The translations under genes were made by a program, and so were the position numbers. From a phage: a DNA stretch of 42,429 bases. Where the stretch lies: the NCBI GenBank assembly GCA_012697465.1, contig GCA_012697465.1_4985.1. One strand, given 5' to 3'. Positions 1 through 42,429 of the stretch are shown piece after piece (positions within the stretch are counted from its first letter, which is position 1; the number at the start of each line of letters is the position of its first letter). The notes under the pieces are model-generated. The model saw nothing but the letters and a program-made list of their open reading frames with translations. It searched no databases and was not told the DNA's origin.

Positions 1-1371
1 AAAAAAACCATGCTTGTCATTCTCAAGCAGGTTGCAAAACTGCGGAAACACGAACAGTCAGCGGTTCTGACGCAGCTTTTTGGCAAAGAGGTTGTGGGTT
101 CAATTGCGCCATTGCTGACGAACATCAAGGAACTGGAAAAGAATTTTGACGCTGTAGCGGACAAAATGAAATATGCCGGTTCGATGGAAAAAGAATACCA
201 GGCACGTGCCGCAACAACGGCAAACGCACTGGTAATATTCCGAAACCAGATCACCGCACTTGGTATCACTATTGGCAGCGTGCTGCTTCCAGCAGTCAAC
301 AGCGTCCTGAAAACCATTAGTCCGTGGATTGGCAAGGTTACAGAACTGGCGCAAGCGCACCCGGTTGTCACCAAAGCCATTGTAGCAACGGCTGGTGCGC
401 TGATTACCATGCGCATTGCCACGTTTGCTGCTGGCTTCGCGTTCACTTACCTGCGCGGTGGTGCGCTTCGTGTTGTAGGTGCCCTGGCTGGTGCCCGCGC
501 ACAGATGGCACTGACGGCGGTTTCCTCGCGTGCGGTTGGTGCCGCAGCTACCGTGGCCAACGGCGGACTGTTGGGCATGGCAACGCGTGGAATCCCTGCC
601 GTTGTCGCTGGCGTGCGCGCCATCGGTGCAGCGTTCATTTCAACCGGCATTGGTGCCCTGATTACCGGCCTGGCGCTTGGCGGCCTGTGGATTTACCGCA
701 ATTGGGCTGGCGTCAAAGCGTTCATGACAGGCACGTTGCAGGGCATCCAGCAAGGGTTGCAGCCTGTAACGGAGAAATTCCAGGCGCTGTGGGATAAGTT
801 AGGACCAGTCAAAACCGCGTTCCAGTGGGTTGCTGACGCTGCTGGCAAGGCGTGGGATTGGTTTACCAAACTGGCCGAGCCTGTGAGTTACAGCGGCGAA
901 GAACTGAAAAAGGCCGGTGACGCTGGCCAGCAGTTCGGCAAGGCGCTGGCGGCAGGCATTGATTTTGTGTTGGGGCCGATTCAGTTCCTGATTGATAAGA
1001 TCATTTGGGTTTCTGACAACATTGGCGCGCTGACGCAAAAAGCCGTTGAGTTCAAAAACAGCGTTTCTGACATGGCTGGTGGTGCCTGGCAGAAAACGAA
1101 AGACTTTTTCAGAAACCCGTTTGGCGGTGATGACGTGCCGGAAGGAAACACTCTGGCGACACCGCAGACACCAGCAAGCGCATTGCCAGCACCGGCACTG
1201 GCTAACCGTGGAGGCAGTACCTACCAGGACAACAGCCAAACTACGATGCAGATCGTGCAGCGCCCTGGTGAGAACACCACAGACCTGGCCAAACGTATTG
1301 CCGACGAACAGGAGCGCCGCCGCCAGGTGCGGCAGCGCAGCATGATGAATGACGGAGTGACGGCACCATGA
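1..1371 (+). CDS. Tail tape measure protein, C-terminal part (gene start lies off the left edge; matching N-terminal part at 41455-42429)
   Basis: ORF open from base 1 in the frame of the ATG at 10; Ala/Gly-rich with hydrophobic stretches; sits directly upstream of gpU/gpX/gpD homologues as in P2-type tail modules. Confidence 0.7.
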   Translation, partial: KKTMLVILKQVAKLRKHEQSAVLTQLFGKEVVGSIAPLLTNIKELEKNFDAVADKMKYAGSMEKEYQARAATTANALVIFRNQITALGITIGSVLLPAVNSVLKTISPWIGKVTELAQAHPVVTKAIVATAGALITMRIATFAAGFAFTYLRGGALRVVGALAGARAQMALTAVSSRAVGAAATVANGGLLGMATRGIPAVVAGVRAIGAAFISTGIGALITGLALGGLWIYRNWAGVKAFMTGTLQGIQQGLQPVTEKFQALWDKLGPVKTAFQWVADAAGKAWDWFTKLAEPVSYSGEELKKAGDAGQQFGKALAAGIDFVLGPIQFLIDKIIWVSDNIGALTQKAVEFKNSVSDMAGGAWQKTKDFFRNPFGGDDVPEGNTLATPQTPASALPAPALANRGGSTYQDNSQTTMQIVQRPGENTTDLAKRIADEQERRRQVRQRSMMNDGVTAP

Positions 1372-1778
1372 CCAGTTTCACGATTTTAACCGGGCAGACC
1401 AACATCATGATGATGTTGGGCGGCTTCCAGTTCTGCATCCTTACTGCGGCATATCAGGAACTGAACCGCCACAGCGAATATAAGTGGCCATCGCAGCACC
1501 GCTTTGGCCAGCGCCCATCATCGCAATTCGTGGGCATCGGAGAGGAAACCATCACTCTGGCTGGCATCATTTACCCTGAATACCGTGGAGGATTTCAGCA
1601 GGTGGAGCAAATGCGCAGCATGGCTGGCCGTGGTCAGCCGCTGTTGCTGGTGGACGGCCTTGGTAAGCTGTGGGGCCGCTGGGTGATTGAAGCCATTGAC
1701 GAAAAACAATCATTGTTTGCCGCGTTCGGTGCGCCGCGCAAACAGGAATTCAATTTGCAACTGCGGCGGTTCAACTAA
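1368..1778 (+). CDS. P2 gpU-like tail protein
   Basis: 136-aa ORF, ATGA overlap with the preceding stop; sequence and position (after tape measure, before X and D) match the P2 gpU family. Confidence 0.75.
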   Translation: MTSFTILTGQTNIMMMLGGFQFCILTAAYQELNRHSEYKWPSQHRFGQRPSSQFVGIGEETITLAGIIYPEYRGGFQQVEQMRSMAGRGQPLLLVDGLGKLWGRWVIEAIDEKQSLFAAFGAPRKQEFNLQLRRFN

Positions 1779-1987
1779 TGCAAACTTACATTACCAAAGA
1801 CGGTGACACAGCGGATTACATCGCCTGGAAATACTACGGCAACCAGGACGATGGCACCGTGGAAGCACTGCTGGACGCCAACAAAGGGCTGGCAGACCGT
1901 GGACCTGTGCTGCCTGCTGGCCTGGTCATCAACCTGCCGGAAATCACGACACCAGCAACCACGCAGGGCATCAAATTATGGGATTAA
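1778..1987 (+). CDS. P2 gpX-like tail protein (LysM-like)
   Basis: 69-aa ORF with the GDT.D.IAW..YG...LL.AN..LAD.G..LPAG pattern typical of phage tail protein X. Confidence 0.7.
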   Translation: MQTYITKDGDTADYIAWKYYGNQDDGTVEALLDANKGLADRGPVLPAGLVINLPEITTPATTQGIKLWD

Positions 1988-3132
1988 CAGGGATTGCGCC
2001 AGCGTTTCGCGTGCTGGCCAACGGCGATGACATCACCGCCAAAATCAATGAACGCCTGATAAGCCTTAGTCTGTCTGACGGCGTAGGGCTGGAATCTGAC
2101 ACGCTGGAAATCAGTCTGGCGGATGATGAACCGGCTAACCCAATCCAGATGCCGGAAACAGGCGCAGAACTGGAACTGTTCCTGGGTTATGACAACTGGA
2201 CCCAACGCATGGGCCTGTTTATCTGTGACGAAGTGGAACTGGCTGGCTGGCCAGGCACCATGACCATCAGGGCGCGCGCTGCCACCTATGACAAGTCAAA
2301 GGGCGGCAAAACCGACCTGCAAACGCAAAAATCACGTAGCTGGACCAAAGGCACGAAGTTTGGCGACATGGTGAAGAAGATAGCCAGCGAACACGGCATG
2401 GAATCAGCCGTGTCAGATAGCATGGCCAAAATCACTCTTCCACACACCGACCAGGCCGATGAATCTGACCTGAACCTGTTACTGCGACTGGCCAAGAAAT
2501 ATGACGGCGTAGTGAAACCATCAGGCGGCAAAATCACGGTCACGAAGCGCGGCGAAGGTAAGACGGCCAGCGGCGAAGAACTGCCAACCATAACGCTGAC
2601 GGCGCAGGATTGCACCGCATTCCGGCTAACCAGCCAGAAGCGCGAAAACGCAGGCACGGTGGTGGCTTACTACCAGGTGACGAAGAAGGCAGCGCGCAAC
2701 GAAGTGAAGGTGGGAGAAGGTGAGCCGGTCAAACGGATTGGAAAATACTACCCAACGCAGGCAATGGCACTGGACGCAGCCAAAGCCGAATTGTCGAAGC
2801 GTCAGCGTAACCAGGTAACTGTTGCCGTGACGCTGCCGGGTGACCCGACCATTGCCGCTGAATGCAAACTGGTGCTGGCTGGGTTTCGTGACGGAATTGA
2901 TGGCGAATGGCTGATTACCCGCGCAGATCACCGGCTGGATGACAACGGTTATTCGTGCGACGTGGAAGCAACGAAGCCGAACAGCGAGGAAGAACCGCAT
3001 GTGCAAATCATCGAGCGCAGGAAGCCGCAAGAAAGCGACCCGCCTGATGATGATGGTCCAGGACACGTGATCGAAGAAAAGGACATTAACGAAGGCGATG
3101 ACGGACCTGGTCACGTCATCGAAGAAAAATAA
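1978..3132 (+). CDS. P2 gpD-like tail protein (late control D family) with C-terminal tandem repeat
   Basis: N-terminus AFRVLANGDDIT...LSLSDGVGLESDTLEISLADDE fits the gpD family; C-terminus carries two copies of DDGPGHVIEEK (about 3049-3129). Confidence 0.8.
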   Translation: MGLTGIAPAFRVLANGDDITAKINERLISLSLSDGVGLESDTLEISLADDEPANPIQMPETGAELELFLGYDNWTQRMGLFICDEVELAGWPGTMTIRARAATYDKSKGGKTDLQTQKSRSWTKGTKFGDMVKKIASEHGMESAVSDSMAKITLPHTDQADESDLNLLLRLAKKYDGVVKPSGGKITVTKRGEGKTASGEELPTITLTAQDCTAFRLTSQKRENAGTVVAYYQVTKKAARNEVKVGEGEPVKRIGKYYPTQAMALDAAKAELSKRQRNQVTVAVTLPGDPTIAAECKLVLAGFRDGIDGEWLITRADHRLDDNGYSCDVEATKPNSEEEPHVQIIERRKPQESDPPDDDGPGHVIEEKDINEGDDGPGHVIEEK

Positions 3133-3149
3133 CAACAAACATTGTTGCA

Positions 3150-3165
3150 ATCATTCTGCATCATC
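3150..3165 (+). repeat. 16-bp exact direct repeat ATCATTCTGCATCATC, left copy
   Basis: Identical 16-mer also at 5777-5792; the two copies bracket the accessory genes and the tRNA. Confidence 0.6.
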
Positions 3166-3226
3166 GTATATCATTACCTTAACCGGGCGGAATACCCGCC
3201 CGGACTACTAACGAGGTAATGCCCAC

Positions 3227-3973
3227 ATGAACACATCAAATAAAACCCTGCTGCAAATACTGGTTGAAGAACTACCGAAACGTGGAGGATGGCCTGATGG
3301 TGCGCTAAATGCCACACAAGATAAAGATGGCGAAGTATGCTTTTCTGACGGTGCAGTCCCTGAATTTGGCCTCGCTGCTTGGGAGGGTGGCAACTGGTGC
3401 GGAAATGAGTTTTACACAATTACGGCCATCGACTACGCCACTGCCATCATAACCCGCGACCAGTACGAAGCCGCGCTGGCAGCCAGTAAAGAACTGCGCC
3501 CGTATCAGGTTTCAACCGAACACTACACTTCTCACGCAAGCGCAGGCAAAACCGCCAGTGCCGACGACACTGACGGCTGGATTCAATGGGCTGGTGGTGA
3601 ATGCCCGGTGGAACGTGGCACGCTGGTTGATATCAAAGACCGTGACGGATTCGTACATTTAGGTGTTGAAGCATTAGACAATAACAATGCCGATGATGTT
3701 TTTTGGCAGCGTGGCGTTTGTGGTGTCAGCGATAACGAAATAATCGCCTACCGCCTGAACCAGACGCAGGACACCAACACCCGCGCGAACGATGACATCC
3801 TGGAAGCCGGCCTGAACGACTGCATTGGCCAGGCGCAAAGCAATGACCATGCGCGCGATGAAATTCTTTACGAACTGGCTAACTTTGCAGCCACTACAAA
3901 AACCAGTCTTGACATTGGTGTTGCCACAGAAATTGCAATTTGGCTTTCTGGCAAAGGTTATCGTAAACAATGA
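3227..3973 (+). CDS. Hypothetical protein (accessory/moron candidate)
   Basis: 248-aa ORF with ATG start in the att-proximal accessory locus; no recognisable motif. Confidence 0.5.
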   Translation: MNTSNKTLLQILVEELPKRGGWPDGALNATQDKDGEVCFSDGAVPEFGLAAWEGGNWCGNEFYTITAIDYATAIITRDQYEAALAASKELRPYQVSTEHYTSHASAGKTASADDTDGWIQWAGGECPVERGTLVDIKDRDGFVHLGVEALDNNNADDVFWQRGVCGVSDNEIIAYRLNQTQDTNTRANDDILEAGLNDCIGQAQSNDHARDEILYELANFAATTKTSLDIGVATEIAIWLSGKGYRKQ

Positions 3974-4053
3974 TTGTTAAAAAACGCGATCTGCCCATCA
4001 TTATTGTATGGGCTTCATTTCTAATCACTTCATTTGTATTGGGGTTTATTTAA

Positions 4054-4935
4054 ATGGCTACTATTGGACAACTCTATAAAGCAGGTGCCACCGAAGCAAA
4101 GCCGCGCAAGGTGTTTTGGGTGCCGCTGGCTGAACTGTATGTGGAAAATGGCTACAACATCCGTGACGTGGACCAGGCGCACGTTGAAGAATTCCGCGAT
4201 GCGTACCTGGCAGGTGAATATGTACCTCCGCTGACCGTGGAAGTGACGCAGCATGGCATCAAGGTGATTGACGGGCACCACCGCTTTGCCGGTGCCAAGA
4301 TGGCCGCAGAAACCGGCTTGGAACTGCGCCTGGAAGTGAACGACATCACCGGCACCAGTGAGGCTGACAAAATCGCGCTGATGGTCACCAGCAGCCAGGG
4401 CAAGCCGCTGGAACCGCTGGAACGCGCCAAAGCCTATGCGCGCCTGAAAGCGCAGGGCTGGACCAATGACGAGATAGCCAGGAAGGTAAAGCGCAGCCCG
4501 TCAGACGTGGCCAACATGCTTGCCCTGGCTGAATGCCCGGAACCCATCAAAGACATGGTGCGCGGCGGCCAGATGTCCTACGTGACCGCCACCGAACTGA
4601 CCCGCCAGCATGGCGCCGAAGCCGAAGCCGTGGCCGCACAGGCGCTGGAAGAAGCCAAAGCCGCTGGCAAGGATAAAGTAACAAAGAAATTCACCGAACC
4701 GAAGGCACCGAAAGCGCAGAAGTCCAAGCCGGAAGCCATCCAGCCACCGTTCGGCAAAGACAAGCTGACGCGCATGGCTGACCTGGCTGTGCATATCGAA
4801 CTGGTTCACAGCGATGAACGCCTGGAAGATGCCGAGGATGACGAATCCATGACCCTGCGCGCACCTGCTGGCGTGGTGCGTGAATTCATGGCGCTGGTGG
4901 CTGACTACGTTGGTGGGGTGAATGATGACCAATAA
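4054..4935 (+). CDS. ParB/Srx-like nuclease-domain protein with HTH region
   Basis: N-terminal region with IKVIDGHHRFAGA (ParB N-terminal domain GxxR-type box) followed by a helix-turn-helix-like segment WTNDEIARKVKRSPSDVANMLAL; acidic C-terminus. Confidence 0.6.
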   Translation: MATIGQLYKAGATEAKPRKVFWVPLAELYVENGYNIRDVDQAHVEEFRDAYLAGEYVPPLTVEVTQHGIKVIDGHHRFAGAKMAAETGLELRLEVNDITGTSEADKIALMVTSSQGKPLEPLERAKAYARLKAQGWTNDEIARKVKRSPSDVANMLALAECPEPIKDMVRGGQMSYVTATELTRQHGAEAEAVAAQALEEAKAAGKDKVTKKFTEPKAPKAQKSKPEAIQPPFGKDKLTRMADLAVHIELVHSDERLEDAEDDESMTLRAPAGVVREFMALVADYVGGVNDDQ

Positions 4936-5164
4936 CGAATTCAACACACTACGTGACAGGATGCGCACCGAAAAGGTGATGGCAAAATCCAAGCTGCGCG
5001 AACTTTTTTACAAGGATGTGAAGGCTTTAACCCGCTCGCCTGAATTTGCCAGCGGTGGTTATGCGTCAATAAAAGCTGGCGGTGATTACCCGTACAAGAA
5101 CCAAAGCAAAACAGTAAAGCTGAAACTACGTTGCGGATACCTGAGCGCAAAGGTGATCGTATGA
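4922..5164 (+). CDS. Hypothetical small basic protein
   Basis: 80-aa ORF overlapping the end of the ParB-like gene; Lys-rich; no motif recognised. Confidence 0.35.
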   Translation: MMTNNEFNTLRDRMRTEKVMAKSKLRELFYKDVKALTRSPEFASGGYASIKAGGDYPYKNQSKTVKLKLRCGYLSAKVIV

Positions 5165-5454
5165 AAGGCGAACTGAAAGCCGGTGGCCTGGCGCTGGTTT
5201 ACGGGCTGAGTGAAGATGTTCAGCAATGGAATGGCCGGTCAGTCACACTGCTTGAAAGACGCGATGATATACCAGACGACTATTCGGCGACCTGGTGGCG
5301 TTGCGAATACAGCGCAGGCATGGTGATTCACGTGGCACCAAAAAACCTGCTGCCAATAGGCGGCGACGATCAGTTTCTGGCAAGCGCAACAGGCGAAGGG
5401 CTGAACAGACTGGCTGAACAATTTGGATTCAAACCCGCCGAACTGACGGCGTAA
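5161..5454 (+). CDS. Hypothetical protein
   Basis: ATG at 5161 overlaps the upstream stop (ATGA); last gene of the accessory operon; followed by a terminator. Confidence 0.4.
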   Translation: MKGELKAGGLALVYGLSEDVQQWNGRSVTLLERRDDIPDDYSATWWRCEYSAGMVIHVAPKNLLPIGGDDQFLASATGEGLNRLAEQFGFKPAELTA

Positions 5455-5465
5455 GTGTAACCAAC

Positions 5466-5492
5466 AGCCCTCCACCTGGAGGGCTTTTTGTT
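5466..5492 (+). terminator. Rho-independent terminator of the accessory operon
   Basis: AGCCCTCC-ACCT-GGAGGGCT hairpin followed by TTTTGTT; abuts the 3' end of the tRNA. Confidence 0.6.
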
Positions 5493-5495
5493 GGG

Positions 5496-5572
5496 TGGCG
5501 ACCCCTACAGGAATCGAACCTGTAACCTACAGCTTAGAAGGCTGTCGCTCTATCCGGTTGAGCTAAGGGGCC
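5496..5572 (-). tRNA. tRNA-Arg (anticodon UCU)
   Basis: 77-nt cloverleaf folded by hand on the minus strand: 7-bp acceptor stem, D arm, anticodon stem ACAGC/GCUGU with loop CUUCUAA, T arm ACAGG-UUCGAUU-CCUGU, encoded CCA end. Confidence 0.8.
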
Positions 5573-5616
5573 GTGTAATTATGTGGCGTGATTCGCGGTT
5601 AAGGTTTTGCACTACC

Positions 5617-5640
5617 GTACCCTAAACCATACCCTAAACC
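5617..5640 (+). repeat. Tandem direct repeats (G/A)TACCCTAAACC x2, candidate integrase arm-type sites
   Basis: Two adjacent 12-mers between tRNA and int; a third copy plus a partial copy at 5841-5860. Confidence 0.4.
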
Positions 5641-5776
5641 GTTTTGCCTATCGGCTAAGTATCTGTAATTCCTCGCTTATTAACTTTGTTGCAATCCGCT
5701 TAGAAGGCGGTTACAGTGGCTTAATCGCAAGTCATTACAAATCACGCGAACAGCCACTAAGCCACTGCGTTTAAAC

Positions 5777-5792
5777 ATCATTCTGCATCATC
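5777..5792 (+). repeat. 16-bp exact direct repeat ATCATTCTGCATCATC, right copy
   Basis: Identical to 3150-3165; 84 nt upstream of the int start codon. Confidence 0.6.
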
Positions 5793-5840
5793 CCCGGCTA
5801 AGTGTTTGCGTTCAGATCCTGTTTTGACTTGTGCCGAACC

Positions 5841-5860
5841 GTACCCTAAACCGTACCCCA
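5841..5860 (+). repeat. GTACCCTAAACC plus partial copy GTACCCCA just upstream of int
   Basis: Same 12-mer as at 5617-5640, 17 nt before the int ATG. Confidence 0.4.
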
Positions 5861-5876
5861 ATTCGAGGCATAAGCC

Positions 5877-7088
5877 ATGCTGACAGAACGCCAGATACAG
5901 GCGGCCATGCGCGCCGTGACCAGTGAAACAGTGTTGAACGATGGGGCCGCAGGACGTGGCAGCGGAAGCCTGCGCCTGCGCATTCGTGCCGGTGCAAAAG
6001 GGCCGAACGCTACCTGGCAGGCCGTCTGGTGGAACGCCGGAAAACAGACCAGTAAGGCGCTTGGCCGCTACCCGGATTTGAGCCTGGCCGACGCGCGCCG
6101 GAAGTATGAAACCGAAGTGCGCGACGTGCTGACGGCTGGCCGTGACCCAAACGCAGTGGTTGCAATGGCCGAAACCCCGACCATTGAAAAATTGTTCCAG
6201 TCTTACATCCAGTACCTGCGCGACAAAGAGACGGCGACCACCCACACATCAGAACACCTGCTGCTGACCGGCAAATACAACGCCGCTGATTTGCTTGGCC
6301 GCAACACCATTGCGTCAACCATCGAACCTGCCGACATCGCCAACGTGCTGGCCAAAGGCGTGAAGCGTGGCGCACGCCGAACCACCGACATGCAGCGCAC
6401 CGCCATGATGGCCGCATTTAATTGGGCGATGAAATCGACACACGATTACACGCAGGAAAACCGCATGGATTGGGGGCTGAAATATAACCCTGTTGCAGCC
6501 GTTCCGCGCGACCAGGCAGCCAACCGCACGCTGGATAGAAACCTGTCAGCGGAGGAAATGAAACACGTATGGGATAACGCGCCGGAACAAAGCGGCGACG
6601 TGATGCGCCTGGTGATGTGCACCGGCCAGCGCGTGATTGAAGTCATGCGCATAGCTGGTGCTGACGTGGACCTGAAAGCCAGGCTGTGGACGATGCCAGC
6701 CAGGAAAACAAAGGGCCGCAAGCAAACCCACATGGTGCCGCTGACCACGCAGGCGGTGGACATCCTGGCCACGCTGATTGACCTGTACGGTGACGGTTAC
6801 CTGTTCCCTGCCCGCGCTGGCGCTAAGGGTGACATTATCGGAATCCCAAGCGTCAGCCGTGGTGCCAGCCGCATGGCAGGCATTAAGCCGTTCACCCCGC
6901 GCGACCTGCGCCGCACCTGGAAGTCACGCGCCGGTGACGCTGGCATTGACAGGTTCACGCGTGACCTTATCCAGCAGCACGCGCAGACTGACACCGGCAG
7001 CAAACATTATGACCGCTTTGACTACCTGCCGCAGATGCGTGACGCGATGACCAAATGGGAAGCCTGGCTGGCTGACGCGCTGAAATAA
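5877..7088 (+). CDS. int: Tyrosine site-specific integrase (P4-type)
   Basis: 403 aa; N-terminal arm-binding-like region (GSGSLRLRIRAGAKG...WQAVWW...YPDLSLADAR), catalytic-domain motifs TGQRVIEV, RDLRRTW, and C-terminal H...HYDRFDY...WEAWL tail; next to a tRNA gene. Confidence 0.85.
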   Translation: MLTERQIQAAMRAVTSETVLNDGAAGRGSGSLRLRIRAGAKGPNATWQAVWWNAGKQTSKALGRYPDLSLADARRKYETEVRDVLTAGRDPNAVVAMAETPTIEKLFQSYIQYLRDKETATTHTSEHLLLTGKYNAADLLGRNTIASTIEPADIANVLAKGVKRGARRTTDMQRTAMMAAFNWAMKSTHDYTQENRMDWGLKYNPVAAVPRDQAANRTLDRNLSAEEMKHVWDNAPEQSGDVMRLVMCTGQRVIEVMRIAGADVDLKARLWTMPARKTKGRKQTHMVPLTTQAVDILATLIDLYGDGYLFPARAGAKGDIIGIPSVSRGASRMAGIKPFTPRDLRRTWKSRAGDAGIDRFTRDLIQQHAQTDTGSKHYDRFDYLPQMRDAMTKWEAWLADALK

Positions 7089-7290
7089 AGTTGCGTGTAG
7101 GACAAATCTGATATACAGTTTCTTTATGCACTATGATGCGCTTTTGCGAACACTTCCAACCCCCTGGGTGTTACCTCGCAACGTGAAAGCGCATCGCAGT
7201 GCGACATTCGCACAGACTGGAACTTACCCGACAAGTGATTCCAATAAGGCAGGTGATCTGTATCTCGCATCACAGCGTCACGTGACACAA

Positions 7291-7318
7291 AACCCCGCTT
7301 AGGCGGGGTTTTTCTTTG
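7291..7318. terminator. Bidirectional rho-independent terminator between convergent int and early-left operon
   Basis: CCCCGC-TTAG-GCGGGG hairpin flanked by A-run and TTTTTCTTTGG. Confidence 0.55.
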
Positions 7319-7319
7319 G

Positions 7320-8003
7320 TCATTCGTCGCTGCTTTCGTCATCGCCTTCCGGCGTCATCGCGCCATGTTCCGGGCAGTGAGGCGGCCCGACTTCCAGCCA
7401 CTTTTGCGTAACGCGCACCGTGTAGCCACATTCCTGGCATTCGCACTTTTTCAGCCTGGTGGTTTGCTTAGGCTTCGCCGTGGACGCGCCGCCGACCGGT
7501 GCCACTTCGATTTCTTCCCCTTCCCCATCGTCACCGCCTTCATCCAGGCCGATGCGCAGGCGCGGCACCTTTATGGACATGCCACGGTCAAACGTCAGCT
7601 TGGCGTGTGGCATCGGGCCAAGTTCGTCCAGGAACGGTTTGACGTACTCTTTGAATTTCTCGCCAGGCGTGGTGGCGGTCATCGGTCCATTCAGGCCAAC
7701 AGCCTTGCACACCGTGGCAAACGCACCCTTATGGCCACAGTCAAAACCAACGGTGGCGTGCGTCAGTTCGTGCCACAGGTGGTTTGCGACCAGGTACGGT
7801 TCCACCTGGTCTGGCATGATGAAGATTTCAAAGGTGTTGTCTGAACTGCACTTGCTGTGCCAGCACTGTGCTGCCGTACTGGACCGCGCGCCGCTGCTGC
7901 AAAAGCCAACTGACACGCGGAATTTTGGCATTTCATAGCCGAATTCTTTAAAGCGCGGCGCAAACTTCGCCGCCAAAGCATTTAACCAACCTTCACGGTC
8001 CAT
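7320..8003 (-). CDS. SprT-like zinc metalloprotease-domain protein with C-terminal zinc ribbon
   Basis: HELTH (HExxH) motif and C-terminal CxxC...CPEH ribbon; acidic tail. Confidence 0.5.
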   Translation of the reverse strand: MDREGWLNALAAKFAPRFKEFGYEMPKFRVSVGFCSSGARSSTAAQCWHSKCSSDNTFEIFIMPDQVEPYLVANHLWHELTHATVGFDCGHKGAFATVCKAVGLNGPMTATTPGEKFKEYVKPFLDELGPMPHAKLTFDRGMSIKVPRLRIGLDEGGDDGEGEEIEVAPVGGASTAKPKQTTRLKKCECQECGYTVRVTQKWLEVGPPHCPEHGAMTPEGDDESSDE

Positions 8004-8049
8004 ATATATTTCCTCGCAATGCGTTTAAACGTGTTTAGATTATACAAAG

Positions 8050-8078
8050 CCAAAGAAAAACCCGCCATAACGGCGGGC
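8050..8078 (-). terminator. Internal terminator/attenuator after ssb (minus strand)
   Basis: On the minus strand: CCCGCC-GTTAT-GGCGGG hairpin followed by TTTTTCTTTGG, the same tail as the terminators at 7291 and 20441. Confidence 0.45.
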
Positions 8079-8101
8079 TGATTACTTATAATTATTTGGA
8101 A

Positions 8102-8596
8102 TTAAAACGGGATGTCATCGTCAAAATCCATCGGGGGTTCGTTGCCTGATGGTTTCTGCTGCTGGCCGCCGCCGCTGTGTGTTGGCTGCTGCGGCTGTCC
8201 CCATCCGCCTTGCTGGCCGACCTGGCGTTGCCAACCGGCCTGGTTATCGTTTGCCGCTGACAGCATCAACATGCGGCCATTCATGCCCACCACGATTTCA
8301 GTTGTGTAGCGTTCAACGCCAGCCTGGTCCTGCCACTTTCTGGTTTGCAGTGCGCCTTCAATGAACACCTTGCTGCCTTTGCGCAGGTACTGGCTGGCGA
8401 TTTCTGCCAGCTTTCCGAAGATGACCACGCGGTGCCATTCCGTTTTTTCTTTCTTCTCCCCTGTCTGCTTATCCTTCCAGGTTTCGGACGTAGCAATTGA
8501 TAACTGCGCAACGCCGTTGCCGTTCGGCAGTGTGCGGAATTCTGGATCGTTGCCTAAGTTGCCAATCAATTCTACTTTGTTCAATGAACCGGCCAT
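8102..8596 (-). CDS. ssb: Single-stranded DNA-binding protein
   Basis: OB-fold SSB N-terminus ([14 protein letters not shown]...), Gly/Gln-rich linker and acidic tip DFDDDIPF. Confidence 0.9.
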
Positions 8597-8604
8597 AATT
8601 GCCC

Positions 8605-8814
8605 CTATTTACGTTTTAAGTGTGCGGCGTGGTCGTTGGCACAATCCGCATCGCAATAAATTTTCTTGCTGCCTTCCGGGAAATCTTCCCCACAGTTCAG
8701 GCAGTAACCCTGCGGCACGGCATGAATCGCCGGTTCCTTCTGGAAATGCGCGGCAATAGCCGCCGCGCGTTCCCGATCTTCACGCTCGCAAGCGCGGTCA
8801 ATATCATCAGCCAT
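8605..8814 (-). CDS. TraR/DksA-family C4 zinc-finger protein (putative)
   Basis: 69 aa with CLNCGE...(13)...CDADC spacing and acidic N-terminal helix typical of phage TraR-like proteins. Confidence 0.45.
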
Positions 8815-9223
8815 GTTCTGCCACCGTGCATTTTGGATGGTGGAAGCCGTCCTGGTGCTGGCACACAGGGCAGCAATCGCGCTGCTGTTCGTTGTCGTTA
8901 CCAGCTACCGGCTGGCGGTGACGTTCCAGCCAGATAACTGCGCCAGCCAGGTAGTTGATTGCGCCTAACAATTCGCGCACTGCGGCGTCAACTTGGCCAC
9001 GGTTGGCCATGCCCTGCGCTTCTTCGGATTTCTTATCCGCTTGGCCCAAAATGAAGCCAACGCCACGGCGGTCACCGATGGCCTGCATAGGCTGCTGGTG
9101 GAATGGCTTGTCATCAGCGTGACGTTCTGCGCCTTTGCCTGTTGCGGCCTGGTCAAAGGCGCGTTCCAGTACATCAGCCAGACGTTCATAACCTTTAACA
9201 TCTTTCATTGTCGTTTGCCCCAA
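8807..9223 (-). CDS. Hypothetical protein
   Basis: 138-aa ORF in the early-left operon; start may be the internal ATG (MKDVKGY); weak resemblance to all-alpha NTP-pyrophosphohydrolase proteins not trusted. Confidence 0.4.
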   Translation of the reverse strand: MGQTTMKDVKGYERLADVLERAFDQAATGKGAERHADDKPFHQQPMQAIGDRRGVGFILGQADKKSEEAQGMANRGQVDAAVRELLGAINYLAGAVIWLERHRQPVAGNDNEQQRDCCPVCQHQDGFHHPKCTVAEHG

Positions 9224-9416
9224 TCATGTGTTTTGCTTCATACGCTTCCACGCTGTTGATGGAGTAGCGAACGCGTGAGCCAAATTTTGTATAGGCTGGC
9301 CCTTTGCCTTTGTTGCGCCAGTTCGCCAGGGTTCCGGTGGTAACTGCGCCATTCCAGCGCAGAACCAGTTCCTGTGGCGTCAGATACGTGCTTTGTTTCT
9401 GTGCCAGTTGTGCCAT
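9195..9416 (-). CDS. Small HTH DNA-binding protein (excisionase/AlpA-like, putative)
   Basis: 73 aa; helix-turn-helix-like LTPQELVLRWNGAVTTGTLANWR segment; could be excisionase or early regulator. Confidence 0.4.
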   Translation of the reverse strand: MAQLAQKQSTYLTPQELVLRWNGAVTTGTLANWRNKGKGPAYTKFGSRVRYSINSVEAYEAKHMIGANDNERC

Positions 9417-9429
9417 TTTCTACCCTTTC

Positions 9430-10419
9430 TTACTGTGCGCCGGTGCCCATCACCTGGCTGTTTAAATCTTCAACGTCCTGCGCATCGCCGTTTGCGTTGG
9501 CGCGCTGTTCGTCATATGCGCGGGCGGCTTGCAACAATGATTGTTTGAATTCATCGCCCAGCTTTTTGCGAATTGCTGGTGGCGTTTTGTCCCAGCATTC
9601 CTGCGTGTACTGCTCACCCTGTTCTGTAACGCCGCGCAGCTTGTTGCGGTAGGCTTCTACCTTCGGATCCAACTTGTTGCCGCCCTGAACCCACTGACGA
9701 AGCGCCAAACCGTCCTGTGCGCTGATGTAGCCGGTTTCACGGCCCAAGATGCCGCGCAATTCTTCCGGGCACTTCATGACCTGCTGCGCGCTGCCAGAAT
9801 CCCACATCATCAGGCTGGCTGTCATTTCAAACATCACGTTCTTTTCCGTCACCGGCATGATGCCTTGCGGTTCATATTCCGTCTTACCGTTAACCTTCAC
9901 CAGTTTCACTTTTTCACGTGCGCGGATGCAGCAGATGATGTGCATGTTTGATTGTAGCAACGCGTTCATGAAGCGCTTGTGTTCAGCCTTCGCGCGGTTC
10001 CACTGCGGCTTCATCGGGTTGGCCAGCGTGGCGATTTCTTCGCAGCCGCCTGTTCCTTCCCATTCGTGACTGATGGAGTCGATCACCAGCACTTCAACGC
10101 TTGCCTGTTCAAATTCGCGGATGGCGTCAATGTATCGCTGCGGGCTGAAAGGCGGTTCTAAATCTCCAATCCAGAACGCGTCCGGGCGTTCTTTCAGTCC
10201 AAGTGATTCCTGGATTTTTTCATAAGTGTCATCACTGGCGTACAGTGAGCCACGGCGGTTTTCGGTATCCAGAAAACCAACCTTTGTTCCGTCGCCGTTG
10301 GCCAGCCCATACGCCAGCATAAGTGCTGACAGGGTTTTGCCACTGCCGCTGATACCTGCCAGGCCGATGACCAGGCGCGCGCCTTCACGTTCCGCTTTAC
10401 GAATATTAATTACTGCCAT
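9430..10419 (-). CDS. RecA-like/AAA ATPase (Sak4-like recombination mediator, putative)
   Basis: Walker A GLAGISGSGKT and Walker B-like LVIDSIS; sits between exonuclease and SSB. Confidence 0.5.
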   Translation of the reverse strand: MAVINIRKAEREGARLVIGLAGISGSGKTLSALMLAYGLANGDGTKVGFLDTENRRGSLYASDDTYEKIQESLGLKERPDAFWIGDLEPPFSPQRYIDAIREFEQASVEVLVIDSISHEWEGTGGCEEIATLANPMKPQWNRAKAEHKRFMNALLQSNMHIICCIRAREKVKLVKVNGKTEYEPQGIMPVTEKNVMFEMTASLMMWDSGSAQQVMKCPEELRGILGRETGYISAQDGLALRQWVQGGNKLDPKVEAYRNKLRGVTEQGEQYTQECWDKTPPAIRKKLGDEFKQSLLQAARAYDEQRANANGDAQDVEDLNSQVMGTGAQ

Positions 10420-10446
10420 TATTTTTAATCTCTCAGGTTATGGAAA

Positions 10447-11589
10447 TTAAGCCGCACCAATCAGGTGGGCGTTTTTGTTCGCGTGCCACGCTGGCAGGCT
10501 GATGGTCTGGATTTTGTCACCGTAGCCAGGCCATTCACCTGTGCGCACGCATTCTGCATAAACGCGCAAATCATGCTGGTACTGAGCGCGGCCAATTTCT
10601 ACGCCTTCGCTATCCAGTACATAAACACCAACTGCGTAAGGCGGTTTTTTCTCAACGGCGATAAACGCAAAGTGTTTAGGATAACCACGCCAGAAATCAG
10701 GGCGGCAGCGGCACAGAACGCCGGTCACCGGATCAGTCCAGTAAACTGATAATTCTGCTTTGCCTTCCTGCGGAGGATTGCATTTTCCCTGTTCCAACGC
10801 CAGGCGCGTGCCGTCCATGTAGTATGCGTGTTGCACATCATAGCGCCAGTTGGCTATTGATTTTGCAAACCCTTCCGGGCTGGCATCTTCGGTGGTTTTC
10901 AAGTCACCAATGATGTCTTTGACGTGGTGCAGGATAGCGAACGCAGCCTGGTGATTCATTACCGCGTCACGCATGGCAAAAATTTGTTCAAACGCTTCCG
11001 GTGACAGCACTTTGCGTTCGCTGTTATTCCGCTGCCATTCTTCCAGTACGTCTGACCACAGTGTGACTTCCACGCCGTTTTCGCGCAGCAGGTTGGCCAG
11101 TTCATGACGGCTGCCGCTGGTAGACAGTTTGCCAGGACGGTCAACATTCAACTGGTTGATGATTTCTTTCAGGTCTGGCGCTTTCATCGCGTTAAGCTGT
11201 TCAGTAGTCCAGGTTTCAACAGGCTGGTTTTCCAGGATGCGTTCAACCAGTTCGCCTTTGTTGCCACCAGTCAGCAACTTAGGCAGGCGGCCTTCGTTCA
11301 GCTTGTTGACCATTTCCACCAGCACTTCGCGGTCATCAATAGCATCAGGCACATCAGAACGTCGCAGCGCCAGGCAATAGGTTTTTGCGAATTCTTCCGG
11401 TTCAAGAATTGCCATATGCACAGCCGTGCCGATTTCCTGTGCTGGTGTTGGCGTACGGTCATTAGCAGCAGTCACAACAGCGTTGTAGTGCATCGGGCTG
11501 CGGTGCACCAAATCCAGGCCAGACTTACTGATGCCTGGGCCGCCGTGGTATTCAGCGTTTGGAATGCCTTCGTAAACTCCTGGTTTCAT
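10447..11589 (-). CDS. PD-(D/E)XK-type exonuclease (exodeoxyribonuclease VIII-like domain)
   Basis: N-terminus MKPGVYEGIPNAEYHGGPGISKSGLDL is characteristic of prophage exonuclease VIII-like nuclease domain proteins; first gene of the leftward operon. Confidence 0.55.
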   Translation of the reverse strand: MKPGVYEGIPNAEYHGGPGISKSGLDLVHRSPMHYNAVVTAANDRTPTPAQEIGTAVHMAILEPEEFAKTYCLALRRSDVPDAIDDREVLVEMVNKLNEGRLPKLLTGGNKGELVERILENQPVETWTTEQLNAMKAPDLKEIINQLNVDRPGKLSTSGSRHELANLLRENGVEVTLWSDVLEEWQRNNSERKVLSPEAFEQIFAMRDAVMNHQAAFAILHHVKDIIGDLKTTEDASPEGFAKSIANWRYDVQHAYYMDGTRLALEQGKCNPPQEGKAELSVYWTDPVTGVLCRCRPDFWRGYPKHFAFIAVEKKPPYAVGVYVLDSEGVEIGRAQYQHDLRVYAECVRTGEWPGYGDKIQTISLPAWHANKNAHLIGAA

Positions 11590-11861
11590 TCGTTACCTCG
11601 CAATTATTATTCAACGTGACTTCCGATTAACTGCGGTGAATTATGGCTGACGTGTTGTTATACTGTCAACTTCTTTATAACTAACATTGTTTAGATCAGC
11701 GTCACGCGGCCTGATCAACAAACCTTAGCTGTACATCAGCCATGCGTTTTTTGCACATCGCGGTTTGATTGACGTCAATGACCATTACTACTGGTTGCAA
11801 CTTCGCCACGTAGTAACATACAATTGCGAATACTTTAAATGATGGCGAATGAACGATAATT
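11590..11861. promoter_or_regulatory. Divergent early control region (leftward recombination operon / rightward replication operon)
   Basis: 272-bp AT-rich non-coding gap between divergently oriented operons; candidate -35/-10 hexamers (TTGACG, TTGCAA...TACAAT); no repressor gene adjacent. Confidence 0.35.
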
Positions 11862-13280
11862 ATGGGCGTAATACTTAGGGACTATCAATCCGACATTATC
11901 AATAGGGCGCGCCTTTCTATGCGGCGCAACCGGCGCGTGTTATTGCAGGCACCAACAGGCGCGGGGAAAACTGCGCTGGCGTCATTCATGGCTGGGGAAG
12001 CATCGGCCAAAGGCCAGCAGGTGTGGTTTATTTGCCACCGCGCTGAACTGGTATTACAGACCAGTTTGACATTCAGGAAGTTCGGCATTGACCACGGATT
12101 TATTGCCGCAGGCTATCCCATGAACCTGCGCGCCGGGGTGCAGGTGTGCAGCATCGACACCCTGAAAAACCGCCTGCACACCCTGCCCGCCCCTAAGCTG
12201 GCCATCATGGACGAAGCGCACCACTGTGGCGCGGCGGGTTGGGCGCGCGTCAACGCCTGGCTGTTTGAGAATGGCGCGTATGTCATCGGCCTGTCAGCTA
12301 CGCCAAAGCGCCTGGACGGCACCGGCCTGGATGACCACTTTGACGACATCGTGTTAGGGCCATCTGTGCGATGGCTGATGGATAACGGCCACCTGTCTGA
12401 CTATCGCATGTTCTGCCCGGACATCCCTGACATGAAGGGTGTACGCAAGCAGATGGGCGATTTCTCAAAAGGCGAAACCGCCGAGAAGATGGATAAGCCG
12501 AAACTAACCGGCAACATCATCAGCCACTGGCTGAAATACGCCAAAGGCATGAAAACGGTTGGCTTCGCGGTCAACATAGCGCACAGCCGCCACTTAACGC
12601 AGGCATTCGTTGATTCAGGCATCCGTGCCGCACACCTGGACGGCGGCACCGATAAGGCGGAACGTAAGCGCATCATCCAGGACTACGCCAACGACAACCT
12701 GGATGTGATTTTCAACGTGTCGCTGTTCGGTGAAGGTTTCGACCTGTCAGCCATCGCACAAACTGACGTGACGATTGACTGCCTGATTGACGCGCAGCCT
12801 ACACAATCATTGTCGCTGGTGTTGCAGAAAGATGGGCGCGTGTTGCGACCGTCCAAAGGCAAAACCGCCATCATTCTGGACCACGCAGGAAATGCGCTGC
12901 GTCATGGCTTCCCTGACGACGAACGCGAATGGTCACTGGCTGGCGATGACAGCGGCAGCAAATCCAGCAGTGCTGGTGGCCCACCGCCGCCAGTCATTTG
13001 CAAAGGCTGTTTCAACGCCATCCGCCGACCACTGCCGCCGAAGTGCCCGCACTGCCAGAAGGAACTACAGGCCGAAGCCAGAGAAATTGAAGTGGCAGAA
13101 GGCGAACTGCGCGAAATGGACGAACGCGCCAAAGAAAGCCTGCGCGCGAAGATGAAACGCGAGGAAGATGCTTGCAAGGATATTGGCGCACTGACCGCCC
13201 TGGCGATGAAACGCGGGCTGCCGAACCCATCAGGGTGGGCCATAGCGAAGATGGGCGGAAGAAGATTTAAGCGTAAATAG
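11862..13280 (+). CDS. Superfamily-2 DEAH-box helicase with C-terminal zinc ribbon
   Basis: Motif I APTGAGKT, motif II DEAHH, motif III SAT, motif VI QKDGRVLRP; CKGC...CPHC ribbon near the C-terminus. Confidence 0.8.
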   Translation: MGVILRDYQSDIINRARLSMRRNRRVLLQAPTGAGKTALASFMAGEASAKGQQVWFICHRAELVLQTSLTFRKFGIDHGFIAAGYPMNLRAGVQVCSIDTLKNRLHTLPAPKLAIMDEAHHCGAAGWARVNAWLFENGAYVIGLSATPKRLDGTGLDDHFDDIVLGPSVRWLMDNGHLSDYRMFCPDIPDMKGVRKQMGDFSKGETAEKMDKPKLTGNIISHWLKYAKGMKTVGFAVNIAHSRHLTQAFVDSGIRAAHLDGGTDKAERKRIIQDYANDNLDVIFNVSLFGEGFDLSAIAQTDVTIDCLIDAQPTQSLSLVLQKDGRVLRPSKGKTAIILDHAGNALRHGFPDDEREWSLAGDDSGSKSSSAGGPPPPVICKGCFNAIRRPLPPKCPHCQKELQAEAREIEVAEGELREMDERAKESLRAKMKREEDACKDIGALTALAMKRGLPNPSGWAIAKMGGRRFKRK

Positions 13281-13287
13281 CTTATGT

Positions 13288-13328
13288 ATTAATAGGTATA
13301 ACCGATTAGCGATATTTACCAAAGTAAA
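13288..13328 (+). promoter_or_regulatory. Conserved ~40-bp promoter/operator-like element, copy A (ATTAATAGGTATAACCGATTA...TTTACCAAAGTAAA)
   Basis: Near-identical element at 19131-19169; contains dyad TTTAC-N4-GTAAA followed 2-3 bp later by a -10-like hexamer (TATAGT). Confidence 0.5.
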
Positions 13329-13384
13329 GGTATAGTTATTTCACCGGCACACAGGTGCCCAACAACAAAAGAGGAAACACCCAA

Positions 13385-14053
13385 ATGGCACGTTTAACCG
13401 CTGCAATCCGTGATGGCATCATTGCCAACGCAATCAAAACCAAAGACTTTGCAGGCCGTGATTTGGCTATCGTTCAAAAGCGCGCTGATTTTGCTGAACG
13501 TCTGCGCCTGTTCATCCTGGGTGAATATGGGCTGACCGATGCGCGACTGGATGAAATTAAGGCGCAGGTTGATGAACTGGCAAAAGAAGTTAAGCACGAA
13601 GGCTCTAGCTATGTGCGAGTAGATTTTAGTGGCTGCGTATACCGACTGGACGTTAACTTATCTGGCCAGTCTCGTTACATTTACCGTAACGGTGTGAGCA
13701 ACGATAAACGATATGAGCCGCTATTCAATACATCGGTTGCTGAATACGACGAAACAAAGTATTCACCTCACACCAGCGAATGTGACTTCACAGTGCGCGA
13801 TCCTAAATGGCGCGAAGAACTGGACGCCATTGACCTGGAGGCCGCGCAACTGCGTGAAGAATACAACACGCTGAAATCAACGCTACGGGCCACAATTTCA
13901 GCATTCACGACTGTGGAAAAACTCATGGAAGCATGGCCAGACGTGAAAGAACTGATTCCAGAAACTACGCCGATCGCTAAACAGCCAGGCACTGGCATTG
14001 CGCTGTCAGTAGCTGACCTGAACGCGCTGTGCGGAATTCCTACTGGCAAATAA
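13385..14053 (+). CDS. Hypothetical protein
   Basis: ATG at 13385 preceded by AAGAGGA; the track ORF begins earlier at a GTG (13355); no motif recognised. Confidence 0.5.
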   Translation: MARLTAAIRDGIIANAIKTKDFAGRDLAIVQKRADFAERLRLFILGEYGLTDARLDEIKAQVDELAKEVKHEGSSYVRVDFSGCVYRLDVNLSGQSRYIYRNGVSNDKRYEPLFNTSVAEYDETKYSPHTSECDFTVRDPKWREELDAIDLEAAQLREEYNTLKSTLRATISAFTTVEKLMEAWPDVKELIPETTPIAKQPGTGIALSVADLNALCGIPTGK

Positions 14054-14095
14054 CAACCATGCCCGGTGCGCCGGGCAATTCTCACAGGTGACACC

Positions 14096-14488
14096 ATGAA
14101 AAAACTTATCATCGCCGCTTTCATCCTGGCGGCCACCAGCGCAGCAGCACAGGCGAGCGAATGCCTGCCAGGAATGGATCCGGCAAAGGACAACTGCCAG
14201 GTGACGGAAGAACAGGAACCGGCACCACAGCCGGAATTACAGGACGTGGACCAGGTTTACTACTGCCTTGAACTGCAAAAAATCGCCGTCAAAATAGCTG
14301 AACTGCGTGACAAAGGGGCAGGCGAACAGGGCGTGGTCACCATGCTGGCTAACAACAACCAGAACCGCATCATTTGGGTGGCGCGCCAGGTGTTCTGGCC
14401 GCAATCGACTGACCTGTCACCAAAACAAATTGGCTTGCGTGTGTGGATGCGCTGCAATTCCGGCGAGTATCCGGGGGTAAACTTCTGA
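14096..14488 (+). CDS. Secreted/periplasmic small protein with signal peptide
   Basis: MKKLIIAAFILAATSAAAQA signal peptide (AQA-SE cleavage context) and four Cys in the mature part. Confidence 0.5.
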   Translation: MKKLIIAAFILAATSAAAQASECLPGMDPAKDNCQVTEEQEPAPQPELQDVDQVYYCLELQKIAVKIAELRDKGAGEQGVVTMLANNNQNRIIWVARQVFWPQSTDLSPKQIGLRVWMRCNSGEYPGVNF

Positions 14489-14898
14489 TGGCTAACAAAG
14501 AACACGCGCTACAGAACGCAATCCGCAACGCCCTGGCTGGCCGCTGCCTGCTGTTCCGCGCCAACGTGGGCAAGGCGTACACCAGTAATGACATTGTGAA
14601 GGTTCCACGCCAGATGCCGGTTGTGATGGGTCCGCGTGACGTGCTGCTGAAAAACGCCAGGCCATTTGACACCGGGCTGCCACCAGGGTTTTCCGACCTG
14701 TTCGGAATGGTCAGCGTGGAAATCACGCATGACATGGTTGGGCAGAAAGTGGCTATCTTCACCGGCCTGGAAGTCAAAGACGGTGCCCGCGTGTCACCGT
14801 TGCAGCGAAACTTCATCAACGCGGTGAACGATAACGGGGGCCGCGCCGGTGTTGTGCGGTCAGTGGCTGACGCTGAAAAACTGGTGTTCGGCAAATGA
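14488..14898 (+). CDS. VRR-NUC domain nuclease
   Basis: PD-(D/E)XK core GFSDL...GLEVKDG...Q motif arrangement typical of VRR-NUC; start overlaps the upstream stop (TGATG). Confidence 0.6.
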   Translation: MANKEHALQNAIRNALAGRCLLFRANVGKAYTSNDIVKVPRQMPVVMGPRDVLLKNARPFDTGLPPGFSDLFGMVSVEITHDMVGQKVAIFTGLEVKDGARVSPLQRNFINAVNDNGGRAGVVRSVADAEKLVFGK

Positions 14899-14973
14899 GC
14901 ATAAAACAGATAGCATCCGACGCACTGCGCTACAGCGTAGACACCGGACGATCAATGATGGAGTGGCTAAACC

Positions 14974-15138
14974 ATGATGACAATCGAAAGCATTCGCAGA
15001 CTGTTTGCAGAAGCACTGGTGACCAGGAACCACATCACGTTCCTGGCAGCAAAAACGGCAATGTGGAATCTGAACCGTTACGGCATGTTAACGGCGCTTG
15101 AAGTGGAAAACCTGAAACAGACGTGGGGTGTTGAATGA
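14974..15138 (+). CDS. Hypothetical small protein (54 aa; alternative to track ORF 14895-15101)
   Basis: Helical-looking translation MMTIESIRRLFAEALV...; stop overlaps the next start (ATGA); below the 60-aa cutoff of the track. Confidence 0.3.
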   Translation: MMTIESIRRLFAEALVTRNHITFLAAKTAMWNLNRYGMLTALEVENLKQTWGVE

Positions 15139-15371
15139 ATATTTTGAAAGTGGCAATGCAGCGGCTGGTTGACGCCTGGAAGGTATCAGCCAGGGAAATC
15201 AGCCTGGGTTTTCAAATGGCGCTGGTGCGCGCTGGATGGCGTCCAAAGGTGCGGTCAATGCAAGTGGTGCTGGACTATCCGAAGCCAGGGCCACGCCGTT
15301 CACGATTCACCGGCATTGCAGCTATGCGCCGAAAGGCACGGAAGGAGCGCAACAGGAGGGCGGCCGCATGA
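15135..15371 (+). CDS. Hypothetical small basic protein
   Basis: 78-aa ORF, translationally coupled on both sides. Confidence 0.35.
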   Translation: MNILKVAMQRLVDAWKVSAREISLGFQMALVRAGWRPKVRSMQVVLDYPKPGPRRSRFTGIAAMRRKARKERNRRAAA

Positions 15372-15592
15372 ACCCGGTAGACTTCATCAAAAAACAAGTC
15401 ATGGCCGAACTGGTGAAGCAAGGCGCATCACCTGGCACAGCGCAGCACGCGGCTGACTACGCGGCGCAACAGTACCGCACCACGTCAACTATCGGCAAAG
15501 ACCCTTTCGCTGAACTGATACGCCTGGCAGGCGCAATGGCCATGAAGCACCAGGCCGGTTTCCGTTTCGTGATGCCGAAATCATCAAGATGA
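15368..15592 (+). CDS. Hypothetical small protein
   Basis: Internal ATG (MNPVDFIKK...) overlapping the upstream stop (ATGA); 74 aa. Confidence 0.35.
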   Translation: MNPVDFIKKQVMAELVKQGASPGTAQHAADYAAQQYRTTSTIGKDPFAELIRLAGAMAMKHQAGFRFVMPKSSR

Positions 15593-15626
15593 CGTAAGAT
15601 TATTTCAAAAGATATTTACTTTAGGA

Positions 15627-15652
15627 AATGCGCCCTGTACTATGGGCGCATT
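15627..15652. promoter_or_regulatory. Perfect palindrome AATGCGCCC-N8-GGGCGCATT (candidate operator)
   Basis: 9-bp arms, 8-bp spacer, 20 nt upstream of the small HTH gene start. Confidence 0.4.
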
Positions 15653-15672
15653 GTTATTACGAGGCTATTACT

Positions 15673-15861
15673 ATGGACGAAAGGACCGAACGACTTCACG
15701 ACATTATGGCTAAACATGGCTTAACCTGCCGCGATGTTGGCCGTTTACTTGGCCGCACTGAACAAACGGTGCTTATCTGGCGCTGTAAGGGCGGGAAAGT
15801 CATTCCGACCCACCAGCTTGAATTGCTTGAGTATAAATTGTCCGGGGGTAACAAATTATGA
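15673..15861 (+). CDS. Small HTH DNA-binding protein (Cro-like regulator, putative)
   Basis: 62 aa from ATG with GAGG RBS; HTH-like LTCRDVGRLLGRTEQTVLIWR. Confidence 0.45.
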   Translation: MDERTERLHDIMAKHGLTCRDVGRLLGRTEQTVLIWRCKGGKVIPTHQLELLEYKLSGGNKL

Positions 15862-16556
15862 GTAAAGGAATTATTATCTGCCTGTGTGACATCACTGGCG
15901 TAATGGCAAAGCCGTGGGTTGACGCAGGTTATGAAGCCGTTCTGGTTGACCCGCAGCACCCGGAAGGCGTTCACGTTGATGGCGCAATCACCCGCGTTGG
16001 CCATATTATCGACCATCCAGCTACGTGGGATATTTTGCGCCGCACCGTGTCCACTGGTCACGTTGTTTTTGTTATGGGGTTCCCTCCATGCACTGATTTG
16101 GCGGTAAGCGGTGCTCGCTGGTTTAGCACGAAACGTGAGGCTGACCCGGCTTTCCAGTTCAAAGCAATGCACGTTGTGTGGCAGTGCCAGATTATTGGCG
16201 AGATGGCCGGTGTGCCGTGGGCCGTTGAAAACCCGGTAAGCCAGATTAGCAGCCTGTGGCGTAAACCCGACTACGCTTTCAACCCGGATGACTTTACTGG
16301 ATATTGCGCAAACGACAATTACACAAAGAAAACATGCCTTTGGACTGGTGGCGGTTTCGTTATGCCGGAAGCGTTCCGCGATGAAACGTTAGGCGCGCCA
16401 GATGACAGAATCCATAAATGCCCACCTGGTCCAGAGCGTGCAAACATCCGCAGCGCAACGCCATTGGGCTTCGCCATTGCTGTTTTCAACGCCAACGCGC
16501 CTCACCTGCGCCACGCTAACGACAATGAACCGTCAAGCGGTGAGGCTGTCGCGTGA
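15858..16556 (+). CDS. Compact DNA (cytosine-5)-methyltransferase-like protein
   Basis: GFPPC (motif IV-like with catalytic Cys), AVENP (ENV motif VI-like), C-terminal RSATPLGFAIAVF (motif X-like); only 232 aa. Confidence 0.45.
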   Translation: MSKGIIICLCDITGVMAKPWVDAGYEAVLVDPQHPEGVHVDGAITRVGHIIDHPATWDILRRTVSTGHVVFVMGFPPCTDLAVSGARWFSTKREADPAFQFKAMHVVWQCQIIGEMAGVPWAVENPVSQISSLWRKPDYAFNPDDFTGYCANDNYTKKTCLWTGGGFVMPEAFRDETLGAPDDRIHKCPPGPERANIRSATPLGFAIAVFNANAPHLRHANDNEPSSGEAVA

Positions 16557-16783
16557 ACGCCTGTACCTGGCAGCCCACCACAGTGACGCTGCACGATGGG
16601 CGCGAAGTGTTGAGCGATAGCCGGGAATGGTTGCTGGAATGCGAAGCCAAATACGTTCTGAATCAGCCAACCATTGAAGCACGGCGCACCCTGCTGGCAG
16701 CGATAGAAAAACGGCGCGGAGCAACAGCCCGCGAAGAACTAGAACAACGCGCACTGGCCATATGGCGCGCTAACAGGCCATAA
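16553..16783 (+). CDS. Hypothetical protein
   Basis: 76-aa ORF with non-ATG start overlapping the upstream stop. Confidence 0.3.
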   Translation: MNACTWQPTTVTLHDGREVLSDSREWLLECEAKYVLNQPTIEARRTLLAAIEKRRGATAREELEQRALAIWRANRP

Positions 16784-16795
16784 AATCGGGGTTCT

Positions 16796-19099
16796 ATGAG
16801 TGCACAACAAAACTATAAGGATTTGACTGAACAGGAAATTGCAGAAGCACTTTCCTACATTGACGCCGGTTGCGACCGTGAAACATGGGTGCGCATGGCT
16901 ATGGCGGTCAAATCGGAATTAGGCGACGGCGGTTTCACCGTCTGGAATGACTGGTCACGCCAGTCTGACAAGTACAACAGCAAAGACGCGCGCGACACCT
17001 GGAAATCAGTGAAGCGTCACGGCGGCATTGGCATTGGCACCCTGATTGGTGAGGCGCAGTTATTTGGCTTTTCGCTGAACGATAACGAACGCACACCGAT
17101 TTCTGCCGAAGAGATTCAGGCGCGTAAAAAACGCCGCGAAGAAGAAGAGCGCAAAGAACAACAACTGCGCGCAGAACGTATGGCGCAGGCAGCAGAGCAG
17201 GCGCGCAACATATGGGAATCAGCTACCGAACTGGAAGGAGATGAACACCCATACCTGAAACGCAAACTTGTTAAATCATTCGGGCTGCGCATCGGTCGTT
17301 TTCGTAACCAGGATGGCGCGCTACTGGTGCCAATCAGAAACATTGACGGGCAGATCACCAGCCTGCAAGCCATATTCCAGAACGAAAACCCACAGCTAGG
17401 GCGTGACCGTGATTACCTTCCTGGTGGTCAGAAACGTGGGTGCTTCCACGTCATTGGCAACAAACCAACTGGTGCAAATCCGGTTATTGTCATCTGTGAA
17501 GGCTATTCCACCGGTGCATCCATTCACATGTCTACCGGTTACTGCGTGGTGGTCGCGTTCGATGCCGGTAACGTGCCGACCGTAGCCAAGTTGATGCGTC
17601 AGCAGTTCGGACGCGCAACAATTGTTGTGGCAGCCGATAACGACCAGTGGCACGAAGATGGCAAGCAAAATGATGGTGTTCACTACGCGCGCCAGGCATC
17701 AATCACCACTGGTGGCCTGCTGGCGGTTCCTAAATTTACGCGCCTTAGCGATAAGCCTACCGACTTCAATGACCTGCACGTACTGGAAGGTTTAAACGCT
17801 GTAAGCAACCAGATTAACGCGGTGATACCGGAACCAGTGAATGATAACTTTCTGCCACTTGATGCCAGCGTAAACCCGTTCATGTTCCCGCACATGAGCC
17901 ACCAGCAAAAACCGCTTAACACGTGGGAAAACCTGGAATGGCTGCTTACCCAGTACGGCATCAAATCGCGTTACAACGAAATCAGCAAAGATGTGGTAGT
18001 TACGATCCCCGGCAAGGATTACGGCAACGACGCATCAGCTAACAGCGCATTGACTGAAATTGTCAGCCTGTGTGCCCGCAACGGTATGCCGTCTGGTTCC
18101 TGTGCTGAGTATGTAAAACTGATTGCCATGAGCAATCGCTACAACCCGGCATCTGAATTTATCACCGCAAAACCGTGGGATGGTGTGAGCCGCATTTATG
18201 ACCTGTGCGATACACTGGAAACGGCGGAAGGTTTTGACCGCAGCCTGGTGTTGATGATGGTTCGCCGCTGGTTGATTTCCGCCGTTGCTGCCGCGATGCA
18301 GCCAACTGGGTTCTACTCAAAAGGCGTTCTGGTGCTACAGGGTGAACAGTCGCTGGGGAAAACAGCATGGTTTCGCTCGCTGGTGCCGCCTACACTGCGC
18401 GAACTGATTAAGGTAGGGGCAACAATCGACCCGGCAAACAAAGATAGCGTCAGCAGCGCAATAGGCCGCTGGATGGTGGAGCTTGGCGAACTGGATGCAA
18501 CTTTCCGTAAATCGGACATCGCACGCCTTAAATCATTCATCAGCCAGGACCGTGACGAAATCCGCAGACCTTATGACCGGCTTGAATCGACCTACCAGCG
18601 CAGAACCGTGTTTTTTGCGTCAGTGAACCCGAAACACTTCCTGGCGGATGACACTGGGAACGTTCGCTGGTGGACTATCCCGGTAACGCGCATCAACTAC
18701 GAACACGATATTGATATGCAGCAGGTTTGGGCTGAAGTGGCGCAGTTGTACCGAGAAGGCGAACGCTGGTGGATGAACGCAGAAGAAGAAGCCATGCTGG
18801 AACAAGTTAACAAGGAACACGAAGCTATTGACCCGGTAGAGGAAATGATACTGATGCGTTACGAGTGGGGTTGCGACAGACCAGCAGCCTATACCGACCG
18901 TACAGCAACGCAGGTGCTGCAAGAAATTGGCTACGACAAGCCGAACAAGGCACAGACTACACATTGTGCAGGGGTGCTGAGAAAACTCACTGGTAAGCCT
19001 GCCAGGAAGTCTGGAAGCAATCGCCTGTTCAGCATTCCGCCGAAGGTGCCAAACCCTGACCACCGGCGATTCAATGACGATGATGACCGGCCATTTTGA
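16796..19099 (+). CDS. DNA primase (PriCT-2 + Toprim + VirE-like P-loop domain), P4-alpha-like replication protein
   Basis: N-terminal PriCT-like segment (DRETWVRMAMAV...FTVWNDW), Toprim core (VIVICEGYSTG...AADND), C-terminal Walker A QGEQSLGKT. Confidence 0.75.
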   Translation: MSAQQNYKDLTEQEIAEALSYIDAGCDRETWVRMAMAVKSELGDGGFTVWNDWSRQSDKYNSKDARDTWKSVKRHGGIGIGTLIGEAQLFGFSLNDNERTPISAEEIQARKKRREEEERKEQQLRAERMAQAAEQARNIWESATELEGDEHPYLKRKLVKSFGLRIGRFRNQDGALLVPIRNIDGQITSLQAIFQNENPQLGRDRDYLPGGQKRGCFHVIGNKPTGANPVIVICEGYSTGASIHMSTGYCVVVAFDAGNVPTVAKLMRQQFGRATIVVAADNDQWHEDGKQNDGVHYARQASITTGGLLAVPKFTRLSDKPTDFNDLHVLEGLNAVSNQINAVIPEPVNDNFLPLDASVNPFMFPHMSHQQKPLNTWENLEWLLTQYGIKSRYNEISKDVVVTIPGKDYGNDASANSALTEIVSLCARNGMPSGSCAEYVKLIAMSNRYNPASEFITAKPWDGVSRIYDLCDTLETAEGFDRSLVLMMVRRWLISAVAAAMQPTGFYSKGVLVLQGEQSLGKTAWFRSLVPPTLRELIKVGATIDPANKDSVSSAIGRWMVELGELDATFRKSDIARLKSFISQDRDEIRRPYDRLESTYQRRTVFFASVNPKHFLADDTGNVRWWTIPVTRINYEHDIDMQQVWAEVAQLYREGERWWMNAEEEAMLEQVNKEHEAIDPVEEMILMRYEWGCDRPAAYTDRTATQVLQEIGYDKPNKAQTTHCAGVLRKLTGKPARKSGSNRLFSIPPKVPNPDHRRFNDDDDRPF

Positions 19100-19104
19100 T
19101 TAAT

Positions 19105-19130
19105 AACCCGCTTCGGCGGGTTTTGTTTTT
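19105..19130 (+). terminator. Rho-independent terminator after primase
   Basis: CCCGC-TTCG-GCGGG hairpin followed by TTTTGTTTTT. Confidence 0.55.
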
Positions 19131-19169
19131 ATTGATAGGTATAAGCGATTATGTGTTTACCAAAGTAAA
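19131..19169 (+). promoter_or_regulatory. Conserved ~40-bp promoter/operator-like element, copy B (ATTGATAGGTATAAGCGATTA...TTTACCAAAGTAAA)
   Basis: Matches 13288-13328 at about 36 positions; followed by TAATAT -10-like hexamer. Confidence 0.5.
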
Positions 19170-19219
19170 TACTAATATGTGTTTAAGAAGTTAAATGCAT
19201 CAAAACGAGGTAATGCGAA

Positions 19220-20122
19220 ATGAAACAAGTAACGATTGACACCGTGCGCGAGCGCATAGCGGAACTGGAAATGGTCAACAGTCACGGTGAACTGTCACTG
19301 CGCGGCGAATTTGAATTGGCGTGTTTGCGGCAGTTGGCGGCATTACAAGAGCGAGTTGCGGAACTGGAAGAAAACGACCGCGAACAAATGGATGAACTGT
19401 ACCGAAGAAATGCGACGATTCACCGGCTGCAACAGCAGGCATCGCAGGTAGTGACGGTCGCGCCGGTAGTGCCGGATGAAATGACACCGGAAATGATGCG
19501 CGCAGTCCAGTTGAATAGCGAACTTGGTGCGTATGCAGTGTCAAACTTATCTGGCGCATATGACCTGTTCTCCGAATTCTGGAAGGTGGCCCGCAGCGCC
19601 GCCATGCTCAACCAGGCGCACCAGGAACCAGACACAGACAACACCGCGCAGCAGTTCGAGGCGTTGGCCACCAGCGCGCAGCGTGAACCAGTGGCTGCGG
19701 TGAAGCACTACACCGGGAATGAATACCCCACTCTGAAATTTGCGCAGAATGAATGGTGCGTATGCGGTGACCGTGATGATGCGCAGGAACTGGCTGACGC
19801 CATCAACGCACTGGCCACCAGAGCGGGAAGCGGCAAGAGTGAACACATGTTGAATGCGGAACGGATAGCCAGGGAAGCGCAAGCACTGTCTGACAGGCTG
19901 AACGCCACCAACGCGGTGCATCCCCGCGTTAGTGGTTGGTCAGAGCGTCAGCAAAAGGTGATTTCTTATGCGCTTTGGCGTTTCAGTTGCGCCGCTTATC
20001 AAAAGGCCAATCAGGCTGCACAGACAAATAACAAAGACATGTTTGATCGCTTTATTCGTGACGCACGATGCGCCGAGGAAATACGCGAGGAATTCACCAG
20101 CGCGTGGGTCGGCAAGCTATGA
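19220..20122 (+). CDS. Hypothetical protein (coiled-coil N-terminus)
   Basis: 300-aa ORF downstream of conserved element copy B; no motif recognised. Confidence 0.5.
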   Translation: MKQVTIDTVRERIAELEMVNSHGELSLRGEFELACLRQLAALQERVAELEENDREQMDELYRRNATIHRLQQQASQVVTVAPVVPDEMTPEMMRAVQLNSELGAYAVSNLSGAYDLFSEFWKVARSAAMLNQAHQEPDTDNTAQQFEALATSAQREPVAAVKHYTGNEYPTLKFAQNEWCVCGDRDDAQELADAINALATRAGSGKSEHMLNAERIAREAQALSDRLNATNAVHPRVSGWSERQQKVISYALWRFSCAAYQKANQAAQTNNKDMFDRFIRDARCAEEIREEFTSAWVGKL

Positions 20123-20436
20123 GCCTGGCAACCGATATTCTGTGGCACGCTTTTGTTACGCAGCATAAACGGAAGTCGAAGCCAAAACCAGCACCAGTGG
20201 TGGCAAAACCAAAACCGGCAGTCACAGCAATCAGCAACCGCAACCTGCACCTGGCGCGCGTTCCATATTGTCAAAGGCGTGATGAAATGTGGCAGACGCG
20301 ATTGATTGATGGAAATCGGAAGATAACATTGGGAAGATTCCACACACTGCAACGCGCACAGATAGCATTGCGACTTTGGCACCTGTGGAAGAAAAGAGGA
20401 TATACCGACATCCCAACCGGACCAAACCGCGATTGA
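20119..20436 (+). CDS. AP2-like DNA-binding domain protein (putative)
   Basis: ATG overlapping upstream stop; MWQTRLIDGNRKITLGRFHTLQRAQIALRLW resembles the AP2/ERF-type beta-sheet DNA-binding fold. Confidence 0.35.
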   Translation: MSLATDILWHAFVTQHKRKSKPKPAPVVAKPKPAVTAISNRNLHLARVPYCQRRDEMWQTRLIDGNRKITLGRFHTLQRAQIALRLWHLWKKRGYTDIPTGPNRD

Positions 20437-20440
20437 AAAG

Positions 20441-20467
20441 TAACCGCCTTCGGGCGGTTTTTTCTTT
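20441..20467 (+). terminator. Rho-independent terminator
   Basis: AACCGCC-TTCG-GGCGGTT hairpin followed by TTTTTTCTTTGG. Confidence 0.6.
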
Positions 20468-20523
20468 GGTTGATTTAACAATATTAACCACTTTTTCTGG
20501 TAAGTAATTGTCATACAAATGCT

Positions 20524-20800
20524 ATTTGGGACTATCTATGGTCCCAAATGGGACTATCTTTTTTTGAGCTGGTCCCACGTTAAGTTACTGATATTAATAA
20601 CGAAAACACCATTTGGGACTATAAGGGACTATCTTTTTATAAAACATTATTTATAAATAAAGGGGGAGTAATAGTATATATAGGGAAATTTGGTCCCACT
20701 TGTCCCAAATCAGCCAGAAAATGGCGTTTTCTTTAAGTTAATCAATAGCATAACAGTGGGACTATCTTTTGCTGAGATAGTCCCAAGTTAGTCCCTTGTT
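20524..20800. repeat. Iteron-like array: about 11 direct and inverted copies of TGGGAC(T/C)ATCT around an AT-rich core
   Basis: Copies at about 20528, 20538(inv), 20550, 20571(inv), 20615, 20625, 20692(inv), 20702(inv), 20758, 20775(inv), 20791(inv); includes two perfect inverted-repeat pairs; no ORF. Confidence 0.65.
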
Positions 20801-20865
20801 ACTTTCGTATATTCTGTGTGCTACAATCCCCATATTGACTTTTATTTATAATTATTGGGGGTTAC

Positions 20866-21300
20866 ATGGAATTACCGCGCACTGTGCAGGAAATAGCTGA
20901 CGTTATTGGCCGTGAACGTGCGCTTTTTCTTATCGGACAACTGCCAAAACTGTGGGTGCCATCGCAGCAATACCACAAAGTCATCCTGTATGTACCAAAG
21001 CGGATTCGACCCAATGACCCACTGGTGAAAATCCTGGGGTGGCATGATTCCAGCAAGATGGTGCAGCACTTCGGAGGTGAAATGCTTCACCCGGCTAATT
21101 GTGAATACATTTACCGCCATTTCATTCACCGCAGCATTAAGCGGATGCACAGCGAAGGAATGGACGCAAAAGCTATTGCGGAACTTCTTGACGTGTCAGA
21201 GCGCACCGTTAAGCGCCATTGCACTGACAAACCCCACAAAGACACATCACCTGCAAATGACAACCATCAGCACCGACTACTAATGACTACGGGGCAATAA
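20866..21300 (+). CDS. Mor/C-family transcriptional activator (putative late-gene activator)
   Basis: 144 aa; central ...ILYVPK... segment and C-terminal HTH AIAELLDVSERTVKRH; directly upstream of the lysis and packaging genes. Confidence 0.4.
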   Translation: MELPRTVQEIADVIGRERALFLIGQLPKLWVPSQQYHKVILYVPKRIRPNDPLVKILGWHDSSKMVQHFGGEMLHPANCEYIYRHFIHRSIKRMHSEGMDAKAIAELLDVSERTVKRHCTDKPHKDTSPANDNHQHRLLMTTGQ

Positions 21301-21305
21301 CTGGC

Positions 21306-21629
21306 ATGAATATTTTTGAGAGGTTTCTGGATAACATTGGATGGGCAATCGCTGGTTTAATGGGTGCGTTGATTGCTGTTCCTTTTCACGATGATAAGAG
21401 CATCAAAGGCCGTCTGTGGTTTGTTTGTAGCGGGCTTGCTTGCTCTTACTTCCTGACTGGCTGGACGTCATGGTTTTACAGCATCCCGCAGCAATACACT
21501 TCGGCTATTGGTTTCCTGCTGGGATCATTTGGCGGTTCGATGGTGGTGGCTGTTATCAGGAAGATTCAGAACGCCGACATTGCGACCTTAATTGAGGCTA
21601 TCAAAAGCAAATTCGGTGGTAACGCATGA
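21306..21629 (+). CDS. Holin
   Basis: 107 aa with three hydrophobic segments and charged C-terminus; first gene of the lysis cassette. Confidence 0.55.
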   Translation: MNIFERFLDNIGWAIAGLMGALIAVPFHDDKSIKGRLWFVCSGLACSYFLTGWTSWFYSIPQQYTSAIGFLLGSFGGSMVVAVIRKIQNADIATLIEAIKSKFGGNA

Positions 21630-21901
21630 CAACTTTTGCCATTAACTTTATCGCCGTCTGTTTCATCTTCATCTGGGCATCATGGTGCGTGGTGTACAGC
21701 GGAGTAAAAGACGGCATTGTTGGAAAACTGTTCTTTTCGCTGGTGGCAATATCAGCACTGGCGGTCATCATTCACACCATCACTGGCCATTACTCACAAC
21801 GGCCATTTGTCACCATGAACGTCAGCATTGCACTGGTTGGCGCTCGTCACGTTTTTTTATCATGGCTTAAGCATTTCAAAGCCGCACATGAGAGGTATTA
21901 A
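21626..21901 (+). CDS. Small membrane protein (second holin/antiholin-like)
   Basis: 91 aa, two to three predicted TM helices, between holin and endolysin. Confidence 0.4.
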   Translation: MTTFAINFIAVCFIFIWASWCVVYSGVKDGIVGKLFFSLVAISALAVIIHTITGHYSQRPFVTMNVSIALVGARHVFLSWLKHFKAAHERY

Positions 21902-21903
21902 CA

Positions 21904-22392
21904 ATGGCTGTTATTACTCCACAACAGGCAGGCGGTAAGAACGTTTGCGCGTTCCTGGATATGATCGCCTACAGCGAAGGCACTGACAACGGCAGACAGC
22001 AAACCAATGACCACGGCTATGACGTGCTGGTTGGTGGTGGTCTGTTCACCGGTTATGCAGACCATCCGCGCAAACTGGTGGCACTGCCTAAGCTGGGCAT
22101 CAAATCCACGGCTGCTGGCCGTTATCAGCTTTTGAGCCGCTATTATGACGCCTACAAAAAGCAATTGGGCCTGAAAGATTTCAGCCCGCTGTCACAGGAT
22201 TTGATTGCAATTCAACAAATCCGTGAACGCCGAGCCTTGCCACTTATTCAGGCCGGTCAGTTTGAACAGGCAGTGCGGCAGGTTCGCAACATTTGGGCTT
22301 CCCTGCCTGGTGCTGGTTATGGGCAGCACGAACAGAAGATTGCCAACCTGCTGGCAGCGTATCGCAACGCCGGTGGAACGTTGGCGGCATAA
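21904..22392 (+). CDS. Endolysin, lambda R-like lytic transglycosylase
   Basis: Colinear with lambda R as I remember it: AFLDMIAYSEGTDNGRQ...HGYDV(L/I)VGG...FT.Y.DHPRKLV...GRYQLLSR..DAY(K/R)KQLGLKDFSP.SQD...NIWASLPGAGYGQ. Confidence 0.85.
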   Translation: MAVITPQQAGGKNVCAFLDMIAYSEGTDNGRQQTNDHGYDVLVGGGLFTGYADHPRKLVALPKLGIKSTAAGRYQLLSRYYDAYKKQLGLKDFSPLSQDLIAIQQIRERRALPLIQAGQFEQAVRQVRNIWASLPGAGYGQHEQKIANLLAAYRNAGGTLAA

Positions 22393-22910
22393 TGGATAAA
22401 TACGCTACTCCTGTGAAACTCATTGTGGCGATAATCATCGCCTTTGCGCTGGTAGCCTTTGGGTATGTATCAGGGTTCAGCAAATCAGATCGTGAATGGC
22501 AGGCCAAATGGTCTGCCCGCGACGCTGCTGACGCACAGGCACACCAGCAATTTACCGAACAACAACGCCGCATAGAACTACAGCGGCAGGGGGCTATTGA
22601 TGCAATTCATGAACAAGCACAGCAAGACATTGCTACAGCGCAGCGCAATGCTGCCATTGCTGCTGCTGAGTCTAAGCGCTTGCAAGACGGTATCGCAGGC
22701 GCCATCACCAGACTACAGGCAGATAGCGGCCATTCCAGCACTGCCATCAGCAGCAAGGCAAGGGCCAGCACCAGCAGCCTGCTTGCCGAGTTGTTCAGAG
22801 AGATTGACGCAGCTGCGGGCATCTATGCAGCAGAGGCTGACAGGGCAAGAGCCGCAGGGCTGACGTGCGAACGGGCTTACGACGCAGTGAGAGCGACATC
22901 ACAACAATGA
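22392..22910 (+). CDS. Rz-like inner-membrane spanin
   Basis: N-terminal TM segment then long coiled-coil periplasmic domain; start overlaps the endolysin stop (TAATG). Confidence 0.6.
   Translation: MDKYATPVKLIVAIIIAFALVAFGYVSGFSKSDREWQAKWSARDAADAQAHQQFTEQQRRIELQRQGAIDAIHEQAQQDIATAQRNAAIAAAESKRLQDGIAGAITRLQADSGHSSTAISSKARASTSSLLAELFREIDAAAGIYAAEADRARAAGLTCERAYDAVRATSQQ
22609..22863 (+). CDS. Rz1-like outer-membrane lipoprotein spanin embedded in the +1 frame of Rz
   Basis: Signal peptide with lipobox LSLSAC then Pro-rich mature part; entirely inside the Rz gene in another frame; start codon choice uncertain (22609 or 22648). Confidence 0.5.
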   Translation: MNKHSKTLLQRSAMLPLLLLSLSACKTVSQAPSPDYRQIAAIPALPSAARQGPAPAACLPSCSERLTQLRASMQQRLTGQEPQG

Positions 22911-22949
22911 AAATATTTTCACGAACGACGCAAAAAATGCTTGACAATC

Positions 22950-23016
22950 TCGATTTTCTCAAAAATCGAAGGTACTTCCGAGGGGGGTACAGCCTGCGGG
23001 GTCATGTTCCCCGCAG
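22950..23016. other. Structured non-coding segment upstream of small terminase (candidate cos/terminase-binding region)
   Basis: Inverted repeat TCGATTTT-CTCA-AAAATCGA (about 22950-22969), G-run GAGGGGGG, inverted repeat CTGCGGGG-N7-CCCCGCAG (about 22994-23016). Confidence 0.3.
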
Positions 23017-23080
23017 AAAGTGACATCTGAGTGAATGTTAAAAACTATTACAACGACTAGTTTGAGAGATAAAAACTATC

Positions 23081-23611
23081 ATGGCCAGACCAAGCAAAAC
23101 CGCCACGCAGCGCGGTTCAATTGTAACAAGGGCGGAAATTGCTGACCTGTTCGGTGTAGCAACGACAACCGTTGATCAATGGGTGCGTTCAGGTTGCCCA
23201 ATTGTTGAAAAAGGCAGCAAGGGCATACCGGCAAAATTCAATACGGCGGAAGTGGCGAGATGGCGAGTAGAAAAGGCAGCAGAGGACGCTGGTGGGCAAG
23301 CAAAGGCCAGCGAGCATGAATTAAAACTGCGGAAACTAGCCGCAGAGACGGCAAAATCTGAACTGGAACTGGCAAAGGCAAAAGGAGAGGTTGCGCCAAT
23401 AATGGAGTTTGAACGAGTTCAGGCTTCCAGGATGTCATCCATCAGGGCAAACCTGCGCAACGTTCCTGCTCGCGCCGTCCTACAACTTCTTGGTTGTACC
23501 GATGAAGCTGAGTTCAAGAAAACGCTTATGGATGAAATTAATCTGGCGTTGGTTACATCAGCAGAACAAGACATCGAAGTTGAAGAAGAAGAACAAGACG
23601 AAGAAACCTGA
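23081..23611 (+). CDS. Terminase small subunit (lambda Nu1-like)
   Basis: N-terminal winged-HTH ADLFGVATTTVDQWVRSGCPIV...GSKGIPAKFNTAEVARW parallels lambda Nu1 as I remember it; acidic C-terminus. Confidence 0.55.
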   Translation: MARPSKTATQRGSIVTRAEIADLFGVATTTVDQWVRSGCPIVEKGSKGIPAKFNTAEVARWRVEKAAEDAGGQAKASEHELKLRKLAAETAKSELELAKAKGEVAPIMEFERVQASRMSSIRANLRNVPARAVLQLLGCTDEAEFKKTLMDEINLALVTSAEQDIEVEEEEQDEET

Positions 23612-23683
23612 TACAATAATTATTGTGGCTAGGGGGCACCCAAAAAGCAGCTTGTCACTGCCTGCCACAACCTTCCGACACCT

Positions 23684-24286
23684 TTGACTGAGGGCAAAAA
23701 AATGGAAATAATCTCTGCAAGCGCAGCAAAAGAGAAAGGGCTTAAATTCTACTTCACCGGCAAACCCTGCAAAAACGGTAGCATTTCACCACGCTGGGTG
23801 TCTGACCGTCATTGTTCATGCGAAAAATGTTCTTCTTCAAAATACCAGCGAGAATTCTCCAGAAAGATGGCCGTCCAAAGGAAGAACGCTGACGCTTACC
23901 GCGCCAGGTTCAAGAAACACAGGGACAAAGACCCAAACGCCTATAAAGAAAAGAAGGCCATCTATCGCTTGGCAAACAAACCCATGAAACGACTTAGCGA
24001 CTCCAAGAGACGGGCAATGGAAAAGAACGCCATTCCTTCATGGTTTGGTGAGTTTGACGATCTTGCCATGAAAGAAGCATTCAACCTGGCAAAAGAACGG
24101 GAAAGCCAGACAGGTTTCCCCTGGAATGTTGACCACATGGTGCCATTGCAGTCGCCAATCGCATGTGGCTTGCACTGCGCAGCCAATATCCAGGTAATTC
24201 CAGCAACAATAAATTTGCAGAAACATAACAAGATGATTCTAACTGAGCCGAACGAATGGATAATAAACAGCAATTCAGCAACCTAA
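23684..24286 (+). CDS. HNH endonuclease
   Basis: C-terminal VDHMVPLQ...H...NIQVIP...N..KHNK HNH motif plus N-terminal Cys cluster; AT-rich, Lys-rich; overlaps the start of the large terminase gene. Confidence 0.55.
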   Translation: MTEGKKMEIISASAAKEKGLKFYFTGKPCKNGSISPRWVSDRHCSCEKCSSSKYQREFSRKMAVQRKNADAYRARFKKHRDKDPNAYKEKKAIYRLANKPMKRLSDSKRRAMEKNAIPSWFGEFDDLAMKEAFNLAKERESQTGFPWNVDHMVPLQSPIACGLHCAANIQVIPATINLQKHNKMILTEPNEWIINSNSAT

Positions 24287-26283
24287 CCAGCGTGCTTGAG
24301 GCTGACCAGCGAGCGGCCCAGAACCTGATACCGCCGGAAGATTTAAAGCCGAGCGAATGGGCTGAAAAAAACGTACAAATCCCGGTTGGTAACGCCAAGC
24401 CTGGACCTATCCGTTTCGCTAACGCGCCTTACCAGCGAGGTATGCTTGACGCCATCAAGGAACCTGGCGTGCGACGCATTAGCTACATGACTGGCGCACA
24501 GCTTGGAAAAACAACAATCCAGCAGTGCATTACTGGATATTTCATCGAACACGAACCGAGAAGCCAGATTTTTGTTCAGCCGACGCAGGGCGACGTTCAG
24601 ACATTTCAGGAAACCAAACTGCGCCCAATGCTTGACGCTAACCCTAAAATCAGCCGCCTGATGGCCAAGCAGCGCGGGCGTGAAGGGGTGAATAACAGCA
24701 GGATTATTTCCTATATCGGCGGTTGGCTGATGTTTAGCTGGGCAGGTAGTCCAAAAACTCTGCGCGGGCGTTCCGCACCAGTCACGCAAGCTGACGAAAT
24801 CGACGGTTTTGAAGCAACGGCAGAGGGTGACCCCGGCGAACTTCTGGCACAGCGTGCTGCGTCATTTGGTGATGATGCTCTGCGTACTGAATCAAGTACG
24901 CCGACCATCAAGGGTGAAAGCCGGATTGAAACTGCGTTTGAACTTGGTGACCAGCGTCGTTACCACGTGCGTTGCCAAGATTGTGGCACACTGCAATATT
25001 TCCACTGGCAAAACGTCACGTGGGTTGGCCGCAAGTCAACTGGTATTGATGATGCAGAAAACGACCTTAACTGCGAGCATCAGCCGGAAACAGCGGCATA
25101 CGTTTGCGAGGGCTGCGGATCATGTTGGGATGATGGCCAACGTGTAGCAGCTATCCGCGAAGCCGAAAGCAACGGAGGTGGCTGGATAGCTTCCAAACCG
25201 TTCAAAGGTCACATCTCTTTCCATGCGCCGGAAATGCTTTCGACTTTTCGCCGGTTACGCGACATTGTTCAATCATATCTGGATAAACTTGCGCTTGGTG
25301 ACCTGCAATCTTTCGTCAACGTCAGCCTTGGTGAAACTTACGACGAACAAGGCGACAAAGTTGACCCGGATTCACTGATGGCCCGCCGAGAGGAATACGC
25401 AGCGCCGGTTCCTGCTGGTGGTCTGTATATCACCGCAGGCATAGACATGCAGGTTGACCGCCTGGAATGTGAGGTGGTGGCCTGGGGCGTGGGTGAAGAA
25501 TCCTGGTCATTGGGTTACCACGTATTGTGGGGCGACCCGCTGACGCCTGACCCATGGGATGCGCTGGATGACCTGCTGGCGGAAACCTACCAGCATGAAA
25601 CCGGGGCCATTATGCCTATCATGGCCGCCTGCCTCGACACAGGGGGCACCAGTGGTTACACGCAGGCCGCCTATGACTACGCCAGGGGGCGCACAGGCCG
25701 CCGTCTGTTCGCCATCAAAGGTGTTGGCGGATGGGGCCGCCCTATCGTGGAGAAGCCGCAGCGCAAGCAATCCGGGAAGGATGCCCGCAAGGTGGATTTA
25801 TTCCTGGTTGGCACCGATGAAGCCAAGCTGATAACCGCACGGCGTTTAAACAAGACGGCACCGGGGCCGGGTTATTGCCATTTCCCTGCTGACCGCGATG
25901 AAGAATGGTTCAAGCAGATCACCGCTGAAAAACTTACCATGCGTTACGTGAAGGGCCAGCCAATACGCGAATGGAAGAAGCCGGACAAGGCGCGAAACGA
26001 AGCACTTGACTGCCGCAACTATGCGCTGGCCGCGCTGAAAATCATGCAGCCGTCATTCCGCCGCCTGGCTGAAAAGTTTGGCGTAGCGAACGACAACGCG
26101 CCACCGGAACGCCGCAAGCGGCTACCGAACGTCAAACCCATCGTGAAACCGGCAGAACCACCGAAACCGGCCAATGACAAACCCCAAGAAGAAGAAAAAC
26201 AGCAAGTCACAGAGACTAAGACCATTAAACGTTCCGCCATGGCCGCAAAACGCCGTGGCGGTGGATGGGTTAGCCGCTGGTGA
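24256..26283 (+). CDS. Terminase large subunit (lambda GpA family)
   Basis: 675 aa; N-terminal ATPase region and overall layout of GpA-type terminases; follows a Nu1-like gene. Confidence 0.8.
   Translation: MDNKQQFSNLTSVLEADQRAAQNLIPPEDLKPSEWAEKNVQIPVGNAKPGPIRFANAPYQRGMLDAIKEPGVRRISYMTGAQLGKTTIQQCITGYFIEHEPRSQIFVQPTQGDVQTFQETKLRPMLDANPKISRLMAKQRGREGVNNSRIISYIGGWLMFSWAGSPKTLRGRSAPVTQADEIDGFEATAEGDPGELLAQRAASFGDDALRTESSTPTIKGESRIETAFELGDQRRYHVRCQDCGTLQYFHWQNVTWVGRKSTGIDDAENDLNCEHQPETAAYVCEGCGSCWDDGQRVAAIREAESNGGGWIASKPFKGHISFHAPEMLSTFRRLRDIVQSYLDKLALGDLQSFVNVSLGETYDEQGDKVDPDSLMARREEYAAPVPAGGLYITAGIDMQVDRLECEVVAWGVGEESWSLGYHVLWGDPLTPDPWDALDDLLAETYQHETGAIMPIMAACLDTGGTSGYTQAAYDYARGRTGRRLFAIKGVGGWGRPIVEKPQRKQSGKDARKVDLFLVGTDEAKLITARRLNKTAPGPGYCHFPADRDEEWFKQITAEKLTMRYVKGQPIREWKKPDKARNEALDCRNYALAALKIMQPSFRRLAEKFGVANDNAPPERRKRLPNVKPIVKPAEPPKPANDKPQEEEKQQVTETKTIKRSAMAAKRRGGGWVSRW
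26176..26192 (+). repeat. 17-bp element GACAAACCCCAAGAAGA, copy 1
   Basis: Exact 17-mer, inside the 3' end of the terminase gene (codons DKPQEE). Confidence 0.7.
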
Positions 26284-26289
26284 TAAATA

Positions 26290-26829
26290 GTGAAAAACTG
26301 CCAAGTACCGCAGAAAATTACTGCTGGATTGACATTTGAGACGCGTCTGACGCTTCCCGGCTATCCTGCAACTGAATGGGCCGTTCAGCTACTGCTGCGC
26401 GGCCCGCAGTCAATTAACATCAACGCCGTCGCTGATGGTAACGATCACGTCATCCGCGCAGCCGCTGGCGTCACTGCAACGTGGCCCGCAGGCGATTACT
26501 GGTATTCGCTGCGCGCTACCAAAGGCGATGACGTTATGGAGGCCGGAAACGGCCAGATTACCATCCTGCCAGACCTGGCCAGCGCCAGTGATGGATTTAA
26601 CGGGAAAACTCACGCGCAACGCACCCTGGAAGCCATTGAAGCGGTCATAGAGAAGCGCGCGACGATGGACCAGGAACGCTACCGCATCAATAACCGCGAG
26701 TTATATCGCACCCCGATTGCGGATTTGCTGAAACTGCGCGACTTGTACCGCCTGGAAGTAGCACGCGAGAAGCAGGCGCAGTGCGGCAAAAACCCGTTCG
26801 GGCGTAAAGTTCGGGTGAGCCTTCGCTGA
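26290..26829 (+). CDS. Head-tail joining/head completion protein (gpW-like C-terminal region, putative)
   Basis: Position between terminase and portal as for lambda W; C-terminal 70 aa resemble gpW-type proteins; N-terminal 100 aa unassigned. Confidence 0.35.
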   Translation: MKNCQVPQKITAGLTFETRLTLPGYPATEWAVQLLLRGPQSININAVADGNDHVIRAAAGVTATWPAGDYWYSLRATKGDDVMEAGNGQITILPDLASASDGFNGKTHAQRTLEAIEAVIEKRATMDQERYRINNRELYRTPIADLLKLRDLYRLEVAREKQAQCGKNPFGRKVRVSLR

Positions 26830-28385
26830 TGAAACTGTGGCCATTTACCAGAAACAAGCCTGCCGAACAGGCACAACAGCCGCGCACGCGGCGTTTACCG
26901 CTTAACCGCCTGGCGTCCCGTATGTTTACCGGTGCCAGTGTTGACCGCTTCGGCACCGCATGGGGTACGCAGCCGCTGACGGCTGATGAAGTCATTACCA
27001 AAAATCAACGCATCCTGGTGGCCCGTTCCCGCGAACAGGCCTCCAACAATGATTATGCCAAAAAGTTCCTGCGCCTGTGCCGCACAAACATTGTTGGGCC
27101 AAAAGGCGTTCTGTTGCAGGCAAAAAGCCAGGATAACACCGGAAAACTGGACACCCTGGCGAATGAAGCCATTGAACTGGCGTTTAACGCATGGGGCAAA
27201 AAGACCAACTGCGACGTGACCGGGAAACTGTCATGGCGTGCCATCCAGGCCGCCTGCGTCAACAGCGTGGCAAAAGACGGTGAATTCTTCGTGCGCCTGG
27301 TGTTCGGGGCTGACGCAGGGCCGTGGGGCTTCTCGCTGCAACTGCTGGACCCTCAACGCTGCCCGGTGGACATGGTTGAAGATCGGCTGCCAAACGGAAA
27401 TTTCATCCGCCAGGGCATCGAATTTAACCGCTACGGGCGGCCTATCGCGTATTATTTCAGCACAGTTGATGAATCGGATGAAAACTACCGTTGGGCTGGG
27501 CGTGACTTTGTGCGCGTGCCTGCGGAAGAAATCCTGCACGGCTTTTTTGATGACATGGTGGGCCAGAAACGCGGCCTGCCCTGGATGGCAACCAGCCTGT
27601 TTCGTATGCGCCACCTGGGCGGCATGGAAGAAGCCGCACTGGTCAACGCGCGAGCAGGTGCAAACAAAATGGGGTTTATCGAATGGGATGAAAACGGCGC
27701 TGGACCTGAATTCGACGATGAAGACGAACTGATCATTGACAGTGAACCTGGTGAATTCCAGGTGCTGCCACAGGGCGCACGCATCAAAGACTGGTCACCG
27801 CAATACCCCAACGGCGAATTTGCCGTGTTCACCAAACAGATGCTGCGCGGAATGGCTTCTGGCATGGGCGTGGCTTACAACAACCTGGCCAACGACCTGG
27901 AAGGTGTCAATTTCAGTTCCATCCGACAGGGCACGCTTGACGAGCGTGAAAGCTGGAAGGAATTGCAGGAATGGCTGATCGAAAACCTGCACCAGCCTGT
28001 CTTTGACGCCTGGTTGCCGCGCGCCCTGCTGTCTGGACGCATCACGGTGAAGGGCCGCAGCCTGAAACCGGAACGCATCGACCGCTACAGCAACATTGAA
28101 TGGCAGCCACGCCGTTGGGCCTGGATTGACCCATCATCTGACGTGGCAGCGGCTGAAAAATCCAAAAACAACATGCTGCAATCGCCTGGCCGCATCATCC
28201 GTGAAGGTGGCAGCGACCCTGACACCGTTTGGAAGGAAACCGCCAGCGACGTTGCGCGCATGATTGAGGCGTACACGCAGCACGGTATCAGCCGCGAAAT
28301 GGCGGAAAAACTGGTCATGCAAAGCATGGGCATGGACAAACAACTGTTAATGGGGCAGCAAAATGCAGAAAAACCCGCTGAATAG
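26829..28385 (+). CDS. Portal protein (lambda gpB family)
   Basis: 518 aa, position after terminase and W-like gene, acidic and aromatic-rich portal-like sequence. Confidence 0.7.
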   Translation: MKLWPFTRNKPAEQAQQPRTRRLPLNRLASRMFTGASVDRFGTAWGTQPLTADEVITKNQRILVARSREQASNNDYAKKFLRLCRTNIVGPKGVLLQAKSQDNTGKLDTLANEAIELAFNAWGKKTNCDVTGKLSWRAIQAACVNSVAKDGEFFVRLVFGADAGPWGFSLQLLDPQRCPVDMVEDRLPNGNFIRQGIEFNRYGRPIAYYFSTVDESDENYRWAGRDFVRVPAEEILHGFFDDMVGQKRGLPWMATSLFRMRHLGGMEEAALVNARAGANKMGFIEWDENGAGPEFDDEDELIIDSEPGEFQVLPQGARIKDWSPQYPNGEFAVFTKQMLRGMASGMGVAYNNLANDLEGVNFSSIRQGTLDERESWKELQEWLIENLHQPVFDAWLPRALLSGRITVKGRSLKPERIDRYSNIEWQPRRWAWIDPSSDVAAAEKSKNNMLQSPGRIIREGGSDPDTVWKETASDVARMIEAYTQHGISREMAEKLVMQSMGMDKQLLMGQQNAEKPAE

Positions 28386-30411
28386 CATCATTGGTGCCGA
28401 ATTTACCCGCAAATCCGACAGCAAAACGCTGCCTGATTTCAACAAAGGCGGGCTGGTTCGCACTATGGAAGTGCGCAAGTTTGACACCGAAAAACGCACC
28501 GTAGAACTGGCTTTTTCATCCGAAATCGAGGTTGAACGCTGGTACGGTATCGAAATTCTGGACCATTCGCCGGAAAGCGTGCGCCTGGACCGTCTGCGTG
28601 ACGGTGGGGCGCTGCTGGTTGACCACGATTGGACTGACCAGGTGGGCGTTGTTGAATCCGTCAGCATTGACGCTGACCGCCGGGGGCGGGCTGTGGTGCG
28701 CTTTGGCCGAAGTGCACGCGCTGACGAGATTTTCCAGGACATCGTTGACGGCATTCGCAAGCATGTTTCCGTTGGCTACCGCGTGTTAGCGGCCAAGCTA
28801 CAGGAAACGCGTGATGAATGGCAGGATGTCTACCGCATCACTGAATGGGAACCGTTCGAAATTTCAATTGTGAGCGTTCCCGCTGACACCAGCGTTGGCA
28901 TTGGGCGTGCGTTTGACAAACCCCAAGAAGAACAACGCGGCAGCAAATCCGATACTGCGGGCACCGTAGAGGTTCCAGCACCAACAAATATTGCATCTGA
29001 GGGCATTAGAATGGAAAAAATTCTGCGCGACGCAGCCGGTAACCTGGTGCGCGCAATGGTAGACGAAAAAGGCAACATCACGCAGGTTCTGGAAATGCTG
29101 GAACGTGCTGGCGATGATGCGCGCAACGCTGAACAGCGTGGCCGTGAAGCCGAAAAGGCGCGTGTTCGTGCCATCACTGAAATGGGCGAGAAGTACAACG
29201 CACGTGATCTGGCTTTGAAAGCCATTGGCGAAGGCACCACCGCCGAAGATTTCCAGCGTTCCTTGCTGGACCACCTGAACAAGACGAAAGACCCTGCACA
29301 ACAGGCTGATGGCACCCGTTCGGGCGGCAAGCCGCTGTCAGAAATGCCGTCCAGCGTGATCGGTATGTCTGAAAAAGACATCCGCCGCTACAGCATTTTC
29401 AACGTGGTTCGCGCGCTTGCTAACCCGAACGATGCAGCCGCACAGCGTGCCGCAGCATTTGAGATCGAATGCAGCCACGCAGCGCAACAGCAATATGGCC
29501 GCAGCGCAAAAGGCATTCTGATCCCTGACGATGTTCTGCGTGCATTCAACGCTGGTGGCGCACCAAACACCCCGACAGGCGCGCAAACCGGTTCAAACCT
29601 GGTAGGCACTGACTTTATGGCCGGTTCGTTCATCGACCTGCTGCGCCCGCGCACCACCATCATGCGCCTGGCGCGTACTATGGGCGGACTGGTGGGCAAC
29701 GTTGAAATCCCGAAACAGACTGGCGGCGCTACTGCCTACTGGATTGGTGAAGGTGATGACGCCACAGAAACCACGCCGACCATCGGCCAGCTTGGTTTGT
29801 CACCGAAAACCGTTGCGGCTTACACTGACATTACCCGCCGCCTGCTGATGCAATCCACCCCGGATGCGGAAGCTATCGTGCGCGGTGACCTGGTGGCAGC
29901 TATCGCGCAGGCGATTGATTACGCTGGTTACTACGGCACCGGCACCAGCAACCAGCCGCTGGGCCTGGCGAACTACACCGGCATTAATGCGGTAGACTTC
30001 GCAGCAGACAACCCGACTTATGCGGAACTGGTGCAGATGGAAACCGAAATTGCGGCTGACAACGCTGACGTGAACAACATGGCTTATGTGCTGAACGCGC
30101 GTGGCCGTGGTGCTGCGAAAACCACGCCGAAGTTTGCCAGCGGTTCTTCCGTAGCTGACGCTGGCGTGATTTGGGAGCCAGGCAACACCCTGAACGGTTA
30201 CCGCGCCGAAGTAACCAACCAGGTGCAGGATGGTGACGTGTTCTTTGGCAACTTCGCTGACCTGGTGGTTGGTATGTGGGGCGGCCTGGACATGACGGTT
30301 GACCCGTACAGCCTGAGCAAATCCGGTGGTCTGCGAATCGTGGTATTCCAGGACGTGGATTTTGCGGTGCGCCGCGTTGAATCCTTCTGCCTGGGCCGCA
30401 ACTCAGCATAA
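28363..30411 (+). CDS. Prohead protease - scaffold - major capsid protein fusion (HK97-fold capsid)
   Basis: N-terminal 180 aa with prohead protease features (LLVDHDW...VGYRV...EISIVSVPAD), coiled-coil middle, C-terminal 300 aa major capsid-like; internal in-frame Met with RBS at 29011. Confidence 0.75.
   Translation: MQKNPLNSIIGAEFTRKSDSKTLPDFNKGGLVRTMEVRKFDTEKRTVELAFSSEIEVERWYGIEILDHSPESVRLDRLRDGGALLVDHDWTDQVGVVESVSIDADRRGRAVVRFGRSARADEIFQDIVDGIRKHVSVGYRVLAAKLQETRDEWQDVYRITEWEPFEISIVSVPADTSVGIGRAFDKPQEEQRGSKSDTAGTVEVPAPTNIASEGIRMEKILRDAAGNLVRAMVDEKGNITQVLEMLERAGDDARNAEQRGREAEKARVRAITEMGEKYNARDLALKAIGEGTTAEDFQRSLLDHLNKTKDPAQQADGTRSGGKPLSEMPSSVIGMSEKDIRRYSIFNVVRALANPNDAAAQRAAAFEIECSHAAQQQYGRSAKGILIPDDVLRAFNAGGAPNTPTGAQTGSNLVGTDFMAGSFIDLLRPRTTIMRLARTMGGLVGNVEIPKQTGGATAYWIGEGDDATETTPTIGQLGLSPKTVAAYTDITRRLLMQSTPDAEAIVRGDLVAAIAQAIDYAGYYGTGTSNQPLGLANYTGINAVDFAADNPTYAELVQMETEIAADNADVNNMAYVLNARGRGAAKTTPKFASGSSVADAGVIWEPGNTLNGYRAEVTNQVQDGDVFFGNFADLVVGMWGGLDMTVDPYSLSKSGGLRIVVFQDVDFAVRRVESFCLGRNSA
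28915..28931 (+). repeat. 17-bp element GACAAACCCCAAGAAGA, copy 2
   Basis: Exact 17-mer inside the protease/capsid CDS in the same codon phase (DKPQEE), 80 nt upstream of the internal Met. Confidence 0.7.
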
Positions 30412-30416
30412 TGAAC

Positions 30417-30444
30417 ATGGCCGCTTCGGCGGCCATAGTCTTTT
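30417..30444 (+). terminator. Stem-loop/terminator after the capsid gene
   Basis: ATGGCCGC-TTCG-GCGGCCAT hairpin followed by a short T-run. Confidence 0.5.
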
Positions 30445-30462
30445 CCGACAGGAGACAGTTTT

Positions 30463-30765
30463 ATGTCTGGTACTTACGTACTGAAATTGACTTCCGCCAT
30501 TGCTATCAGCGGCGAAGTAATGAAAGCAGGTTCACTGGTTGAGGTTTCAGAGATTGAAGCCAAAAACCTGTTGTCACGCGGAAAGGCCGTGATGCACGAC
30601 GAACAACCGGCGCGTGATGACGATATTGAAATCACGAAAATGAATAAAGATCAGCTTATCGCTATTGCAGAACAGATGGAAATTGAAGGCGCTGAAAAGA
30701 TGACCAAAGCGCAGTTGATTGAAGCCATCGAAGCCGCAGGCGAAACCAAAGAGGACGCAGAATAA
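30463..30765 (+). CDS. Hypothetical head-associated protein
   Basis: 100 aa, AGGAG-type RBS; C-terminal helix-extension-helix-like segment (KDQLIAIAEQMEIEGAEKMTKAQLIEAIEAA). Confidence 0.4.
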   Translation: MSGTYVLKLTSAIAISGEVMKAGSLVEVSEIEAKNLLSRGKAVMHDEQPARDDDIEITKMNKDQLIAIAEQMEIEGAEKMTKAQLIEAIEAAGETKEDAE

Positions 30766-31127
30766 TGATCCGTCATGGCACATCCGTGAAAGTGCTGGCA
30801 GCACCAGCAACCGTAACCGCTAACAACAACGGCACCGCTGTTGATGTCAGCAAATATGAAAGCCTGGTGCTGCTGCACGCCGTTGCCGCAATCACCGCAG
30901 GTGAAAACACCATCAAACTGCAACACAGCGACGATGAATCAACCGGCTGGACTGATGTTCCTAACGCAGTGTTTCCGCAACTGACTGCGACCACGAAAGA
31001 AGCGTCACTGCTGTTCAACTCTGATCGATTCAAAAAGTTTGTGCGCGTGGTTGATACGGTGAGCGGCACCTCCCCGTCTGGTGTGCGTTCTGTTGTCCTG
31101 GTTGGCGTAACTAAAGAGTCACAGTAA
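30765..31127 (+). CDS. Hypothetical head completion/adaptor protein
   Basis: 120-aa ORF between capsid and FII-like gene; function inferred from position only. Confidence 0.35.
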   Translation: MIRHGTSVKVLAAPATVTANNNGTAVDVSKYESLVLLHAVAAITAGENTIKLQHSDDESTGWTDVPNAVFPQLTATTKEASLLFNSDRFKKFVRVVDTVSGTSPSGVRSVVLVGVTKESQ

Positions 31128-31459
31128 TGCCAGCGCCGTCCTGGGAAAACCTGGACGACTTTTTTGACCTTGACACCAACGGCGGGTTTGCATTTCCCGC
31201 CGTTATTCATTCGCAAAAAGGTTGGACCAGAACAATTAACGCCATCTTTGATGACCCGTACTTCAACGCGCAAATTGGCGAGTATGAAGCGGACACCAGC
31301 AGCCCACGCATCACGGCAAAGGAATCTGACCTGGCCGGTATCCTGCGTGGTGACACAATCATTGTGGCCGGTGAAACATTCGACGTGCTGGCATCACCTG
31401 AACAGGATGGCACAGGCACTGCCGTTGTGAGGATGACGCGCCAAGATGCTGCATTTTGA
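31127..31459 (+). CDS. Head-tail joining protein (lambda gpFII-like)
   Basis: C-terminal ...LRGDTIIVAGETFDVLASPEQDGTGTAVVRM parallels lambda FII as I remember it. Confidence 0.5.
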   Translation: MPAPSWENLDDFFDLDTNGGFAFPAVIHSQKGWTRTINAIFDDPYFNAQIGEYEADTSSPRITAKESDLAGILRGDTIIVAGETFDVLASPEQDGTGTAVVRMTRQDAAF

Positions 31460-32003
31460 CCTGGATTGGCAACAACTGCGCGGCGTGGCTGCTGAACTGG
31501 AAGCCAGTGAAAAGCAGTTCAAAGCCGCATTAAGCCGCGCTTGCAACCGCACGGCAGCTACCCTGCGAAAAATGTCTGGCCGTGGCCTGAAAGATGAACT
31601 GCAACTGCGCACGCTGTCAGCGCTGCGCAAGCGCCTTAAATCCATCAGGCTACGCACGCGCCAGCAGGGCGTTGTTCTGTGGTACGGCCTGAACGATCTT
31701 CCGGTGAGTAGCTTTAAGGGCCGCGCAAAGCAGACCAGCGACGGTGCCACGTTCCGTGACCAGAAGTTTGACGGCGCATTTGTGGGCCGCAGCACAGTGA
31801 AAGGTAAGCGCACTGTGTTTAAACGAGCAGGAAAAGCGCGCCTGCCAATAACTGAACAGTTGATGCCGATTAAGGACAAAGCCGAAATCTTCATTGAAGA
31901 TGAAATTTTCACGCAGGTAGAGCAGATATTCTGGAAGCATTTCGAACGCGATTTAAGGGCGCGCGTCAAATACTTTGATACATCTGACAGGTGGGGCAAA
32001 TGA
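31446..32003 (+). CDS. Tail completion/virion morphogenesis protein (putative)
   Basis: 185-aa basic protein between head-tail joining gene and baseplate genes; assignment by position and composition. Confidence 0.35.
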   Translation: MLHFDLDWQQLRGVAAELEASEKQFKAALSRACNRTAATLRKMSGRGLKDELQLRTLSALRKRLKSIRLRTRQQGVVLWYGLNDLPVSSFKGRAKQTSDGATFRDQKFDGAFVGRSTVKGKRTVFKRAGKARLPITEQLMPIKDKAEIFIEDEIFTQVEQIFWKHFERDLRARVKYFDTSDRWGK

Positions 32004-32569
32004 ACGCCGATACTCACATTGATTTAGAAGTGCTGCACAGCGCCATTGTGGCAGACATTAAAGCCGCATTCCCGCAACTGGTCACCGTGGAGTTTTACCA
32101 GGATGACCCGGAGGAGCGCAAAACGCTTCCTATCCCTGCCTGCCTGCTGACCATCAGCGAACTGGAGGCAGACAACGACACTGACCCTGGCACCGAACAA
32201 CTGGCTGTAGTGGCCACGTTTGAGGCGCATTTTGTCATCAACAGCATCAGGACACCCCGCGCCGCCATGGCCATCAGGACGCTGGCCGCTGCCTTCATGG
32301 CCTGGCTGCGCAAGCGCCGGTGGACCAATCCCGCAGACCACGCCAGGAAACTGCCCACAGGGCCAGCCAACGTGGTTGGCGGCTTCCCTGATGACTTCAC
32401 CCCGGAAATGGACAAATACGAGGTGTGGCGCGTGGAATGGCAGCAGGTTATCCACCTGGGGGAAAGCGTGTGGAACGATGACGGCATAACCCCATCAGAG
32501 GTTTATTTCAGTTGGTCGCCTGAAATTGGCTACGGCAACGAAGAAGATTACGAGAAGGTGAACCCATGA
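31991..32569 (+). CDS. Tail completion protein (putative)
   Basis: 192-aa ORF directly upstream of gpV-like gene; assignment by position. Confidence 0.35.
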   Translation: MGQMNADTHIDLEVLHSAIVADIKAAFPQLVTVEFYQDDPEERKTLPIPACLLTISELEADNDTDPGTEQLAVVATFEAHFVINSIRTPRAAMAIRTLAAAFMAWLRKRRWTNPADHARKLPTGPANVVGGFPDDFTPEMDKYEVWRVEWQQVIHLGESVWNDDGITPSEVYFSWSPEIGYGNEEDYEKVNP

Positions 32570-33219
32570 GCGCAGAAGTTAGCGAACTGAATCGCCAGCT
32601 AAACAACGTTGTGCGCATCGGCACCATCAAACAACTGGATCTGGCCAACGCGCGTGCAAAGGTTTCCGTTGCTGGCTGCACCACTGACTGGCTACCATGG
32701 GGCACCAACCGCGCCGGTAAGCGCCGCGACTGGTCACCGCCTGTCATCGGTGAACAGGTGGTTTTGTTTGCGCCTTATGGCGATTTGGGACAGGCGGTCA
32801 TTGGGCCGTCAATCTTCCAGGATGACCACGCCGCGCCAGCAGCCAGCGCCGACCAGGAAACAACCGTTTACCCTGACGGCACAACGGTGGACTACAACAG
32901 CGCCAGCAACACGCTGACCATCACCGTGGCTGGTGCAGGTAATGTCATCATCAACTGCAAACAAGCCAACGTGAACACTGAAACAGCCACCGTGACGGCA
33001 TCCACCAGCGTAACACTGGACACGCCTGACACGTTTTGCACAGGCAACCTGACAGTGGCCAAAAGTTTCCAGATGGGAAGCGAAGGCGGAACGGCTACGA
33101 TGACTGGTAATGTGGCGATTGAAGGCGGAAGCCTGACACACAACGGCAAAAACATTGGCAGCAACCATGCTCACAGCGGCGTGCAGTCTGGTGGAAGCAA
33201 CACCGGCGCACCGGTATGA
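32566..33219 (+). CDS. Baseplate spike protein (P2 gpV-like)
   Basis: Colinear with P2 gpV as I remember it: ...TDWLPW..RAG..R.W.PP.IGEQV...GDL..A...PSI...D...P..S......DGT...Y......LT.T......V..PD...CTGNL...K...M......EGG.L..NGK...HAH. Confidence 0.8.
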   Translation: MSAEVSELNRQLNNVVRIGTIKQLDLANARAKVSVAGCTTDWLPWGTNRAGKRRDWSPPVIGEQVVLFAPYGDLGQAVIGPSIFQDDHAAPAASADQETTVYPDGTTVDYNSASNTLTITVAGAGNVIINCKQANVNTETATVTASTSVTLDTPDTFCTGNLTVAKSFQMGSEGGTATMTGNVAIEGGSLTHNGKNIGSNHAHSGVQSGGSNTGAPV

Positions 33220-33222
33220 CCT

Positions 33223-33239
33223 GACAAACCCCAAGAAGA
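33223..33239 (+). repeat. 17-bp element GACAAACCCCAAGAAGA, copy 3
   Basis: Exact 17-mer starting 4 nt after the gpV stop codon, 34 nt upstream of the gpW start. Confidence 0.7.
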
Positions 33240-33251
33240 TAAACCACCACC

Positions 33252-33275
33252 CATGCGGGCATCATTGCCCGCATG
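33252..33275 (+). promoter_or_regulatory. Perfect inverted repeat CATGCGGGC-N6-GCCCGCATG enclosing the gpW start codon
   Basis: 9-bp arms; the right arm ends in the ATG of the gpW-like gene; no obvious Shine-Dalgarno upstream. Confidence 0.45.
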
Positions 33276-33611
33276 AAAGGAACAAACGCGGCTACAGGCG
33301 CGCCGCTGGATGGCATTGACCATCTGCGCCAATCCATACGTGACATACTCACGACGCCAATTGGCACGCGAGTGATGCGCCGCGACTACGGCAGCCGGTT
33401 ACCGTACCTGGTTGATGCACCGATGAACCGCAGCACGTTGCTGGACCTGTACGCAGCGACTGCGGAAGCACTGGAAGCCTGGGAGCCACGCATCAGCGTG
33501 CAGCAGGTGACAGCAACATCAGCAGAACCAGGACGCGTGGAATTGTCCATTACCGGCGAATACCTGCCAGACGGCAAACAAATAACAATTGACGGCATAG
33601 TGGTGACATAA
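33273..33611 (+). CDS. Baseplate assembly protein W (P2 gpW / gp25-like)
   Basis: 112 aa; gpW/GPW_gp25 family pattern (IRDILTTPIGTRVMRRDYGSRL...). Confidence 0.8.
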   Translation: MKGTNAATGAPLDGIDHLRQSIRDILTTPIGTRVMRRDYGSRLPYLVDAPMNRSTLLDLYAATAEALEAWEPRISVQQVTATSAEPGRVELSITGEYLPDGKQITIDGIVVT

Positions 33612-34514
33612 ATGGCGGGTGCCTTCACAGTTGTAAACTTATCCGAATTACCAGCGCCAAACGTTGTTGAGGCGCTGGACTTTGAAACGATCCTGGCGGC
33701 CATGATTGCCGATTTGCAGGAGCGTGACCCCACATTCACCGCAATGGTTGAATCTGACCCGGCTTATAAAATCCTGGAGGTTTGCGCCTATCGTGAATTG
33801 TTAATCCGTAAGCGCGTCAACGAATCCGCAAAGGCGGTGATGCTGGCTTATGCCACCGGAGCTGACCTCGACCAGCTTGGCGCTAACGTTGGAGTTCAGC
33901 GCCTGGTTATCAAGCCAGCAGATGACACCACCGTGCCGCCAACGCCTGCCGTCATGGAAGATGATGACGCTTTCCGCGCACGCATCCAGTTATCACCGGA
34001 GGGATACACCACTGCCGGTTCTGAAGGCAGTTACGTGTTTCACGGCCTGGGGGCAAGTTCTGACGTTAAGGATATTCAGGCGATCAGCCCTACACCTGGC
34101 AAGGTGACCGTTTACGTGTTATCGCGCACCGGCGACGGTACAGCGCCAACGGAAACCATTAACGCAGTAGCCAGCACCCTGAACGGTGAAACCGTGCGCC
34201 CGCTGACCGATGAAGTCACCGTGCTGTCAGCGAACATTGTTGATTACACTATTGACGCAGAACTGACGCTGTACCCCGGCCCGGATTCCAGCGTGGTGCT
34301 GCAATCGGCCATTGACGCCGTGACGGCTTATGCCGAAGCGCAGCGCCGCATCAGTTACGATGTGCCGCTGTCTGGACTTTACCGCGCATTGCATCAGCCA
34401 GGCGTGCAGAACGTGACCCTGAACCAGCCAACGGCATCGCTGGTGCTTGGTGAGGGGCAGGCCAGCTACTGCACAAACATCAACGTGACCCTGGCGGATA
34501 CAACTGATGTCTGA
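33612..34514 (+). CDS. Baseplate assembly protein J (P2 gpJ-like)
   Basis: 300 aa, colinear with the gpJ family; follows gpW. Confidence 0.8.
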   Translation: MAGAFTVVNLSELPAPNVVEALDFETILAAMIADLQERDPTFTAMVESDPAYKILEVCAYRELLIRKRVNESAKAVMLAYATGADLDQLGANVGVQRLVIKPADDTTVPPTPAVMEDDDAFRARIQLSPEGYTTAGSEGSYVFHGLGASSDVKDIQAISPTPGKVTVYVLSRTGDGTAPTETINAVASTLNGETVRPLTDEVTVLSANIVDYTIDAELTLYPGPDSSVVLQSAIDAVTAYAEAQRRISYDVPLSGLYRALHQPGVQNVTLNQPTASLVLGEGQASYCTNINVTLADTTDV

Positions 34515-35094
34515 TTTATTGCCTTATAACGCCACAGACCATGAACGCGCACTGGCCAACACCATAGCGCGCATCAGTGATGTGCCGGTGCTTGTTCGTG
34601 AAGTCTGGAACCCCGACACTGCGCCAGCATCCGTTCTTCCCTGGCTGGCGTGGGCTTTCAGCGTTGATGATTGGGATGCGAACTGGACCGACGCGCAAAA
34701 GCGCAACGTCATTAAGCAGTCAGTATATTCGCAGCGCATTAAGGGAACCATCGGTGCTGTTACGCGCCAGCTTGCTGCGCTTGGCTACACCATCCAGATT
34801 CTTGAATGGTGGCAGCAAGTGCCGGAAGGGCAGCCGTACACGTTTGATGTTTACATCACCGCCAGTCAGTACCCGCTGACAAAGCGCGATTACAACAAGG
34901 TTATGGAAGTCATAGACACCAACAAAAACCTGCGTTCGCATATGGGTATAGTTACGATTGTTGCACAATCATTGTCGAATGTAACTTGCGCCACAGTTTC
35001 AGCGTTAGGAGCTGAAATTTCGGTGACAAATTACGGATACGTTCCGGCAGCCGTGAACGATTACGCACTAATGAACAACACGATAAGGGTTTAA
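34507..35094 (+). CDS. Tail protein I (P2 gpI-like)
   Basis: 195 aa; position and sequence (PWLAWAFSVDDWD...) as for P2 gpI. Confidence 0.75.
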   Translation: MSDLLPYNATDHERALANTIARISDVPVLVREVWNPDTAPASVLPWLAWAFSVDDWDANWTDAQKRNVIKQSVYSQRIKGTIGAVTRQLAALGYTIQILEWWQQVPEGQPYTFDVYITASQYPLTKRDYNKVMEVIDTNKNLRSHMGIVTIVAQSLSNVTCATVSALGAEISVTNYGYVPAAVNDYALMNNTIRV

Positions 35095-35095
35095 C

Positions 35096-37153
35096 GTGGA
35101 ACTGAAAACATATTTCGCGCAAGACCGCGCCGGAAACCTGATTCCAAACGCTACGGTCACTATCTACCTGACCGGCACCAATACGCTGGCGACAGGTCTG
35201 AAAACCGCAACCGATGCGGCATTGTCTAACCCGTTCACCGCCAGCCCTGATGGGAAAATTCAGTTCAAAGCGGCTGACGGCATCTATGACATGCAGATCT
35301 CATACAGCACGCAGATCGGCCCGCGCATCACGATTCAATGTCTTGACCAGGCTGGACAGGTTGCAGCAGCACAGCAGGCTGCAAATGATGCTGTAGCTAT
35401 TAAAGGCGAAATTCAGCAGATCATCAATAACGCAGGCGAACAGTCAACGCTTGTAGTATTGGCGCAACCGGACGGGGCCGACAAAGTTGGTTCGCCTTAC
35501 GGCGGCACTATCTCTAGCGACATGATGCCATCGGTTATCAAAAAAATCGGCACATTCCAAAGTGGAGCATTGATTACAGACAGTTTGCAAGCATTGTACG
35601 ACGCGTCGTCTGGTGACTGGTATATGTACATTGGCGCTATACCTGGCGGCGGCCTCACCGTCCTTGCTGGATCGTCACCTAATTCATCCTGGGTATCCGT
35701 CGGGCTATTGAACGGATCGCCCATTAACAGTATAAAAAACTGGGTTTTGGACGCGTCACTAGCGAATGCCAGTGCAACGACCAGCCGGATAAATTTAATG
35801 CTATCCTCACTGGTTAAACTGAATATCTTTTCGTGCAGGATAAACGATTTTAGCGAGACACATATTAATGGCACCCTGACCTTTAGCGCAGGTATGCGAA
35901 TTATCGGTAATGGGATGTTCAGAAACCCTCTTGTGTATCATGGCACTGGAGATGCGATTGTTTATGACAGCCAAATTTACTTTGAGAATTTTAACCTGAA
36001 GCAAGGCGACGAAGCCTGGACGGGTAGCGCTATCGTTTGCCGTGGTCAGCAAGCATATTGCTCATTCCATAACGTCAATGTTGAAAGGTTCAGATATGGG
36101 CATATCTCGCGATACTCTATCTGGATTAAATACTCCAATGTCCGAATGAAAAACGTGGCTTGTGCGTTCAGATTTTTACGAAACTCTACAGCTACAGATA
36201 AAAATGACCCTATAGCCTCGGGTGGATGGAACCTTAATGGAGGTTGGTTCCATAACGTAATGGATATGAGCCTGGTAACGATAGACGGCTGTGAAGTTGG
36301 CATATGGGGTTCACCTATGTGCGCGGTTATCAATGCCCCAACAGTACAGAATGTTGCGGCCAGGGGCGATGGCACTAACTTAGTTCTTCCCGATGGCATT
36401 GAGCCGTGTGCGATGTATTTACAAGGTGGTACTACCACCACTACTACAAATAGTGCCGTAAACTGGAACCTGCAAATAAATCAGCTTTACATCGAGTGGG
36501 CTAACGCTGGAGTGCTAATAGAGGGTTATAGGCTGTGCAAGATAAGTCTGTTCGCCCAGGGTGGTCCCTCTGCGACAAGGATGAAATTCGCGGTAAAGGC
36601 AACATCAGGTTCCAATGTGATCGTTACTGACATTGTGGGGCAGGACTACTTTGAGTCTTTATTTGTTGCAGATAGTAAGTCCACGATTGAGGTTCAGCGG
36701 CGAGTTGGCCCTATGGTTGGCACCATGTCGTCGGGCGATTCGACGGGATTAATAACGTACAAAGAACAGGACAAAATTTTCAATCTCAATGCAGCCGCAG
36801 GTGTTTCAGGCCGTAAATACCTTATAGCTCCTGTAGAAGCGGGATCGTATGAACTGGAAGTACAAGTAGTAGTGGATGGTATATCTATCGCCGGTGGCAT
36901 ATTTGACATCTCCATAAGGAATAACACTTTATGGGCTAGTGCTTACACATCCCTACAGCCGTTGAGTCTCAATACTACAACGCCAATATATCCTGACGGA
37001 AAAACATCAACCCCTATATCGATAGATGTGTCTGGAGGAAACTTATACTTAATTGTTGGCACGGGACTTAGCTATTCCGCCAGGATAATTTTGAGGAACA
37101 AGGTTAGATGGAATTACTCTTCACCTATAGAGATACCTGATTCCCCAATTTGA
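35096..37153 (+). CDS. Tailspike / tail fibre protein with beta-helix-like C-terminal domain (putative depolymerase/receptor-binding protein)
   Basis: 685 aa, GTG start; conserved fibre-like N-terminus then markedly AT-rich Ser/Thr/Asn/Gly-rich repetitive region. Confidence 0.55.
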   Translation: MELKTYFAQDRAGNLIPNATVTIYLTGTNTLATGLKTATDAALSNPFTASPDGKIQFKAADGIYDMQISYSTQIGPRITIQCLDQAGQVAAAQQAANDAVAIKGEIQQIINNAGEQSTLVVLAQPDGADKVGSPYGGTISSDMMPSVIKKIGTFQSGALITDSLQALYDASSGDWYMYIGAIPGGGLTVLAGSSPNSSWVSVGLLNGSPINSIKNWVLDASLANASATTSRINLMLSSLVKLNIFSCRINDFSETHINGTLTFSAGMRIIGNGMFRNPLVYHGTGDAIVYDSQIYFENFNLKQGDEAWTGSAIVCRGQQAYCSFHNVNVERFRYGHISRYSIWIKYSNVRMKNVACAFRFLRNSTATDKNDPIASGGWNLNGGWFHNVMDMSLVTIDGCEVGIWGSPMCAVINAPTVQNVAARGDGTNLVLPDGIEPCAMYLQGGTTTTTTNSAVNWNLQINQLYIEWANAGVLIEGYRLCKISLFAQGGPSATRMKFAVKATSGSNVIVTDIVGQDYFESLFVADSKSTIEVQRRVGPMVGTMSSGDSTGLITYKEQDKIFNLNAAAGVSGRKYLIAPVEAGSYELEVQVVVDGISIAGGIFDISIRNNTLWASAYTSLQPLSLNTTTPIYPDGKTSTPISIDVSGGNLYLIVGTGLSYSARIILRNKVRWNYSSPIEIPDSPI

Positions 37154-37256
37154 TTTACGGTAGTTGGTGATTTTCTTTCTGTGTCAGCTATCATAATAGA
37201 TAGCCGACACTCCATGATGGCATGGTATTCTTCTTATAATATTATGGAATATAAAA

Positions 37257-38594
37257 ATGGCATACGCAACAATTCATACTAACTACGGCCTGCAACGGTT
37301 AGCGCAGGCCGAAACAACCGGCGTTCCAATCAACCTGATTGAAATGGCTGTGGGTGATGGCAACGGTAACGAAACCACACCGTCACAGTCGCAAACCCAA
37401 CTGGTGCGCGAACGTTTTCGCGCCACCATCAACCGTGTTTATCAGGACGCCAGCGACCCGCTGCGCTTCACGGCTGAATTGATTATTCCGGCCAGTGTCG
37501 GTGGATTCACGCTGCGCGAAGTCGGTGTGTTCGATGATACCGGATCGCTGTTCGTGGTTGGCAACCTGCCATCCACTTACAAGCCGGAAAACGACGAAGG
37601 CGCGTATTCTGACACGGTTGTGCGCGTTGACTTCCTGGTTAGCAATGCCAGTACCATCACGTTGCAGGTTGACCCAAACGTTGTGGTTGTTACGCAGCAG
37701 TGGATCAGCAACAACGTGACTGCGGCGACTATCATTCCTGGCGGTACGACTGGCCAGATTCTGGCGAAGGAATCCAACGCTGATGGCGACTACATTTGGA
37801 AAGACCCGACTGACGCAATTGTTGTGGTTGACACCATCGCGGAGAAACAAACCCTGGCGGCGTCGCAAACCATCGTTGACCTGACTGAAACGATCACCTA
37901 CGGCCTGGCGGTTTACATCGATGGTGTTCGCCTGCCGATGGGTAGCGGTGTTGACGAATGGCAGCCAGACCCTGCAATCACAACCCGCGTTATCCTGGGT
38001 AAATCCTACCCAGATGGATCAGTTTTCCAGGGTGTGAATAACGAACCAGCAGGCAGCGCACCGGCACCGCTGGAACGTGCAAAAAACCTGTCTGATGTTC
38101 AGAGTGCTTCAACATCTCGCACCAACCTGGATGTGTTCAGCAAGGAGGAAACACGACAGATGGCACCTGCTGGTCTGGTGGCTACGTTCGCAAGAAGCAC
38201 CGCGCCAACTGGCTGGCTGAAAGCGAATGGCGCAGCCGTGAGCCGTACCGCATACGCTGACCTGTACGCGGCCATTGGCACGCGATTTGGCGCTGGTGAC
38301 GGCATCAATACGTTCAACCTTCCAGATCTGCGCGGTGAGTTCATTCGCGGATGGGATGATGGCAGGGGCGTTGATTCAGGCCGTGCACTTGGTAGCGCAC
38401 AGGGCCAACTGATTGAGTCGCACGATCACGGAATGGACCCATACAAACAAGTTAACGCAAACATTCTGCAACCTGTCACCGGTGGCGCTGAACTGTCATC
38501 GGTTGGCGTTGGCGGCACGGTACGAACAAAAGCCACCGGCGGTTCCGAAACCCGACCGCGAAACGTTGCATTGCTGTATTGCATTAAATTCTAA
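37257..38594 (+). CDS. Tail fibre protein (P2 gpH-like N-terminus, tail-collar-like C-terminus)
   Basis: N-terminus MAVGDG...AELIIPASVGGF.LREVG..DD.G.L..V.N...SYKP parallels P2 gpH; C-terminus FNLPDLRGEFIRGWDDGRG...R.R.. Confidence 0.75.
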   Translation: MAYATIHTNYGLQRLAQAETTGVPINLIEMAVGDGNGNETTPSQSQTQLVRERFRATINRVYQDASDPLRFTAELIIPASVGGFTLREVGVFDDTGSLFVVGNLPSTYKPENDEGAYSDTVVRVDFLVSNASTITLQVDPNVVVVTQQWISNNVTAATIIPGGTTGQILAKESNADGDYIWKDPTDAIVVVDTIAEKQTLAASQTIVDLTETITYGLAVYIDGVRLPMGSGVDEWQPDPAITTRVILGKSYPDGSVFQGVNNEPAGSAPAPLERAKNLSDVQSASTSRTNLDVFSKEETRQMAPAGLVATFARSTAPTGWLKANGAAVSRTAYADLYAAIGTRFGAGDGINTFNLPDLRGEFIRGWDDGRGVDSGRALGSAQGQLIESHDHGMDPYKQVNANILQPVTGGAELSSVGVGGTVRTKATGGSETRPRNVALLYCIKF

Positions 38595-38603
38595 GGCGGT
38601 ATC

Positions 38604-38885
38604 ATGACCACAAAGATTGTTTATCAGCATGACATAGCCGGAATGTTCACCGGCGAAACGGAAGCCGATGAATCACCACTGGAGCCGGGTGTGTTCCTGA
38701 TTCCGGCGAGATGTGTTGAAGTGGCACCACCAGCATATTCTGGCGACCAGTGGCCGCGCTGGAACGGAGCAAATTGGGAACTGATTAACGCATCACCAGC
38801 AAACGAAAATCAACCTGCCAACCCGGTTGATAAACTTCGGGATTTTCTGATGGCAAATCCTGACGTTGCTGAATTGATTAAGTAA
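38604..38885 (+). CDS. Tail fibre assembly chaperone (putative)
   Basis: 93-aa ORF immediately after the fibre gene; W-rich motif DQWPRWNGANWELI. Confidence 0.45.
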   Translation: MTTKIVYQHDIAGMFTGETEADESPLEPGVFLIPARCVEVAPPAYSGDQWPRWNGANWELINASPANENQPANPVDKLRDFLMANPDVAELIK

Positions 38886-38932
38886 TATTGTGACTAATCA
38901 CATTATTCGCGCCTGGTATTATTGTCGCCTTT

Positions 38933-38955
38933 GCCCGTATCACGCGGGCTTTTTT
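38933..38955 (+). terminator. Rho-independent terminator after the fibre genes
   Basis: GC hairpin GCCCG...CGGGC followed by TTTTTT. Confidence 0.5.
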
Positions 38956-38958
38956 ACG

Positions 38959-38975
38959 GACAAACCCCAAGAAGA
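38959..38975 (+). repeat. 17-bp element GACAAACCCCAAGAAGA, copy 4
   Basis: Exact 17-mer between the terminator and the sheath start (73 nt upstream of the ATG). Confidence 0.7.
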
Positions 38976-39047
38976 AGCCACGCACTGTTCCTGCGACCAT
39001 CACACTGCGAATTTTCACTGTGTGCACAGTCAATAGGAAACCGAATA

Positions 39048-40472
39048 ATGGCAGGTACTGATTTCTTACATGGCGTGGAGGTGCTGGAAATTGATTCCGG
39101 TTCACGCGTCATTCAAACCGTTAAATCCAGCGTCATTGGCATTGTAGGCACAGCGCCGAATGCCGACCCTGACGCATTCCCGATTAACACCCCTACCCTG
39201 ATTGCTGGCAGCCAGCGCGAAGCGGCTAAACTGGACCTACTTGGAACCGGTGAAGGCACCCTGCCAAAAGCACTGGATGCCATCCTGGATCAGATCGGCG
39301 CGGTAGTCATCGTTGTGCGCGTTGAAGAAGGAGACGACGAAGCCGCAACACTGGCCAACATCATGGGAGGTGTTAACTCATCAACCGGCAAATATGAAGG
39401 CGTTCACGCACTGCTTGGCGCTGAATCCGTTGTGGGCTACTCGCCGCGCATTCTGTGCGTGCCTGGCTTCACGCATACCCGCGTTCAGGATGGCGTCACA
39501 GCTATCACCATTGGCAATGGCGGCAGCGGCTACACCACGGCACCGACAGTCACACTGACTGGTGGCGGCGGTTCTGGCGCAACTGCGGAAGCCACTGTGG
39601 TTGGTGGAGTCATCACCAAAATCACCGTCACCAATTCCGGTATGGGTTACACCAGCGCGCCAACCGTAGCCATCACTGGCGGAAACGGCACCGGCGCAAC
39701 TGCAACCGCATCCGTTGGCGTTGCAGCCAATGCCGTGGTTTCTGAACTGCTTGGCATCGCCAACCGCCTGCGTGCTGTCATTATCGCTGACGGCCCTAAC
39801 ACCAACGACGCTGACGCCATCGCCTACCGCAAAGACTTTGGCAGCAAGCGCGTTTATGTGGTTGACCCAAAAGTGCTGGTGCTTGACGAAGATGGAACCA
39901 CGATTACTGATTGGGCATCTCCGCGCGTGGCTGGCCTGATTGCCCGCATCGACAACGAGCGCGGTTTCTGGTGGTCACCATCAAACCAGGAAATCTATGG
40001 AATCCAGGGCACGTCCCGAACCATTGATTTCACCCTGGGTGACACGTCCAGCCGTGCAAACCTGCTGAACGAAAACGAAGTCACCACCATCATTCGCCAG
40101 GATGGTTTCCGCCTGTGGGGAAACCGCACATGTTCCAGCGATCCGAAATGGGCGTTTCTGTGCGTTGTTCGCACGGCTGACATCATCAATGACAGCCTGC
40201 TGCGTGCGCACCTGTGGGCCGTAGACCGTGGCATCACCAAACAATACGTCAATGACGTGATTGAAGGCGTGAACGCGTACCTGCGCAACCTGGTGAGCCT
40301 GGGAGCAATTCTTGGCGGCACGTGTTGGGCTGACCCTGACTTAAATACTGCTGACCAGATCGCTGACGGTAAGGTATACTTTGATTTTGATTTCACGCCT
40401 GTTTATCCGGCTGAACACATTATCTTCCGCAGCCAATTGACCAACGATTATATTAGTGAGGTATTCGAATAA
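39048..40472 (+). CDS. Tail sheath protein (P2 gpFI-like) with inserted tandem-repeat segment
   Basis: Start at the ATG with RBS (track ORF extends upstream from a TTG across non-coding DNA); sheath-like N- and C-terminal regions; insert with two about 24-aa repeats GYT(T/S)APTV..TGG.G.GATA.A.V (about 39528-39719). Confidence 0.8.
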
Positions 40473-40978
40473 TGGCCGCACGTGACGTTTTGAAAAACAT
40501 CAACTTATTTGTTGATGGCCGTGGTTACGCGGGCCAGGTGGAGAGCGTCACGCCGCCCACCTTAACCCTGCAAACCGAAGAATTCCGCGCAGGCGGCATG
40601 GACGCGCCCATTGATGTGACGTTGGGCATGGAAAAGCTGGAAGCCAGCTTTGCGCTGCGTGCTTATGATTCTGACGTGCTGGCGCTGTTTGGCCTGTCAG
40701 AAGGTGCAAGCGTTCCGCTGACGTTTCGCGGCGCGCTGGAATCCTATGACGGCAGCGTGAAAGCTGTTGTCATGAACATGCGCGGCAAAATCACCAGCAT
40801 GGAGCCAGGAACCTGGACGCCTGGGGAACTAAGTTCCCTTAACGTCACTGTCAGCCTGAACTACTTCAAGCAGCAGCATGACGGGCGAGCCATCCACGAA
40901 ATCGACGTGGAAAACATGGTGCGCATCATCAACGGTGTAGACACCCTGGCTGCCATCCGTTCTGCGCTGGCGATGTAA
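40472..40978 (+). CDS. Tail tube protein (P2 gpFII-like)
   Basis: 168 aa, directly after sheath with overlapping start and stop; tube-family sequence. Confidence 0.8.
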   Translation: MAARDVLKNINLFVDGRGYAGQVESVTPPTLTLQTEEFRAGGMDAPIDVTLGMEKLEASFALRAYDSDVLALFGLSEGASVPLTFRGALESYDGSVKAVVMNMRGKITSMEPGTWTPGELSSLNVTVSLNYFKQQHDGRAIHEIDVENMVRIINGVDTLAAIRSALAM

Positions 40979-41038
40979 TTTTTACGGCCAGTCATTTGGC
41001 TGGCCATTTTCAACAATCATTGTTTAAGGCGATAAGAA

Positions 41039-41323
41039 ATGGCTAAATTACCTGATTACCTGAAATTCAACCACGAAACCGGCCACTGTGACATCACCCT
41101 GTCACGACCGCTGAAAATCGCAGGCGTTGACGTTTCCGTGCTGCGTATGCGTGAACCCACCGTGGCTGACCAGGAAATTGCAAGCGACATGGGCGGCAGC
41201 GATGCTGCGCGCGAAATCCAGACGTTTGCCAACCTGTGTGAACAGGCACCTGATGACATCCGCCGCCTGCCGCTGAAAGACTATAAGCGCCTACAGGCTG
41301 CCTACGTAAATTTTATCGACTAA
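41039..41323 (+). CDS. Tail assembly chaperone (P2 gpE-like)
   Basis: 94 aa, between tube and tape measure; ends with slippery heptamer A AAT TTT. Confidence 0.65.
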   Translation: MAKLPDYLKFNHETGHCDITLSRPLKIAGVDVSVLRMREPTVADQEIASDMGGSDAAREIQTFANLCEQAPDDIRRLPLKDYKRLQAAYVNFID

Positions 41324-41448
41324 GCCCGGAATACATCCGCGCGGGCGCTTTGGCACTTGCCAGCCACACCGGCTGGCAACTGTCAGAGATTCAACGGTTG
41401 CGGGTTTCCCGCTTTGTCTGGTGGTTGGAAGGATTGCCGAAGGCTTAA
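41308..41448 (+). other. Programmed -1 frameshift site (AAATTTT at 41308-41314) and E' extension in the -1 frame to the stop at 41446-41448
   Basis: Canonical X XXY YYZ heptamer in 0-frame phasing near the 3' end of gpE; the -1 frame stays open for 44 further codons and stops 6 nt before the tape-measure start. Confidence 0.55.
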
Positions 41449-41454
41449 AAATAA

Positions 41455-42429
41455 ATGGCAAATAAGAAGCTCAATGCAACGATCACGATAGGCGGGGCAG
41501 TTTCAAGCAGCCTTAAAGGCGCATTCAGCACCGTTAAATCTTCCGTTGACCAGGTTGGCGCAGCAATGGCCAAACTGGAACGCGAACAACGCACACTAAC
41601 CAACGCAATCCAGACGTTTGGGCGCCAGGGCAAAAATGTTGATTCACTGCGCGCCAAATATGCCGCCAACGTTGCTGCGGTGGACAAACTGCGCACGGCT
41701 ACAGAACGCCTGAAACGCGTGGAGGATGCACGCCAGCGAAATCTTGATAAGCGCGAAGAATACAAAAGCGGCATCATGGGCACCATCGCCCTGGGTGCCA
41801 CTATCGCCGCACCGGTCAAAGCCGCGATTGATTTTGAATCCACGATGGCTGACGTGAAAAAGGTTGTTGATTTCGACACGCCTGACGGATTCAAAAAGAT
41901 GGGGCAGGACATTATCAACATGTCAAAAGTTCTGCCGATGACAGCCAACGACATTGGCAAGATCGTTGCCGCTGGTGGTCAGTCTGGCATTGCAGCCAAA
42001 GAACTGATGACGTTTGCGGAATCAGCCATCAAAATGGGCGTGGCGTTCGACATCACCGCTGACCAGGCAGGCCAGGCGATGGCAGAGATGCGCTCTGCGT
42101 TCAAGATGAACCAGCAACAGGTTGTCGTCCTGGCTGACAAAATAAACTACCTGGGCAATAACACTGCCGCATCAGCCAAAGACATCATGGAGATCGTTCA
42201 GCGCATCGGGCCACTTGGCGAGGTTGCTGGTACTGCTTCCGGTGAGATTGCCGCACTTGGTGCGACACTGCGCGGCATGGGTGTGCAAAACGAGATTGCC
42301 GCCACTGGTATCAAAAACCTGATGCTGTCACTGACAGCTGGTAAAGCTGCGACCAAATCGCAGCGCGAAGCATTCGCACGGCTTGGCTATTCCTCAACAG
42401 CAGTTGCAAAATCCATGCAACTGGACTCC
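41455..42429 (+). CDS. Tail tape measure protein, N-terminal part (runs off the right edge)
   Basis: ATG at 41455 with the ORF open to the last base (325 codons); sequence (MANKKLNATITIGGA...VAAGGQSGIAAKEL...) resembles tape-measure N-termini; absent from the track only because it has no stop. Confidence 0.75.
   Translation, partial: MANKKLNATITIGGAVSSSLKGAFSTVKSSVDQVGAAMAKLEREQRTLTNAIQTFGRQGKNVDSLRAKYAANVAAVDKLRTATERLKRVEDARQRNLDKREEYKSGIMGTIALGATIAAPVKAAIDFESTMADVKKVVDFDTPDGFKKMGQDIINMSKVLPMTANDIGKIVAAGGQSGIAAKELMTFAESAIKMGVAFDITADQAGQAMAEMRSAFKMNQQQVVVLADKINYLGNNTAASAKDIMEIVQRIGPLGEVAGTASGEIAALGATLRGMGVQNEIAATGIKNLMLSLTAGKAATKSQREAFARLGYSSTAVAKSMQLDS

Follow-up and report, generated by a model that had tools for sequence, protein, structure and literature searches.

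In contractile tails, the baseplate hub is commonly regarded as a compact adaptor that joins the spike to the tube. The described hubs that stand closest to the protein considered here, gpD of phage P2 and the R-type pyocin hub PA0628 (PF05954; 6u5h), belong to the same family, share its fold over residues 7–330 and occupy the same place in a T-U-(X)-D gene module. The chain of the pyocin hub stops 9 residues beyond the point aligned to residue 330, and that of P2 gpD 16 residues beyond it, the extra length of the P2 protein being an internal basic insertion. Neither P2 gpD nor the pyocin R2 hub has an acidic tail, and neither contains the sequence DDGPGHVI. In fused hub-spike proteins of the VgrG and eCIS kind the chain runs on from the hub module into the spike.

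The stretch of phage DNA that we analysed as a whole (42,429 nt; hereafter the window) encodes a hub whose C-terminus goes on into a tail with two copies of the peptide DDGPGHVIEEK. The two copies go back to a tandem duplication, 48 nt (16 codons) long and specific to one lineage, of a short linear motif on a Jilinvirus hub.

By profile, fold and synteny alike, the 384-aa product is a gpD/gp27-type baseplate hub, so that its description as gpD-like in an earlier note on this DNA was correct. A Pfam profile search gives PF05954 (Phage_GPD) a score of 49.1 bits at residues 115–323, with a cut-off of 30.1; the open reading frame matches PHROG 52 ('tail protein') with E=7.5e-120, and phmmer aligns residues 7–330 of its product to the R-type pyocin hub PA0628 (6u5h_C) with E=7e-43. 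The AlphaFold2 monomer model of the hub has a mean pLDDT of 80.5 and a confident core. Foldseek relates this model to the hubs of pyocin, Mu, P1, T4 (gp27) and VgrG with a probability of 1.00, the best matches being hubs of CIS, pyocin, Mu and VgrG. The gene closes a tail module in which tape-measure, gpU, gpX (LysM) and gpD follow one another (Table 1).

Table 1. Positions in the window of the tail-module genes and of the parts of the hub C-terminus
Feature	Position	Strand	Basis or remark
Tape-measure gene	10-1371		First of the module, ahead of gpU, gpX and gpD
gpU gene	1368-1778		PF06995
gpX gene, LysM	1778-1987		PF05489/LysM
Baseplate hub gene (gpD / gp27-like, 384 aa)	1978..3132	+	PF05954, PHROG 52, 6u5h_C, Foldseek
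Extension start, A331-R347	2968..3018	+	Common to motif-less relatives (...KPNxxxxPxVEV...)
Variable Pro/acid-rich linker, R348-D357, RKPQESDPPD	3019..3048	+	Homologue comparison
Motif copy 1 (internal), DDGPGHVIEEK, D358-K368	3049..3081	+	Sequence
Inter-copy linker, DINEG (GACATTAACGAAGGC)	3082..3096	+	Sequence
Motif copy 2 (terminal), DDGPGHVIEEK, D374-K384	3097..3129	+	Sequence
Stop codon of hub gene	3130-3132	+	

The window is the genome of a Jilinvirus (Iiscvirinae) phage of the ECO1230-10/ECOO78 type. Its hub is 98–99% identical to the hubs of the Escherichia phages vB_EcoM_ECO1230-10, vB_EcoM_ECOO78 and ET-SD-TH, and an identical hub protein is encoded on a Logan contig of 42,459 bp. 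The earlier note had spoken of related prophages. The window is not a resident prophage: megablast with the region finds nothing in 5,426 complete E. coli genomes, and the relatives are Jilinvirus phage isolates. According to the BASEL study, temperate behaviour has never been observed for Jilinvirus phages, and some of them encode seemingly intact lysogeny genes (PMC11990801).

Layout of the C-terminal tail

The hub ends in ...KPQESDPPD-DDGPGHVIEEK-DINEG-DDGPGHVIEEK*. The segment with which the extension starts, A331-R347, still holds the last predicted beta-strand of the protein (V342-R347; AlphaFold2 strand E342-347), and relatives of about 349 aa terminate just past it. Confidence of the model declines along this stretch, with block pLDDT values of 83, 75 and 60 across residues 331–360. 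The linker that comes next differs between homologues in both sequence and length (KKPQESDPPD, KKPAASAPPI, KKPKEGDPPD, RKKPSEDDEPD, HKRSTSSSWNPD and HKRSKPGDWKPE); here pLDDT drops from 60 to below 50, and it is below 50 for residues 359–384. Net charge amounts to –11 for the last 54 residues of the hub and –10 for the last 36, which bears out the earlier description of the region as acidic, and the end points of the pyocin alignment and of P2 gpD given above support its description as a C-terminal extension. The motif-bearing tail is variable, acidic and Pro-rich, has a length of about 35–50 residues and is predicted to be disordered.

The two 11-aa copies, which the earlier note had correctly described as split by DINEG, are identical as peptides, and their DNA matches at 27 of 33 nt. 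All six differences (unit nt 6, 9, 12, 15, 21 and 33) fall on third codon positions and are synonymous. By our own estimate, an exact repeat of 11 residues in a protein of 384 aa is far beyond chance. DDGPGHVIEEK does not occur elsewhere in the six-frame translation of the window, nor does the 15-nt inter-copy linker recur there when up to 3 mismatches are allowed. Tandem Repeats Finder, run over positions 2800–3300, reported no repeat, since the unit occurs just twice, at a distance of 48 nt, and the two occurrences have diverged.

Two candidate descriptions of this region were tried and rejected. One was that the extension was born by duplication of the preceding strand (EEEPKVEVIERK versus DDDGPGHVIEEK); the ungapped score of 18 is equalled by 55% of shuffles. 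The other was an EF-hand loop, for which the consensus is D-x-[DNS]-x-[DNS]-G-x-[ILV]-x-x-x-E. Inspection of D357-K368 (DDDGPGHVIEEK) shows that Pro occupies the fifth and Lys the twelfth position of the loop, and in copy 2 and several homologues position 1 is taken by Gly, Ile, Val or Glu.

Occurrence and conservation of the motif

Among homologues gathered by whole-protein similarity, the pattern [DE]DDGPGHVI[ET]E is present once, at the C-terminus, in every Jilinvirus-type hub at 73–97% identity (P0003-P0013, ep3, HeidiAbel/Bas97, Alux-21, Salmonella PT1, Enterobacter Arya and Klebsiella KA2-1). These one-copy hubs end in ...DDGPGHVIEEK* in the Escherichia/Salmonella group and in ...DDGPGHVITE* in the Enterobacter/Klebsiella group. 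Hubs that are at most 72% identical, such as those of Serratia MQ-4, Pseudomonas Persinger and PPpW-3, Ralstonia phiRSP and many metagenomic ones, lack the motif; they end about 17–19 residues past the core, at a total of about 342–356 aa. The earlier note saw the repeat as something appended to a conserved tail protein, but its unit is a pre-existing conserved C-terminal motif that is found once in hubs down to 73% identity. The possibility raised in the same note, that the segment is conserved in homologues without repeat structure, holds for the motif, which is single in most of them, but not for the repeat, which is a feature of one subclade.

Outside these homologues the motif was sought at the DNA level. 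A degenerate scan of IMG/VR for DDGPGHVI found four contigs, in all of which (4/4) the match is the C-terminus of a gpD, while the same scan of JGI metagenomes and GTDB genomes found 117 loci, one of them a gpD. The remaining loci are internal or out of context, lie in GC-rich DNA and have no similarity to gpD; they are chance matches. It follows from the two scans that the motif is exclusive to the gpD hub of the Jilinvirus group. A protein search with the 44-aa tail only, against a set of 5.8 billion sequences, returned no candidates and likewise missed the known positives. The tail alone has no match among PDB sequences or in Pfam, the string 'GPGHVI' was not found in a literature text search, and the publications consulted on Jilinvirus, ep3 and BASEL do not mention the hub tail.

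At the DNA level the motif is far from uniform. Its 17 copies comprise 13 versions of the 24-nt (8-codon) core, which all encode one peptide, with variation at seven of the eight third positions and at none of the 16 first or second positions; the regular expression behind this comparison forces the peptide, but the phage-isolate loci came from whole-gene similarity and the protein lists are unbiased. The motif is kept as a peptide under strong purifying selection. Since it is invariant, lies between variable flanking linkers and has low pLDDT, it bears the signature of a short linear motif on the end of a disordered tether: predicted disorder and a conserved island under purifying selection between variable flanks are both found here. 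Conservation of the peptide shows that it has a function, but not which function.

Codons that encode this peptide could also be constrained as nucleic acid. The coding DNA of the motif is a quasi-palindrome (GATGACG...CGTCATC), which allows two direct copies of it to form an imperfect hairpin of some 25 bp. Placed as it is at the 3' terminus of the last late tail gene, the hairpin might act as an mRNA stabiliser or a terminator-like element. Positions 3040–3230 fold at –61.9 kcal/mol (z=–5.2), a consensus hairpin of 25 pairs is predicted to join the copies in 4/4 two-copy phages, and a 7-bp stem within the copy is 92% paired over the 13 versions. However, neither the intra-copy stem nor the inter-copy hairpin shows a single compensatory change, and 6 of the 13 versions lack the central pair of the stem, 4-21. 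Inspection of the codons shows that pairs 2-23 and 5-20 use only first and second codon positions, while pairs 6-19 and 7-18 hold under any synonymous codon; all of these are always paired in the 13 versions, and several pairs are thus dictated by the amino-acid sequence itself. Free third positions next to fixed first and second ones are a signature of selection on protein, not on RNA. Part of the z-score is contributed by a separate intergenic hairpin at 3184–3204, and the search for terminator-like sites (none, and no T-run) and for Rfam matches (none) was negative. We consider a role of the nucleic acid itself very unlikely.

It is somewhat easier to imagine, though still quite unlikely in our judgement, that the Asp-Asp...His motif is a metal-binding or structural element in which, for example, the three His363 residues of a trimer coordinate an ion, and not a site that docks onto another protein. 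The two Asp and the His are invariant within the motif, and the tail tip offers a precedent in the His-coordinated iron of central spikes, known for P2, phi92 and Mu (PMC10811340). Against this, there is a single His per copy, the region is predicted to be disordered, and the spacing of the residues is not that of an EF-hand or of DxDxDG. Moreover, the second copy has no His in P0001 and P0127, and the allele is retained there.

Conservation might, finally, be a by-product of an overlapping gene, because an antisense ORF of 174 aa (2626–3150) spans the repeat region, or the repeat might be an artefact of assembly; we give these readings next to no probability. Sense and antisense frames share the same codon register, so that each freely varying third position of the former is a first position of the latter, and the minus-strand translations of the copies differ (FFDDVTRSVI versus FFDHVSWTII); the antisense ORF is not coding. 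The repeat recurs in independent isolates and assemblies, and it is not an assembly artefact because three independently sequenced isolates as well as Logan/ENA contigs carry the two-copy tail. Both readings are ruled out, by the substitution pattern and the independent sequences.

Origin and fate of the second copy

The two-copy tail (384 aa) is found in the window, in ECO1230-10, ECOO78 and ET-SD-TH, and in several Logan/ENA contigs or proteins. One-copy alleles of 368 aa and two-copy alleles of 384 aa occur within one 90%-identity cluster, and the close isolates comprise four of each kind; there is no three-copy allele among the members listed. The duplication itself, and the length polymorphism that the earlier note proposed to look for, are thus confirmed.

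We built a neighbour-joining tree on the first 990 nt of the hub gene, with the tail excluded. The two-copy phages are monophyletic in it with a bootstrap of 98%; their clade, with isolates recorded from China and Ethiopia as well as one from dairy-cow manure, is sister to the one-copy Escherichia/Salmonella group at 99.5%, and the outgroups have one copy. Upstream of the tail, all two-copy alleles carry the haplotype VQIIER, versus VEVIER in one-copy alleles. A single gain of the second copy is parsimonious because of the two-copy monophyly, the one-copy outgroups and the common VQIIER haplotype, and we take the tree as showing one duplication event, which took place no later than at the base of the ECO1230-10/ECOO78 subclade.

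The data do not agree with the earlier suggestion that this event is recent. Within each two-copy phage the copies differ at 4–7 of 11 codons, always synonymously, while the expected number of codon differences is 1.23 (P(X>=6)=3.5e-4). The expectation derives from composition-matched synonymous rates of the remaining gene between one-copy and two-copy phages, whose split is the deepest in the group. The DNA match of the copies, the silence of Tandem Repeats Finder and the sharing of the repeat by a monophyletic clade also speak against a recent origin. It should be added that orthologous motif codons change at about double the average rate of the gene, so the excess of copy divergence is real yet milder than the P-value suggests. 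It may reflect a greater age of the duplication, its introduction from a relative that had diverged, or a survival advantage of repeats whose prior divergence protected them from deletion by slippage.

The two copies can be told apart by their resemblance to the single copy of other phages. Copy 2 shares C at nt 21 and A at nt 33 with single-copy phages, whereas copy 1 has G at both positions, and the mean number of codon differences from single-copy orthologues is 2.8 for copy 2 and 4.85 for copy 1. On this evidence from aligned codons, it is copy 2 that corresponds by orthology to the ancestral terminal copy. Two fixed differences (nt 21 G and nt 33 G) place the 3' part of copy 1 on the derived side of the junction, and the novel DNA is this part together with the 15-nt linker. 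The linker between the copies exists as DINEG, DITEG, DIAEG and DVDEG.

Subsequent fate differs between the copies. In the nine distinct two-copy tails, copy 1 is always intact (9/9), while copy 2 is intact in 6/9: it reads DDGPGGVIGEK in P0001 and P0127, which is confirmed at the DNA level in L136, and DDGPGHVIEGK (...HVIEGK) in P0002. From the decay of copy 2 in some lineages it appears that one intact copy is sufficient and that the motif does not have to lie at the very end of the chain.

These H-to-G and E-to-G changes, seen in the terminal copy of 3/9 tails and never in copy 1, would also be expected if the motif matters but its duplication is an approximately neutral product of slippage or recombination, the redundant copy of which drifts and will be lost or decay. 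One- and two-copy alleles coexist in a single 90%-identity cluster, and one-copy phages are viable isolates, both of which fit such an account. It is more difficult to reconcile with the four isolates that keep peptide-identical copies despite 4–7 synonymous differences per pair. Identity of the peptides despite this synonymous turnover means that both copies are under constraint there, and divergence that is synonymous only indicates that, after the duplication, purifying selection acted on both copies in most lineages. Furthermore, diversity within the two-copy clade equals that within the one-copy clade, so the two-copy allele must be long-lived. We regard a neutral duplication as possible, though on the doubtful side. 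Most likely the second copy adds redundancy or avidity and not a new function, since relatives with a single copy are viable and some two-copy lineages have let the terminal copy decay. The repeat is a real but modest feature at the level of a lineage, and a well-supported, if small, evolutionary observation.

Possible role and comparison with known systems

As to function, we favour, with about as much belief as doubt, a docking peptide tethered to the hub at the hub-spike junction and doubled in one lineage. The tail would be a flexible tether that presents the peptide, three times per trimer and six times in two-copy alleles. Because the chain continues into the spike in the fused VgrG/eCIS homologues, the tail should emerge near the hub-spike junction, a position that we infer by analogy with these proteins. 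There the motif could bind a neighbouring component of the baseplate or the spike during assembly; alternatively, it could bind a component of the host envelope once the tail tip penetrates.

A search for a partner within the phage did not single out a candidate. Between motif-plus and motif-minus phages, the C-terminus of the tape measure, gpU and gpX show no change that tracks the presence of the motif. The genes present in Arya and absent from MQ-4 (ORF 3227-3973, holins, spanin and small ORFs) include no obvious structural partner, and the sole clade-specific neighbour of the hub gene is the same ORF 3227-3973, which is variable and non-structural. The monomer AlphaFold2 model has no docked conformation of the tail.

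A more specific version of the host-side alternative, improbable in our estimate, is worth spelling out. Contraction would drive the hub-spike complex into the envelope, where three to six flexible acidic tails would capture a periplasmic or inner-membrane factor that is specific to Enterobacteriaceae and required for the channel to form or for DNA to enter; in that case the duplication would be an adaptation for avidity. Such a role would account for the presence of the motif in enterobacterial Jilinvirus and its absence from the sister phages of Serratia, Pseudomonas and Ralstonia. Nothing we found, however, specifically favours it over a partner inside the virion.

What can be said is that one small and poorly studied phage genus added to its hub an acidic tail, predicted to be disordered, with an invariant peptide at its end, and that one subclade doubled this peptide. 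Should the peptide serve for docking, it would point to an uncharacterised contact, either within a minimal baseplate of the P2/pyocin type or of the tail tip with the host. The C-terminus of the hub would be a convenient and naturally tolerated place for C-terminal tags or display. Our understanding of contractile tail machines is not changed by the duplicated motif.

Compared with its nearest neighbours, the hub is set apart by its ending. Sister hubs from the Iiscvirinae area (MQ-4, Persinger, PPpW-3 and phiRSP) are 57–70% identical to it and lie in the same gene neighbourhood; they share a ...KPNxxxxPEVEV... ending but lack the linker and the motif. The hub P0014, at 72% identity, ends in ...VENEPPEEE without the motif and may, judged by its sequence, represent an intermediate acidic, Pro-rich tail.

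More distant relatives place other things in this position. The gp27-like module of fused hub-spike proteins (T6SS VgrG; spikes of eCIS, PVC and AFP) superposes on the hub model, and in the targets, which include 7b5h_AJ, 7aef_q and 8gra_G and have 500–650 aa, the chain extends past the hub module. There a folded spike follows, whereas the Jilinvirus hub continues as a peptide of about 50 aa that is predicted to be disordered and its spike is encoded by a separate gene.

In outline, there is also a likeness to proteins of another kind. E. coli SSB (...DDDIPF) and T7 gp2.5 have acidic disordered tails with a conserved docking tip. The Jilinvirus hub is not a member of their family: it has no sequence similarity to them and is a virion hub, not a DNA-binding protein. 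The resemblance lies in the arrangement, in which a variable acidic linker is followed by a short invariant terminal peptide.

Region and ORF downstream of gpD

Across Jilinvirus phages, the intergenic region that follows gpD shows stronger conservation than synonymous positions within gpD itself, and it carries a palindrome, a sigma70-like site and a GC hairpin (see table). A compensatory G/C swap is seen in the hairpin of Klebsiella phage KA2-1, and a T-run 3' of it is found only in Serratia phage MQ-4, a sister phage without the hub motif. The region looks like a regulated promoter/operator with a 5'-UTR hairpin that serves the rightward early genes.

The ORF that begins right after this region has no match in Pfam, and its homologues range in size from 159 aa (phage ep3) up to 282 aa (KA2-1). 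MQ-4 lacks a homologue, and there gpD is directly followed by ParB. The ORF is Jilinvirus-specific, as is the hub motif.

Features of the phage DNA and of a Logan contig
Feature	Position	Strand	Remarks
gpD-downstream intergenic region	3133-3226		begins right after gpD stop
Perfect palindrome	3133-3147		CAACAAACATTGTTG
Sigma70-like site	3145-3174		TTGCAA-18-TATCAT
GC hairpin	3184-3204		CCGGGCGG-AATA-CCCGCCCGG
248-aa ORF	3227-3973	+	directly 3' of gpD; matches PHROG 26870 (annotated unknown function)
tRNA-Arg(tct)	5496-5572	-	adjoins integrase-like ORF
Integrase-like ORF	5877-7088	+	full-length, 403 aa; 83% identity to MQ-4 homologue, whole length covered
Two-copy tail with changed terminal copy	L136 1375-1455		contig of Logan ERR2217796

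Integrase locus

Published data describe seemingly intact integrases in the Jilinvirus phages HeidiAbel and PT1 (PMC11990801). In Enterobacter phage Arya only residues 330-402 are left, which corresponds to the published integrase pseudogene. Since the integrase-like ORF is full-length, unlike that of Arya, the phage studied here is one of those Jilinvirus phages whose integrase seems to be intact.

Motif DNA and evolution of the hub tail

The DNA coding for the motif (3049-3129) is a quasi-palindrome, so a nearly perfect 24-nt inverted repeat can encode DDGPGHVI. All 13 distinct DNA versions use GAT for the first Asp, the second Asp codon is either GAT or GAC, and no covariation in support of a structure was found. 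Some two-copy lineages (the contig L136 and the hub homologues P0001, P0127 and P0002) have nonsynonymous changes in the terminal copy, namely His to Gly (CAC to GGC) and Glu to Gly (GAA to GGA) at either Glu, and their internal copy is intact.

Another hub homologue, P0014 (354 aa, 72% identical), is devoid of the motif and has the C-terminus ...VENEPPEEE. This end resembles the linker ...ESDPPDDD located N-terminal to the motif in Jilinvirus hubs, and the P0014 tail may represent an intermediate state of the hub tail.

Follow-up and report, generated by a model that had tools for sequence, protein, structure and literature searches.

An orphan ParB-like protein, its constant small neighbor and a dispersed 13-bp palindrome in a Jilinvirus-type phage: a candidate KorB/Noc-like system

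Introduction

Orphan ParB-fold proteins are abundant on phages and plasmids, but for hardly any of them has a DNA target or a role been established (PMC12704722, PMC13370423). In this study, we analyzed a four-gene unit (ORF1-ORF4) whose second gene encodes a protein of this kind (ORF2); the window referred to below is the whole 42,429-nucleotide stretch of DNA that was analyzed. Several described systems are close enough for comparison.

KorB of the IncP plasmid RK2 (PDB 8qa8/1r71) combines, like ORF2, a ParB N-terminal domain with a helix-turn-helix (HTH), and the two proteins match weakly (E 1e-4 to 8e-4). In both cases many 13-bp odd-centered palindromes, some of them at promoters, are distributed over a replicon of 40-60 kb (those in the window would be bound by ORF2), autoregulation is likely, and a small protein is encoded alongside (KorA in RK2, ORF4 here). 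However, KorB has a ParA partner (IncC) and an intact CTPase, whereas the window encodes no ParA/IncC and Boxes II and III of ORF2 are degenerate. Moreover, KorA is an HTH protein and ORF4 a predicted SH3-like barrel, and the replicon studied here is a lytic-type phage. Noc is an orphan ParB with an HTH, many dispersed palindromes and no ParA, and its match to ORF2 reaches E 7e-6 to 4e-5, but Noc requires CTP and a membrane-targeting N-terminus, and it is chromosomal while ORF2 is viral.

Among phage-encoded ParB proteins, SopB of N15 acts with several separate inverted-repeat sites (IR1-4) on the phage genome (PMC7205306), and P1 ParB autoregulates (PMC11790492). Both partition a plasmid prophage together with a ParA protein (SopA or ParA), whereas the window contains neither ParA nor a repressor. 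HerB/YfjB of F-like plasmids (PMC13370423) is likewise an orphan ParB-like HTH protein of a mobile element, with many sites and ParA-independent regulation; it differs in its size (632 aa), its CTP-bound pocket and its novel dimerization domain, and its target is host DNA and not the replicon that encodes it. ORF2 fits the class of orphan phage and prophage proteins with the ParB-CTPase fold that lack a ParA-binding motif and reside on mobile elements (PMC12704722), but that survey assigned neither functions nor binding sites to the HTH-type phage orphans, and a palindrome set and an ORF4-like partner are not described there. Finally, the ParB activators of thymine dioxygenases (PMC13229309) are phage-encoded, ParA-free and apparently independent of CTP. 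They have no DNA-binding domain and are encoded beside a 5mYOX dioxygenase; because ORF2 does have a ParB HTH and the genome annotation lists no dioxygenase, this role was ruled out.

Results

The window is a complete phage-sized genome, approximately 95% identical to those of Jilinvirus phages, and forms a stand-alone 42.4-kb contig of an E. coli isolate assembly. Searches for an integrated copy in 5,426 complete E. coli genomes and for relatives of the ParB-like protein among GTDB species genomes were both negative. An earlier note on this DNA had placed the four genes at the junction of the tail end and an attachment site, where temperate phages usually carry morons. A host junction is ruled out by the whole-genome nature of the window, the lack of an E. 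coli copy and the tRNA-Arg(UCU) gene (5496-5572, minus strand; convergent with the operon), which is phage-borne. This gene, the sole match in the Rfam scan, is only 80-84% identical to the tRNA-Arg genes of E. coli and is also carried by the integrase-free phage Arya. Between the tRNA gene and the integrase gene (5877-7088) lies a candidate attP with arm-type repeats. The premise of a temperate phage is weak as well: the window encodes no CI-like repressor, and in published work Jilinviruses are reported never to have behaved as temperate phages, with Bas97 forming clear plaques and no lysogens (PMC11990801). The phage is probably obligately lytic. Phage ECOO78, which has neither an integrase nor CI, retains the ParB-ORF4 unit and 10 of the palindromic sites described below; the unit is therefore not a lysogeny moron.

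Four ORFs on the plus strand do follow the last tail gene, gpD (PF05954; end at 3132), and precede the tRNA and integrase genes, as had been described: ORF1 (248 aa; 3227-3973), ORF2 (293 aa; 4054-4935), ORF3 (80 aa; 4922-5164) and ORF4 (5161-5454), the product of which has 97 aa and not 98. The small genes are coupled as had been proposed; the start of ORF3 overlaps the end of parB (ORF2) by 14 nt and the ATG of ORF4 (5161) overlaps the ORF3 stop codon as ATGA. A search for consensus matches on both strands of the region 2800-6000 revealed a single promoter-like site, the sigma-70-like TTGCAA-18 nt-TATCAT (3145-3174, plus strand), which is a candidate promoter of the ORF1-parB unit. The element, TTGCA(A/T)-17/18-TATCAT, is kept in six phages, and in Arya and Serratia phage MQ-4 the -35/-10 pair and a spacer of 17-18 nt persist despite divergent spacer sequences. 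Between this element and the ribosome-binding site of ORF1 lies a G+C-rich hairpin, CCGGGCGG-AATA-CCCGCCCGG (3183-3203, plus strand), which could form a stem-loop in the leader or mark where the tail operon ends; MQ-4 keeps it with other stem sequences and has a T run after it. The unit ends with a G+C hairpin resembling an intrinsic terminator, AGCCCTCCACCTGGAGGGCT, followed by the T run TTTTGTTGGG (5466-5495, plus strand). The conserved promoter-like element and this terminator agree with the earlier suggestion of a separate unit, and the locus appears to form a transcription unit of its own behind the tail genes, with a predicted promoter.

ORF2 matched the HTH_ParB model PF17762 over residues 118-200 (49 bits; cut-off 22.6) and, over residues 2-285, positions 16-295 of the 334-position profile phrog_1033, "ParB-like partition protein" (E 2.6e-83). 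Its architecture comprises an N-terminal ParB/Srx-type domain, a ParB HTH with the recognition helix RSPSDVANMLAL, a linker rich in Lys and Pro and, at the C-terminus, an acidic domain. The HTH, the DGHHR motif and the acidic tail (EDAEDDE) of the earlier description were thus recovered, but the N-terminal Pfam model PF02195 gave nothing at E ≤ 0.1. This domain became visible only through alignment to Spo0J/ParB structures and a sub-threshold hit to TIGR00180 (47.8 bits, below the cut-off of 58.45 for a full-length partition-protein match); the Noc model TIGR04285 scored 44.5 bits against a cut-off of 315. In the alignment with Thermus thermophilus Spo0J and Bacillus subtilis ParB, GERR of Box II is replaced by GHHR and ENLQR of Box III by TSSQG, so that the catalytic Box III residues and two Box II residues are missing; the family alignment shows DG[HQ]HR and SSQG/ANDG at these positions. 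Owing to these substitutions, ORF2 is unlikely to be a canonical CTP-hydrolysing sliding clamp.

The protein is also an orphan, as had been noted. Six-frame translation of the window revealed no ParA-type Walker A protein (P-loops were found in the helicase and primase ORFs, with one weak match in a 103-aa stretch), no ParA is annotated in its relatives, including the 60 genes of Bas97, and the ParA-interaction motif [LFI]G[KR]G[LFI] is absent from the ORF2 translation. Members of the same ParB family occur in 301 phage records, most of them with 43-50% identity; carriers include virulent siphoviruses, and in lambdoid phages the gene is part of the replication module. FoX2, a syntenic Foxunavirus, has it behind the DEAD helicase gene of the early operon, Erwinia phage 59 has it flanked by cII and an O-like replication gene, and one prophage has it after RecT.

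Neighborhood comparison did not bear out the idea that the four genes travel together. A parB gene and an ORF4 homolog are adjacent in the window and in each relative examined, namely Bas97, ECOO78, Arya, MQ-4 and three contigs (L096-L098), usually with overlapping stop and start codons; the ORF4-family gene always comes next to parB on its downstream side unless the ORF3 insert intervenes. By this criterion parB and the ORF4 family are the conserved core, and ORF1 and ORF3 are exchangeable passengers; the description of the operon as accessory and outside the phage core suits the latter two, but not the constant pair. ORF4-family proteins have invariant termini (MKGELKAGGLALVYGL ... NLLPIDGDD ... 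KPAELTA) and a hypervariable middle. The predicted model of ORF4 (pLDDT 75, pTM 0.63) is an SH3/KOW-like five-strand beta-barrel with a helical tail, for which Foldseek searches of PDB and BFVD returned just generic SH3/KOW/PWWP barrels and uncharacterised phage proteins. The ECOO78 homolog is a 96-aa barrel, and its "ATPase" label was therefore treated as an annotation artefact. Judged solely by its adjacency, ORF4 may be a ParB cofactor.

By comparison of its homologs, ORF1 is a modular, mosaic and hypervariable accessory protein, only 37-55% identical in phages whose ParB proteins are 94-97% identical, and absent from MQ-4. Residues 8-90 make up its N-terminal domain, and the rest consists of a small beta domain with W118/W121/GG/C126/P127 and a C-terminal helical bundle. 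Consistent with the earlier statement that it has no recognisable motif, Pfam, NCBIfam and PADLOC gave no match, PHROG gave "unknown function" families only, and sequence and profile searches of PDB were empty. An AlphaFold2 model built from 65 sequences (pLDDT 63, pTM 0.32) found nothing below E=2 in PDB with Foldseek, and a Pfam scan of the 65 homologs identified only DUF3310, in alternative C-termini of 8 members. Elsewhere, ORF1 homologs have methyltransferases, NinX and Ead as neighbors in early accessory regions. Because the promoter-like element and the hairpin divide ORF1 from gpD, and because its homologs lie among early genes, a tail or receptor protein was ruled out. ORF3, a sporadic insert between parB and ORF4, was found among 50,697 phage records in ECOO78 only and had no match in Pfam, NCBIfam or PHROG; like ORF1, it behaves in these comparisons as an exchangeable accessory gene.

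The window carries 11 copies of the palindrome (A)ACAA-N3-TTGT(T), against approximately 0.5 expected. Copy 1, CAACAAACATTGTTG (3133-3147), stands directly after the gpD stop codon and overlaps the -35-like hexamer by 3 nt; it is invariant in the window, Bas97, ECOO78, contig L097 and Arya, and is a candidate operator. Copy 2, AACAATGATTGTT (3966-3978), covers the stop codon of ORF1, lies 76 nt before the parB ATG and has equivalents upstream of parB in Bas97, Arya, L096-L098 and MQ-4, the last without ORF1. The sequence ACAATCATTGT is present inside gpU (1706-1716; orthologous in Bas97, Arya and MQ-4), the DEAD-box helicase gene (12803-12813; kept in MQ-4), a 110-aa head-tail gene (31355-31365; Arya differs at the free center base only) and a 195-aa tail gene (34965-34975), and in the intergenic spacer that follows the tube gene (41013-41023). 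The remaining copies are ACAATGATTGT inside a minus-strand gene for a 329-aa AAA_24-type protein (9534-9544), ACAATTGTTGT (ACAA-N3-TTGT) inside the primase gene (17618-17628), ACAAACATTGT inside the portal gene (27084-27094) and ACAAAGATTGT at the start of a 93-aa gene (38610-38620). The gaps between copies range roughly from 2.4 to 9.5 kb, most being 3-6 kb, across the 42-kb genome, and the divergent cI/helicase control region contains no site.

In an unbiased palindrome scan of the window, ACAATNATTGT and ACAA-N3-TTGT ranked first (7 copies vs. 0.025 expected and 11 vs. 0.47, respectively). AACAA-N3-TTGTT or ACAA-N3-TTGT also ranked first in Bas97 and Arya, and ACAA-N3-TTGT was near the top in MQ-4. 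Simulations with Markov orders 2-4 gave mean counts of 0.45-0.68 and a maximum of 4. Between the window and Arya, 77 of 80 half-site bases are identical vs. 778 of 964 flanking bases (Fisher p=8e-5), and the changes within palindromes fall at the free center base. The palindromes are under purifying selection; their conservation could come in part from protein constraint, most sites being intragenic.

A site shortly upstream of parB is present in all eight Jilinvirus-type genomes or contigs, MQ-4 without ORF1 included, and the recognition helix RSPSDVAN[MF]LAL occurs in 8/8 of the motif-rich genomes or contigs. Site density is 0.26-0.33 per kb in these and 0-0.14 in the 79 of 80 IMG/VR loci with ParB relatives whose helix is different or not recognisable (the exception, L013, is a Jilinvirus), an association confounded by phylogeny, as the motif-rich genomes all belong to one lineage. 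The one test outside this lineage was negative: L099, a fragment of a myovirus whose baseplate is Mu-like, encodes a 59% identical ParB with the helix CSISSVANMLAL and contains no site in 11.7 kb. A comparable dispersed palindrome was likewise absent from the lambdoid and siphovirus relatives of ParB. The genome also encodes other lineage-specific DNA-binding proteins (a late activator, a 77-aa repressor and a MerR-like Xis), any of which could own the motif. On the available sequences, ParB is the likeliest candidate for a protein that binds the 13-bp palindromes.

Discussion

The explanation that we favor, tentatively and with a little less than even confidence, is that ORF2 is a ParA-less, probably CTPase-defective ParB of the KorB/Noc kind, which would repress its own operon and mark the phage genome. 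It builds on the gene anatomy, the conservation pattern, the enrichment, selection and positions of the motif, the absence of ParA and the substitutions in Boxes II and III; from these we infer palindrome binding by ParB, autoregulation and a downstream role. ParB dimers would bind the 13-bp odd-centered palindrome (A)ACAAT-N-ATTGT(T) through the HTH. Two copies flank ORF1, one abutting the -35 hexamer and the other lying approximately 76 nt before parB, and through these ParB would repress the transcription of its own unit in the way of P1 ParB and KorB; KorB mutants in the CTP pocket still repress an operator-proximal promoter (PMC11790492). The nine further copies would nucleate ParB complexes on phage DNA, and the genome as a whole would thereby be marked, compacted or silenced, as with KorB or Noc, instead of being partitioned by ParA. 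A bolder version, which we regard as possible but doubtful, has a ParA-independent, CTPase-degenerate ParB acting with its SH3-like partner as a chromatin-like organizer or global silencer through about ten palindromes in a mostly lytic phage genus.

That the palindromes belong to another phage or host protein, with ParB having a replication or recombination function or being a nuclease or NTPase of the ParB/Srx type, seems unlikely to us. The positions of the parB-like genes of FoX2, Erwinia phage 59 and the RecT-linked prophage would fit such roles, the L099 fragment has a similar helix and no sites, and ACAA half-sites are also read by 434-type repressors. However, a site linked to the 5' region of parB recurs in each of the eight Jilinvirus-type genomes, even where ORF1 is missing, the cI/helicase control region is devoid of sites, and the 13-bp odd-centered geometry is that of the KorB operator (TTTAGCSGCTAAA in RK2). 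Less probable again is the proposal of the earlier note that the four genes form one accessory "moron" operon for defense, anti-defense or lysogenic conversion. A promoter-like element and a terminator of its own where the tail module ends, the sporadic ORF3, the hypervariable middle of ORF4 and an ORF1 that is hypervariable and mosaic between near-identical phages (a pattern typical of arms-race genes), with homologs in early accessory regions, would all suit it. Nevertheless, PADLOC-DB v2 gave nothing for ORF1, ORF3 and ORF4 and for ORF2 a best match of E 0.014 over 31 HTH residues, ParB and ORF4 are core and not accessory, the four genes do not form a co-occurring set, the unit persists in ECOO78 without integrase or repressor while the window itself lacks CI, and the ParB family is common to hundreds of virulent phages. 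The locus should not be listed as a defense-island candidate.

Another reading, which we consider improbable, is that ParB and the dispersed sites keep the phage extrachromosomal, be it in a carrier state or as a plasmid-prophage, through nucleoid tethering like that of the single-protein system StbA or with a borrowed host ATPase. The stand-alone contig, the lack of integrated copies and of ParB relatives in GTDB species genomes point in this direction, and the inverted repeats of N15 are also dispersed on its genome. The N15 SopB centromere consists of four such separate repeats (PMC7205306), and the lifestyle of Jilinviruses has been called "enigmatic" (PMC11990801). Yet ParA is missing, the window encodes no repressor that could sustain a prophage, Bas97 forms clear plaques and no lysogens (PMC11990801), a phage carried along in culture can also yield a stand-alone contig, and the family is common in strictly virulent siphoviruses. 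Most remote of all appears a HerB/YfjB-like protein that targets the host chromosome and reprograms early host transcription. HerB, an orphan ParB with an HTH and many chromosomal sites, does rewire host expression (PMC13370423), and the predicted sigma-70-type promoter could be usable by host RNA polymerase; but HerB is far larger, with an intact CTP pocket and extra domains, than the 293-aa ORF2 with its degenerate boxes, and the enrichment and selection of sites were seen on the phage genome.

The locus offers a concrete and cheap test case, with a 293-aa ParB, a candidate site (AACAATSATTGTT), 11 mapped copies and a constant small partner, and its close relative Bas97 (BASEL collection) is culturable and publicly available, which makes deletions and ChIP feasible. 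Should the link to ParB fail, the palindrome network would still be a conserved, unexplained regulatory feature of the genus. If the KorB/Noc-like reading is true, ParB-type DNA organization would reach beyond the partition of plasmids and chromosomes into phages with lytic growth; such a system would be new for a virulent phage and might extend to the hundreds of siphoviruses that carry homologous orphan ParB proteins.

Nature of the phage genome

The region 3000-5700 shares ~95% identity with several phages, over matches spanning only 48-64% of its length: Escherichia phages HeidiAbel_Bas97 (Bas97), vB_EcoM_ECOO78 (ECOO78), ECO1230-10, ep3 and Alux-21, and Salmonella phage PT1. All belong to Jilinvirus (Iiscvirinae) and are myoviruses with genomes of 41-43 kb. 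The same region gave zero matches in the 5,426 complete E. coli genomes searched, and the ORF1 protein has an identical counterpart at NCBI ('hypothetical protein [Escherichia coli]'), encoded on a 42,459-nt contig that stands alone (run SRR11124264). The window is therefore an entire phage genome and not the edge of a prophage. Run SRR11124264 is an E. coli isolate read set, in which the phage forms a stand-alone contig of ~42.4 kb; in two related Logan assemblies (L096 and L098) the contig ends within or beside the ORF1 homologue.

The integrase is intact (97.5% identity to that of Bas97), and a CI-like repressor was not found in the window. The CI-like repressor gene of Bas97 and of the related phages Arya and MQ-4 is missing at 11589-11862, where a 273-bp spacer alone separates the exonuclease VIII-like and DEAD helicase genes, as in ECOO78. 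Within Jilinvirus, int and cI are intact in some members only, no member has been seen to behave as temperate, and the plaques of Bas97 are clear (BASEL paper, PMC11990801). Phage ECOO78, which lacks both integrase and CI, nevertheless retains ORF1-parB-ORF3-ORF4; the unit is therefore not lysogeny-specific.

The tRNA-Arg(UCU) gene (5496-5572) is phage-borne, with 80-84% identity to E. coli tRNA-Arg genes, and is conserved in Arya, which lacks an integrase. A ParB homologue and a tRNA-Arg(tct) also occur in the same genome in KP591P1, an unrelated Klebsiella siphovirus. The interval from the tRNA-Arg gene to int contains direct repeats with CCGTACCCTAAACC(G/A)TACCC (5605-5637 and 5829-5861), which resemble the arm-type integrase sites of an attP region.

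Conserved and variable genes of the parB locus

The anatomy described in the earlier note was confirmed: four plus-strand ORFs, with a 14-nt overlap of parB (ORF2; 4054-4935) and ORF3 (4922-5164) and ATGA coupling of ORF3 and ORF4 (5161-5454), a terminator-like hairpin (5466-5495), and the flanking gpD, tRNA-Arg(UCU) and integrase genes. ORF4 was found to encode 97 aa, one fewer than the 98 aa claimed. The C-terminus of gpD closes with a tandem duplication (DDGPGHVIEEK ... DDGPGHVIEEK; 3050-3132), and in Bas97 a shorter gpD CDS is annotated.

Comparison of gene order in annotated relatives and metagenomic contigs did not uphold the view of the four genes as one module. The constant part is parB followed by a gene of the ORF4 family, the stop and start often overlapping, whereas ORF1 and ORF3 vary among relatives. 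Among those compared, ORF3 lies between parB and ORF4 in the window and ECOO78 only, and ECOO78 is the only place outside the window where a homologue was found. In the ORF4 alignment, where Serratia phage MQ-4 is represented by MQ4_28, the termini are invariant and the middle is hypervariable; ORF4 is predicted to fold as an SH3/KOW-like barrel of five strands with a helical tail (pLDDT 75). Its invariable adjacency to parB makes ORF4 a candidate ParB cofactor.

ORF1 (3227-3973) shows only 37-55% identity among phages whose ParB proteins are 94-97% identical, and is absent from MQ-4, where parB comes directly after gpD. The protein collection held 866 homologues; in the two other phage contexts examined they lie in early accessory regions, adjoining SSB and near NinX and Ead/Ea22 genes or methyltransferases. 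In some of them the C-terminus is swapped for a DUF3310 module. The ORF1 model has three parts with disordered linkers between them (pLDDT 63), and no function could be assigned to ORF1 or ORF3.

The ParB-like protein

Membership of ORF2 in the ParB family was borne out by an HTH_ParB match above threshold and by phrog_1033 (E 2.6e-83); the closest solved structures are Spo0J/ParB (E 1e-10 to 1e-8), followed by Noc (~1e-5) and KorB (1e-4). In the alignment with Spo0J, GERR is replaced by GHHR and ENLQR by TSSQG; throughout the family DG[HQ]HR is kept, and the Box III Glu-Asn occurs in no member. These substitutions, read from sequence, argue against a canonical CTP-hydrolysing clamp. Orphan ParB-fold proteins carried by mobile elements have been described as a class (PMC12704722), with which ORF2 is consistent. 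Its description as an orphan also stood: no ParA was found in the window, where P-loops are confined to helicase/primase ORFs and one weak match in a 103-aa stretch.

Homologues were found in 301 phage records (most at 43-50% identity), many of them Klebsiella, Salmonella or Escherichia siphoviruses, and the position of the gene varies between phages. It is flanked by cII and an O-like replication gene in the lambdoid Erwinia phage 59, lies amid small, mostly hypothetical genes in KP591P1, directly follows RecT in an integrated prophage, and comes after the DEAD helicase in Foxunavirus FoX2, a syntenic phage with only tiny ORFs and a tRNA 3' of gpD. The integrated prophage (L100), a lambdoid one adjoining guaAB/xseA, has three copies of TTACCANNNTGGTAA within 16.6 kb.

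A dispersed palindrome

Repeat finding in the window, beyond the coordinates of the earlier note, yielded ACAAT(C/G)ATTGT (7 exact and 7 one-mismatch copies vs 1.8 expected), the candidate ParB-site sequence being AACAATCATTGTT. In an unbiased scan of all palindromes (arms 4-6 nt, centres 0-4 nt), ACAATNATTGT / ACAA-N3-TTGT ranked first in the window; AACAA-N3-TTGTT or ACAA-N3-TTGT ranked first in Bas97 and Arya, and ACAA-N3-TTGT came near the top in MQ-4. The scan did not reveal the enriched palindrome in Erwinia phage 59 or KP591P1. Markov simulations of order 2-4 averaged 0.45-0.68 copies and never exceeded 4, whereas the window has 11. These are distributed along the genome, 0.8-9.5 kb apart (mostly 2.4-5.6 kb); two are intergenic, one lies across the stop codon of ORF1, and another is within a gene, 7 nt from its start.

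Copies are orthologous from genome to genome. A comparison of the window with Arya gave 96% identity at half-site bases vs 81% in flanks (p=8e-5), the changes within palindromes falling at the free centre base; in MQ-4 most positions have turned over and eight copies are left. At the parB locus, the copy at 3133-3147 shares 3 nt with the -35 of the sole promoter-like site in 2800-6000. Conservation from Escherichia phages to those of Serratia extends to this TTGCA(A/T)-17/18-TATCAT pair, the G+C hairpin 3' of it (whose stem sequences differ) and the Shine-Dalgarno sequence. The second copy (3966-3978), 76 nt upstream of parB, runs across the stop codon of ORF1; this codon is TAA instead of TGA in L096 and L098, a change that affects the palindrome at the free centre base only. 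MQ-4, without ORF1, still has a copy, flanked by the hairpin and the ribosome-binding site of parB, and the site therefore goes with parB and not with ORF1.

Several other repeats were noted. A 16-nt sequence, ATCATTCTGCATCATC, is repeated exactly in the spacer of the promoter-like element upstream of ORF1 (3150-3165) and some 85 nt before the integrase start (5777-5792); it has 4 matches at ≤3 mismatches vs 0.5 expected, and might be a shared operator co-regulating the parB unit and int. Inverted and direct repeats on TGGGACTATC...GGTCCCA (20537-20623; 20549-20582 / 20757-20790), upstream of the late-activator gene (20866-21300), are candidate operator or late-promoter elements. The 22-nt direct repeat TGACAAACCCCAAGAAGAAGAA has four copies of 86-100% identity across structural genes (26175-26196, 28914-28935, 33222-33243 and 38958-38979), plus two at 77%.

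Proposed role of ParB and alternatives

In the model that we propose, ParB dimers would bind the 13-bp odd-centred palindrome, and occupancy of both copies bracketing ORF1 would repress the unit. KorB pocket mutants retain repression of operator-proximal promoters, and P1 ParB autoregulates (PMC11790492). The remaining copies would seed ParB complexes on the phage DNA in KorB- or Noc-like fashion, without ParA, possibly with ORF4 as cofactor. The recognition helix RSPSDVAN[MF]LAL is common to all eight motif-rich genomes (0.26-0.33 sites per kb), and 79 IMG/VR loci with another or no recognisable helix have 0-0.14 sites per kb, an association for which common descent is a confounder. The one test made outside the lineage gave a negative result: contig L099, from a myovirus with a Mu-like baseplate, encodes a ParB of 59% identity whose helix is CSISSVANMLAL, and its 11.7 kb contain no site. 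Nor was a comparable dispersed palindrome found around the loci of lambdoid-type ParB relatives. Binding of the palindrome by ParB is thus our best reading rather than a result, with the chances for and against about equal.

The window also encodes other lineage-specific regulators, one of which might own the palindromes while ParB acts in replication, as its neighbours in phage 59 and FoX2 could suggest; given that a copy accompanies parB even where ORF1 is absent, we regard this as rather unlikely. A defence or anti-defence moron, as the host-interaction idea implied, finds a place for the mosaic hypervariability of ORF1, the one part of that idea that still fits, but not for four genes that do not form one module, and is judged unlikely. 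Episome maintenance would employ ParB and its candidate sites in a genome where no ParA was detected, and appears decidedly improbable. Least credible is reprogramming of the host by ParB in a HerB-like way, which would suit an orphan ParB, but the enrichment of the palindrome is on the phage genome.

The original observation was thus confirmed and its interpretation partly supported. Public relatives already annotate these genes as 'ParB-like partition protein' and hypotheticals; what is new is the distinction between a conserved core and passengers within the locus, the conserved leader, and a genome-wide palindrome set tied to parB.

Follow-up and report, generated by a model that had tools for sequence, protein, structure and literature searches.

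The stretch of DNA analysed here (the window, 42,429 nt) belongs to a Jilinvirus-like myophage, a coliphage of the Jilinvirus type. It carries two copies of a repeat which, judged from sequence, we regard as real, conserved promoter modules heading swappable cassettes of accessory genes. The 14-bp dyad within each copy is most likely a binding site, as predicted here, for a small Cro-like protein that the phage itself encodes, probably a repressor that regulates its own gene. On balance, we lean towards reading the two elements as sigma-70-type promoters with the operator of this autoregulated repressor built in, each heading a slot for exchangeable genes. Our computations establish the repeat and how it is conserved, the concerted switch of dyad type, and the association of this switch with the allele of the helix-turn-helix (HTH) protein.

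The whole element, consisting of a 21-nt box A followed by the dyad, occupies positions 13288-13328 and 19131-19169. Box A reads ATTAATAGGTATAACCGATTA in copy 1 (13288..13308, plus strand) and ATTGATAGGTATAAGCGATTA in copy 2 (19131..19151, plus strand; from a motif search and an alignment of relatives), and the 14-mer TTTACCAAAGTAAA (TTTAC-CAAA-GTAAA) matches exactly at 13315-13328 and 19156-19169. The two copies, both noticed at these positions in the initial annotation, agree at 14 of 14 dyad positions and at 19 of 21 positions of box A; their linkers are 6 and 4 nt long. Their placement behind replication genes was also described correctly: copy 1 begins 8 nt past the stop codon (13278-13280) of a helicase of the SF2 DEAD/ResIII type, according to Pfam matches on homologues, and copy 2 follows the primase gene and its intrinsic terminator (19105..19122, plus strand), which lies directly upstream and is kept in all relatives. 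The ATG codons at 13385 and 19220 stand 56 and 50 nt past the end of the respective element. A search of both strands for box A (ATTRATAGGTATAASCGATTA, up to three mismatches) returned two matches, against none in 100 dinucleotide-preserving shuffles. With at most one mismatch, TTTACNNNNGTAAA gave four matches versus 0.73 expected, three of which are the operators of the two copies and a third dyad at 15615-15628; the proposed search for further copies thus added one dyad and left box A, which has no dyad symmetry, at two.

We compared the window with 13 enteric relatives (ECO1230-10, Bas97, ep3, PT1, KA2-1, Arya and seven metagenomic relatives). All 13 carry exactly two box A copies per genome, one after the helicase stop and one after the primase terminator, and in Pseudomonas phage Persinger both positions are taken by a homologous pair that has diverged. 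A similarity confined to low-complexity AT sequence, considered in the initial annotation, does not account for an element placed so consistently in all relatives checked. Across phages, copies from corresponding positions are more alike than the two copies inside one genome, which makes the duplication old, with both copies maintained. Related clades show the same design with a better -35 (TTGCGT), a 17-bp spacer and a TTTCC-N4-GGAAA dyad followed by GAAAAT or GATAAT, in three to four copies plus the HTH gene's own promoter; enteric and Persinger-type copies have spacers of 18-19 bp. Because the dyad variants (TTTAC/GTAAA, TTTCC/GGAAA, TTTAA/TTAAA and ATTAC/GTAAT) all keep their symmetry, we take the dyad to be a symmetric site, the loop sequences of which are not conserved.

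Alignment of about 30 copies revealed a common layout: box A (~-56 to -36) ends in a weak -35-like TTRGNN, the 18-19 bp spacer is nearly filled by the 14-bp TTTAC-N4-GTAAA, and a TAnnnT -10 hexamer stands 2-4 nt past the dyad in every copy despite its varying sequence. A CA start follows about 7 nt further on, then a short leader with a ribosome-binding site, beyond which the sequences diverge into unrelated leaders and cargo. The retention of TAnnnT, CA start and ribosome-binding site while the cargo changes supports the promoter nature suggested earlier. In copy 1, TTAGCG (13306-13311, in the 3' end of box A) lies 19 bp upstream of the -10 hexamer TATAGT (13331..13336, plus strand), with the dyad (13315..13328) filling the spacer; the predicted start, A13343, precedes a leader hairpin GGCAC-ACAG-GTGCC (13346-13359) and a ribosome-binding site AGAGGA (13370-13375). 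In copy 2, TTATGT (19149-19154) is 18 bp upstream of TAATAT (19173..19178, plus strand), the dyad (19156..19169) sits within the spacer, the predicted start is near A19185, and the ribosome-binding site is GAGG (19207-19210).

The dyad is separated from TATAGT by 2 nt and from TAATAT by 3 nt, in agreement with the earlier description of a dyad immediately followed by a -10-like hexamer. The absence of a good -35 was likewise borne out, the -35 term of a crude sigma-70 matrix being negative at both copies. Among window positions, the promoter score of copy 1 is within the top 0.19% and that of copy 2 within the top 0.98%, and a consensus promoter scan called neither copy. Core promoters this weak by the matrix and uncalled by the scan may therefore need a factor, as the initial annotation proposed and, given a truly poor -35, they may depend on one acting at box A. 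Since a strong terminator precedes it, copy 2 needs a promoter of its own. Box A could be UP-like or an activator site; its conservation, near-invariant in orthologous copies and unchanged with HTH class, is much stricter than that of a typical UP element, and no protein was found to co-vary with it.

The third dyad, TTTACTTTAGGAAA (15615..15628), occurs without a box A and overlaps the -35 (TTTACT) of the promoter of an HTH gene (15673..15861, plus strand), the -10 of which (TACTAT, 15638-15643) follows after 17 bp and falls within the loop of a conserved hairpin (15630-15649). This promoter scores in the top 0.03% of window positions. The gene encodes a 62-aa Cro/Xre-type protein (phrog_14341, E 7.9e-17, annotated as "transcriptional repressor"), the predicted binder of the dyads. 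Its model (pLDDT 90.6) has a lambda-repressor-like fold with a predicted recognition helix at residues 30-37 (EQTVLIWR), and fold matches comprise HipB, CapH, P22 c2 and Cro, the C-proteins C.BclI and C.EcoT38IS, and Aca10. The HTH gene of the window runs into the start of a methyltransferase gene, which is missing in several relatives that retain the HTH gene. The CI gene is deleted in the window while the dyad/HTH system is kept, and the region separating leftward from rightward early genes contains no such dyad.

The dyad type and the HTH allele are inherited together without exception. TTTAA-N4-TTAAA stands at all three dyads in five genomes (Arya, L069, L071, L072 and L074), where operator 3 becomes TTTAAATTCTTAAA, and TTTAC at 3/3 dyads in nine others. 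In the HTH protein, 17 of 65 alignment columns are diagnostic for operator class, compared with 0-2 in the 13 other early proteins tested, although this association rests on few independent events because the TTTAC-to-TTTAA switch may have arisen only once. The 14 testable early proteins included the products of both HTH-flanking genes, an Xis-like HTH protein and the late activator; the ParB-like protein stayed outside the test, as too few TTTAA-class loci carry its gene. The HTH alleles also differ at the two residues that open the predicted recognition helix (EQ versus V/I/P-S). In the distant phage L076, however, this helix starts with AS and the dyads are TTTAC; therefore, no simple residue code applies. 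These data support the proposal of one shared regulator and point to the HTH protein, one of the candidates named initially. An extra dyad of the other specificity class, TTTAAGAAGTTAAA (19182..19195), covers the predicted start of copy 2 and is identical to the post-primase operator of Arya; L073 has the same arrangement, with an extra other-class dyad over the predicted start, and in L071 a TTTAA dyad over the start site (+4 to +17) is the sole operator there.

Based on operator position and protein fold, we propose that a dimer of the 62-aa protein binds the dyads of both elements as well as the third dyad, at the -35 of the strong promoter driving its gene, and that binding would block RNA polymerase. 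The protein would thereby hold down its own operon (HTH, methyltransferase and primase) and, as it accumulates, would shut both accessory cassettes in the fashion of Cro or Aca. Box A would offset the poor -35, either by contacting the polymerase alpha subunit in the manner of an UP element or as a candidate activator site. Repression is suggested because the dyads occupy the gene's own -35, the spacers of the two elements and, in L071, positions +4 to +17; operators in the spacer, overlapping the -35 or overlapping the start site are typical of repression. The same positions, with the Cro/Xre fold, speak against the dyad as an activator site and middle-gene switch, the role first suggested for it.

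Activation is a rather doubtful reading. The elements would then be activator-dependent delayed-early or "middle" promoters at which the HTH protein in the over-long spacer, or another protein at box A, recruits or re-aligns RNA polymerase, with the HTH protein repressing only its own promoter. The poor -35 and the 18-19 bp spacers also suit activation by spacer remodelling, and the strictly conserved box A covers ~-56 to -36, the region bound by class I and II activators and Mor/C-type proteins. In addition, C-proteins of restriction-modification systems, which share the HTH fold, are activators as well as repressors. However, MerR-family proteins are the only ones known to activate from a site within the spacer, and the HTH protein does not belong to that family; remodelling is unneeded in the sister clade, where the dyad occupies an optimal 17-bp spacer behind a TTG -35, and the L071 operator covers the start site. 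Neither the Xis-like HTH_17 protein nor the Mor-like activator has alleles that track the element. The latter, an early candidate for the regulator, instead tracks a separate five-copy late motif, GACAAACCCCAAGAAGA.

The symmetry of the dyad and the presence of both copies within the rightward transcription unit could also fit an RNA-level signal, either lambda nut-like (box A plus a boxB hairpin) or a spacer loading site for a Q/AlpA-type antiterminator. As RNA, the dyad could fold into a hairpin with five base pairs and a 4-nt loop, the stem of which symmetric changes would preserve, and the binding elements of Q and AlpA are situated between -35 and -10 (PMC9371919). We nevertheless consider this very improbable: the hairpin is marginal (-1.0 and -2.6 kcal/mol) and has only A-U pairs in the TTTAA class, its loops vary, and copy 2 stands behind a strong terminator. 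Moreover, the third dyad falls on a promoter -35, a 62-aa predicted DNA-binding HTH protein is associated with the dyads, no -10-like pause element occurs past the predicted starts, and an Rfam search matched no family. Equally far-fetched are replication-origin or partition sites for the primase-helicase or the ParB-like protein, as in phage P4 with its paired ori and crr regions. Although the two copies flank the replication gene cluster, and the phage has genes for a primase of the VapE/D5 type and for a ParB-like protein, each copy has a single 14-bp dyad and no iteron array, only 2 columns are diagnostic in the primase (767 residues; 0.3% of alignment columns), and a far better origin candidate lies at 20520-20800, with at least eight GGGACTAT repeats beside an AT-rich stretch.

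The genes behind the two copies were initially described as uncharacterised, which does not hold for the first cargo gene of slot 1 (13385..14053, plus strand): its product has an Nmad5 domain (PF18757, E 6.7e-39; phrog_1965), and the gene is present in only some relatives. The description stands for the 300-aa protein of slot 2 (19220-20122, plus strand), to which no function was assigned, and which is followed by a phrog_4947 protein (20068-20436, plus strand) and an intrinsic terminator closing the cassette (20442..20459, plus strand). With the terminator before copy 2, this makes a moron-like unit of terminator, promoter, genes and terminator, and its content is different in every relative. 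Such turnover could suit a recombination linker, that is, shared sequence at the edge of a variable cassette with incidental promoter activity: almost every relative has different cargo behind both copies, one GC-rich leader cassette sits behind the helicase in some phages and behind the primase in others, and copy 2 of the window looks hybrid, with operators of both classes. We judge this improbable, as it leaves unexplained the invariant box A, the linker varying between 4 and 6 nt, the symmetric dyad and the TAnnnT at a fixed distance, as well as the coordinated switch at a third site without box A and the link to the HTH allele. Recombination at the repeats is better seen as a consequence of a conserved promoter.

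Read as promoters with a built-in operator, the repeats form a tidy but ordinary type of phage gene control. As in the Mor/C-dependent middle and late promoters of Mu, a good -10 without a -35 is combined with a conserved element at ~-35 to -55, and one phage protein carries the annotation of a late transcriptional activator (phrog_836, the Mor-like protein above); unlike in Mu, the alleles of this activator do not track box A or the dyad, and box A is asymmetric. Cassette 2 (19131-20459) resembles a temperate-phage moron in its bracketing terminators, own promoter and variable cargo. Classical morons arrive with a promoter of their own and are frequently expressed from the prophage, whereas here the cargo alone changes, behind a promoter that belongs to the conserved backbone and is regulated by the phage. 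The stoperators of cluster A mycobacteriophages are likewise dispersed copies of a short operator for one phage repressor, with specificity classes co-evolving with it, but these asymmetric 13-mers number in the dozens, lie inside transcription units and block elongation; the window has three to four symmetric operators inside promoters.

Closer parallels are found among small Xre-fold regulators. Aca autorepressors and C-proteins are self-regulating dimers that use inverted repeats in or beside the core promoter and damp strong early expression, and the overlap of the HTH gene with the methyltransferase start recalls the C-proteins of restriction-modification systems. In contrast to both, the regulated cargo lies outside the regulator's own operon, and several relatives keep the HTH gene without the methyltransferase. 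The HTH protein differs from lambdoid Cro in standing outside a CI/Cro switch, with its gene mid-operon behind its own promoter and its predicted targets being dispersed promoters of accessory cassettes. At the same time, the Cro pairs of 434 and P22 share a lambda-repressor-like HTH of ~60 aa (P22 Cro, TM 0.60, 30% identity) and operators inside core promoters. The operators of 434 Cro and P22 Cro are dyads of 14-18 bp; that of 434 has the same 14 bp and 5-4-5 layout as in the window, and in the lambdoid immunity groups, too, operator and protein alleles change together.

The two copies of the element in the window each consist of a 21-nt box A (ATTRATAGGTATAASCGATTA; 13288-13308 and 19131-19151), a 14-mer dyad (TTTACCAAAGTAAA; 13315-13328 and 19156-19169) and, 3' of the dyad, a -10 hexamer (TATAGT at 13331-13336 and TAATAT at 19173-19178). 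They agree at 19 of 21 positions in box A and at 14 of 14 in the dyad, and the linker joining these parts measures 6 nt in one copy and 4 nt in the other. A search of both strands with up to three mismatches returned two box A matches in the window and none in 100 dinucleotide-preserving shuffles; exact matches to TTTACCAAAGTAAA were confined to the two 14-mers. Copy 1 begins 8 nt after the helicase stop codon, copy 2 directly follows a terminator at 19105-19122, and the element ends 56 nt and 50 nt ahead of the respective ATG codons (13385 and 19220). The pair of promoter/operator-like copies described in the initial annotation thus held up in coordinates, in mutual similarity and against the shuffled sequences.

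The window region shares 94% DNA identity with Escherichia phage vB_EcoM_ECO1230-10 and 80-89% with Bas97, ep3, PT1, ECOO78, Alux-21, KA2-1 and Arya, all GenBank relatives of the Jilinvirus group with the layout of small, temperate-type myophages; the taxonomy dump now lists Aryavirus as a separate sister genus of Jilinvirus in the subfamily Iiscvirinae. In each of 13 enteric relatives, a position-weight scan picked out two strong box A copies and no more, one following the helicase stop and the other the primase terminator without exception. Copies at the same position in different phages are more alike than the two copies of one genome, so the duplication must be old, both copies having been kept by selection rather than by homogenisation. 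Post-helicase copies in the window, ECO1230-10, ep3 and PT1 (E. coli and Salmonella members) read ATTAATAGG...AACCGATTG/A-GCGATA, and post-primase copies ATTGATAGG...AAACGATTA.

Within the element, box A hardly varies, the dyad is conserved and the 4-6 nt linker between them is unconstrained. Across ~30 copies from 20 phages, the -10 (TAnnnT or GAAAAT/GATAAT) varies in sequence and keeps a constant distance of 2-4 nt from the 3' end of the dyad; a CA follows ~7 nt past it, after which the copies diverge into unrelated leaders and genes. In Pseudomonas phage Persinger both places are occupied by a homologous pair (GATAG-N9-ATTGGATG-GTTTAC-N4-GKAAAC-N3-4-GAAAAT), the GATAG-to-ATTRG start distance being 14 bp there and in the enteric phages. 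Of 24 IMG/VR loci matching a degenerate DNA pattern, 21 were chance matches in unrelated contigs; a metagenome scan with an alignment of the HTH protein (the 62-aa product of 15673-15861) returned a single short contig, and the primase, used against a genome collection, retrieved distant prophages only, all without the element. Taken as sequence, the element is a real, well-conserved regulatory module, with a predicted promoter and a predicted operator for a Cro-like protein.

Both -10 hexamers of the window have the A at position 2 and the T at position 6 expected of a sigma-70 site, and neither copy has a -35 close to TTGACA at 16-18 bp, the nearest being TTAGCG (19 bp) and TTATGT (18 bp). 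We ranked all positions with a rough sigma-70 matrix of our own parameters, derived from textbook base frequencies: the two elements fell in the top 0.19% and 0.98%, against 0.03% for the HTH promoter and 0.01% for the main rightward promoter. For both elements the -10 term was good and the -35 term negative, in agreement with the earlier description of a -10 but no good -35, and a consensus promoter scan of the window called neither of them. Some orthologous copies have a better -35 (TTGGAA, TTGGCA or TTGAAG at 18 bp). Other hexamer assignments, namely TTGATA (-35) or TATAAA (-10) inside box A, TTTACC as a -35 and reverse-strand promoters, lacked a suitably spaced partner on inspection of the sequence.

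Relatives retrieved through the HTH protein have the same promoter design. In the clade of loci L057, L059 and L064, three to four promoters combine a TTGCGT or TTGTGT -35, a dyad TTTNC-N4-GGAAA inside an exact 17-bp spacer, and a -10 of GAAAAT, GATAAT or TATGAT followed by a CA start; in other clades the half-sites are TTCAC/GTAAA or ATTAC/GTAAT. Half-sites vary across clades, and the symmetry of the dyad and its place between -35 and -10 stay constant. Spacers measure 18-19 bp in enteric and Persinger-type copies and 17 bp in the TTTCC clade.

Two processive-antitermination readings were weighed against this promoter design. As a lambda nut-like site, the element would join its box A to a boxB RNA formed by the dyad; the hairpins are too weak for this (-1.0 and -2.6 kcal/mol), the dyad loops vary, and copy 2 sits after a terminator. 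A loading site of the Q/AlpA type requires a pause element (PMC9371919), which the elements lack; we consider this reading very unlikely.

A search for degenerate dyad copies, proposed earlier as a check, did reveal a third site. Allowing at most one mismatch, TTTACNNNNGTAAA matches the window four times against 0.73 expected, two of the matches being the elements themselves. The third dyad, TTTACTTTAGGAAA at 15615-15628, forms the -35 (TTTACT) of a near-consensus promoter, TTTACT-17-TACTAT, directly upstream of the HTH gene. The start of this gene at ATG 15673 has a ribosome-binding site and fits the length of most homologues (59-66 aa); a longer frame from 15628 was discarded, as its start would fall inside the promoter. 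The TACTAT hexamer sits in the loop of a conserved hairpin, GCGCCC-N8-GGGCGC (15630-15649), whose stem shows compensating changes in Arya (GGTCCT/AGGACC), L074 (GTGCC/GGCAC) and the L057 clade (GACGTCCA.../...TGGACGTC). Judging from its sequence, the hairpin may be a weak terminator of upstream transcription with an embedded promoter.

That the HTH protein binds the dyads is inferred mainly from the association of its alleles with operator class in further genomes retrieved because they carry variant HTH proteins. In Arya, both elements and the third site read TTTAA-N4-TTAAA. All three sites are likewise of the TTTAA class in L069, L071, L072 and L074, and the recognition helix of the protein starts with VS in Arya, L069 and L071, IS in L072 and PS in L074. 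In nine genomes all three sites are TTTAC and the HTH type is EQ or KK. In most of these loci TTTA[AC]-N4-[GT][GT]AAA occurs nowhere else, the exceptions being one stray match in L069 and an extra dyad of the other class in window copy 2 and in L073, where own-class and other-class dyads are similarly arranged. The extra dyad of the window, TTTAAGAAGTTAAA at 19182-19195, lies over the predicted start and is identical to the post-primase operator of Arya; it could be either a recombination remnant or a site of cross-regulation.

We compared the two genome groups across 14 early-region proteins with enough orthologues, scoring as diagnostic any column in which the groups have no residue in common. 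The HTH protein has 17 diagnostic columns out of 65 (26%) and a top between-group identity of 0.59, while each of the other 13 proteins has 0-2 (at most 0.3%), with between-group identities of up to 0.83-1.0. The latter set includes both genes flanking the HTH gene, the Xis-like HTH_17 protein, the helicase, the primase and the late activator. The surroundings of the HTH gene have thus been reshuffled by recombination without its allele ever being separated from the operator class at three sites over 6 kb, which argues that the HTH protein binds the dyads and supports its earlier nomination as the shared regulator. The switch between TTTAC and TTTAA may have arisen only once. A one-residue code (Q for TTTAC, S for TTTAA) fails, because a KK-type protein and the AS-type protein of the distant L076 accompany TTTAC dyads; the recognition code is therefore not a single residue.

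Other candidate binders were set aside. The allele test rules out the late activator, the Xis-like HTH_17 protein, the primase and the neighbouring small proteins. The window lacks CI, as do several relatives that retain the element, and the relatives that have cI show no such dyad beside it. A cI-like repressor gene is present in Bas97, PT1 and Arya; its usual place is between the exonuclease and helicase genes, a gap of only 273 bp in the window (11589-11862), where tblastn found no cI gene. The window retains an integrase gene (5877-7088; 98% identical to the Bas97 integrase) and a tRNA (5499-5572), and its lysogeny module appears to be caught part-way through decay, as described for the group in the BASEL paper (PMC11990801). 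Between the tRNA and integrase genes lie two CCGTACCCTAAACC-rich direct repeats of 33 nt (5605-5637 and 5829-5861), which may serve in attP as arm-type sites for the integrase.

The AlphaFold model of the HTH protein (pLDDT 90.6) has four helices, and the class difference between EQ and V/I/P-S falls on the first two residues of helix 3, the predicted recognition helix (residues 30-37, EQTVLIWR). Foldseek matched the model to HipB, CapH, P22 c2, P22 Cro (30% identity), C.BclI, C.EcoT38IS, Aca10 and HigA in the PDB with TM scores of 0.55-0.79; the E-values are weak (0.04 or higher), as is usual for a protein of 62 residues. Profile matches to PDB Xre proteins at E 0.1-1, Pfam matches of family members to HTH_23, HTH_31 and HTH_26, and the PHROG annotation "transcriptional repressor" are consistent with the lambda-repressor-like helical fold predicted by the model.

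The dyad varies together with this protein, perhaps through a single evolutionary event, and it overlaps core promoters, including the protein's own: it lies over the -35 of the HTH promoter, within the -35/-10 spacer of both elements and, in L071, at +4 to +17, where box A, a non-dyad sequence and TACTAT are followed by TTTAAGAACTTAAA. On sequence grounds, the spacer and -35 positions are typical of repression and the +4 to +17 position fits nothing else, so repression is the favoured sign of regulation. The HTH protein would accordingly dampen expression of its own operon (HTH, methyltransferase, DUF7696 protein and primase) and turn down both accessory cassettes, in the manner of Cro and Aca proteins.

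Activation from the promoter spacer would require a MerR-type protein, with a winged HTH and a coiled coil. The protein associated with the dyad is modelled as a 62-aa Xre fold outside the MerR family, the only MerR-group relative (the HTH_17 protein at 9195-9416) has no diagnostic columns, and the spacers of the sister clade have the optimal 17 bp. A variant in which the Xre-fold protein itself acts as a positive switch, activating both cassettes from the over-long spacer of promoters without a -35, perhaps with a box A factor, and repressing its own promoter, seems to us unlikely. If true, it would amount to MerR-like spacer activation by a different fold, TTTAC and TTTAA would be distinct "dialects" of regulation, and a hybrid promoter with both operators, like that of window copy 2, would allow cross-regulation of cassettes between co-infecting phages.

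Box A is constant across HTH classes and is therefore not a target of the HTH protein. This AT-rich box spans approximately -56 to -36, has an A-tract near -42 and carries a -35-like TTRG at its end. It may serve as an UP-like element or as an activator site, and its near-invariance exceeds that expected of an UP element. Our search for a protein partner tracking box A found none, and in an informal comparison it fitted none of the known host-factor sites (IHF, Fis, DnaA or sigma-28). The model is least secure at box A, and for this reason the promoters may be factor-dependent, as suggested in the initial annotation.

The Mor-like late activator (20866-21300), also put forward as a regulator of the element, did not survive the comparison: it has no diagnostic columns, and a different motif, GACAAACCCCAAGAAGA, varies with it instead. 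Five copies of GACAAACCCCAAGAAGA occur on the plus strand at conserved places of the late region, at 21226 (inside the 3' end of the activator gene, ahead of the lysis genes), 26176 (near the end of the large-terminase gene), 28915 (in a head gene), 33223 (in an intergenic gap) and 38959 (directly after a terminator). At matching positions KA2-1 has GACAAGCCGCACGAAGA and Arya GACACCCCGCACGAAGA; their late activators are only 57-58% identical to that of the window, and box A is unchanged there. GACAAACCCCAAGAAGA is probably the target of the late activator, i.e., the real late switch.

At least eight copies of GGGACTAT or its complement lie at 20520-20800, beside an AT-rich stretch and between a terminator (20442-20459) and a candidate late-activator promoter (TTGTTA, 18 bp, TGcTACAAT, ~20797-20828). 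Several form inverted pairs (e.g., 20757-20786), and the helicase gene has a further copy at its start (11878-11885). The array could be either an iteron-type origin or an operator array controlling the late activator, and as a replication origin it is more plausible than the element.

The genes behind the elements are exchangeable. The post-helicase slot holds an Nmad5-domain gene in the window and other small genes or a GC-rich leader in other phages. The post-primase slot holds a 300-aa protein with an Ea22-like segment and a phrog_4947 protein, and the cargo changes with every relative, which may instead have a methyltransferase, an EaA protein, a dATP/dGTP pyrophosphohydrolase or small ORFs; NCBIfam and PADLOC gave no meaningful match for the cargo proteins. 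Terminators on both sides of this second cassette (19105-19122 and 20442-20459) give it the form of a moron, with its own predicted promoter, genes, a terminator and variable presence. The element is thus best described as a fixed predicted promoter ahead of exchangeable genes.

The GC-rich leader, which is conserved among relatives and absent from the window, lies 3' of the element, in the post-primase slot of some phages and the post-helicase slot of others (L006 37385-37575; L002 ~36770-36900; L004 ~22360-22480; L005 ~33560-33680; also L069, L071 and L074). It starts with CATAGGGCGGCGGCAGGATGCAGCCGGAGAGGAGCAACGCAGGGGCTTGATCGTAGTGTCAGGATTCCCAACCGTGAGGCC and extends in Arya to ~190 nt before the next gene. 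Rfam matched no family to the element or to a relative's leader at E up to 1, and only a tRNA at the gathering threshold in the whole window and two relatives; the function of the leader may be regulatory or that of a non-coding RNA.

Jilinvirus-type phages are therapy candidates and are represented in the BASEL reference collection. Our literature search found nothing on promoters or transcription in this group, which the BASEL paper calls poorly characterised (PMC11990801). The analysis offers a concrete regulatory map where gene regulation was previously without description: a single small Cro-like protein with three to four predicted operators, two specificity classes that occur naturally and are ready-made for swaps, and a separate late-promoter motif tracking the late activator. 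The two fixed slots, whose genes include nucleotide-modification, methyltransferase, Ea22-like and dNTP pyrophosphohydrolase functions, are places where early accessory genes are exchanged and a sensible spot to seek counter-defence functions.

The regulatory principle itself is not new and its general interest is modest; repression by small HTH proteins at dyad operators is standard textbook matter for phages. Beside the HTH gene, whose stop overlaps at 15858-15861 the start of a DNA methyltransferase gene (phrog_757; 15858-16556), this methyltransferase is found in the window, ECO1230-10, KA2-1 and some metagenomic relatives, and is missing from this place in Bas97, ep3, PT1 and Arya. The arrangement resembles a controller protein-methylase pair, although here the pairing is optional.

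Follow-up and report, generated by a model that had tools for sequence, protein, structure and literature searches.

The 232-residue protein studied here, encoded in the window (the whole stretch of 42,429 nucleotides of phage DNA that was analysed), is an ordinary and already annotated member of a known, very large phage family, and is most probably an orphan SAM-dependent DNA cytosine-C5 methyltransferase of a compact, 'Dcm-like' phage type, serving in anti-restriction. A preliminary description of the same DNA had proposed either an unusually compact, minimal anti-restriction methylase or a methyltransferase-fold enzyme with another chemistry, such as base hypermodification. The former is the best reading, in view of the fold, of the motifs and of a homologue that raises 5mC, but the oddity attributed to the protein does not stand, since it is typical of its family, PHROG 757.

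Family, motifs and predicted fold

PHROG 757 ('DNA methyltransferase') matches the protein over its full length (E = 6.8e-81, residues 1-226 on profile positions 12-231 of 247). As a whole, the family counts 6003 relatives at E ≤ 1e-3 among 90%-identity clusters and 1717 representatives among 50%-identity clusters, and it was found in 1550 of 50,697 phage records. Its carriers include Drexlerviridae, rV5-like, RB49-like, Klebsiella and Campylobacter phages, and many copies are annotated as cytosine methylase. Nearly all members are 200-270 residues long, against 472 for E. coli Dcm; the compactness is thus real when measured against classical enzymes, while it is the norm within the family. 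Close relatives, 60-78% identical, occur in proteins from Pseudomonas, Agrobacterium, Pectobacterium and Cronobacter genomes. Among the bacterial (prophage) copies with a source name, nearly all are labelled 'hypothetical protein', as neither Pfam nor NCBIfam has a model for the family. Queried directly with the sequence, Pfam, NCBIfam and the PDB gave no match at threshold: in Pfam, the window protein had no match at E ≤ 1 and the gathering threshold of PF00145 was not reached. PF00145 is nevertheless the only Pfam family recurrently matched, by six of 64 members, below threshold and with a best E-value of 0.0039.

Among these 64 members, which go down to 32% identity, D31, C78, E124, P126, K157, T159, W162 and G204 are invariant, and F75-P76-P77, N125, R198-S199 and T201-P202 are at least 90% conserved. 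The GFPPC, AVENP and RSATPLGFAIAVF motifs pointed out in the preliminary description are present as such and are not chance strings. The near-invariance of the active-site residues across divergent members also indicates a strong purifying selection on the active site. That the protein might be a catalytically dead relic, or a DNA-binding protein keeping only the fold, could be argued from its degenerate motif I and from the lack of a Pfam match at threshold; with the catalytic Cys, the Glu and the motif X residues invariant or nearly so, and with 60-78% identity kept across Pseudomonas, Agrobacterium and enterobacterial sources, it is hardly credible.

Several members are fused to other domains, namely a Dam-type N6-adenine DNA methyltransferase (member P0121), an HNH nuclease (P0169) and, in another case, a helicase. 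In member P0237, an intein with a LAGLIDADG domain is located exactly between FPP and the catalytic Cys (GFPP/CFTGDTLV...IVHN/CTNLSVSG, with slashes at its borders). Inteins typically occupy functionally critical sites.

The positions of the motifs are given in Table 1, together with those of the gene and its neighbours.

Table 1. Location of the methyltransferase gene, its motifs and the surrounding features in the window.
Feature	Residues	Position (nt)	Strand	Remarks
Early/replication operon		11795..19122	+	from ORFs, family matches and consensus scans
Promoter-like site		11795-11824		consensus scan; the scans as a set are not above chance
SF2 helicase gene		11862-13280		co-directional with the methyltransferase gene
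Nmad5-domain protein gene		13355-14053		co-directional block
VRR-NUC resolvase gene		14443-14898		co-directional block
Accessory cassette, 723 nt		15831..16553	+	last nine codons of the upstream HTH gene plus the methyltransferase gene
CDS of the compact, predicted C5-cytosine DNA methyltransferase	1-232	15858..16556	+	232 aa, ATG to TGA, stop codon included
Motif I-like CLCDITG	8-14	15879..15899	+	after strand beta1; degenerate, putative SAM-binding loop
Motif II-like VDPQ	30-33	15945..15956	+	D31 at the end of beta2
Motif IV GFPPC	74-78	16077..16091	+	C78 invariant, predicted catalytic nucleophile
Motif VI AVENP	122-126	16221..16235	+	E124 is the glutamate of the ENV-type motif
Motif VIII-like YTKKTCLW	155-162	16320..16343	+	K157/K158 where canonical enzymes have QxRxR
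Short loop, 34 aa	164-197	16347..16448	+	position of the target-recognition domain
Motif X-like RSATPLGFAIAVF	198-210	16449..16487	+	C-terminal helix, predicted to close the cofactor site
Disordered C-terminal tail HANDNEPSSGEAVA	219-232	16512..16553	+	tmRNA-tag-like; one ANDN copy
Primase gene, 767 aa		16796-19099		co-directional block
Terminator-like hairpin		19105-19122		consensus scan; the scans as a set are not above chance

An AlphaFold2 model, based on a 24-sequence alignment, reached a mean pLDDT of 84.6 and a pTM of 0.83 and displays the alternating strands and helices typical of class I methyltransferases. When this model was compared with the PDB by Foldseek, the top 18 matches were all DNMT3A or DNMT3B (best E = 1.3e-5, TM-scores of 0.4-0.5), whose catalytic domain shares only 11-18% identity and no significant sequence match with the window protein. 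Against viral models, canonical C5 enzymes came after phage cytosine methylases belonging to this family, which were the best matches. The fold searches support the view that the predicted fold is best matched by C5-cytosine methyltransferases, and in particular by the catalytic domain of DNMT3A/B with its small target-recognition domain. The methyltransferase fold and the C5-type catalytic motifs proposed from the sequence are both supported by the structure prediction and the fold searches, with C5 DNA methyltransferases as the closest enzymes, and by a characterised homologue that raises 5mC (see below). The DNMT3 enzymes differ in that they work as DNMT3L-assisted tetramers on CpG and possess chromatin-reading domains, nothing similar being seen in the window protein.

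Concerning the individual motifs, the motif I-like segment follows a model strand (E5-9), and its D11, T13 and G14 are at least 90% conserved among close relatives. Instead of FxGxG, it reads CDITG, the family consensus being (F)DxTG, and it is weakly aligned with LYSGIGGM of DNMT2 in a profile comparison. In this search of the PDB with the family profile, motifs I, II and IV of DNMT2 are in register, at a non-significant E-value of 0.47, and VDPQ is placed on VDI of DNMT2; from what is known of class I methyltransferases, D31 presumably contacts the SAM ribose. An hhalign comparison with the single E. coli Dcm sequence likewise set FPPC on FPCQ and ENP on ENV, at a non-significant probability of 1.3%. 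In motif VI, the canonical Val is replaced by the invariant Pro of ENP (residues 124-126), next to an invariant Glu and an at least 90% conserved Asn. The canonical QxRxR of motif VIII is absent and YTKKT, with K157 and T159 invariant, lies in its position. As for motif X, R198, S199, T201, P202, F205 and A208 are at least 90% conserved, G204 is invariant, and the model has a helix at residues 203-213. Compared with the classical bacterial C5 methyltransferases (PF00145, EC 2.1.1.37), the protein thus has ENP for ENV, KK for QxRxR and a degenerate motif I, and it is about 100-240 residues shorter than E. coli Dcm, M.HhaI and M.HaeIII, without their large target-recognition domain.

Indeed, no sizeable target-recognition domain is found between the motif VIII-like strand and motif X, where only 34 residues are available, a spacing comparable only to that of the DNMT3 enzymes with their small recognition domain. 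In the model, this loop is mostly coil with two short helices and is of lower confidence, with pLDDT values of 61-95 by blocks of ten residues. Its residues F167, P170, P181, D182, R184, I185, R194 and N196 are conserved among close relatives, some of the relatives having an insertion of about 33 residues at the same position. The preliminary description had mentioned a small Cys-containing segment in this region, and this feature is not retained: of C150, C160 and C188, C160 alone reaches a conservation of about 90% among close relatives, and none of the three is conserved across the family. A zinc-binding role was rejected on the same ground, the lack of conservation of these cysteines arguing against a metal-binding module.

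A cassette within the early operon

The ORF list and its translation confirm the gene and its coordinates. Its ATG overlaps the stop codon of an upstream 77-residue HTH gene (ATGA), and its own stop overlaps the GTG start of a downstream 76-residue gene (GTGA). The operon runs, in order, from the promoter-like site through the helicase, Nmad5, resolvase, small ORFs, HTH, methyltransferase and 76-residue genes to the primase and the terminator-like hairpin; with helicase, resolvase and primase on its flanks and overlapping starts and stops, the proposed setting in a replication operon holds. No endonuclease partner lies beside the methyltransferase gene, whose neighbours code for the HTH and 76-residue proteins. 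Early and replication genes likewise surround the homologues from two metagenomic phages and from one prophage each of P. aeruginosa and Agrobacterium. In five homologue contexts (L006, L007, L008, L013 and L014), no recognisable endonuclease neighbour was detected with Pfam, many of the neighbours being without any match.

The window is 98.4% identical to Escherichia phage vB_EcoM_ECO1230-10, of the genus Jilinvirus, whose Orf43 is a 99.1% identical protein, called "DNA methyltransferase" in RefSeq and "conserved phage protein" in the original GenBank record. Klebsiella phage KA2-1 carries the same gene in the same place. On the other hand, nine of 13 related records (ep3, ECOO78, PT1, Bas97, Alux-21 and Arya, three of which are present as two records each) lack the methyltransferase gene and cover only 56-71% of a 2.5-kb query spanning it; the gene map of ep3 confirms this absence. 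The flanking HTH and 76-residue genes are retained in the phages without it.

Junction alignments with ep3, ECO1230-10 and KA2-1 were used to define the borders of the variable segment. Similarity to ep3 ends at window position 15830, 28 nt short of the upstream gene's end, and resumes at the overlap TGA (16554), so that the 723-nt cassette replaces 28 nt and the translational coupling is preserved. The methyltransferase gene is therefore a precise accessory cassette, dispensable in sister phages. Instead of it, ep3 and ECOO78 carry, after the primase gene, an unrelated DPPY-type (PF01555) methyltransferase of the N6 type. This, together with the cassette swap, makes the methyltransferases interchangeable accessory modules in this phage group.

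This pattern bears on whether an active DNA methyltransferase would serve epigenetic control (for instance of lysis-lysogeny timing) or the marking of DNA for packaging, and not anti-restriction. The phage does encode an integrase and a ParB-like protein, as found in the PHROGs and Pfam scan, close homologues reside in bacterial chromosomes as prophage genes, and the C-terminal tail, a possible degron, would suggest a tight control of dosage. However, a dispensable cassette, missing in nine of the 13 related records, with an unrelated N6-type enzyme in its stead in two such phages, follows the usual pattern of anti-restriction accessory genes and not that of core regulators, and such a regulatory or packaging role is considered improbable.

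The K42 homologue and the proposed activity

One member of the family has been studied experimentally. Phage K42 shares 95.4% with BASEL phage KarlJaspers, and each of its four escapers of retron Ec86 has a disruption of a 711-bp gene designated 'Dcm-like C5 cytosine methyltransferase' (bioRxiv 10.1101/2023.08.16.553469). Its product, K42 Dcm, triggers retron Ec86, and LC-MS showed that 5mC in msDNA is raised by the wild-type protein and not by the mutant Dcm-mut (C82A/E128A/K175A/K176A), in which K175 and K176 are predicted substrate-binding residues (bioRxiv 10.1101/2023.08.16.553469). The authors also superposed an AlphaFold2 model of K42 Dcm on DNMT3A, while the CCWGG specificity given in their preprint was assumed from the host Dcm (bioRxiv 10.1101/2023.08.16.553469).

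In the BASEL phage FritzSarasin, gene bas04_0049 measures 711 bp when read from an internal Met, a reading that puts Cys, Glu, Lys and Lys exactly at 82, 128, 175 and 176; related Warwickvirus phages conserve the gene to at least 97%. From this gene length and residue numbering, we infer that K42 Dcm is the product of a bas04_0049-type gene. The bas04_0049 protein (236 residues) belongs to PHROG 757 as well and shares 38% identity with the window protein along the entire length (E = 8e-46). The two proteins align at FPPC, ENP, KKTCLW and RSxTPxGFA, with C82, E128, K175 and K176 of K42 Dcm on C78, E124, K157 and K158, and both genes are solitary, the Warwickvirus one being located among early genes next to a helicase. 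The differences lie in the subfamily and phage group (Drexlerviridae vs. Jilinvirus for the window protein), in a 14-residue insertion before the KK motif that is absent from the window protein, and in the C-terminus, which in the Warwickvirus protein ends in ...ESNSK without an ANDN/AVA tail. The rise of 5mC in DNA and the triggering of the retron are thus properties of a 38% identical homologue.

The only substrate demonstrated within the family being the hairpin of the retron msDNA, an m5C methyltransferase acting in a DNMT2-like manner on RNA or on single-stranded or hairpin nucleic acid, and not on duplex phage DNA, has to be weighed. The tiny target-recognition region would suit such an enzyme, and DNMT2, which methylates tRNA, is the sole sequence match in the PDB to have its motifs in register. 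This match is nevertheless not significant, the fold searches favour the DNA enzymes DNMT3A/B, the fusions noted above join family members to DNA enzymes (Dam, HNH, helicase), and the gene is embedded among DNA replication genes, which together leave a non-duplex substrate quite improbable.

The second proposal of the preliminary description, hypermodification, would involve a C5-methyltransferase-fold enzyme that moves a non-methyl group, for example carboxymethyl from Cx-SAM, and thereby starts a modification pathway. A precedent exists in CmoX, a phage DNA cytosine C5-carboxymethyltransferase of 333 residues (PDB 8yf3) that uses Cx-SAM via a key Arg, and whose gene typically lies beside those of CmoA and of the CmoY ligase (PMC12783734). 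No counterpart of these partners was seen for the window gene: a scan of 20 window ORFs with PHROGs and Pfam yielded neither the Cx-SAM synthase CmoA nor the CmoY ligase, nor any other modification partner. Moreover, 8yf3 scores no better than ordinary C5 methyltransferases, the homologue gave a product identified as 5mC, and sister phages do without the gene. A functional link with the upstream Nmad5 gene was also considered and rejected, since Nmad5 is present in sister phages that lack the methyltransferase gene, so that the two do not form a functional pair. Hypermodification thus finds no partner among the ORFs scanned and is judged very unlikely.

For a DNA cytosine-C5 methyltransferase, the following course of events can be proposed. 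The enzyme would be translated together with the replication genes from the early operon, and its degenerate motif I, D31 and the helix of motif X would together bind SAM. C78 (motif IV) would attack C6 of the cytosine while E124 (motif VI) would protonate N3, with K157/K158 of the motif VIII-like segment and the 34-residue loop contacting the flipped base and the DNA, after which the methyl group would be moved from SAM to C5. New phage DNA, and collaterally host DNA, would thereby receive 5mC at a short sequence before packaging, and this mark would shield the phage from cytosine-sensitive restriction systems. The price would be exposure of the phage to defences that sense methylation, such as retron Ec86; the triggering seen with the K42 homologue makes this a possible liability for the window phage.

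Oligonucleotide counts gave no clue to the target site: the window and ep3 do not differ in the frequency of CCWGG, CCGG, GGCC, GCGC and others, with for instance 226 CCWGG sites in the window vs. 263 in ep3, which has no such methyltransferase gene. A search of the literature on methylomes of phages carrying the PHROG 757 family returned nothing relevant.

The ANDN tail and its wider occurrence

The protein ends in a tail of 14 residues, HANDNEPSSGEAVA, which is predicted to be disordered, residues 221-232 having pLDDT values below 50 in the model. This tail resembles the E. coli tmRNA tag, read by ARAGORN as ANDENYALAA, in its 'ANDN' part and in its Ala-rich end. Among the 120 closest clusters, 43 have an Ala-Ala end, where shuffled tails lead one to expect 8.8 (at most 18 in 500 shuffles), and 35 have ND[NDES] in the tail, vs. 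1.2 expected. An Ala-Ala end is also present in 13 of 102 more distant representatives, the background being seven in 175 phage ORFs. All these numbers are inflated by relatedness. The unrelated methyltransferase of ep3 ends in ...AAAANDNQASSNSVVA. A recent recombination as the source of these shared window and ep3 tails was rejected, since they differ at synonymous positions, which argues against a recent exchange of DNA.

The motif is not confined to the methyltransferases. The pattern GCNAAYGAYAAY occurs seven times in the window, vs. 0.23 expected and a maximum of two in 100 shuffles, and ANDN itself is the most over-represented tetrapeptide of the window (seven copies vs. 0.14 expected, P = 2e-10). 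It also ranks first in ep3 (eight copies, P = 4e-12) and in the more distant Arya (eight copies, P = 6e-12), so that the three Jilinvirus proteomes hold 7-8 copies each vs. 0.14-0.15 expected; Lambda has none. Two metagenomic relatives contain four and six pattern matches, within about 15 kb each. All 33 pattern matches in the five genomes or loci are in frame on the coding strand, and the wobble bases at the ANDN sites vary between orthologues and follow the general codon usage, for which reasons an origin at the DNA level was judged unlikely.

The carriers are the SSB linker, the helicase, the primase, the large terminase, a tail-fibre-like protein and both accessory methyltransferases, to which are added the C-terminal tails of the late activator and of a 73-residue regulator and, in Arya, exonuclease VIII. 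ANDN is usually followed by a stretch rich in Pro, Glu and Gln that differs from one orthologue to another. Despite these diverging flanks, ANDN itself recurs at orthologous sites, and it was acquired by the unrelated N6-type methyltransferase of ep3. Two explanations are candidates for ANDN as a whole, mimicry of the tag read by SspB/ClpXP or a docking peptide for a common hub. For the methyltransferase, it is tentatively suggested that the HANDNEPSSGEAVA tail might be a functional short linear motif mimicking the tmRNA tag, for a timed destruction by SspB/ClpXP or for docking on such a shared hub.

By itself, the window gene adds little that is new, being one more uncharacterised member of an abundant and annotated family with one experimentally studied member. 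At the level of the family, enzymes almost devoid of a recognition domain are present in about 3% of sequenced phages, including model groups and groups considered for therapy. The gene may expose its carrier to methylation-sensing defences such as retron Ec86, which is relevant to the prediction of host range. The one feature worth further attention is the ANDN/tmRNA-tag-like motif which, if functional, would represent a new kind of peptide signal shared across a phage proteome.

The ANDN tetrapeptide in Jilinvirus proteomes

In three Jilinvirus proteomes (the window, ep3 and Arya), ANDN is the most over-represented tetrapeptide, with 7-8 copies where about 0.15 would be expected (P-values between 2e-10 and 6e-12); a count on the lambda proteome gave no copy. 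The motif was also searched at the DNA level as the pattern GCNAAYGAYAAY. Besides the copies of the window (see the table), others were found in ep3, in Arya and in two metagenomic relatives (L013 and L014). ANDN is in frame every time, with differing wobble bases, and its flanking sequence differs from orthologue to orthologue. Its carriers are SSB, helicase, primase, terminase, exonuclease VIII, both accessory methyltransferases, the late activator, a 73-aa regulator and a tail-fibre-like protein. ANDN is similar to the beginning of the tmRNA tag (ANDENYALAA).

C-terminal ends of methyltransferases, primase and SSB

In sister phages, two unrelated methyltransferases, the C5 type of the window and the N6 type of ep3, carry similar C-terminal tails, HANDNEPSSGEAVA and AAANDNQASSNSVVA. 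As for Ala-Ala C-termini, they were found in 43/120 of the closest clusters and 13/102 of the more distant representatives of the C5-like family, and in 17/120 of the PF01555 methyltransferase family, vs. 7/175 background phage ORFs, the C5-like counts being inflated by relatedness. Because the tails are alike and Ala-Ala ends are enriched in both families, these sequences suggest putative ClpX-type degrons.

Several PF01555 phage methyltransferases related to that of ep3 (P0319, P0323, P0326, P0335, P0339, P0369 and P0390) end in ...ETEPPIF or ...ESPIF. These ends recall the SSB C-terminal tip (DDDIPF) and are possibly another docking peptide on the methyltransferase. Concerning the primase, its C-terminal end, ...RRFNDDDDRPF, is similar to the acidic tip of the same phage's own SSB, ...MDFDDDIPF, and may be an SSB-tip mimic.

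Coordinates of the features in the window and in related loci
Feature	Location	Strand	Remark
ParB-HTH protein	window 4054-4935
tRNA-Arg(TCT) gene	window 5496-5572	-	adjoins tyrosine-integrase gene
Tyrosine-integrase gene	window 5877-7088	+
SSB	window 8102-8596	-
ANDN copy	window 8243-8254	-
ANDN copy	window 9207-9218	-
ANDN copies	window 12687-12698, 16308-16319, 16515-16526, 21253-21264, 26086-26097
Nmad5 gene	window 13355-14053	+
C5 methyltransferase tail	window 16512-16553
ep3 N6-type methyltransferase tail	L002:7465-7512
Primase C-terminal end	window 19067-19099
300-aa ORF	window 19220-20122	+	variable slot directly after primase terminator
bAvd accessory gene and reverse transcriptase	L006 1790-3558		about 2.4 kb upstream of methyltransferase homologue

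Intein, fusions and a prophage neighbourhood in the C5 methyltransferase family

The family member P0237 (548 aa) contains an intein in which Hint and LAGLIDADG signatures were recognised; its insertion point is exactly before the FPPC catalytic cysteine, which thus also serves as the +1 splice residue. Fusions to a Dam-type N6-adenine methyltransferase or an HNH nuclease were observed as well, and a helicase-domain fusion occurs in proteins longer than 1100 aa; the fusion proteins are P0121 (563 aa), P0169 (348 aa) and the BFVD entries A0A6J5SE15 and A0A6J5NPY6. In the P. aeruginosa prophage L006, Lcl_C-domain genes lie directly upstream of bAvd and, together with bAvd and the reverse transcriptase, look like a diversity-generating retroelement.

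Restriction sites, Nmad5 and integration-related genes

Across the whole window, GATC is rarer than expected (66 observed vs. 160), CTGCAG is absent (15 expected), and so is GAGCTC, for which 11.7 copies are expected from base composition and about 0.1 from a Markov estimate. The pattern of these three sites is nearly the same in ep3, and the depletion looks like restriction-site avoidance independent of the C5 methyltransferase.

A 232-aa protein of the window matches Pfam Nmad5 with E=7.9e-39 (the name stands for 'nucleotide modification associated domain 5'), and its gene was found in Jilinviruses both with and without the C5 methyltransferase. In a Dhillonvirus, a point mutation in nmad5 allows phages to escape the Tmn defence (PMC11846954).

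The variable slot after the primase terminator holds the N6-type methyltransferase in ep3 and ECOO78, small ORFs in ECO1230-10, and in the window a 300-aa ORF for which the Pfam search gave no match. Finally, since a tRNA-Arg(TCT) gene lies beside a tyrosine-integrase gene and a ParB-HTH protein is also encoded, these genes suggest that the phage's lifestyle is temperate or formerly temperate.

Follow-up and report, generated by a model that had tools for sequence, protein, structure and literature searches.

The stretch of DNA examined here, called the window throughout (42,429 nucleotides, 42.4 kb), is from a Jilinvirus-like myovirus of the Iiscvirinae, whose closest relatives are vB_EcoM_ECO1230-10 and ET-SD-TH. 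Therapy-oriented collections make use of small myoviruses such as Jilinvirus and other Iiscvirinae. The genus was called not well characterised in a 2025 paper (PMC11990801), and a literature search found no description of a published origin for Jilinvirus or Iiscvirinae. Between the replication genes and the late genes of the window lies a non-coding gap with short repeats in both orientations. This locus raises the question of whether the repeats form a replication origin or an array of operators, and which phage protein recognizes them. An earlier note on this DNA had read them as iterons flanking an AT-rich unwinding element, with an operator array as the alternative. The comparisons described below point very strongly to the primase-helicase as the protein for which the array (TGGGACTA sites) is the cognate site, and they make it probable that the array is the replication origin of the phage, of the iteron type.

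The repeat array and the layout of the gap

The gap, previously put at about 430 bp, measures 429 bp (20437-20865) and extends from the stop codon of a small ORF to the ATG (20866) of the late-activator gene. It contains 11 GGGAC/GTCCC cores in both orientations, five on the plus strand (starts 20528, 20550, 20615, 20625, and 20758) and six on the minus strand (20541, 20572, 20693, 20702, 20780, and 20791), matching the approximately 11 copies that the earlier note had counted. TGGGAC occurred 11 times in the 42.4-kb window, and nine of these occurrences fell inside 20527-20785. With one mismatch or none, GGGACTATCT gave eight matches in the window, where 0.59 were expected, and none of 100 shuffles reached this number. 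Six of the eight were located in the array, within 270 bp; the other two, at 11878 and 35504, were isolated, and motif counts revealed no second iteron cluster elsewhere in the window. The full GGGACTATCT was present at five array sites and the variant GGGACTAACT at one more, and the remaining five sites read GGGACCA or GGGACAA, one of them being GGGACTATAA. Of the 11-mer proposed earlier, TGGGAC(T/C)ATCT, the core was found at all 11 sites, but only six sites extended to the full length. Because the complete GGGACTATCT is limited to five sites, the shared repeat unit is one of about 8-10 nt, A-N2-T-GGGAC-(T/C)-A, and not an 11-mer. Both inverted repeats described before were recovered exactly, ATTTGGGAC-N8-GTCCCAAAT at 20524-20549 and TGGGACTATCT-N7-AGATAGTCCCA at 20757-20785, and the central AT-rich run was located at 20647-20683.

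Five GGGAC-type arrays, those of the window, ECO1230-10, ET-SD-TH, and the IMG/VR contigs L017 and L022, were aligned (mean column identity 90%). All 55 core columns were invariant, as compared with 148 of the 224 non-core columns (Fisher p = 2.4e-9). The alignment indicates that the array repeats are under selection. A 45-aa ORF inside the array (20519-20656) was rejected as a gene because it consists of iteron sequence and relatives with other repeats lack it.

From left to right, the gap opens with an intrinsic terminator on the plus strand (20442-20467; AACCGCCTTCGGGCGGTT followed by a T-run), which was identified by a terminator scan, closes the early/replication operon, and is kept as a hairpin in nearly all relatives regardless of repeat class. 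With respect to RNA elements, Rfam yielded only a sub-threshold match on this terminator region (22.7 bits against a gathering score of 55). The left iteron cluster (20524-20577) comprises the cores at 20528(+), 20541(-), 20550(+), and 20572(-), and relatives carry GTCACC-type repeats at the matching positions. It is followed by an inner direct pair on the plus strand (20611-20634; ATTTGGGACTATAAGGGACTATCT, counterpart in relatives AGGTGACTAAGGGTGACAAG) that points toward the AT-rich centre. This centre (20634-20683; AT 75-80%) is a candidate DNA-unwinding element and, according to nearest-neighbour energies, the least stable 50-mer in the whole window (-49.4 kcal/mol versus a mean of -72.2, sd 4.9). 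On the other side, an inner pair on the minus strand (20693-20710; GGTCCCACTTGTCCCAAAT, counterpart in relatives TGTCACCTTAGTCACC) is opposed to the left pair. The right iteron cluster (20754-20797; cores 20758(+), 20780(-), and 20791(-)) contains the second inverted repeat as a perfect palindrome.

Immediately left of the right inner iterons lies a conserved non-iteron element, ATAGGGAAAT (20680-20689, plus strand). Similar sequences, ATAGGAAAT, ATAGGAAC, or TAGAAAA, occupy the same place in L008, L010, L013, L011, and L012, which belong to other iteron classes. This ATAGG(G)AAAT-type element (L008, ~38645; L013, ~11538) was also seen downstream of the primase stop in the distant contigs L045 and L097, and it could be a start site for priming or melting or a site for a host factor. 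Within the AT-rich centre, 20647-20666 (TTATTTATAAATAAAGGGGG) is an ~85% copy of the leader/ribosome-binding region of the late-activator gene at 20842-20861 (TTATTTATAATTATTGGGGG), and many relatives have a G-run inside the centre. The interval from the right inner iterons to the right cluster contains TAATCAAT (20739-20746), which marks a "...TTTATAAATCAA..." block that is kept in most relatives; this block is vaguely similar to the beginning of an IHF site and falls short of the full consensus.

The array is followed by a putative late-activator promoter, to which we assigned the extended -10 element TGcTACAAT (20819-20827, plus strand) by reading the sequence. The array ends 24 nt upstream of this element; in relatives, the last iteron is about 15 to 45 nt away from the -10, and GCTACAAT at the promoter is kept. 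No recognisable -35 was found, and a sigma-70 scan of the region gave neither a full promoter here nor a promoter inside the array. The window and ECOO78 differ in a block whose end is at 20820. The gene for the late transcriptional activator (20866-21300, plus strand; 144 aa) matched PHROG 836 (E = 7e-30), and helix-turn-helix matches were obtained for its C-terminal part. Lysis genes and the terminase come next, and the operon upstream of the array consists of replication genes. The small upstream ORF (20068/20122-20436; 122/105 aa) was without a Pfam hit and is AP2-like by eye. GC skew was tried as an origin marker and discarded; the cumulative skew turns at ~7-12 kb at the divergent gene cluster and follows gene orientation.

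Relatives with other repeats and the protein that follows the repeat

Relatives shared the order of terminator, iteron cluster, two direct iterons, AT-rich centre, two inverted iterons, cluster, and late-activator promoter. GGGAC arrays homologous to that of the window were those of the four relatives aligned above. In ECOO78, PT1, HeidiAbel, ep3, Alux-21, KA2-1, and Arya, every site read GGTGAC/GTCACC, and the terminator and the promoter-proximal sequence were unchanged. More distant phages and contigs had the same layout with further repeat classes, namely GTGACCA (Persinger), TGGTCAT, TGACTA, AGTGAC, GGTTACA, GTACTC, CAGTG(C/T)A, and GTGYA, and GGGAC recurred in the distant PPpW-3, L021, L024, and L026. 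In each of the 19 relatives for which both were found, the late-activator gene came immediately after the array. In the distant contigs L045, L046, L096, and L097 it came right after the stop codon of the primase-helicase gene. Because the layout of L045 and L046 starts at this stop codon and no late-activator homologue was detectable in either contig, the array belongs with the primase-helicase gene and not with the late activator.

Individual relatives showed peculiarities of their own. In phage ep3 (L005), an insertion at 4405-4720 separates the conserved terminator from the array; it consists of an additional ORF of ~95 aa, which is unannotated, and another terminator. The array centre of PPpW-3 (L014, 13960-14030) carries its own inverted and direct GATACAGGTATCTA repeats and is not a plain AT-rich stretch. 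In L034, the region ahead of the late-activator gene (11546-12025) contains repeats of two families, GTACTC surrounding an AT-rich stretch and GGGGACA adjacent to the gene. A profile search of genome contigs with the primase profile yielded two loci, neither of them informative, and a search for prophage copies gave no megablast match in 5,426 complete E. coli genomes. The integrase of the window is 97.5% identical to that of HeidiAbel and is encoded next to tRNA-Arg (window 5877-7088, 5496-5572, 11590-11861). No homologue of the CI-like repressor, which HeidiAbel and Arya encode between the exonuclease and helicase genes, was found in the window. Because this repressor is missing beside an integrase, the lysogeny module looks incomplete.

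Comparison with relatives for co-variation between the motif and a protein had been proposed in the earlier note. A per-ORF identity table of the window ORFs against seven genomes was compiled, and the outcome was positive: the repeat follows the C-terminal domain of the primase-helicase and no other protein. The primase-helicase was the only window ORF that separated by repeat class (99/98% identity within the class versus 76-82% outside), and the class signal was concentrated in its last ~70 residues. These residues were 84-88% identical among the GGTGAC phages of Escherichia, Klebsiella, and Enterobacter versus 59-63% to the window. Between L026 (GGGAC) and L025 (TGGTCAT), the body of the protein was 90% identical and the C-terminal domain 58%. 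In L017 and L022, the body was nearest to that of KA2-1 (GGTGAC; 88% nucleotide identity), the C-terminal domain was 95% identical to that of the window, and the iterons were GGGAC. Judging by these identities, the body and the C-terminal domain are decoupled. The AP2-like protein was 73% identical between the window and ECO1230-10, which share the repeat, versus 82-84% between ECO1230-10 and ECOO78/HeidiAbel (Bas97), which have a different one. The sequences from the gene end to the array recombine independently; therefore, a single inherited block does not explain the coupling of domain and repeat.

Other proteins were considered as specificity partners and rejected. Identity of the late activator was 96% with ECOO78, whose repeat differs, and 63-65% with L017 and L022, whose repeat is that of the window. 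The ParB-HTH protein (4054-4935) was 95-97% identical in phages with the other repeat and 48-56% identical in KA2-1 and Arya, which share GGTGAC with those phages. Identity patterns of the AP2-like protein, the small repressor, and the DEAD/ResIII helicase did not follow the repeat, and neither the separate helicase (11862-13280) nor the AAA_24 protein (9430-10419) tracked the motif. The latter, encoded on the minus strand and annotated as "replicative DNA helicase" in relatives, matched only AAA_24. Since its gene sits with those for exonuclease VIII and SSB, we read it as an ATPase that probably acts in recombination and not as the replicative helicase.

The wing of the C-terminal domain was then compared across loci by per-ORF extraction. 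The sequence [RK]KSGS was present at eight of eight GGGAC loci and at none of 20 others; in all eight it occurred after LTG in the context x2-3-[RK]KSGS-x-R-(L/Y)-(F/Y). The wing read RK(T/S)KNGRFF in GGTGAC loci, RRTASKRLF in Persinger, K(R/P)KA(S/K)GRYF in TGGTCA/TGACTA loci, and (K/R)RSNG in all GTGYA-type loci. The combination of [RK]KSGS with GGGAC was found in at least three separate lineages. At least five GGGAC cores within 350 bp downstream were counted at seven of the eight KSGS loci versus two of the 20 others (p = 2e-4). The eighth KSGS locus, L096, had four GGGAC cores within 269 bp, where the contig ends. The two loci that reached this count without KSGS were L031, whose cluster is located apart from the array, and L034, with its GGGGACA repeats near the late-activator gene. 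L034 is either an exception to the correspondence of wing and iteron or involves a second binding protein.

Out-of-sample predictions were made from protein-database matches to the C-terminal 167 residues. The wing of P0007, PKKSGSNRLYS, predicted GGGAC, and its contig contains TTGTCCCA twice and GGGACAA twice, starting ~110 nt past the stop. The wing of P0012, SKRSNGKNLV, predicted GTGYA, and its contig contains CAGTGTA-type iterons (CAGTGTAAC/CAGTGTATC) around an AT-rich centre. Both blind predictions were thus correct, and C-terminal domain and wing follow the iteron class in at least three lineages. These correspondences suggest indirectly that each initiator is matched only to its cognate iterons, and the wing may represent a short readable recognition code for the iteron that recurs in unrelated lineages.

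GGGAC/TGGGAC was scarce outside the array of the window (10 observed versus ~60 expected under an order-1 model). Avoidance of the iteron was considered as the cause and rejected. In all seven Jilinvirus genomes checked (L006-L012), GGGAC/GTCCC was ~3-6-fold rarer than in the order-1 model with any iteron, and depletion of GGTGAC was not seen anywhere among the genomes checked. Because the GGGAC depletion is equally present in GGTGAC-using relatives, it is a trait of composition that extends over the lineage. It may be due to a lineage-wide composition or codon effect or to avoidance of something else.

The primase-helicase and the function of the array

The primase-helicase gene (16796-19099, plus strand) encodes a protein of 767 aa assigned to PHROG 2249, DNA primase. 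Pfam matches comprised PriCT_2 (aa 16-86), a Toprim primase domain (Toprim_3, aa 231-332), and a VapE-like SF3 ATPase (aa 460-676, E = 2.3e-51), and DUF5906 matched only below the cut-off. A phmmer search against the PDB matched aa 443-633 to the SaPI1 Rep1-DNA structure 7PDS (7pds_A, E = 9.3e-18). By BLASTP, the Toprim part was 28% identical to P4 alpha over 251 columns (E = 3e-16), and no similarity to P4 alpha was found outside the Toprim region. For the C-terminal domain, predicted to bind DNA, structure prediction returned a winged helix (aa ~680-750, 18833-19045, plus strand) with a pLDDT of about 90. Its putative recognition helix, KAQTTHCAGVLRKLT, spans aa 718-732 (18947-18991, plus strand), and the wing hairpin RKSGSNRLFSI spans aa 737-747 (19004-19036, plus strand).

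The array begins 1.4 kb past the stop codon (19099), with two ORFs, 19220-20122 and 20122-20436, in between. The segment from the primase gene to the array (19100-20436) is a hot spot of gene exchange across relatives: the 300-aa ORF 19220-20122 of the window had no family match, a DNA methyltransferase is encoded at this place in ECOO78 and ep3, and other gene sets are found in KA2-1, Arya, Persinger, and PPpW-3.

Binding, melting, self-loading, and origin function of the array and the primase-helicase are inferred here as the following sequence of steps. The C-terminal winged helix would recognize the 11 TGGGAC(T/C)A sites. Hexamers might assemble on the inner pairs 20615/20625 (+) and 20693/20702 (-), facing each other across 20634-20683, and melt this AT-rich segment. 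The SF3 helicase would load itself at the melted centre, the Toprim domain would lay down primers, and the host polymerase would extend from them; no DNA polymerase is annotated in ECO1230-10, the closest relative. The interpretation as an origin, first raised in the earlier note, gains support from the co-variation, from the Rep1 homology of the helicase part, and from the position of the least stable duplex at the centre.

Other explanations of the array have to be weighed against an origin recognized by the primase-helicase. The repeats could serve transcription only, as operators of the late-activator promoter bound by the C-terminal domain of the primase-helicase or by another protein, with replication starting elsewhere. 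The short distance of 24 nt to the extended -10 of a promoter that lacks a recognisable -35, together with the adjacency to the late-activator gene in 19 of 19 relatives, would fit such a control region, as would the situation in GGTGAC-class phages, whose last iteron, TGGTCA, takes the -35 position, 17 nt ahead of TACAAT. However, the spacing between the last iteron and the -10 varies as described above, and in L045 and L046 the array follows the primase-helicase gene with no late-activator homologue detectable. Furthermore, the least stable AT-rich centre with its inward-facing iterons is without an obvious operator role, and the late activator, the small repressor, and the AP2-like protein do not track the motif. 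A purely transcriptional function appears unlikely; because the array abuts the promoter, operator activity is conceivable as a secondary role. The array might also resemble crr of P4 and act as a replication enhancer in cis, with the initiator bound to it and initiation at a second site. In P4, the crr iterons directly follow the terminator of alpha, at a distance of 4.5 kb from the true ori, and the array of the window is likewise preceded by a terminator. We regard this as very unlikely, given that the window has no second cluster, only the two solitary matches to GGGACTATCT, and that the array itself holds the candidate for unwinding.

That the repeats are sites for some other phage protein is hardly credible. 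They would have to be a parS centromere bound by the ParB-like protein or else be recognized by the AP2-like protein or the late activator, and the window does encode a ParB-HTH protein, an upstream product that is AP2-like by eye (20122-20436), and a late activator with a helix-turn-helix; however, the identities of all three fail to follow the repeat class. It is next to impossible that the repeats are functionless, by chance or through decay, in an AT-rich spacer; only the short length of the core could be cited for this, and the shuffle test, the invariant core columns, and the conservation of the architecture across genera speak against it.

An origin that doubles as a late-gene switch was also considered. 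It starts from the outermost iterons abutting a promoter that lacks a -35 and from the iteron at the -35 position in GGTGAC-class relatives. Late-activator transcription would be gated either by primase-helicase bound at the origin or by passage of the first forks, so that late transcription would be coupled to replication. Such coupling would explain why, in Jilinvirus and related genera, the origin has stayed at this promoter despite the variable genes inserted between it and the primase gene. We rate this idea as rather doubtful because the spacing from iteron to -10 is so variable across relatives.

If the array and the primase-helicase are the origin and its initiator, locating them yields a minimal replicon for engineering that consists of one gene and 350 bp, and the position of the array is a target for marker-frequency studies. 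The relatives would supply a natural set of orthogonal initiator/origin pairs. The link between the five-residue wing motif and the iteron core may make origin sequences predictable from the initiator in metagenomic phages, and the C-terminal domain of the primase-helicase could serve as a tractable system for specificity switching in winged helices.

Comparison with known initiator-origin systems

The closest parallels are found in staphylococcal pathogenicity islands and in P4. SaPI Reps are self-loading initiator-helicases whose C-terminal winged helix binds 6-12 penta- or hexanucleotide iterons right after rep; their ori has an AT-rich centre with at least two iterons per side in opposite orientation, and in SaPI5 primase and Rep are fused as PriRep5 (PMC9371898). 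The window protein likewise combines primase and helicase in one chain, its ATPase part (aa 443-633) is homologous to Rep1 (PDB 7PDS), and a winged helix is predicted at its C terminus. Iterons are short in both systems, in the range of penta- to octanucleotides; the 11 of the window fall within the range of 6-12 copies, surround an AT-rich centre, and have opposed inner pairs with at least two iterons per side, and initiator specificity appears to go with iteron sequence in both systems. Differences are also evident. The SaPI ori lies directly after rep, whereas in the window 1.34 kb with variable ORFs lie between the stop codon and the array. The window represents a complete myovirus, not a satellite, and its host is Gram-negative; the N terminus of the protein consists of PriCT_2 and a DnaG-type Toprim domain. 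In addition, the putative origin abuts the late-activator promoter and has outer iteron clusters with palindromic pairs.

Replication of P4 depends on host polymerase, as is proposed for the window phage, and the type I iteron of P4 is TGTTCACC, to which the iteron of the window is unrelated in sequence. P4 alpha is composed of a DnaG-type Toprim primase, an SF3 helicase, and a C-terminal winged-helix origin binder (PMC2777425). The window protein has the same domain order and a homologous Toprim part (Toprim_3 in both), and both systems use short iterons in both orientations, with crr also placed right after the terminator of the gene. However, alpha matches Zn_Ribbon_Prim, D5_N, DUF5906, and Pox_D5, whereas the window protein matches PriCT_2 and VapE-like, and P4 needs two iteron regions in cis, ori and crr, whereas the window has a single cluster.

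Initiators of theta plasmids and the lambda O protein are neither helicases nor primases and recruit host DnaB, and their iterons are 17-22 bp long and mostly direct. The units in the window, in contrast, are 8-10 nt long and occur in both orientations. No Rep_3 or lambda-O-like initiator was found among the window proteins scanned with Pfam or in the annotation of ECO1230-10. The likeness to pPS10, R6K, RK2, and lambda O/ori lies in an initiator acting on a repeated site beside an AT-rich unwinding element (PMC4980987).

On the strength of domain homology and layout, the system thus appears to work like SaPI Rep/ori and P4 alpha/ori and to belong to the SaPI-Rep-related (VapE) branch. Systems of this kind are already familiar from P4 and the SaPIs, so the present finding adds to what is known without overturning any of it.

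Follow-up and report, generated by a model that had tools for sequence, protein, structure and literature searches.

Results and discussion

What does a 17-bp sequence do that recurs, letter for letter, four times among the late genes of a phage? The stretch of DNA analysed here (the window, 42,429 nucleotides) comes from a Jilinvirus related to the Escherichia phages ep3, ECO1230-10 and HeidiAbel, and hence from a group that has "not been well characterized" according to a survey of 2025 (PMC11990801). The 17-mer had no match in the literature searched. From comparisons of sequence we consider it quite probable that it is the site of a late activator at five late promoters of the sigma-70 type, the activator most likely being a protein of 144 aa.

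Copies of the element in the window and in related phages

Exact and mismatch searches of the window returned four exact copies of GACAAACCCCAAGAAGA, all on the + strand and at the same coordinates as in a sequence-only reading made before; a fifth copy, GACAAACCCCACAAAGA, which lies ahead of the holin gene, had been overlooked.

21226..21242, + strand: activator site of the predicted lysis promoter, GACAAACCCCACAAAGA (2 mismatches), within the 3' end of the candidate activator gene
26176..26192, + strand: predicted activator site, exact copy, within the 3' end of the large terminase gene
28915..28931, + strand: predicted activator site, exact copy, within the protease-scaffold-capsid fusion gene
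33223..33239, + strand: predicted activator site, exact copy, 3 nt past the stop of the gpV-like baseplate gene
38959..38975, + strand: activator site of the predicted sheath promoter, exact copy, intergenic

The earlier judgement that chance does not produce such a repeat holds, as only 0.12 matches with up to 3 mismatches are expected and none of 100 shuffled sequences reached five or more. The description of the surroundings was likewise accurate. Three copies are read in phase 0: those at 26176 and 28915, within ORFs 24256-26283 and 28363-30411, respectively, both encode DKPQEE, and that at 21226, within ORF 20866-21300, encodes DKPHKD; ORF 32566-33219 has its stop 3 nt before the copy at 33223, and the copy at 38959 lies between genes, 9 nt downstream of an intrinsic terminator. 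From the end of the exact copies to the next start we measured 98, 80, 34 and 73 nt in the order of the map, within the 34-100 nt given before.

All relatives examined carry the element at the same five positions. The version differs from lineage to lineage, and within one phage all copies change in concert. The E. coli and Salmonella phages have a 17-mer identical to that of the window, while Enterobacter phage Arya has GACACCCCGCACGAAGA (4 copies), Klebsiella phage KA2-1 GACAAGCCGCACGAAGA (3 copies and 1 variant), Serratia phage MQ-4 GACAAACCCAAAGAAGA and Pseudomonas phage Persinger GGAAATCCCACAAGAGGA (5 exact copies). MQ-4, KA2-1, Arya and Persinger each have the version of their own lineage at the position equivalent to 21226, in Persinger without a mismatch. 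The bases GA.A..CC.CA.GA.GA are invariant, those at positions 5, 6, 9 and 12 vary, and those upstream of the element are not conserved. Dyad symmetry is absent: the halves of GACAAACCCCAAGAAGA are not related as reverse complements, nor are those of the Arya, KA2-1, MQ-4 and Persinger versions. Since the concerted switching extends to copies inside and outside genes and also alters amino acids, the DNA is read by a diffusible factor particular to each phage. For the same reasons, namely that two copies are non-coding and that the lineage changes are non-synonymous yet concerted, a protein motif DKPQEE was rejected, and the earlier argument that selection acts on the nucleotides was correct.

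Layout of the predicted promoters

The flanks of the copies had been called unrelated. They indeed do not align with one another, except for a -10-like hexamer at a fixed distance downstream, which that description missed. The hexamer, nAnnnT, follows the element in 25 of 25 sites from five phages, at an offset of 19 bp in 22 and of 20 bp in the remaining 3, while other offsets reach at most 4 of 25. In the window the hexamers are:

21262..21267, + strand: -10-like hexamer AACCAT; predicted start near 21274; holin ATG at 21306
26212..26217, + strand: -10-like hexamer GAGACT; predicted start near 26224; GTG of the head-tail joining gene at 26290
28951..28956, + strand: -10-like hexamer GATACT; predicted start near 28963; nested in-frame ATG at 29011
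33260..33265, + strand: -10-like hexamer CATCAT, spacing 20, then 7 nt to the A of the gpW ATG at 33273
38995..39000, + strand: -10-like hexamer GACCAT, preceded by TGc; predicted start near 39007; sheath ATG at 39048

Relative to the predicted transcript starts, the element occupies about -49 to -33. A scan with the sigma-70 consensus found no TTGACA-like -35 hexamer at any of the five sites, and the late region has no excess of canonical sigma-70 promoters (12, with 15.6 expected); a single one lies just ahead of a late gene, that of the small terminase, and none lies at the five units. When the whole window was scanned for element and hexamer together, exactly five sites had 10-11 of the 11 fixed bases, with one further match (9 of 11) on the - strand at 1455. 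Where the hexamer AACCAT lies (21262..21267), the C-terminal tail of the putative activator, which otherwise varies, has invariant codons for NDN.

By analogy, a sigma-70 promoter that needs an activator has this layout, as do the late promoters that protein C controls in phage Mu. Among the several roles listed in the sequence-only reading, that of a late promoter or activator-binding site is the one supported, by the concerted change, the spacing of 19-20 bp to the -10 hexamer and the missing -35; the remark that the element matches no nameable signal was too cautious, because the layout fits those promoters of Mu.

Two further elements of the map accompany the predicted gpW and sheath promoters:

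33252..33275, + strand: hairpin CATGCGGGCA-TCAT-TGCCCGCATG (fold z = -4.98 for 33213-33290)
38933..38949, + strand: intrinsic terminator, GCCCGTATCACGCGGGC then TTTTTT, which ends the tail-fibre unit just ahead of the sheath promoter

In the capsid fusion gene, the nested ATG at 29011 is preceded by the Shine-Dalgarno-like gaggg and is predicted to yield a 466-aa scaffold-capsid product. At gpW, all five phages compared, from Pseudomonas to E. coli, have the hexamer, 7 nt and the ATG in this order and lack a Shine-Dalgarno sequence; the mRNA is predicted to be leaderless, with a start at about 33272-33273. The hairpin may have a function in read-through RNA, where it would bury the gpW start codon; it is unable to form in a transcript that starts at 33273.

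A candidate activator related to Mor and C

The protein that most likely reads the element is encoded immediately upstream of the lysis genes:

20866..21300, + strand: candidate late activator gene, 144 aa; putative distant member of the Mor/C group; holds the first predicted promoter

It combines an N-terminal domain of helices and beta-strands with a C-terminal helix-turn-helix that resembles those of LuxR and sigma region 4. It matches phrog_836, "late transcriptional activator", at 7e-30, a family that Mu C and Mor also match (2e-11 and 1e-10), and 7 of its 32 homologs match the Pfam family Mor (PF08765), the best at 3e-8. The order of activator, lysis promoter and lysis genes is the same as in Mu C-Plys-lys. 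The sequence-only reading had named this protein as a possible binding partner; it is the best candidate. That it binds the element, and where and when the transcripts begin, we infer from sequence. A simple test, covariation of the recognition helix with the type of element, failed: the helix SERTVKRHC is identical in the window phage, Arya and L318, whose elements differ, so that specificity must be set by some other part of this protein or by a different one.

Instead of working as a classical activator, the same 144-aa protein could serve as a subunit that resembles sigma or appropriates it. It would then replace or remodel region 4 of sigma-70, as T4 MotA/AsiA do, or act like a minimal ECF-type sigma. 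We consider this improbable, as no sigma region 2 is detectable in its 144 aa, the hexamers are of the sigma-70 type nAnnnT, and its homology points to Mor and C, which are partners of sigma-70 (10.1101/2025.05.02.651988).

The mechanism we propose, with the 144-aa protein as an activator, is as follows. Host sigma-70 RNA polymerase would read five late promoters, each with a weak -10 hexamer nAnnnT and no -35, and the activator, bound to the element at about -49 to -33, would, like protein C of Mu, take the place of -35 recognition. Of the five sites, the first, which is also the weakest, lies within the activator gene, and therefore making the activator would turn on the lysis and terminase genes. 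The four exact sites would then switch on four more units: from 26176, head-tail joining, portal and protease; from 28915, the nested scaffold-capsid gene through baseplate gpV; from 33223, baseplate gpW through the tail fibres, on a leaderless transcript; and from 38959, the sheath through the end of the tail genes. The five predicted units would thus begin at the holin, head-tail joining, nested scaffold-capsid, gpW and sheath genes.

Comparison with known systems of late control

The late promoters of Mu have -10 hexamers and no -35, and a 16-bp C site centred at -43.5, of which bases -52 to -34 are needed (PMC2582627); Mor and C work together with sigma-70 (10.1101/2025.05.02.651988). The predicted promoters resemble them in using the host sigma-70 polymerase, in a -10 without a -35 hexamer, in a conserved activator site of 16-19 bp that overlaps the -35 region (PMC2582627), in the dispersal of several promoters for lysis, head and tail genes, and in an activator gene placed directly upstream of the lysis promoter, with detectably related activator proteins. 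On the other hand, the element is not a dyad, unlike the Mor and C sites, and is centred near -40 or -41 instead of -43.5, about 3 bp nearer the -10. There are five promoters here versus four, three of the five sites fall within coding sequence (that of the activator, of the large terminase and of the capsid fusion), and one promoter is predicted to yield a leaderless mRNA. The phage itself is non-transposable, its head genes being lambda-like and its tail genes P2-like, and the proteins belong to sister groups (phrog_836 here, phrog_532 in Mu). We most likely deal with a late switch of a known kind, as in phage Mu, that had not yet been described for Jilinviruses.

P2, 186 and P4, with the activators Ogr, B and Delta, likewise have dispersed late promoters without a good -35, four in their case, together with the same kind of tail. 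In P2 and P4, the promoters of one element are cross-activated by the activator of the other. Their signal, TGT-N12-ACA near -55, is read by a zinc-finger protein, and neither is present here: the 60 bp ahead of each of the five sites do not contain the signal, and no Ogr homolog was found in the window or in 7 relatives. Ogr-type control was rejected on both counts. An annotated ogr-like gene occurs in Serratia phage MQ-4 only. T4 middle promoters, too, have a non-palindromic box in place of the sigma-70 -35, and a phage protein reads it; there the protein is of another family, the MotA box lies at -30, and the co-factor AsiA is needed.

The same predicted promoter in lambda-like prophages

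The complete predicted promoter (17-mer, 19 bp, nAnnnT) is also present once each in about 120 lambda-like prophage contig stretches that resemble phages of Klebsiella, Cronobacter, Enterobacter and Salmonella. These orphan promoters come in the variants GACAAACCCCAAGAAGA, GACAACCCCCAAGAAGA and GACAACCCGCACGAAGA, which interchange within near-identical flanks and of which two stand in tandem on some contigs. In the first set of loci, for which the downstream genes were examined, the promoter lies just ahead of genes of the antirepressor type (Rha, KilA-N or ANT), between the lysis genes and cos. Hidden Markov models built from our alignments A2 and A3 detected no Mor/C-like activator homolog in the two complete lambda-like genomes examined; with the same promoter in prophages that have no detectable activator homolog, something else may read it. 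No protein cluster in the stored flanks was associated with the variant. A scan of representative genomes gave 94 matches, most of them at chance level (by our own estimate, about 70 are expected in 596 Gb), with the promoter layout only in Kosakonia cowanii (two contigs) and Serratia fonticola; complete E. coli genomes held neither a Jilinvirus-like prophage nor the orphan promoter.

It is tempting to regard these as "listening" promoters, by which resident prophages would respond, with escape or abortive infection, when a phage of the Jilinvirus type invades or shares the cell and makes its late activator. We find this possible, though doubtful. If true, it would also drive the concerted switching of specificity among Jilinviruses.

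Other explanations of the repeat

The element could act in RNA instead, as a signal for processing, for antitermination or anti-Rho loading (ops- or nut-like), or as a translational enhancer on a long late transcript. This would suit the location of all copies on the sense strand, the purine-rich, Shine-Dalgarno-like 3' part (AAGAAGA; AAGAGGA in Persinger) and the intrinsic terminators that several copies adjoin in lambda-like prophages. It is nonetheless very improbable, as the element is part of no shared fold (4 of 5 regions fold no better than expected or in unrelated ways), the strict 19-bp spacing to nAnnnT would be left unexplained, cleavage would do harm where copies lie within the terminase and capsid genes, and the next start codon follows at a variable distance, 34 to 98 nt. 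Against Rfam, the window gave a single match, a tRNA at 5499-5572, and none at the element. We rejected an RNA fold or known RNA family on these grounds, and the earlier suggestion of RNA processing or translational control finds no support in them, nor in the position of the element upstream of the predicted transcript starts.

Still less probable is a linker for recombination between modules, a partition site for the ParB-like protein (4054-4935) or a packaging site. Copies do lie at module borders; in lambda-like prophages they often abut a stop codon (tGA-CAAACC...), joining diverse genes, and the ParB-like protein is the only clear one shared with the lambda-like Klebsiella phage 2 LV-2017 (53% identity). 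Against this, homologous exchange requires more than 17 bp, the element lacks the palindromic form of parS, and neither the concerted change within a phage nor the fixed -10 spacing is explained; the recombination hotspot once suggested for module junctions finds no support. Among 44 contigs with ParB-like homologs, the element is within 10 kb in only one (the close relative ECOO78), and since the homologs elsewhere come without it, the ParB-like protein was rejected as its reader. The idea of promoters for a phage RNA polymerase, suggested by exact repeats after terminators, was dismissed, since no annotated relative has a polymerase gene and the -10 hexamers are of the sigma-70 type.

Conclusions

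A late-gene switch is now proposed for the poorly studied Jilinviruses, in a form that can be tested: five predicted promoters at precise positions, with the 144-aa protein as their candidate activator, a baseplate mRNA predicted to lack a leader, and a nested gene for the capsid. The lineage versions of the element offer a natural series for learning how a protein of the Mor/C type reads an asymmetric site. Finally, the orphan copies that unrelated prophages carry ahead of antirepressor-type genes suggest that the late activator of one phage is possibly the signal of another, which, if true, would amount to a novel form of phage cross-talk.

A repeated element in the late region and its promoter-like surroundings

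The repeat reported in the sequence-only reading is real: a pattern search of the window returns four exact copies of the 17-mer GACAAACCCCAAGAAGA on the + strand, at 26176, 28915, 33223 and 38959, and also a fifth + strand copy with two mismatches, GACAAACCCCACAAAGA, at 21226. With up to three mismatches allowed, 0.12 chance matches are expected, and 0 of 100 shuffles give five. The flanks of the copies do not align with one another. The earlier positional description is likewise correct on recheck: two copies encode DKPQEE in phase 0, one (26176) in the large terminase frame and the other (28915) in the protease-capsid frame; the 33223 copy begins 3 nt past the stop codon of the gpV-like gene, and the 38959 copy is intergenic, after an intrinsic terminator (38933-38949).

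According to sequence comparison, the window belongs to the genus Jilinvirus, subfamily Iiscvirinae. Most of its genes are 90-96% identical to those of Escherichia phages vB_EcoM-ep3, ECOO78, ECO1230-10 and HeidiAbel/Bas97 and Salmonella phage PT1, while Enterobacter phage Arya and Klebsiella phage KA2-1 show ~80% identity. Phages of this type have "not been well characterized" according to a 2025 survey (PMC11990801), and the 17-mer was not found in any paper of the literature searched. The early region encodes a protein with an Nmad5 (nucleotide modification associated) domain (13355-14053), and the window also encodes a ParB-like protein (4054-4935) with 53% identity to an early-region protein of a lambda-like Klebsiella phage.

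In the 25 sites compared (five in each of five phages), a -10-like hexamer of the form nAnnnT (A second, T sixth) stands at offset 19 from the element in 22 and at offset 20 in the remaining 3, with at most 4 of 25 sites showing this pattern at any other offset. The five sites of the window are as follows.

Predicted late promoters of the window (all + strand)
21226-21242: element of the lysis (holin) promoter; -10 AACCAT at 21262-21267; predicted start near 21274
26176-26192: element of the head-tail joining promoter; -10 GAGACT at 26212-26217; predicted start near 26224
28915-28931: element of the scaffold-capsid promoter; -10 GATACT at 28951-28956; predicted start near 28963
33223-33239: element of the baseplate gpW promoter; -10 CATCAT at 33260-33265; predicted start 33272-33273
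38959-38975: element of the sheath promoter; -10 GACCAT at 38995-39000; predicted start near 39007

None of the five has a -35 hexamer, and the late region shows no excess of canonical sigma-70 promoters (12 found versus 15.6 expected). A whole-window scan combining the bases common to the versions of the element with a hexamer at the right spacing recovers these sites at 10-11 of 11 bases and one weaker match (9/11, - strand, at 1455). Given the fixed spacing of the hexamer and the lack of a -35 box, the element would occupy roughly positions -49 to -33 of a -35-less sigma-70 promoter, where an activator overlapping the -35 region is expected to bind; among the roles proposed earlier, a late promoter or activator-binding site is thus the one supported by the sequence. 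In the late region, the highest-scoring match to a canonical sigma-70-like promoter (23684-23712, TTGACT-17-AATAAT, 10/12) lies directly before the small terminase gene, so the terminase genes may also be served by an activator-independent promoter.

Concerted variation between phages

In the E. coli and Salmonella relatives the same four positions carry the identical 17-mer, and the activator gene again has this near copy at its end. Arya has GACACCCCGCACGAAGA at all four positions, KA2-1 has GACAAGCCGCACGAAGA at three and GACAGGCCGCACGAAGA at one, Serratia phage MQ-4 has GACAAACCCAAAGAAGA at the four (one with a mismatch) and a one-mismatch copy at the activator gene end, and Pseudomonas phage Persinger has exact GGAAATCCCACAAGAGGA at all five; three further contigs behave in the same concerted manner. 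On these comparisons, the fifth site (21226) genuinely belongs to the set. The bases common to the right-aligned versions are GA.A..CC.CA.GA.GA. Some of the lineage changes are non-synonymous in the coding copies and recur identically in the non-coding ones, so that, as the sequence-only reading had proposed, selection acts on the DNA, and it does so through a factor that varies from phage to phage.

A candidate activator

All annotated relatives encode a 144-150-aa "late transcriptional activator" immediately upstream of the holin genes (20866-21300 in the window), and none of them has an annotated RNA polymerase gene. The C-terminal helix-turn-helix of the window protein (144 aa) matches the GerE/LuxR, HTH_7 and sigma-70 region 4 models. 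The protein itself does not match Pfam Mor (PF08765), which is reached by 7 of 32 homologs (best 3e-8), and it matches phrog_836, "late transcriptional activator" (7e-30), a family that Mu C (2e-11) and Mu Mor (1e-10) match as well, in addition to phrog_532, to which they belong. A confident structure model (pLDDT 81.5) predicts two helices with a short strand pair after them, then more helices and finally the helix-turn-helix. On the basis of these matches and the model, we regard the protein as distantly related to the Mor/C group. A sigma-like mode of action would be a possible variant of the activator explanation. Its recognition helix, SERTVKRHC, is the same in phages with differing elements. 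In the otherwise variable tail, an invariant NDN coincides with the -10 hexamer of the lysis promoter, showing that this promoter constrains the activator coding sequence.

Between a terminator (20442-20459) and the activator gene lies an AT-rich stretch of 400 bp (20460-20865) in which GGGACTAT(CT) or GGTCCCA occurs nine times or more, counting both orientations; the equivalent place in KA2-1 has four copies of another repeat, CTTGGTCACCACTT. An array of operators for the activator gene is one possible role of this region, a replication origin another. MQ-4 (L128), alone among the relatives, has an annotated ogr/delta-like zinc-finger gene (25115-25357) besides its Mor/C-like activator.

Predicted transcription units

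The 21226 site would drive the lysis and terminase genes in a unit that begins with the holin gene (ATG 21306), the 26176 site a unit from the head-tail joining gene (GTG 26290), and the 33223 and 38959 sites would serve baseplate gpW and the sheath gene (ATG 39048), respectively. From the 28915 site, translation would begin at 29011, an in-frame start with gaggg ahead of it inside the reading frame 28363-30411, which encodes a 682-aa protease-scaffold-capsid protein. Since this start has a good Shine-Dalgarno sequence and lies 48 nt downstream of the predicted transcript start, a separate, nested 466-aa scaffold-capsid product is expected, resembling the nesting of lambda C/Nu3.

In 5 of 5 phages compared, the gpW hexamer is followed after exactly 7 nt by ATG, without a Shine-Dalgarno sequence, and we therefore predict a leaderless gpW mRNA. 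In the window, the -10 hexamer and start codon lie within a strong hairpin (33252-33275; the 78 nt around it give z = -4.98). It would bury the gpW AUG and block translation from read-through RNA, and a transcript starting at 33273 could not form it. A hairpin of this kind is also present in MQ-4; the spacer of Arya and KA2-1 (tcgtgcggg or tcgtgcggc) pairs instead with the element core (CCCGCACGA or GCCGCACGA).

Putative orphan promoters in lambda-like prophages

The exact 17-mer occurs in 76 stretches of a viral contig collection, among which ECOO78 is the only Jilinvirus; most of the others are lambda-like prophages with a Q antiterminator, lysis cassette and cos, and resemble Klebsiella, Cronobacter, Enterobacter and Salmonella phages. 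Here the element is a single copy on the late strand. It follows a tail gene or falls in the interval from the last lysis gene to cos, and stands either ~10 nt after an intrinsic terminator or ~27 nt before one; in many cases of the latter kind the predicted start would fall in the 5' arm of the terminator stem. The nAnnnT hexamer follows at exactly 19 bp in 36 of 43 non-redundant contexts, the other seven being unrelated chance matches. Two examples are:

Cronobacter phage ENT47670 (L130), 27792: orphan promoter
Klebsiella phage 2 LV-2017 (L083), 11153, - strand: orphan promoter

Near-identical flanks may instead enclose, in this place, a second version, GACAACCCGCACGAAGA (30 stretches), or a third, GACAACCCCCAAGAAGA (45 stretches), and some contigs have tandem pairs of versions. 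The layout of 17-mer, 19 bp and nAnnnT is present once each, in three interchangeable versions, in ~120 lambda-like prophage stretches (IMG/VR loci L001-L076 and L245-L315). In the loci examined, the first downstream gene encodes Rha (PF09669; 32 loci), KilA-N plus P63C (12) or ANT (5), as exemplified by the Ant gene of ENT47670. No neighbouring protein family tracks the element version. A search for homologs of the activator in the two complete lambda-like genomes and all stored flanks gave none, and complete E. coli genomes lack both this orphan promoter and any Jilinvirus-like prophage. A Kosakonia cowanii contig (NZ_JAROAU010000002.1, L226; 2560-2700, - strand), with no obvious prophage genes nearby, has GTCAACCCCCAAGAGGA, GACAAACCCCAAGAAGA and GACAGCCCGCACGAAGA in tandem, the first two with nAnnnT at +19.

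The ParB-like protein was considered as a reader of the element, being the only clear protein common to the window and one lambda-like carrier of the 17-mer, but the element is absent from 43 other contigs with ParB-like homologs. Action at the RNA level (processing or translational control), as suggested earlier, is unlikely: no fold is common to the copies, Rfam gives no match for them, the transcripts are predicted to start downstream of the element, and the -10 spacing would go unexplained. The other earlier suggestion, a recombination hotspot or linker, explains neither the concerted change nor that spacing.

Comparison with Mu and P2

P2-type late control is excluded: the window and seven relatives yield no Ogr homolog, and none of the sites has TGT-N12-ACA in the 60 bp before it. 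The proposed activation by the Mor/C-like protein has its closest parallel in Mu, where C binds a 16-bp imperfect dyad centred at -43.5, with bases -52 to -34 needed (PMC2582627), and Mor and C touch RNA polymerase and adjacent major grooves upstream of -35 (10.1101/2025.05.02.651988). The Mu gene order C, Plys, lys is mirrored in the window (activator, lysis promoter, lysis genes). However, unlike the Mu C site, the window element is asymmetric and ~3 bp nearer to the -10 hexamer; furthermore, three of the sites are inside reading frames and one promoter is predicted to be leaderless.

One possibility is that a Jilinvirus-type phage in the same cell switches on the orphan promoters through its late activator; alternatively, they may have another reader, supplied by the host or by their own prophage. 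For the Jilinvirus-type phages themselves, the sequence comparisons point to Mu C-type activation, a known kind of mechanism but one not previously reported from this group.
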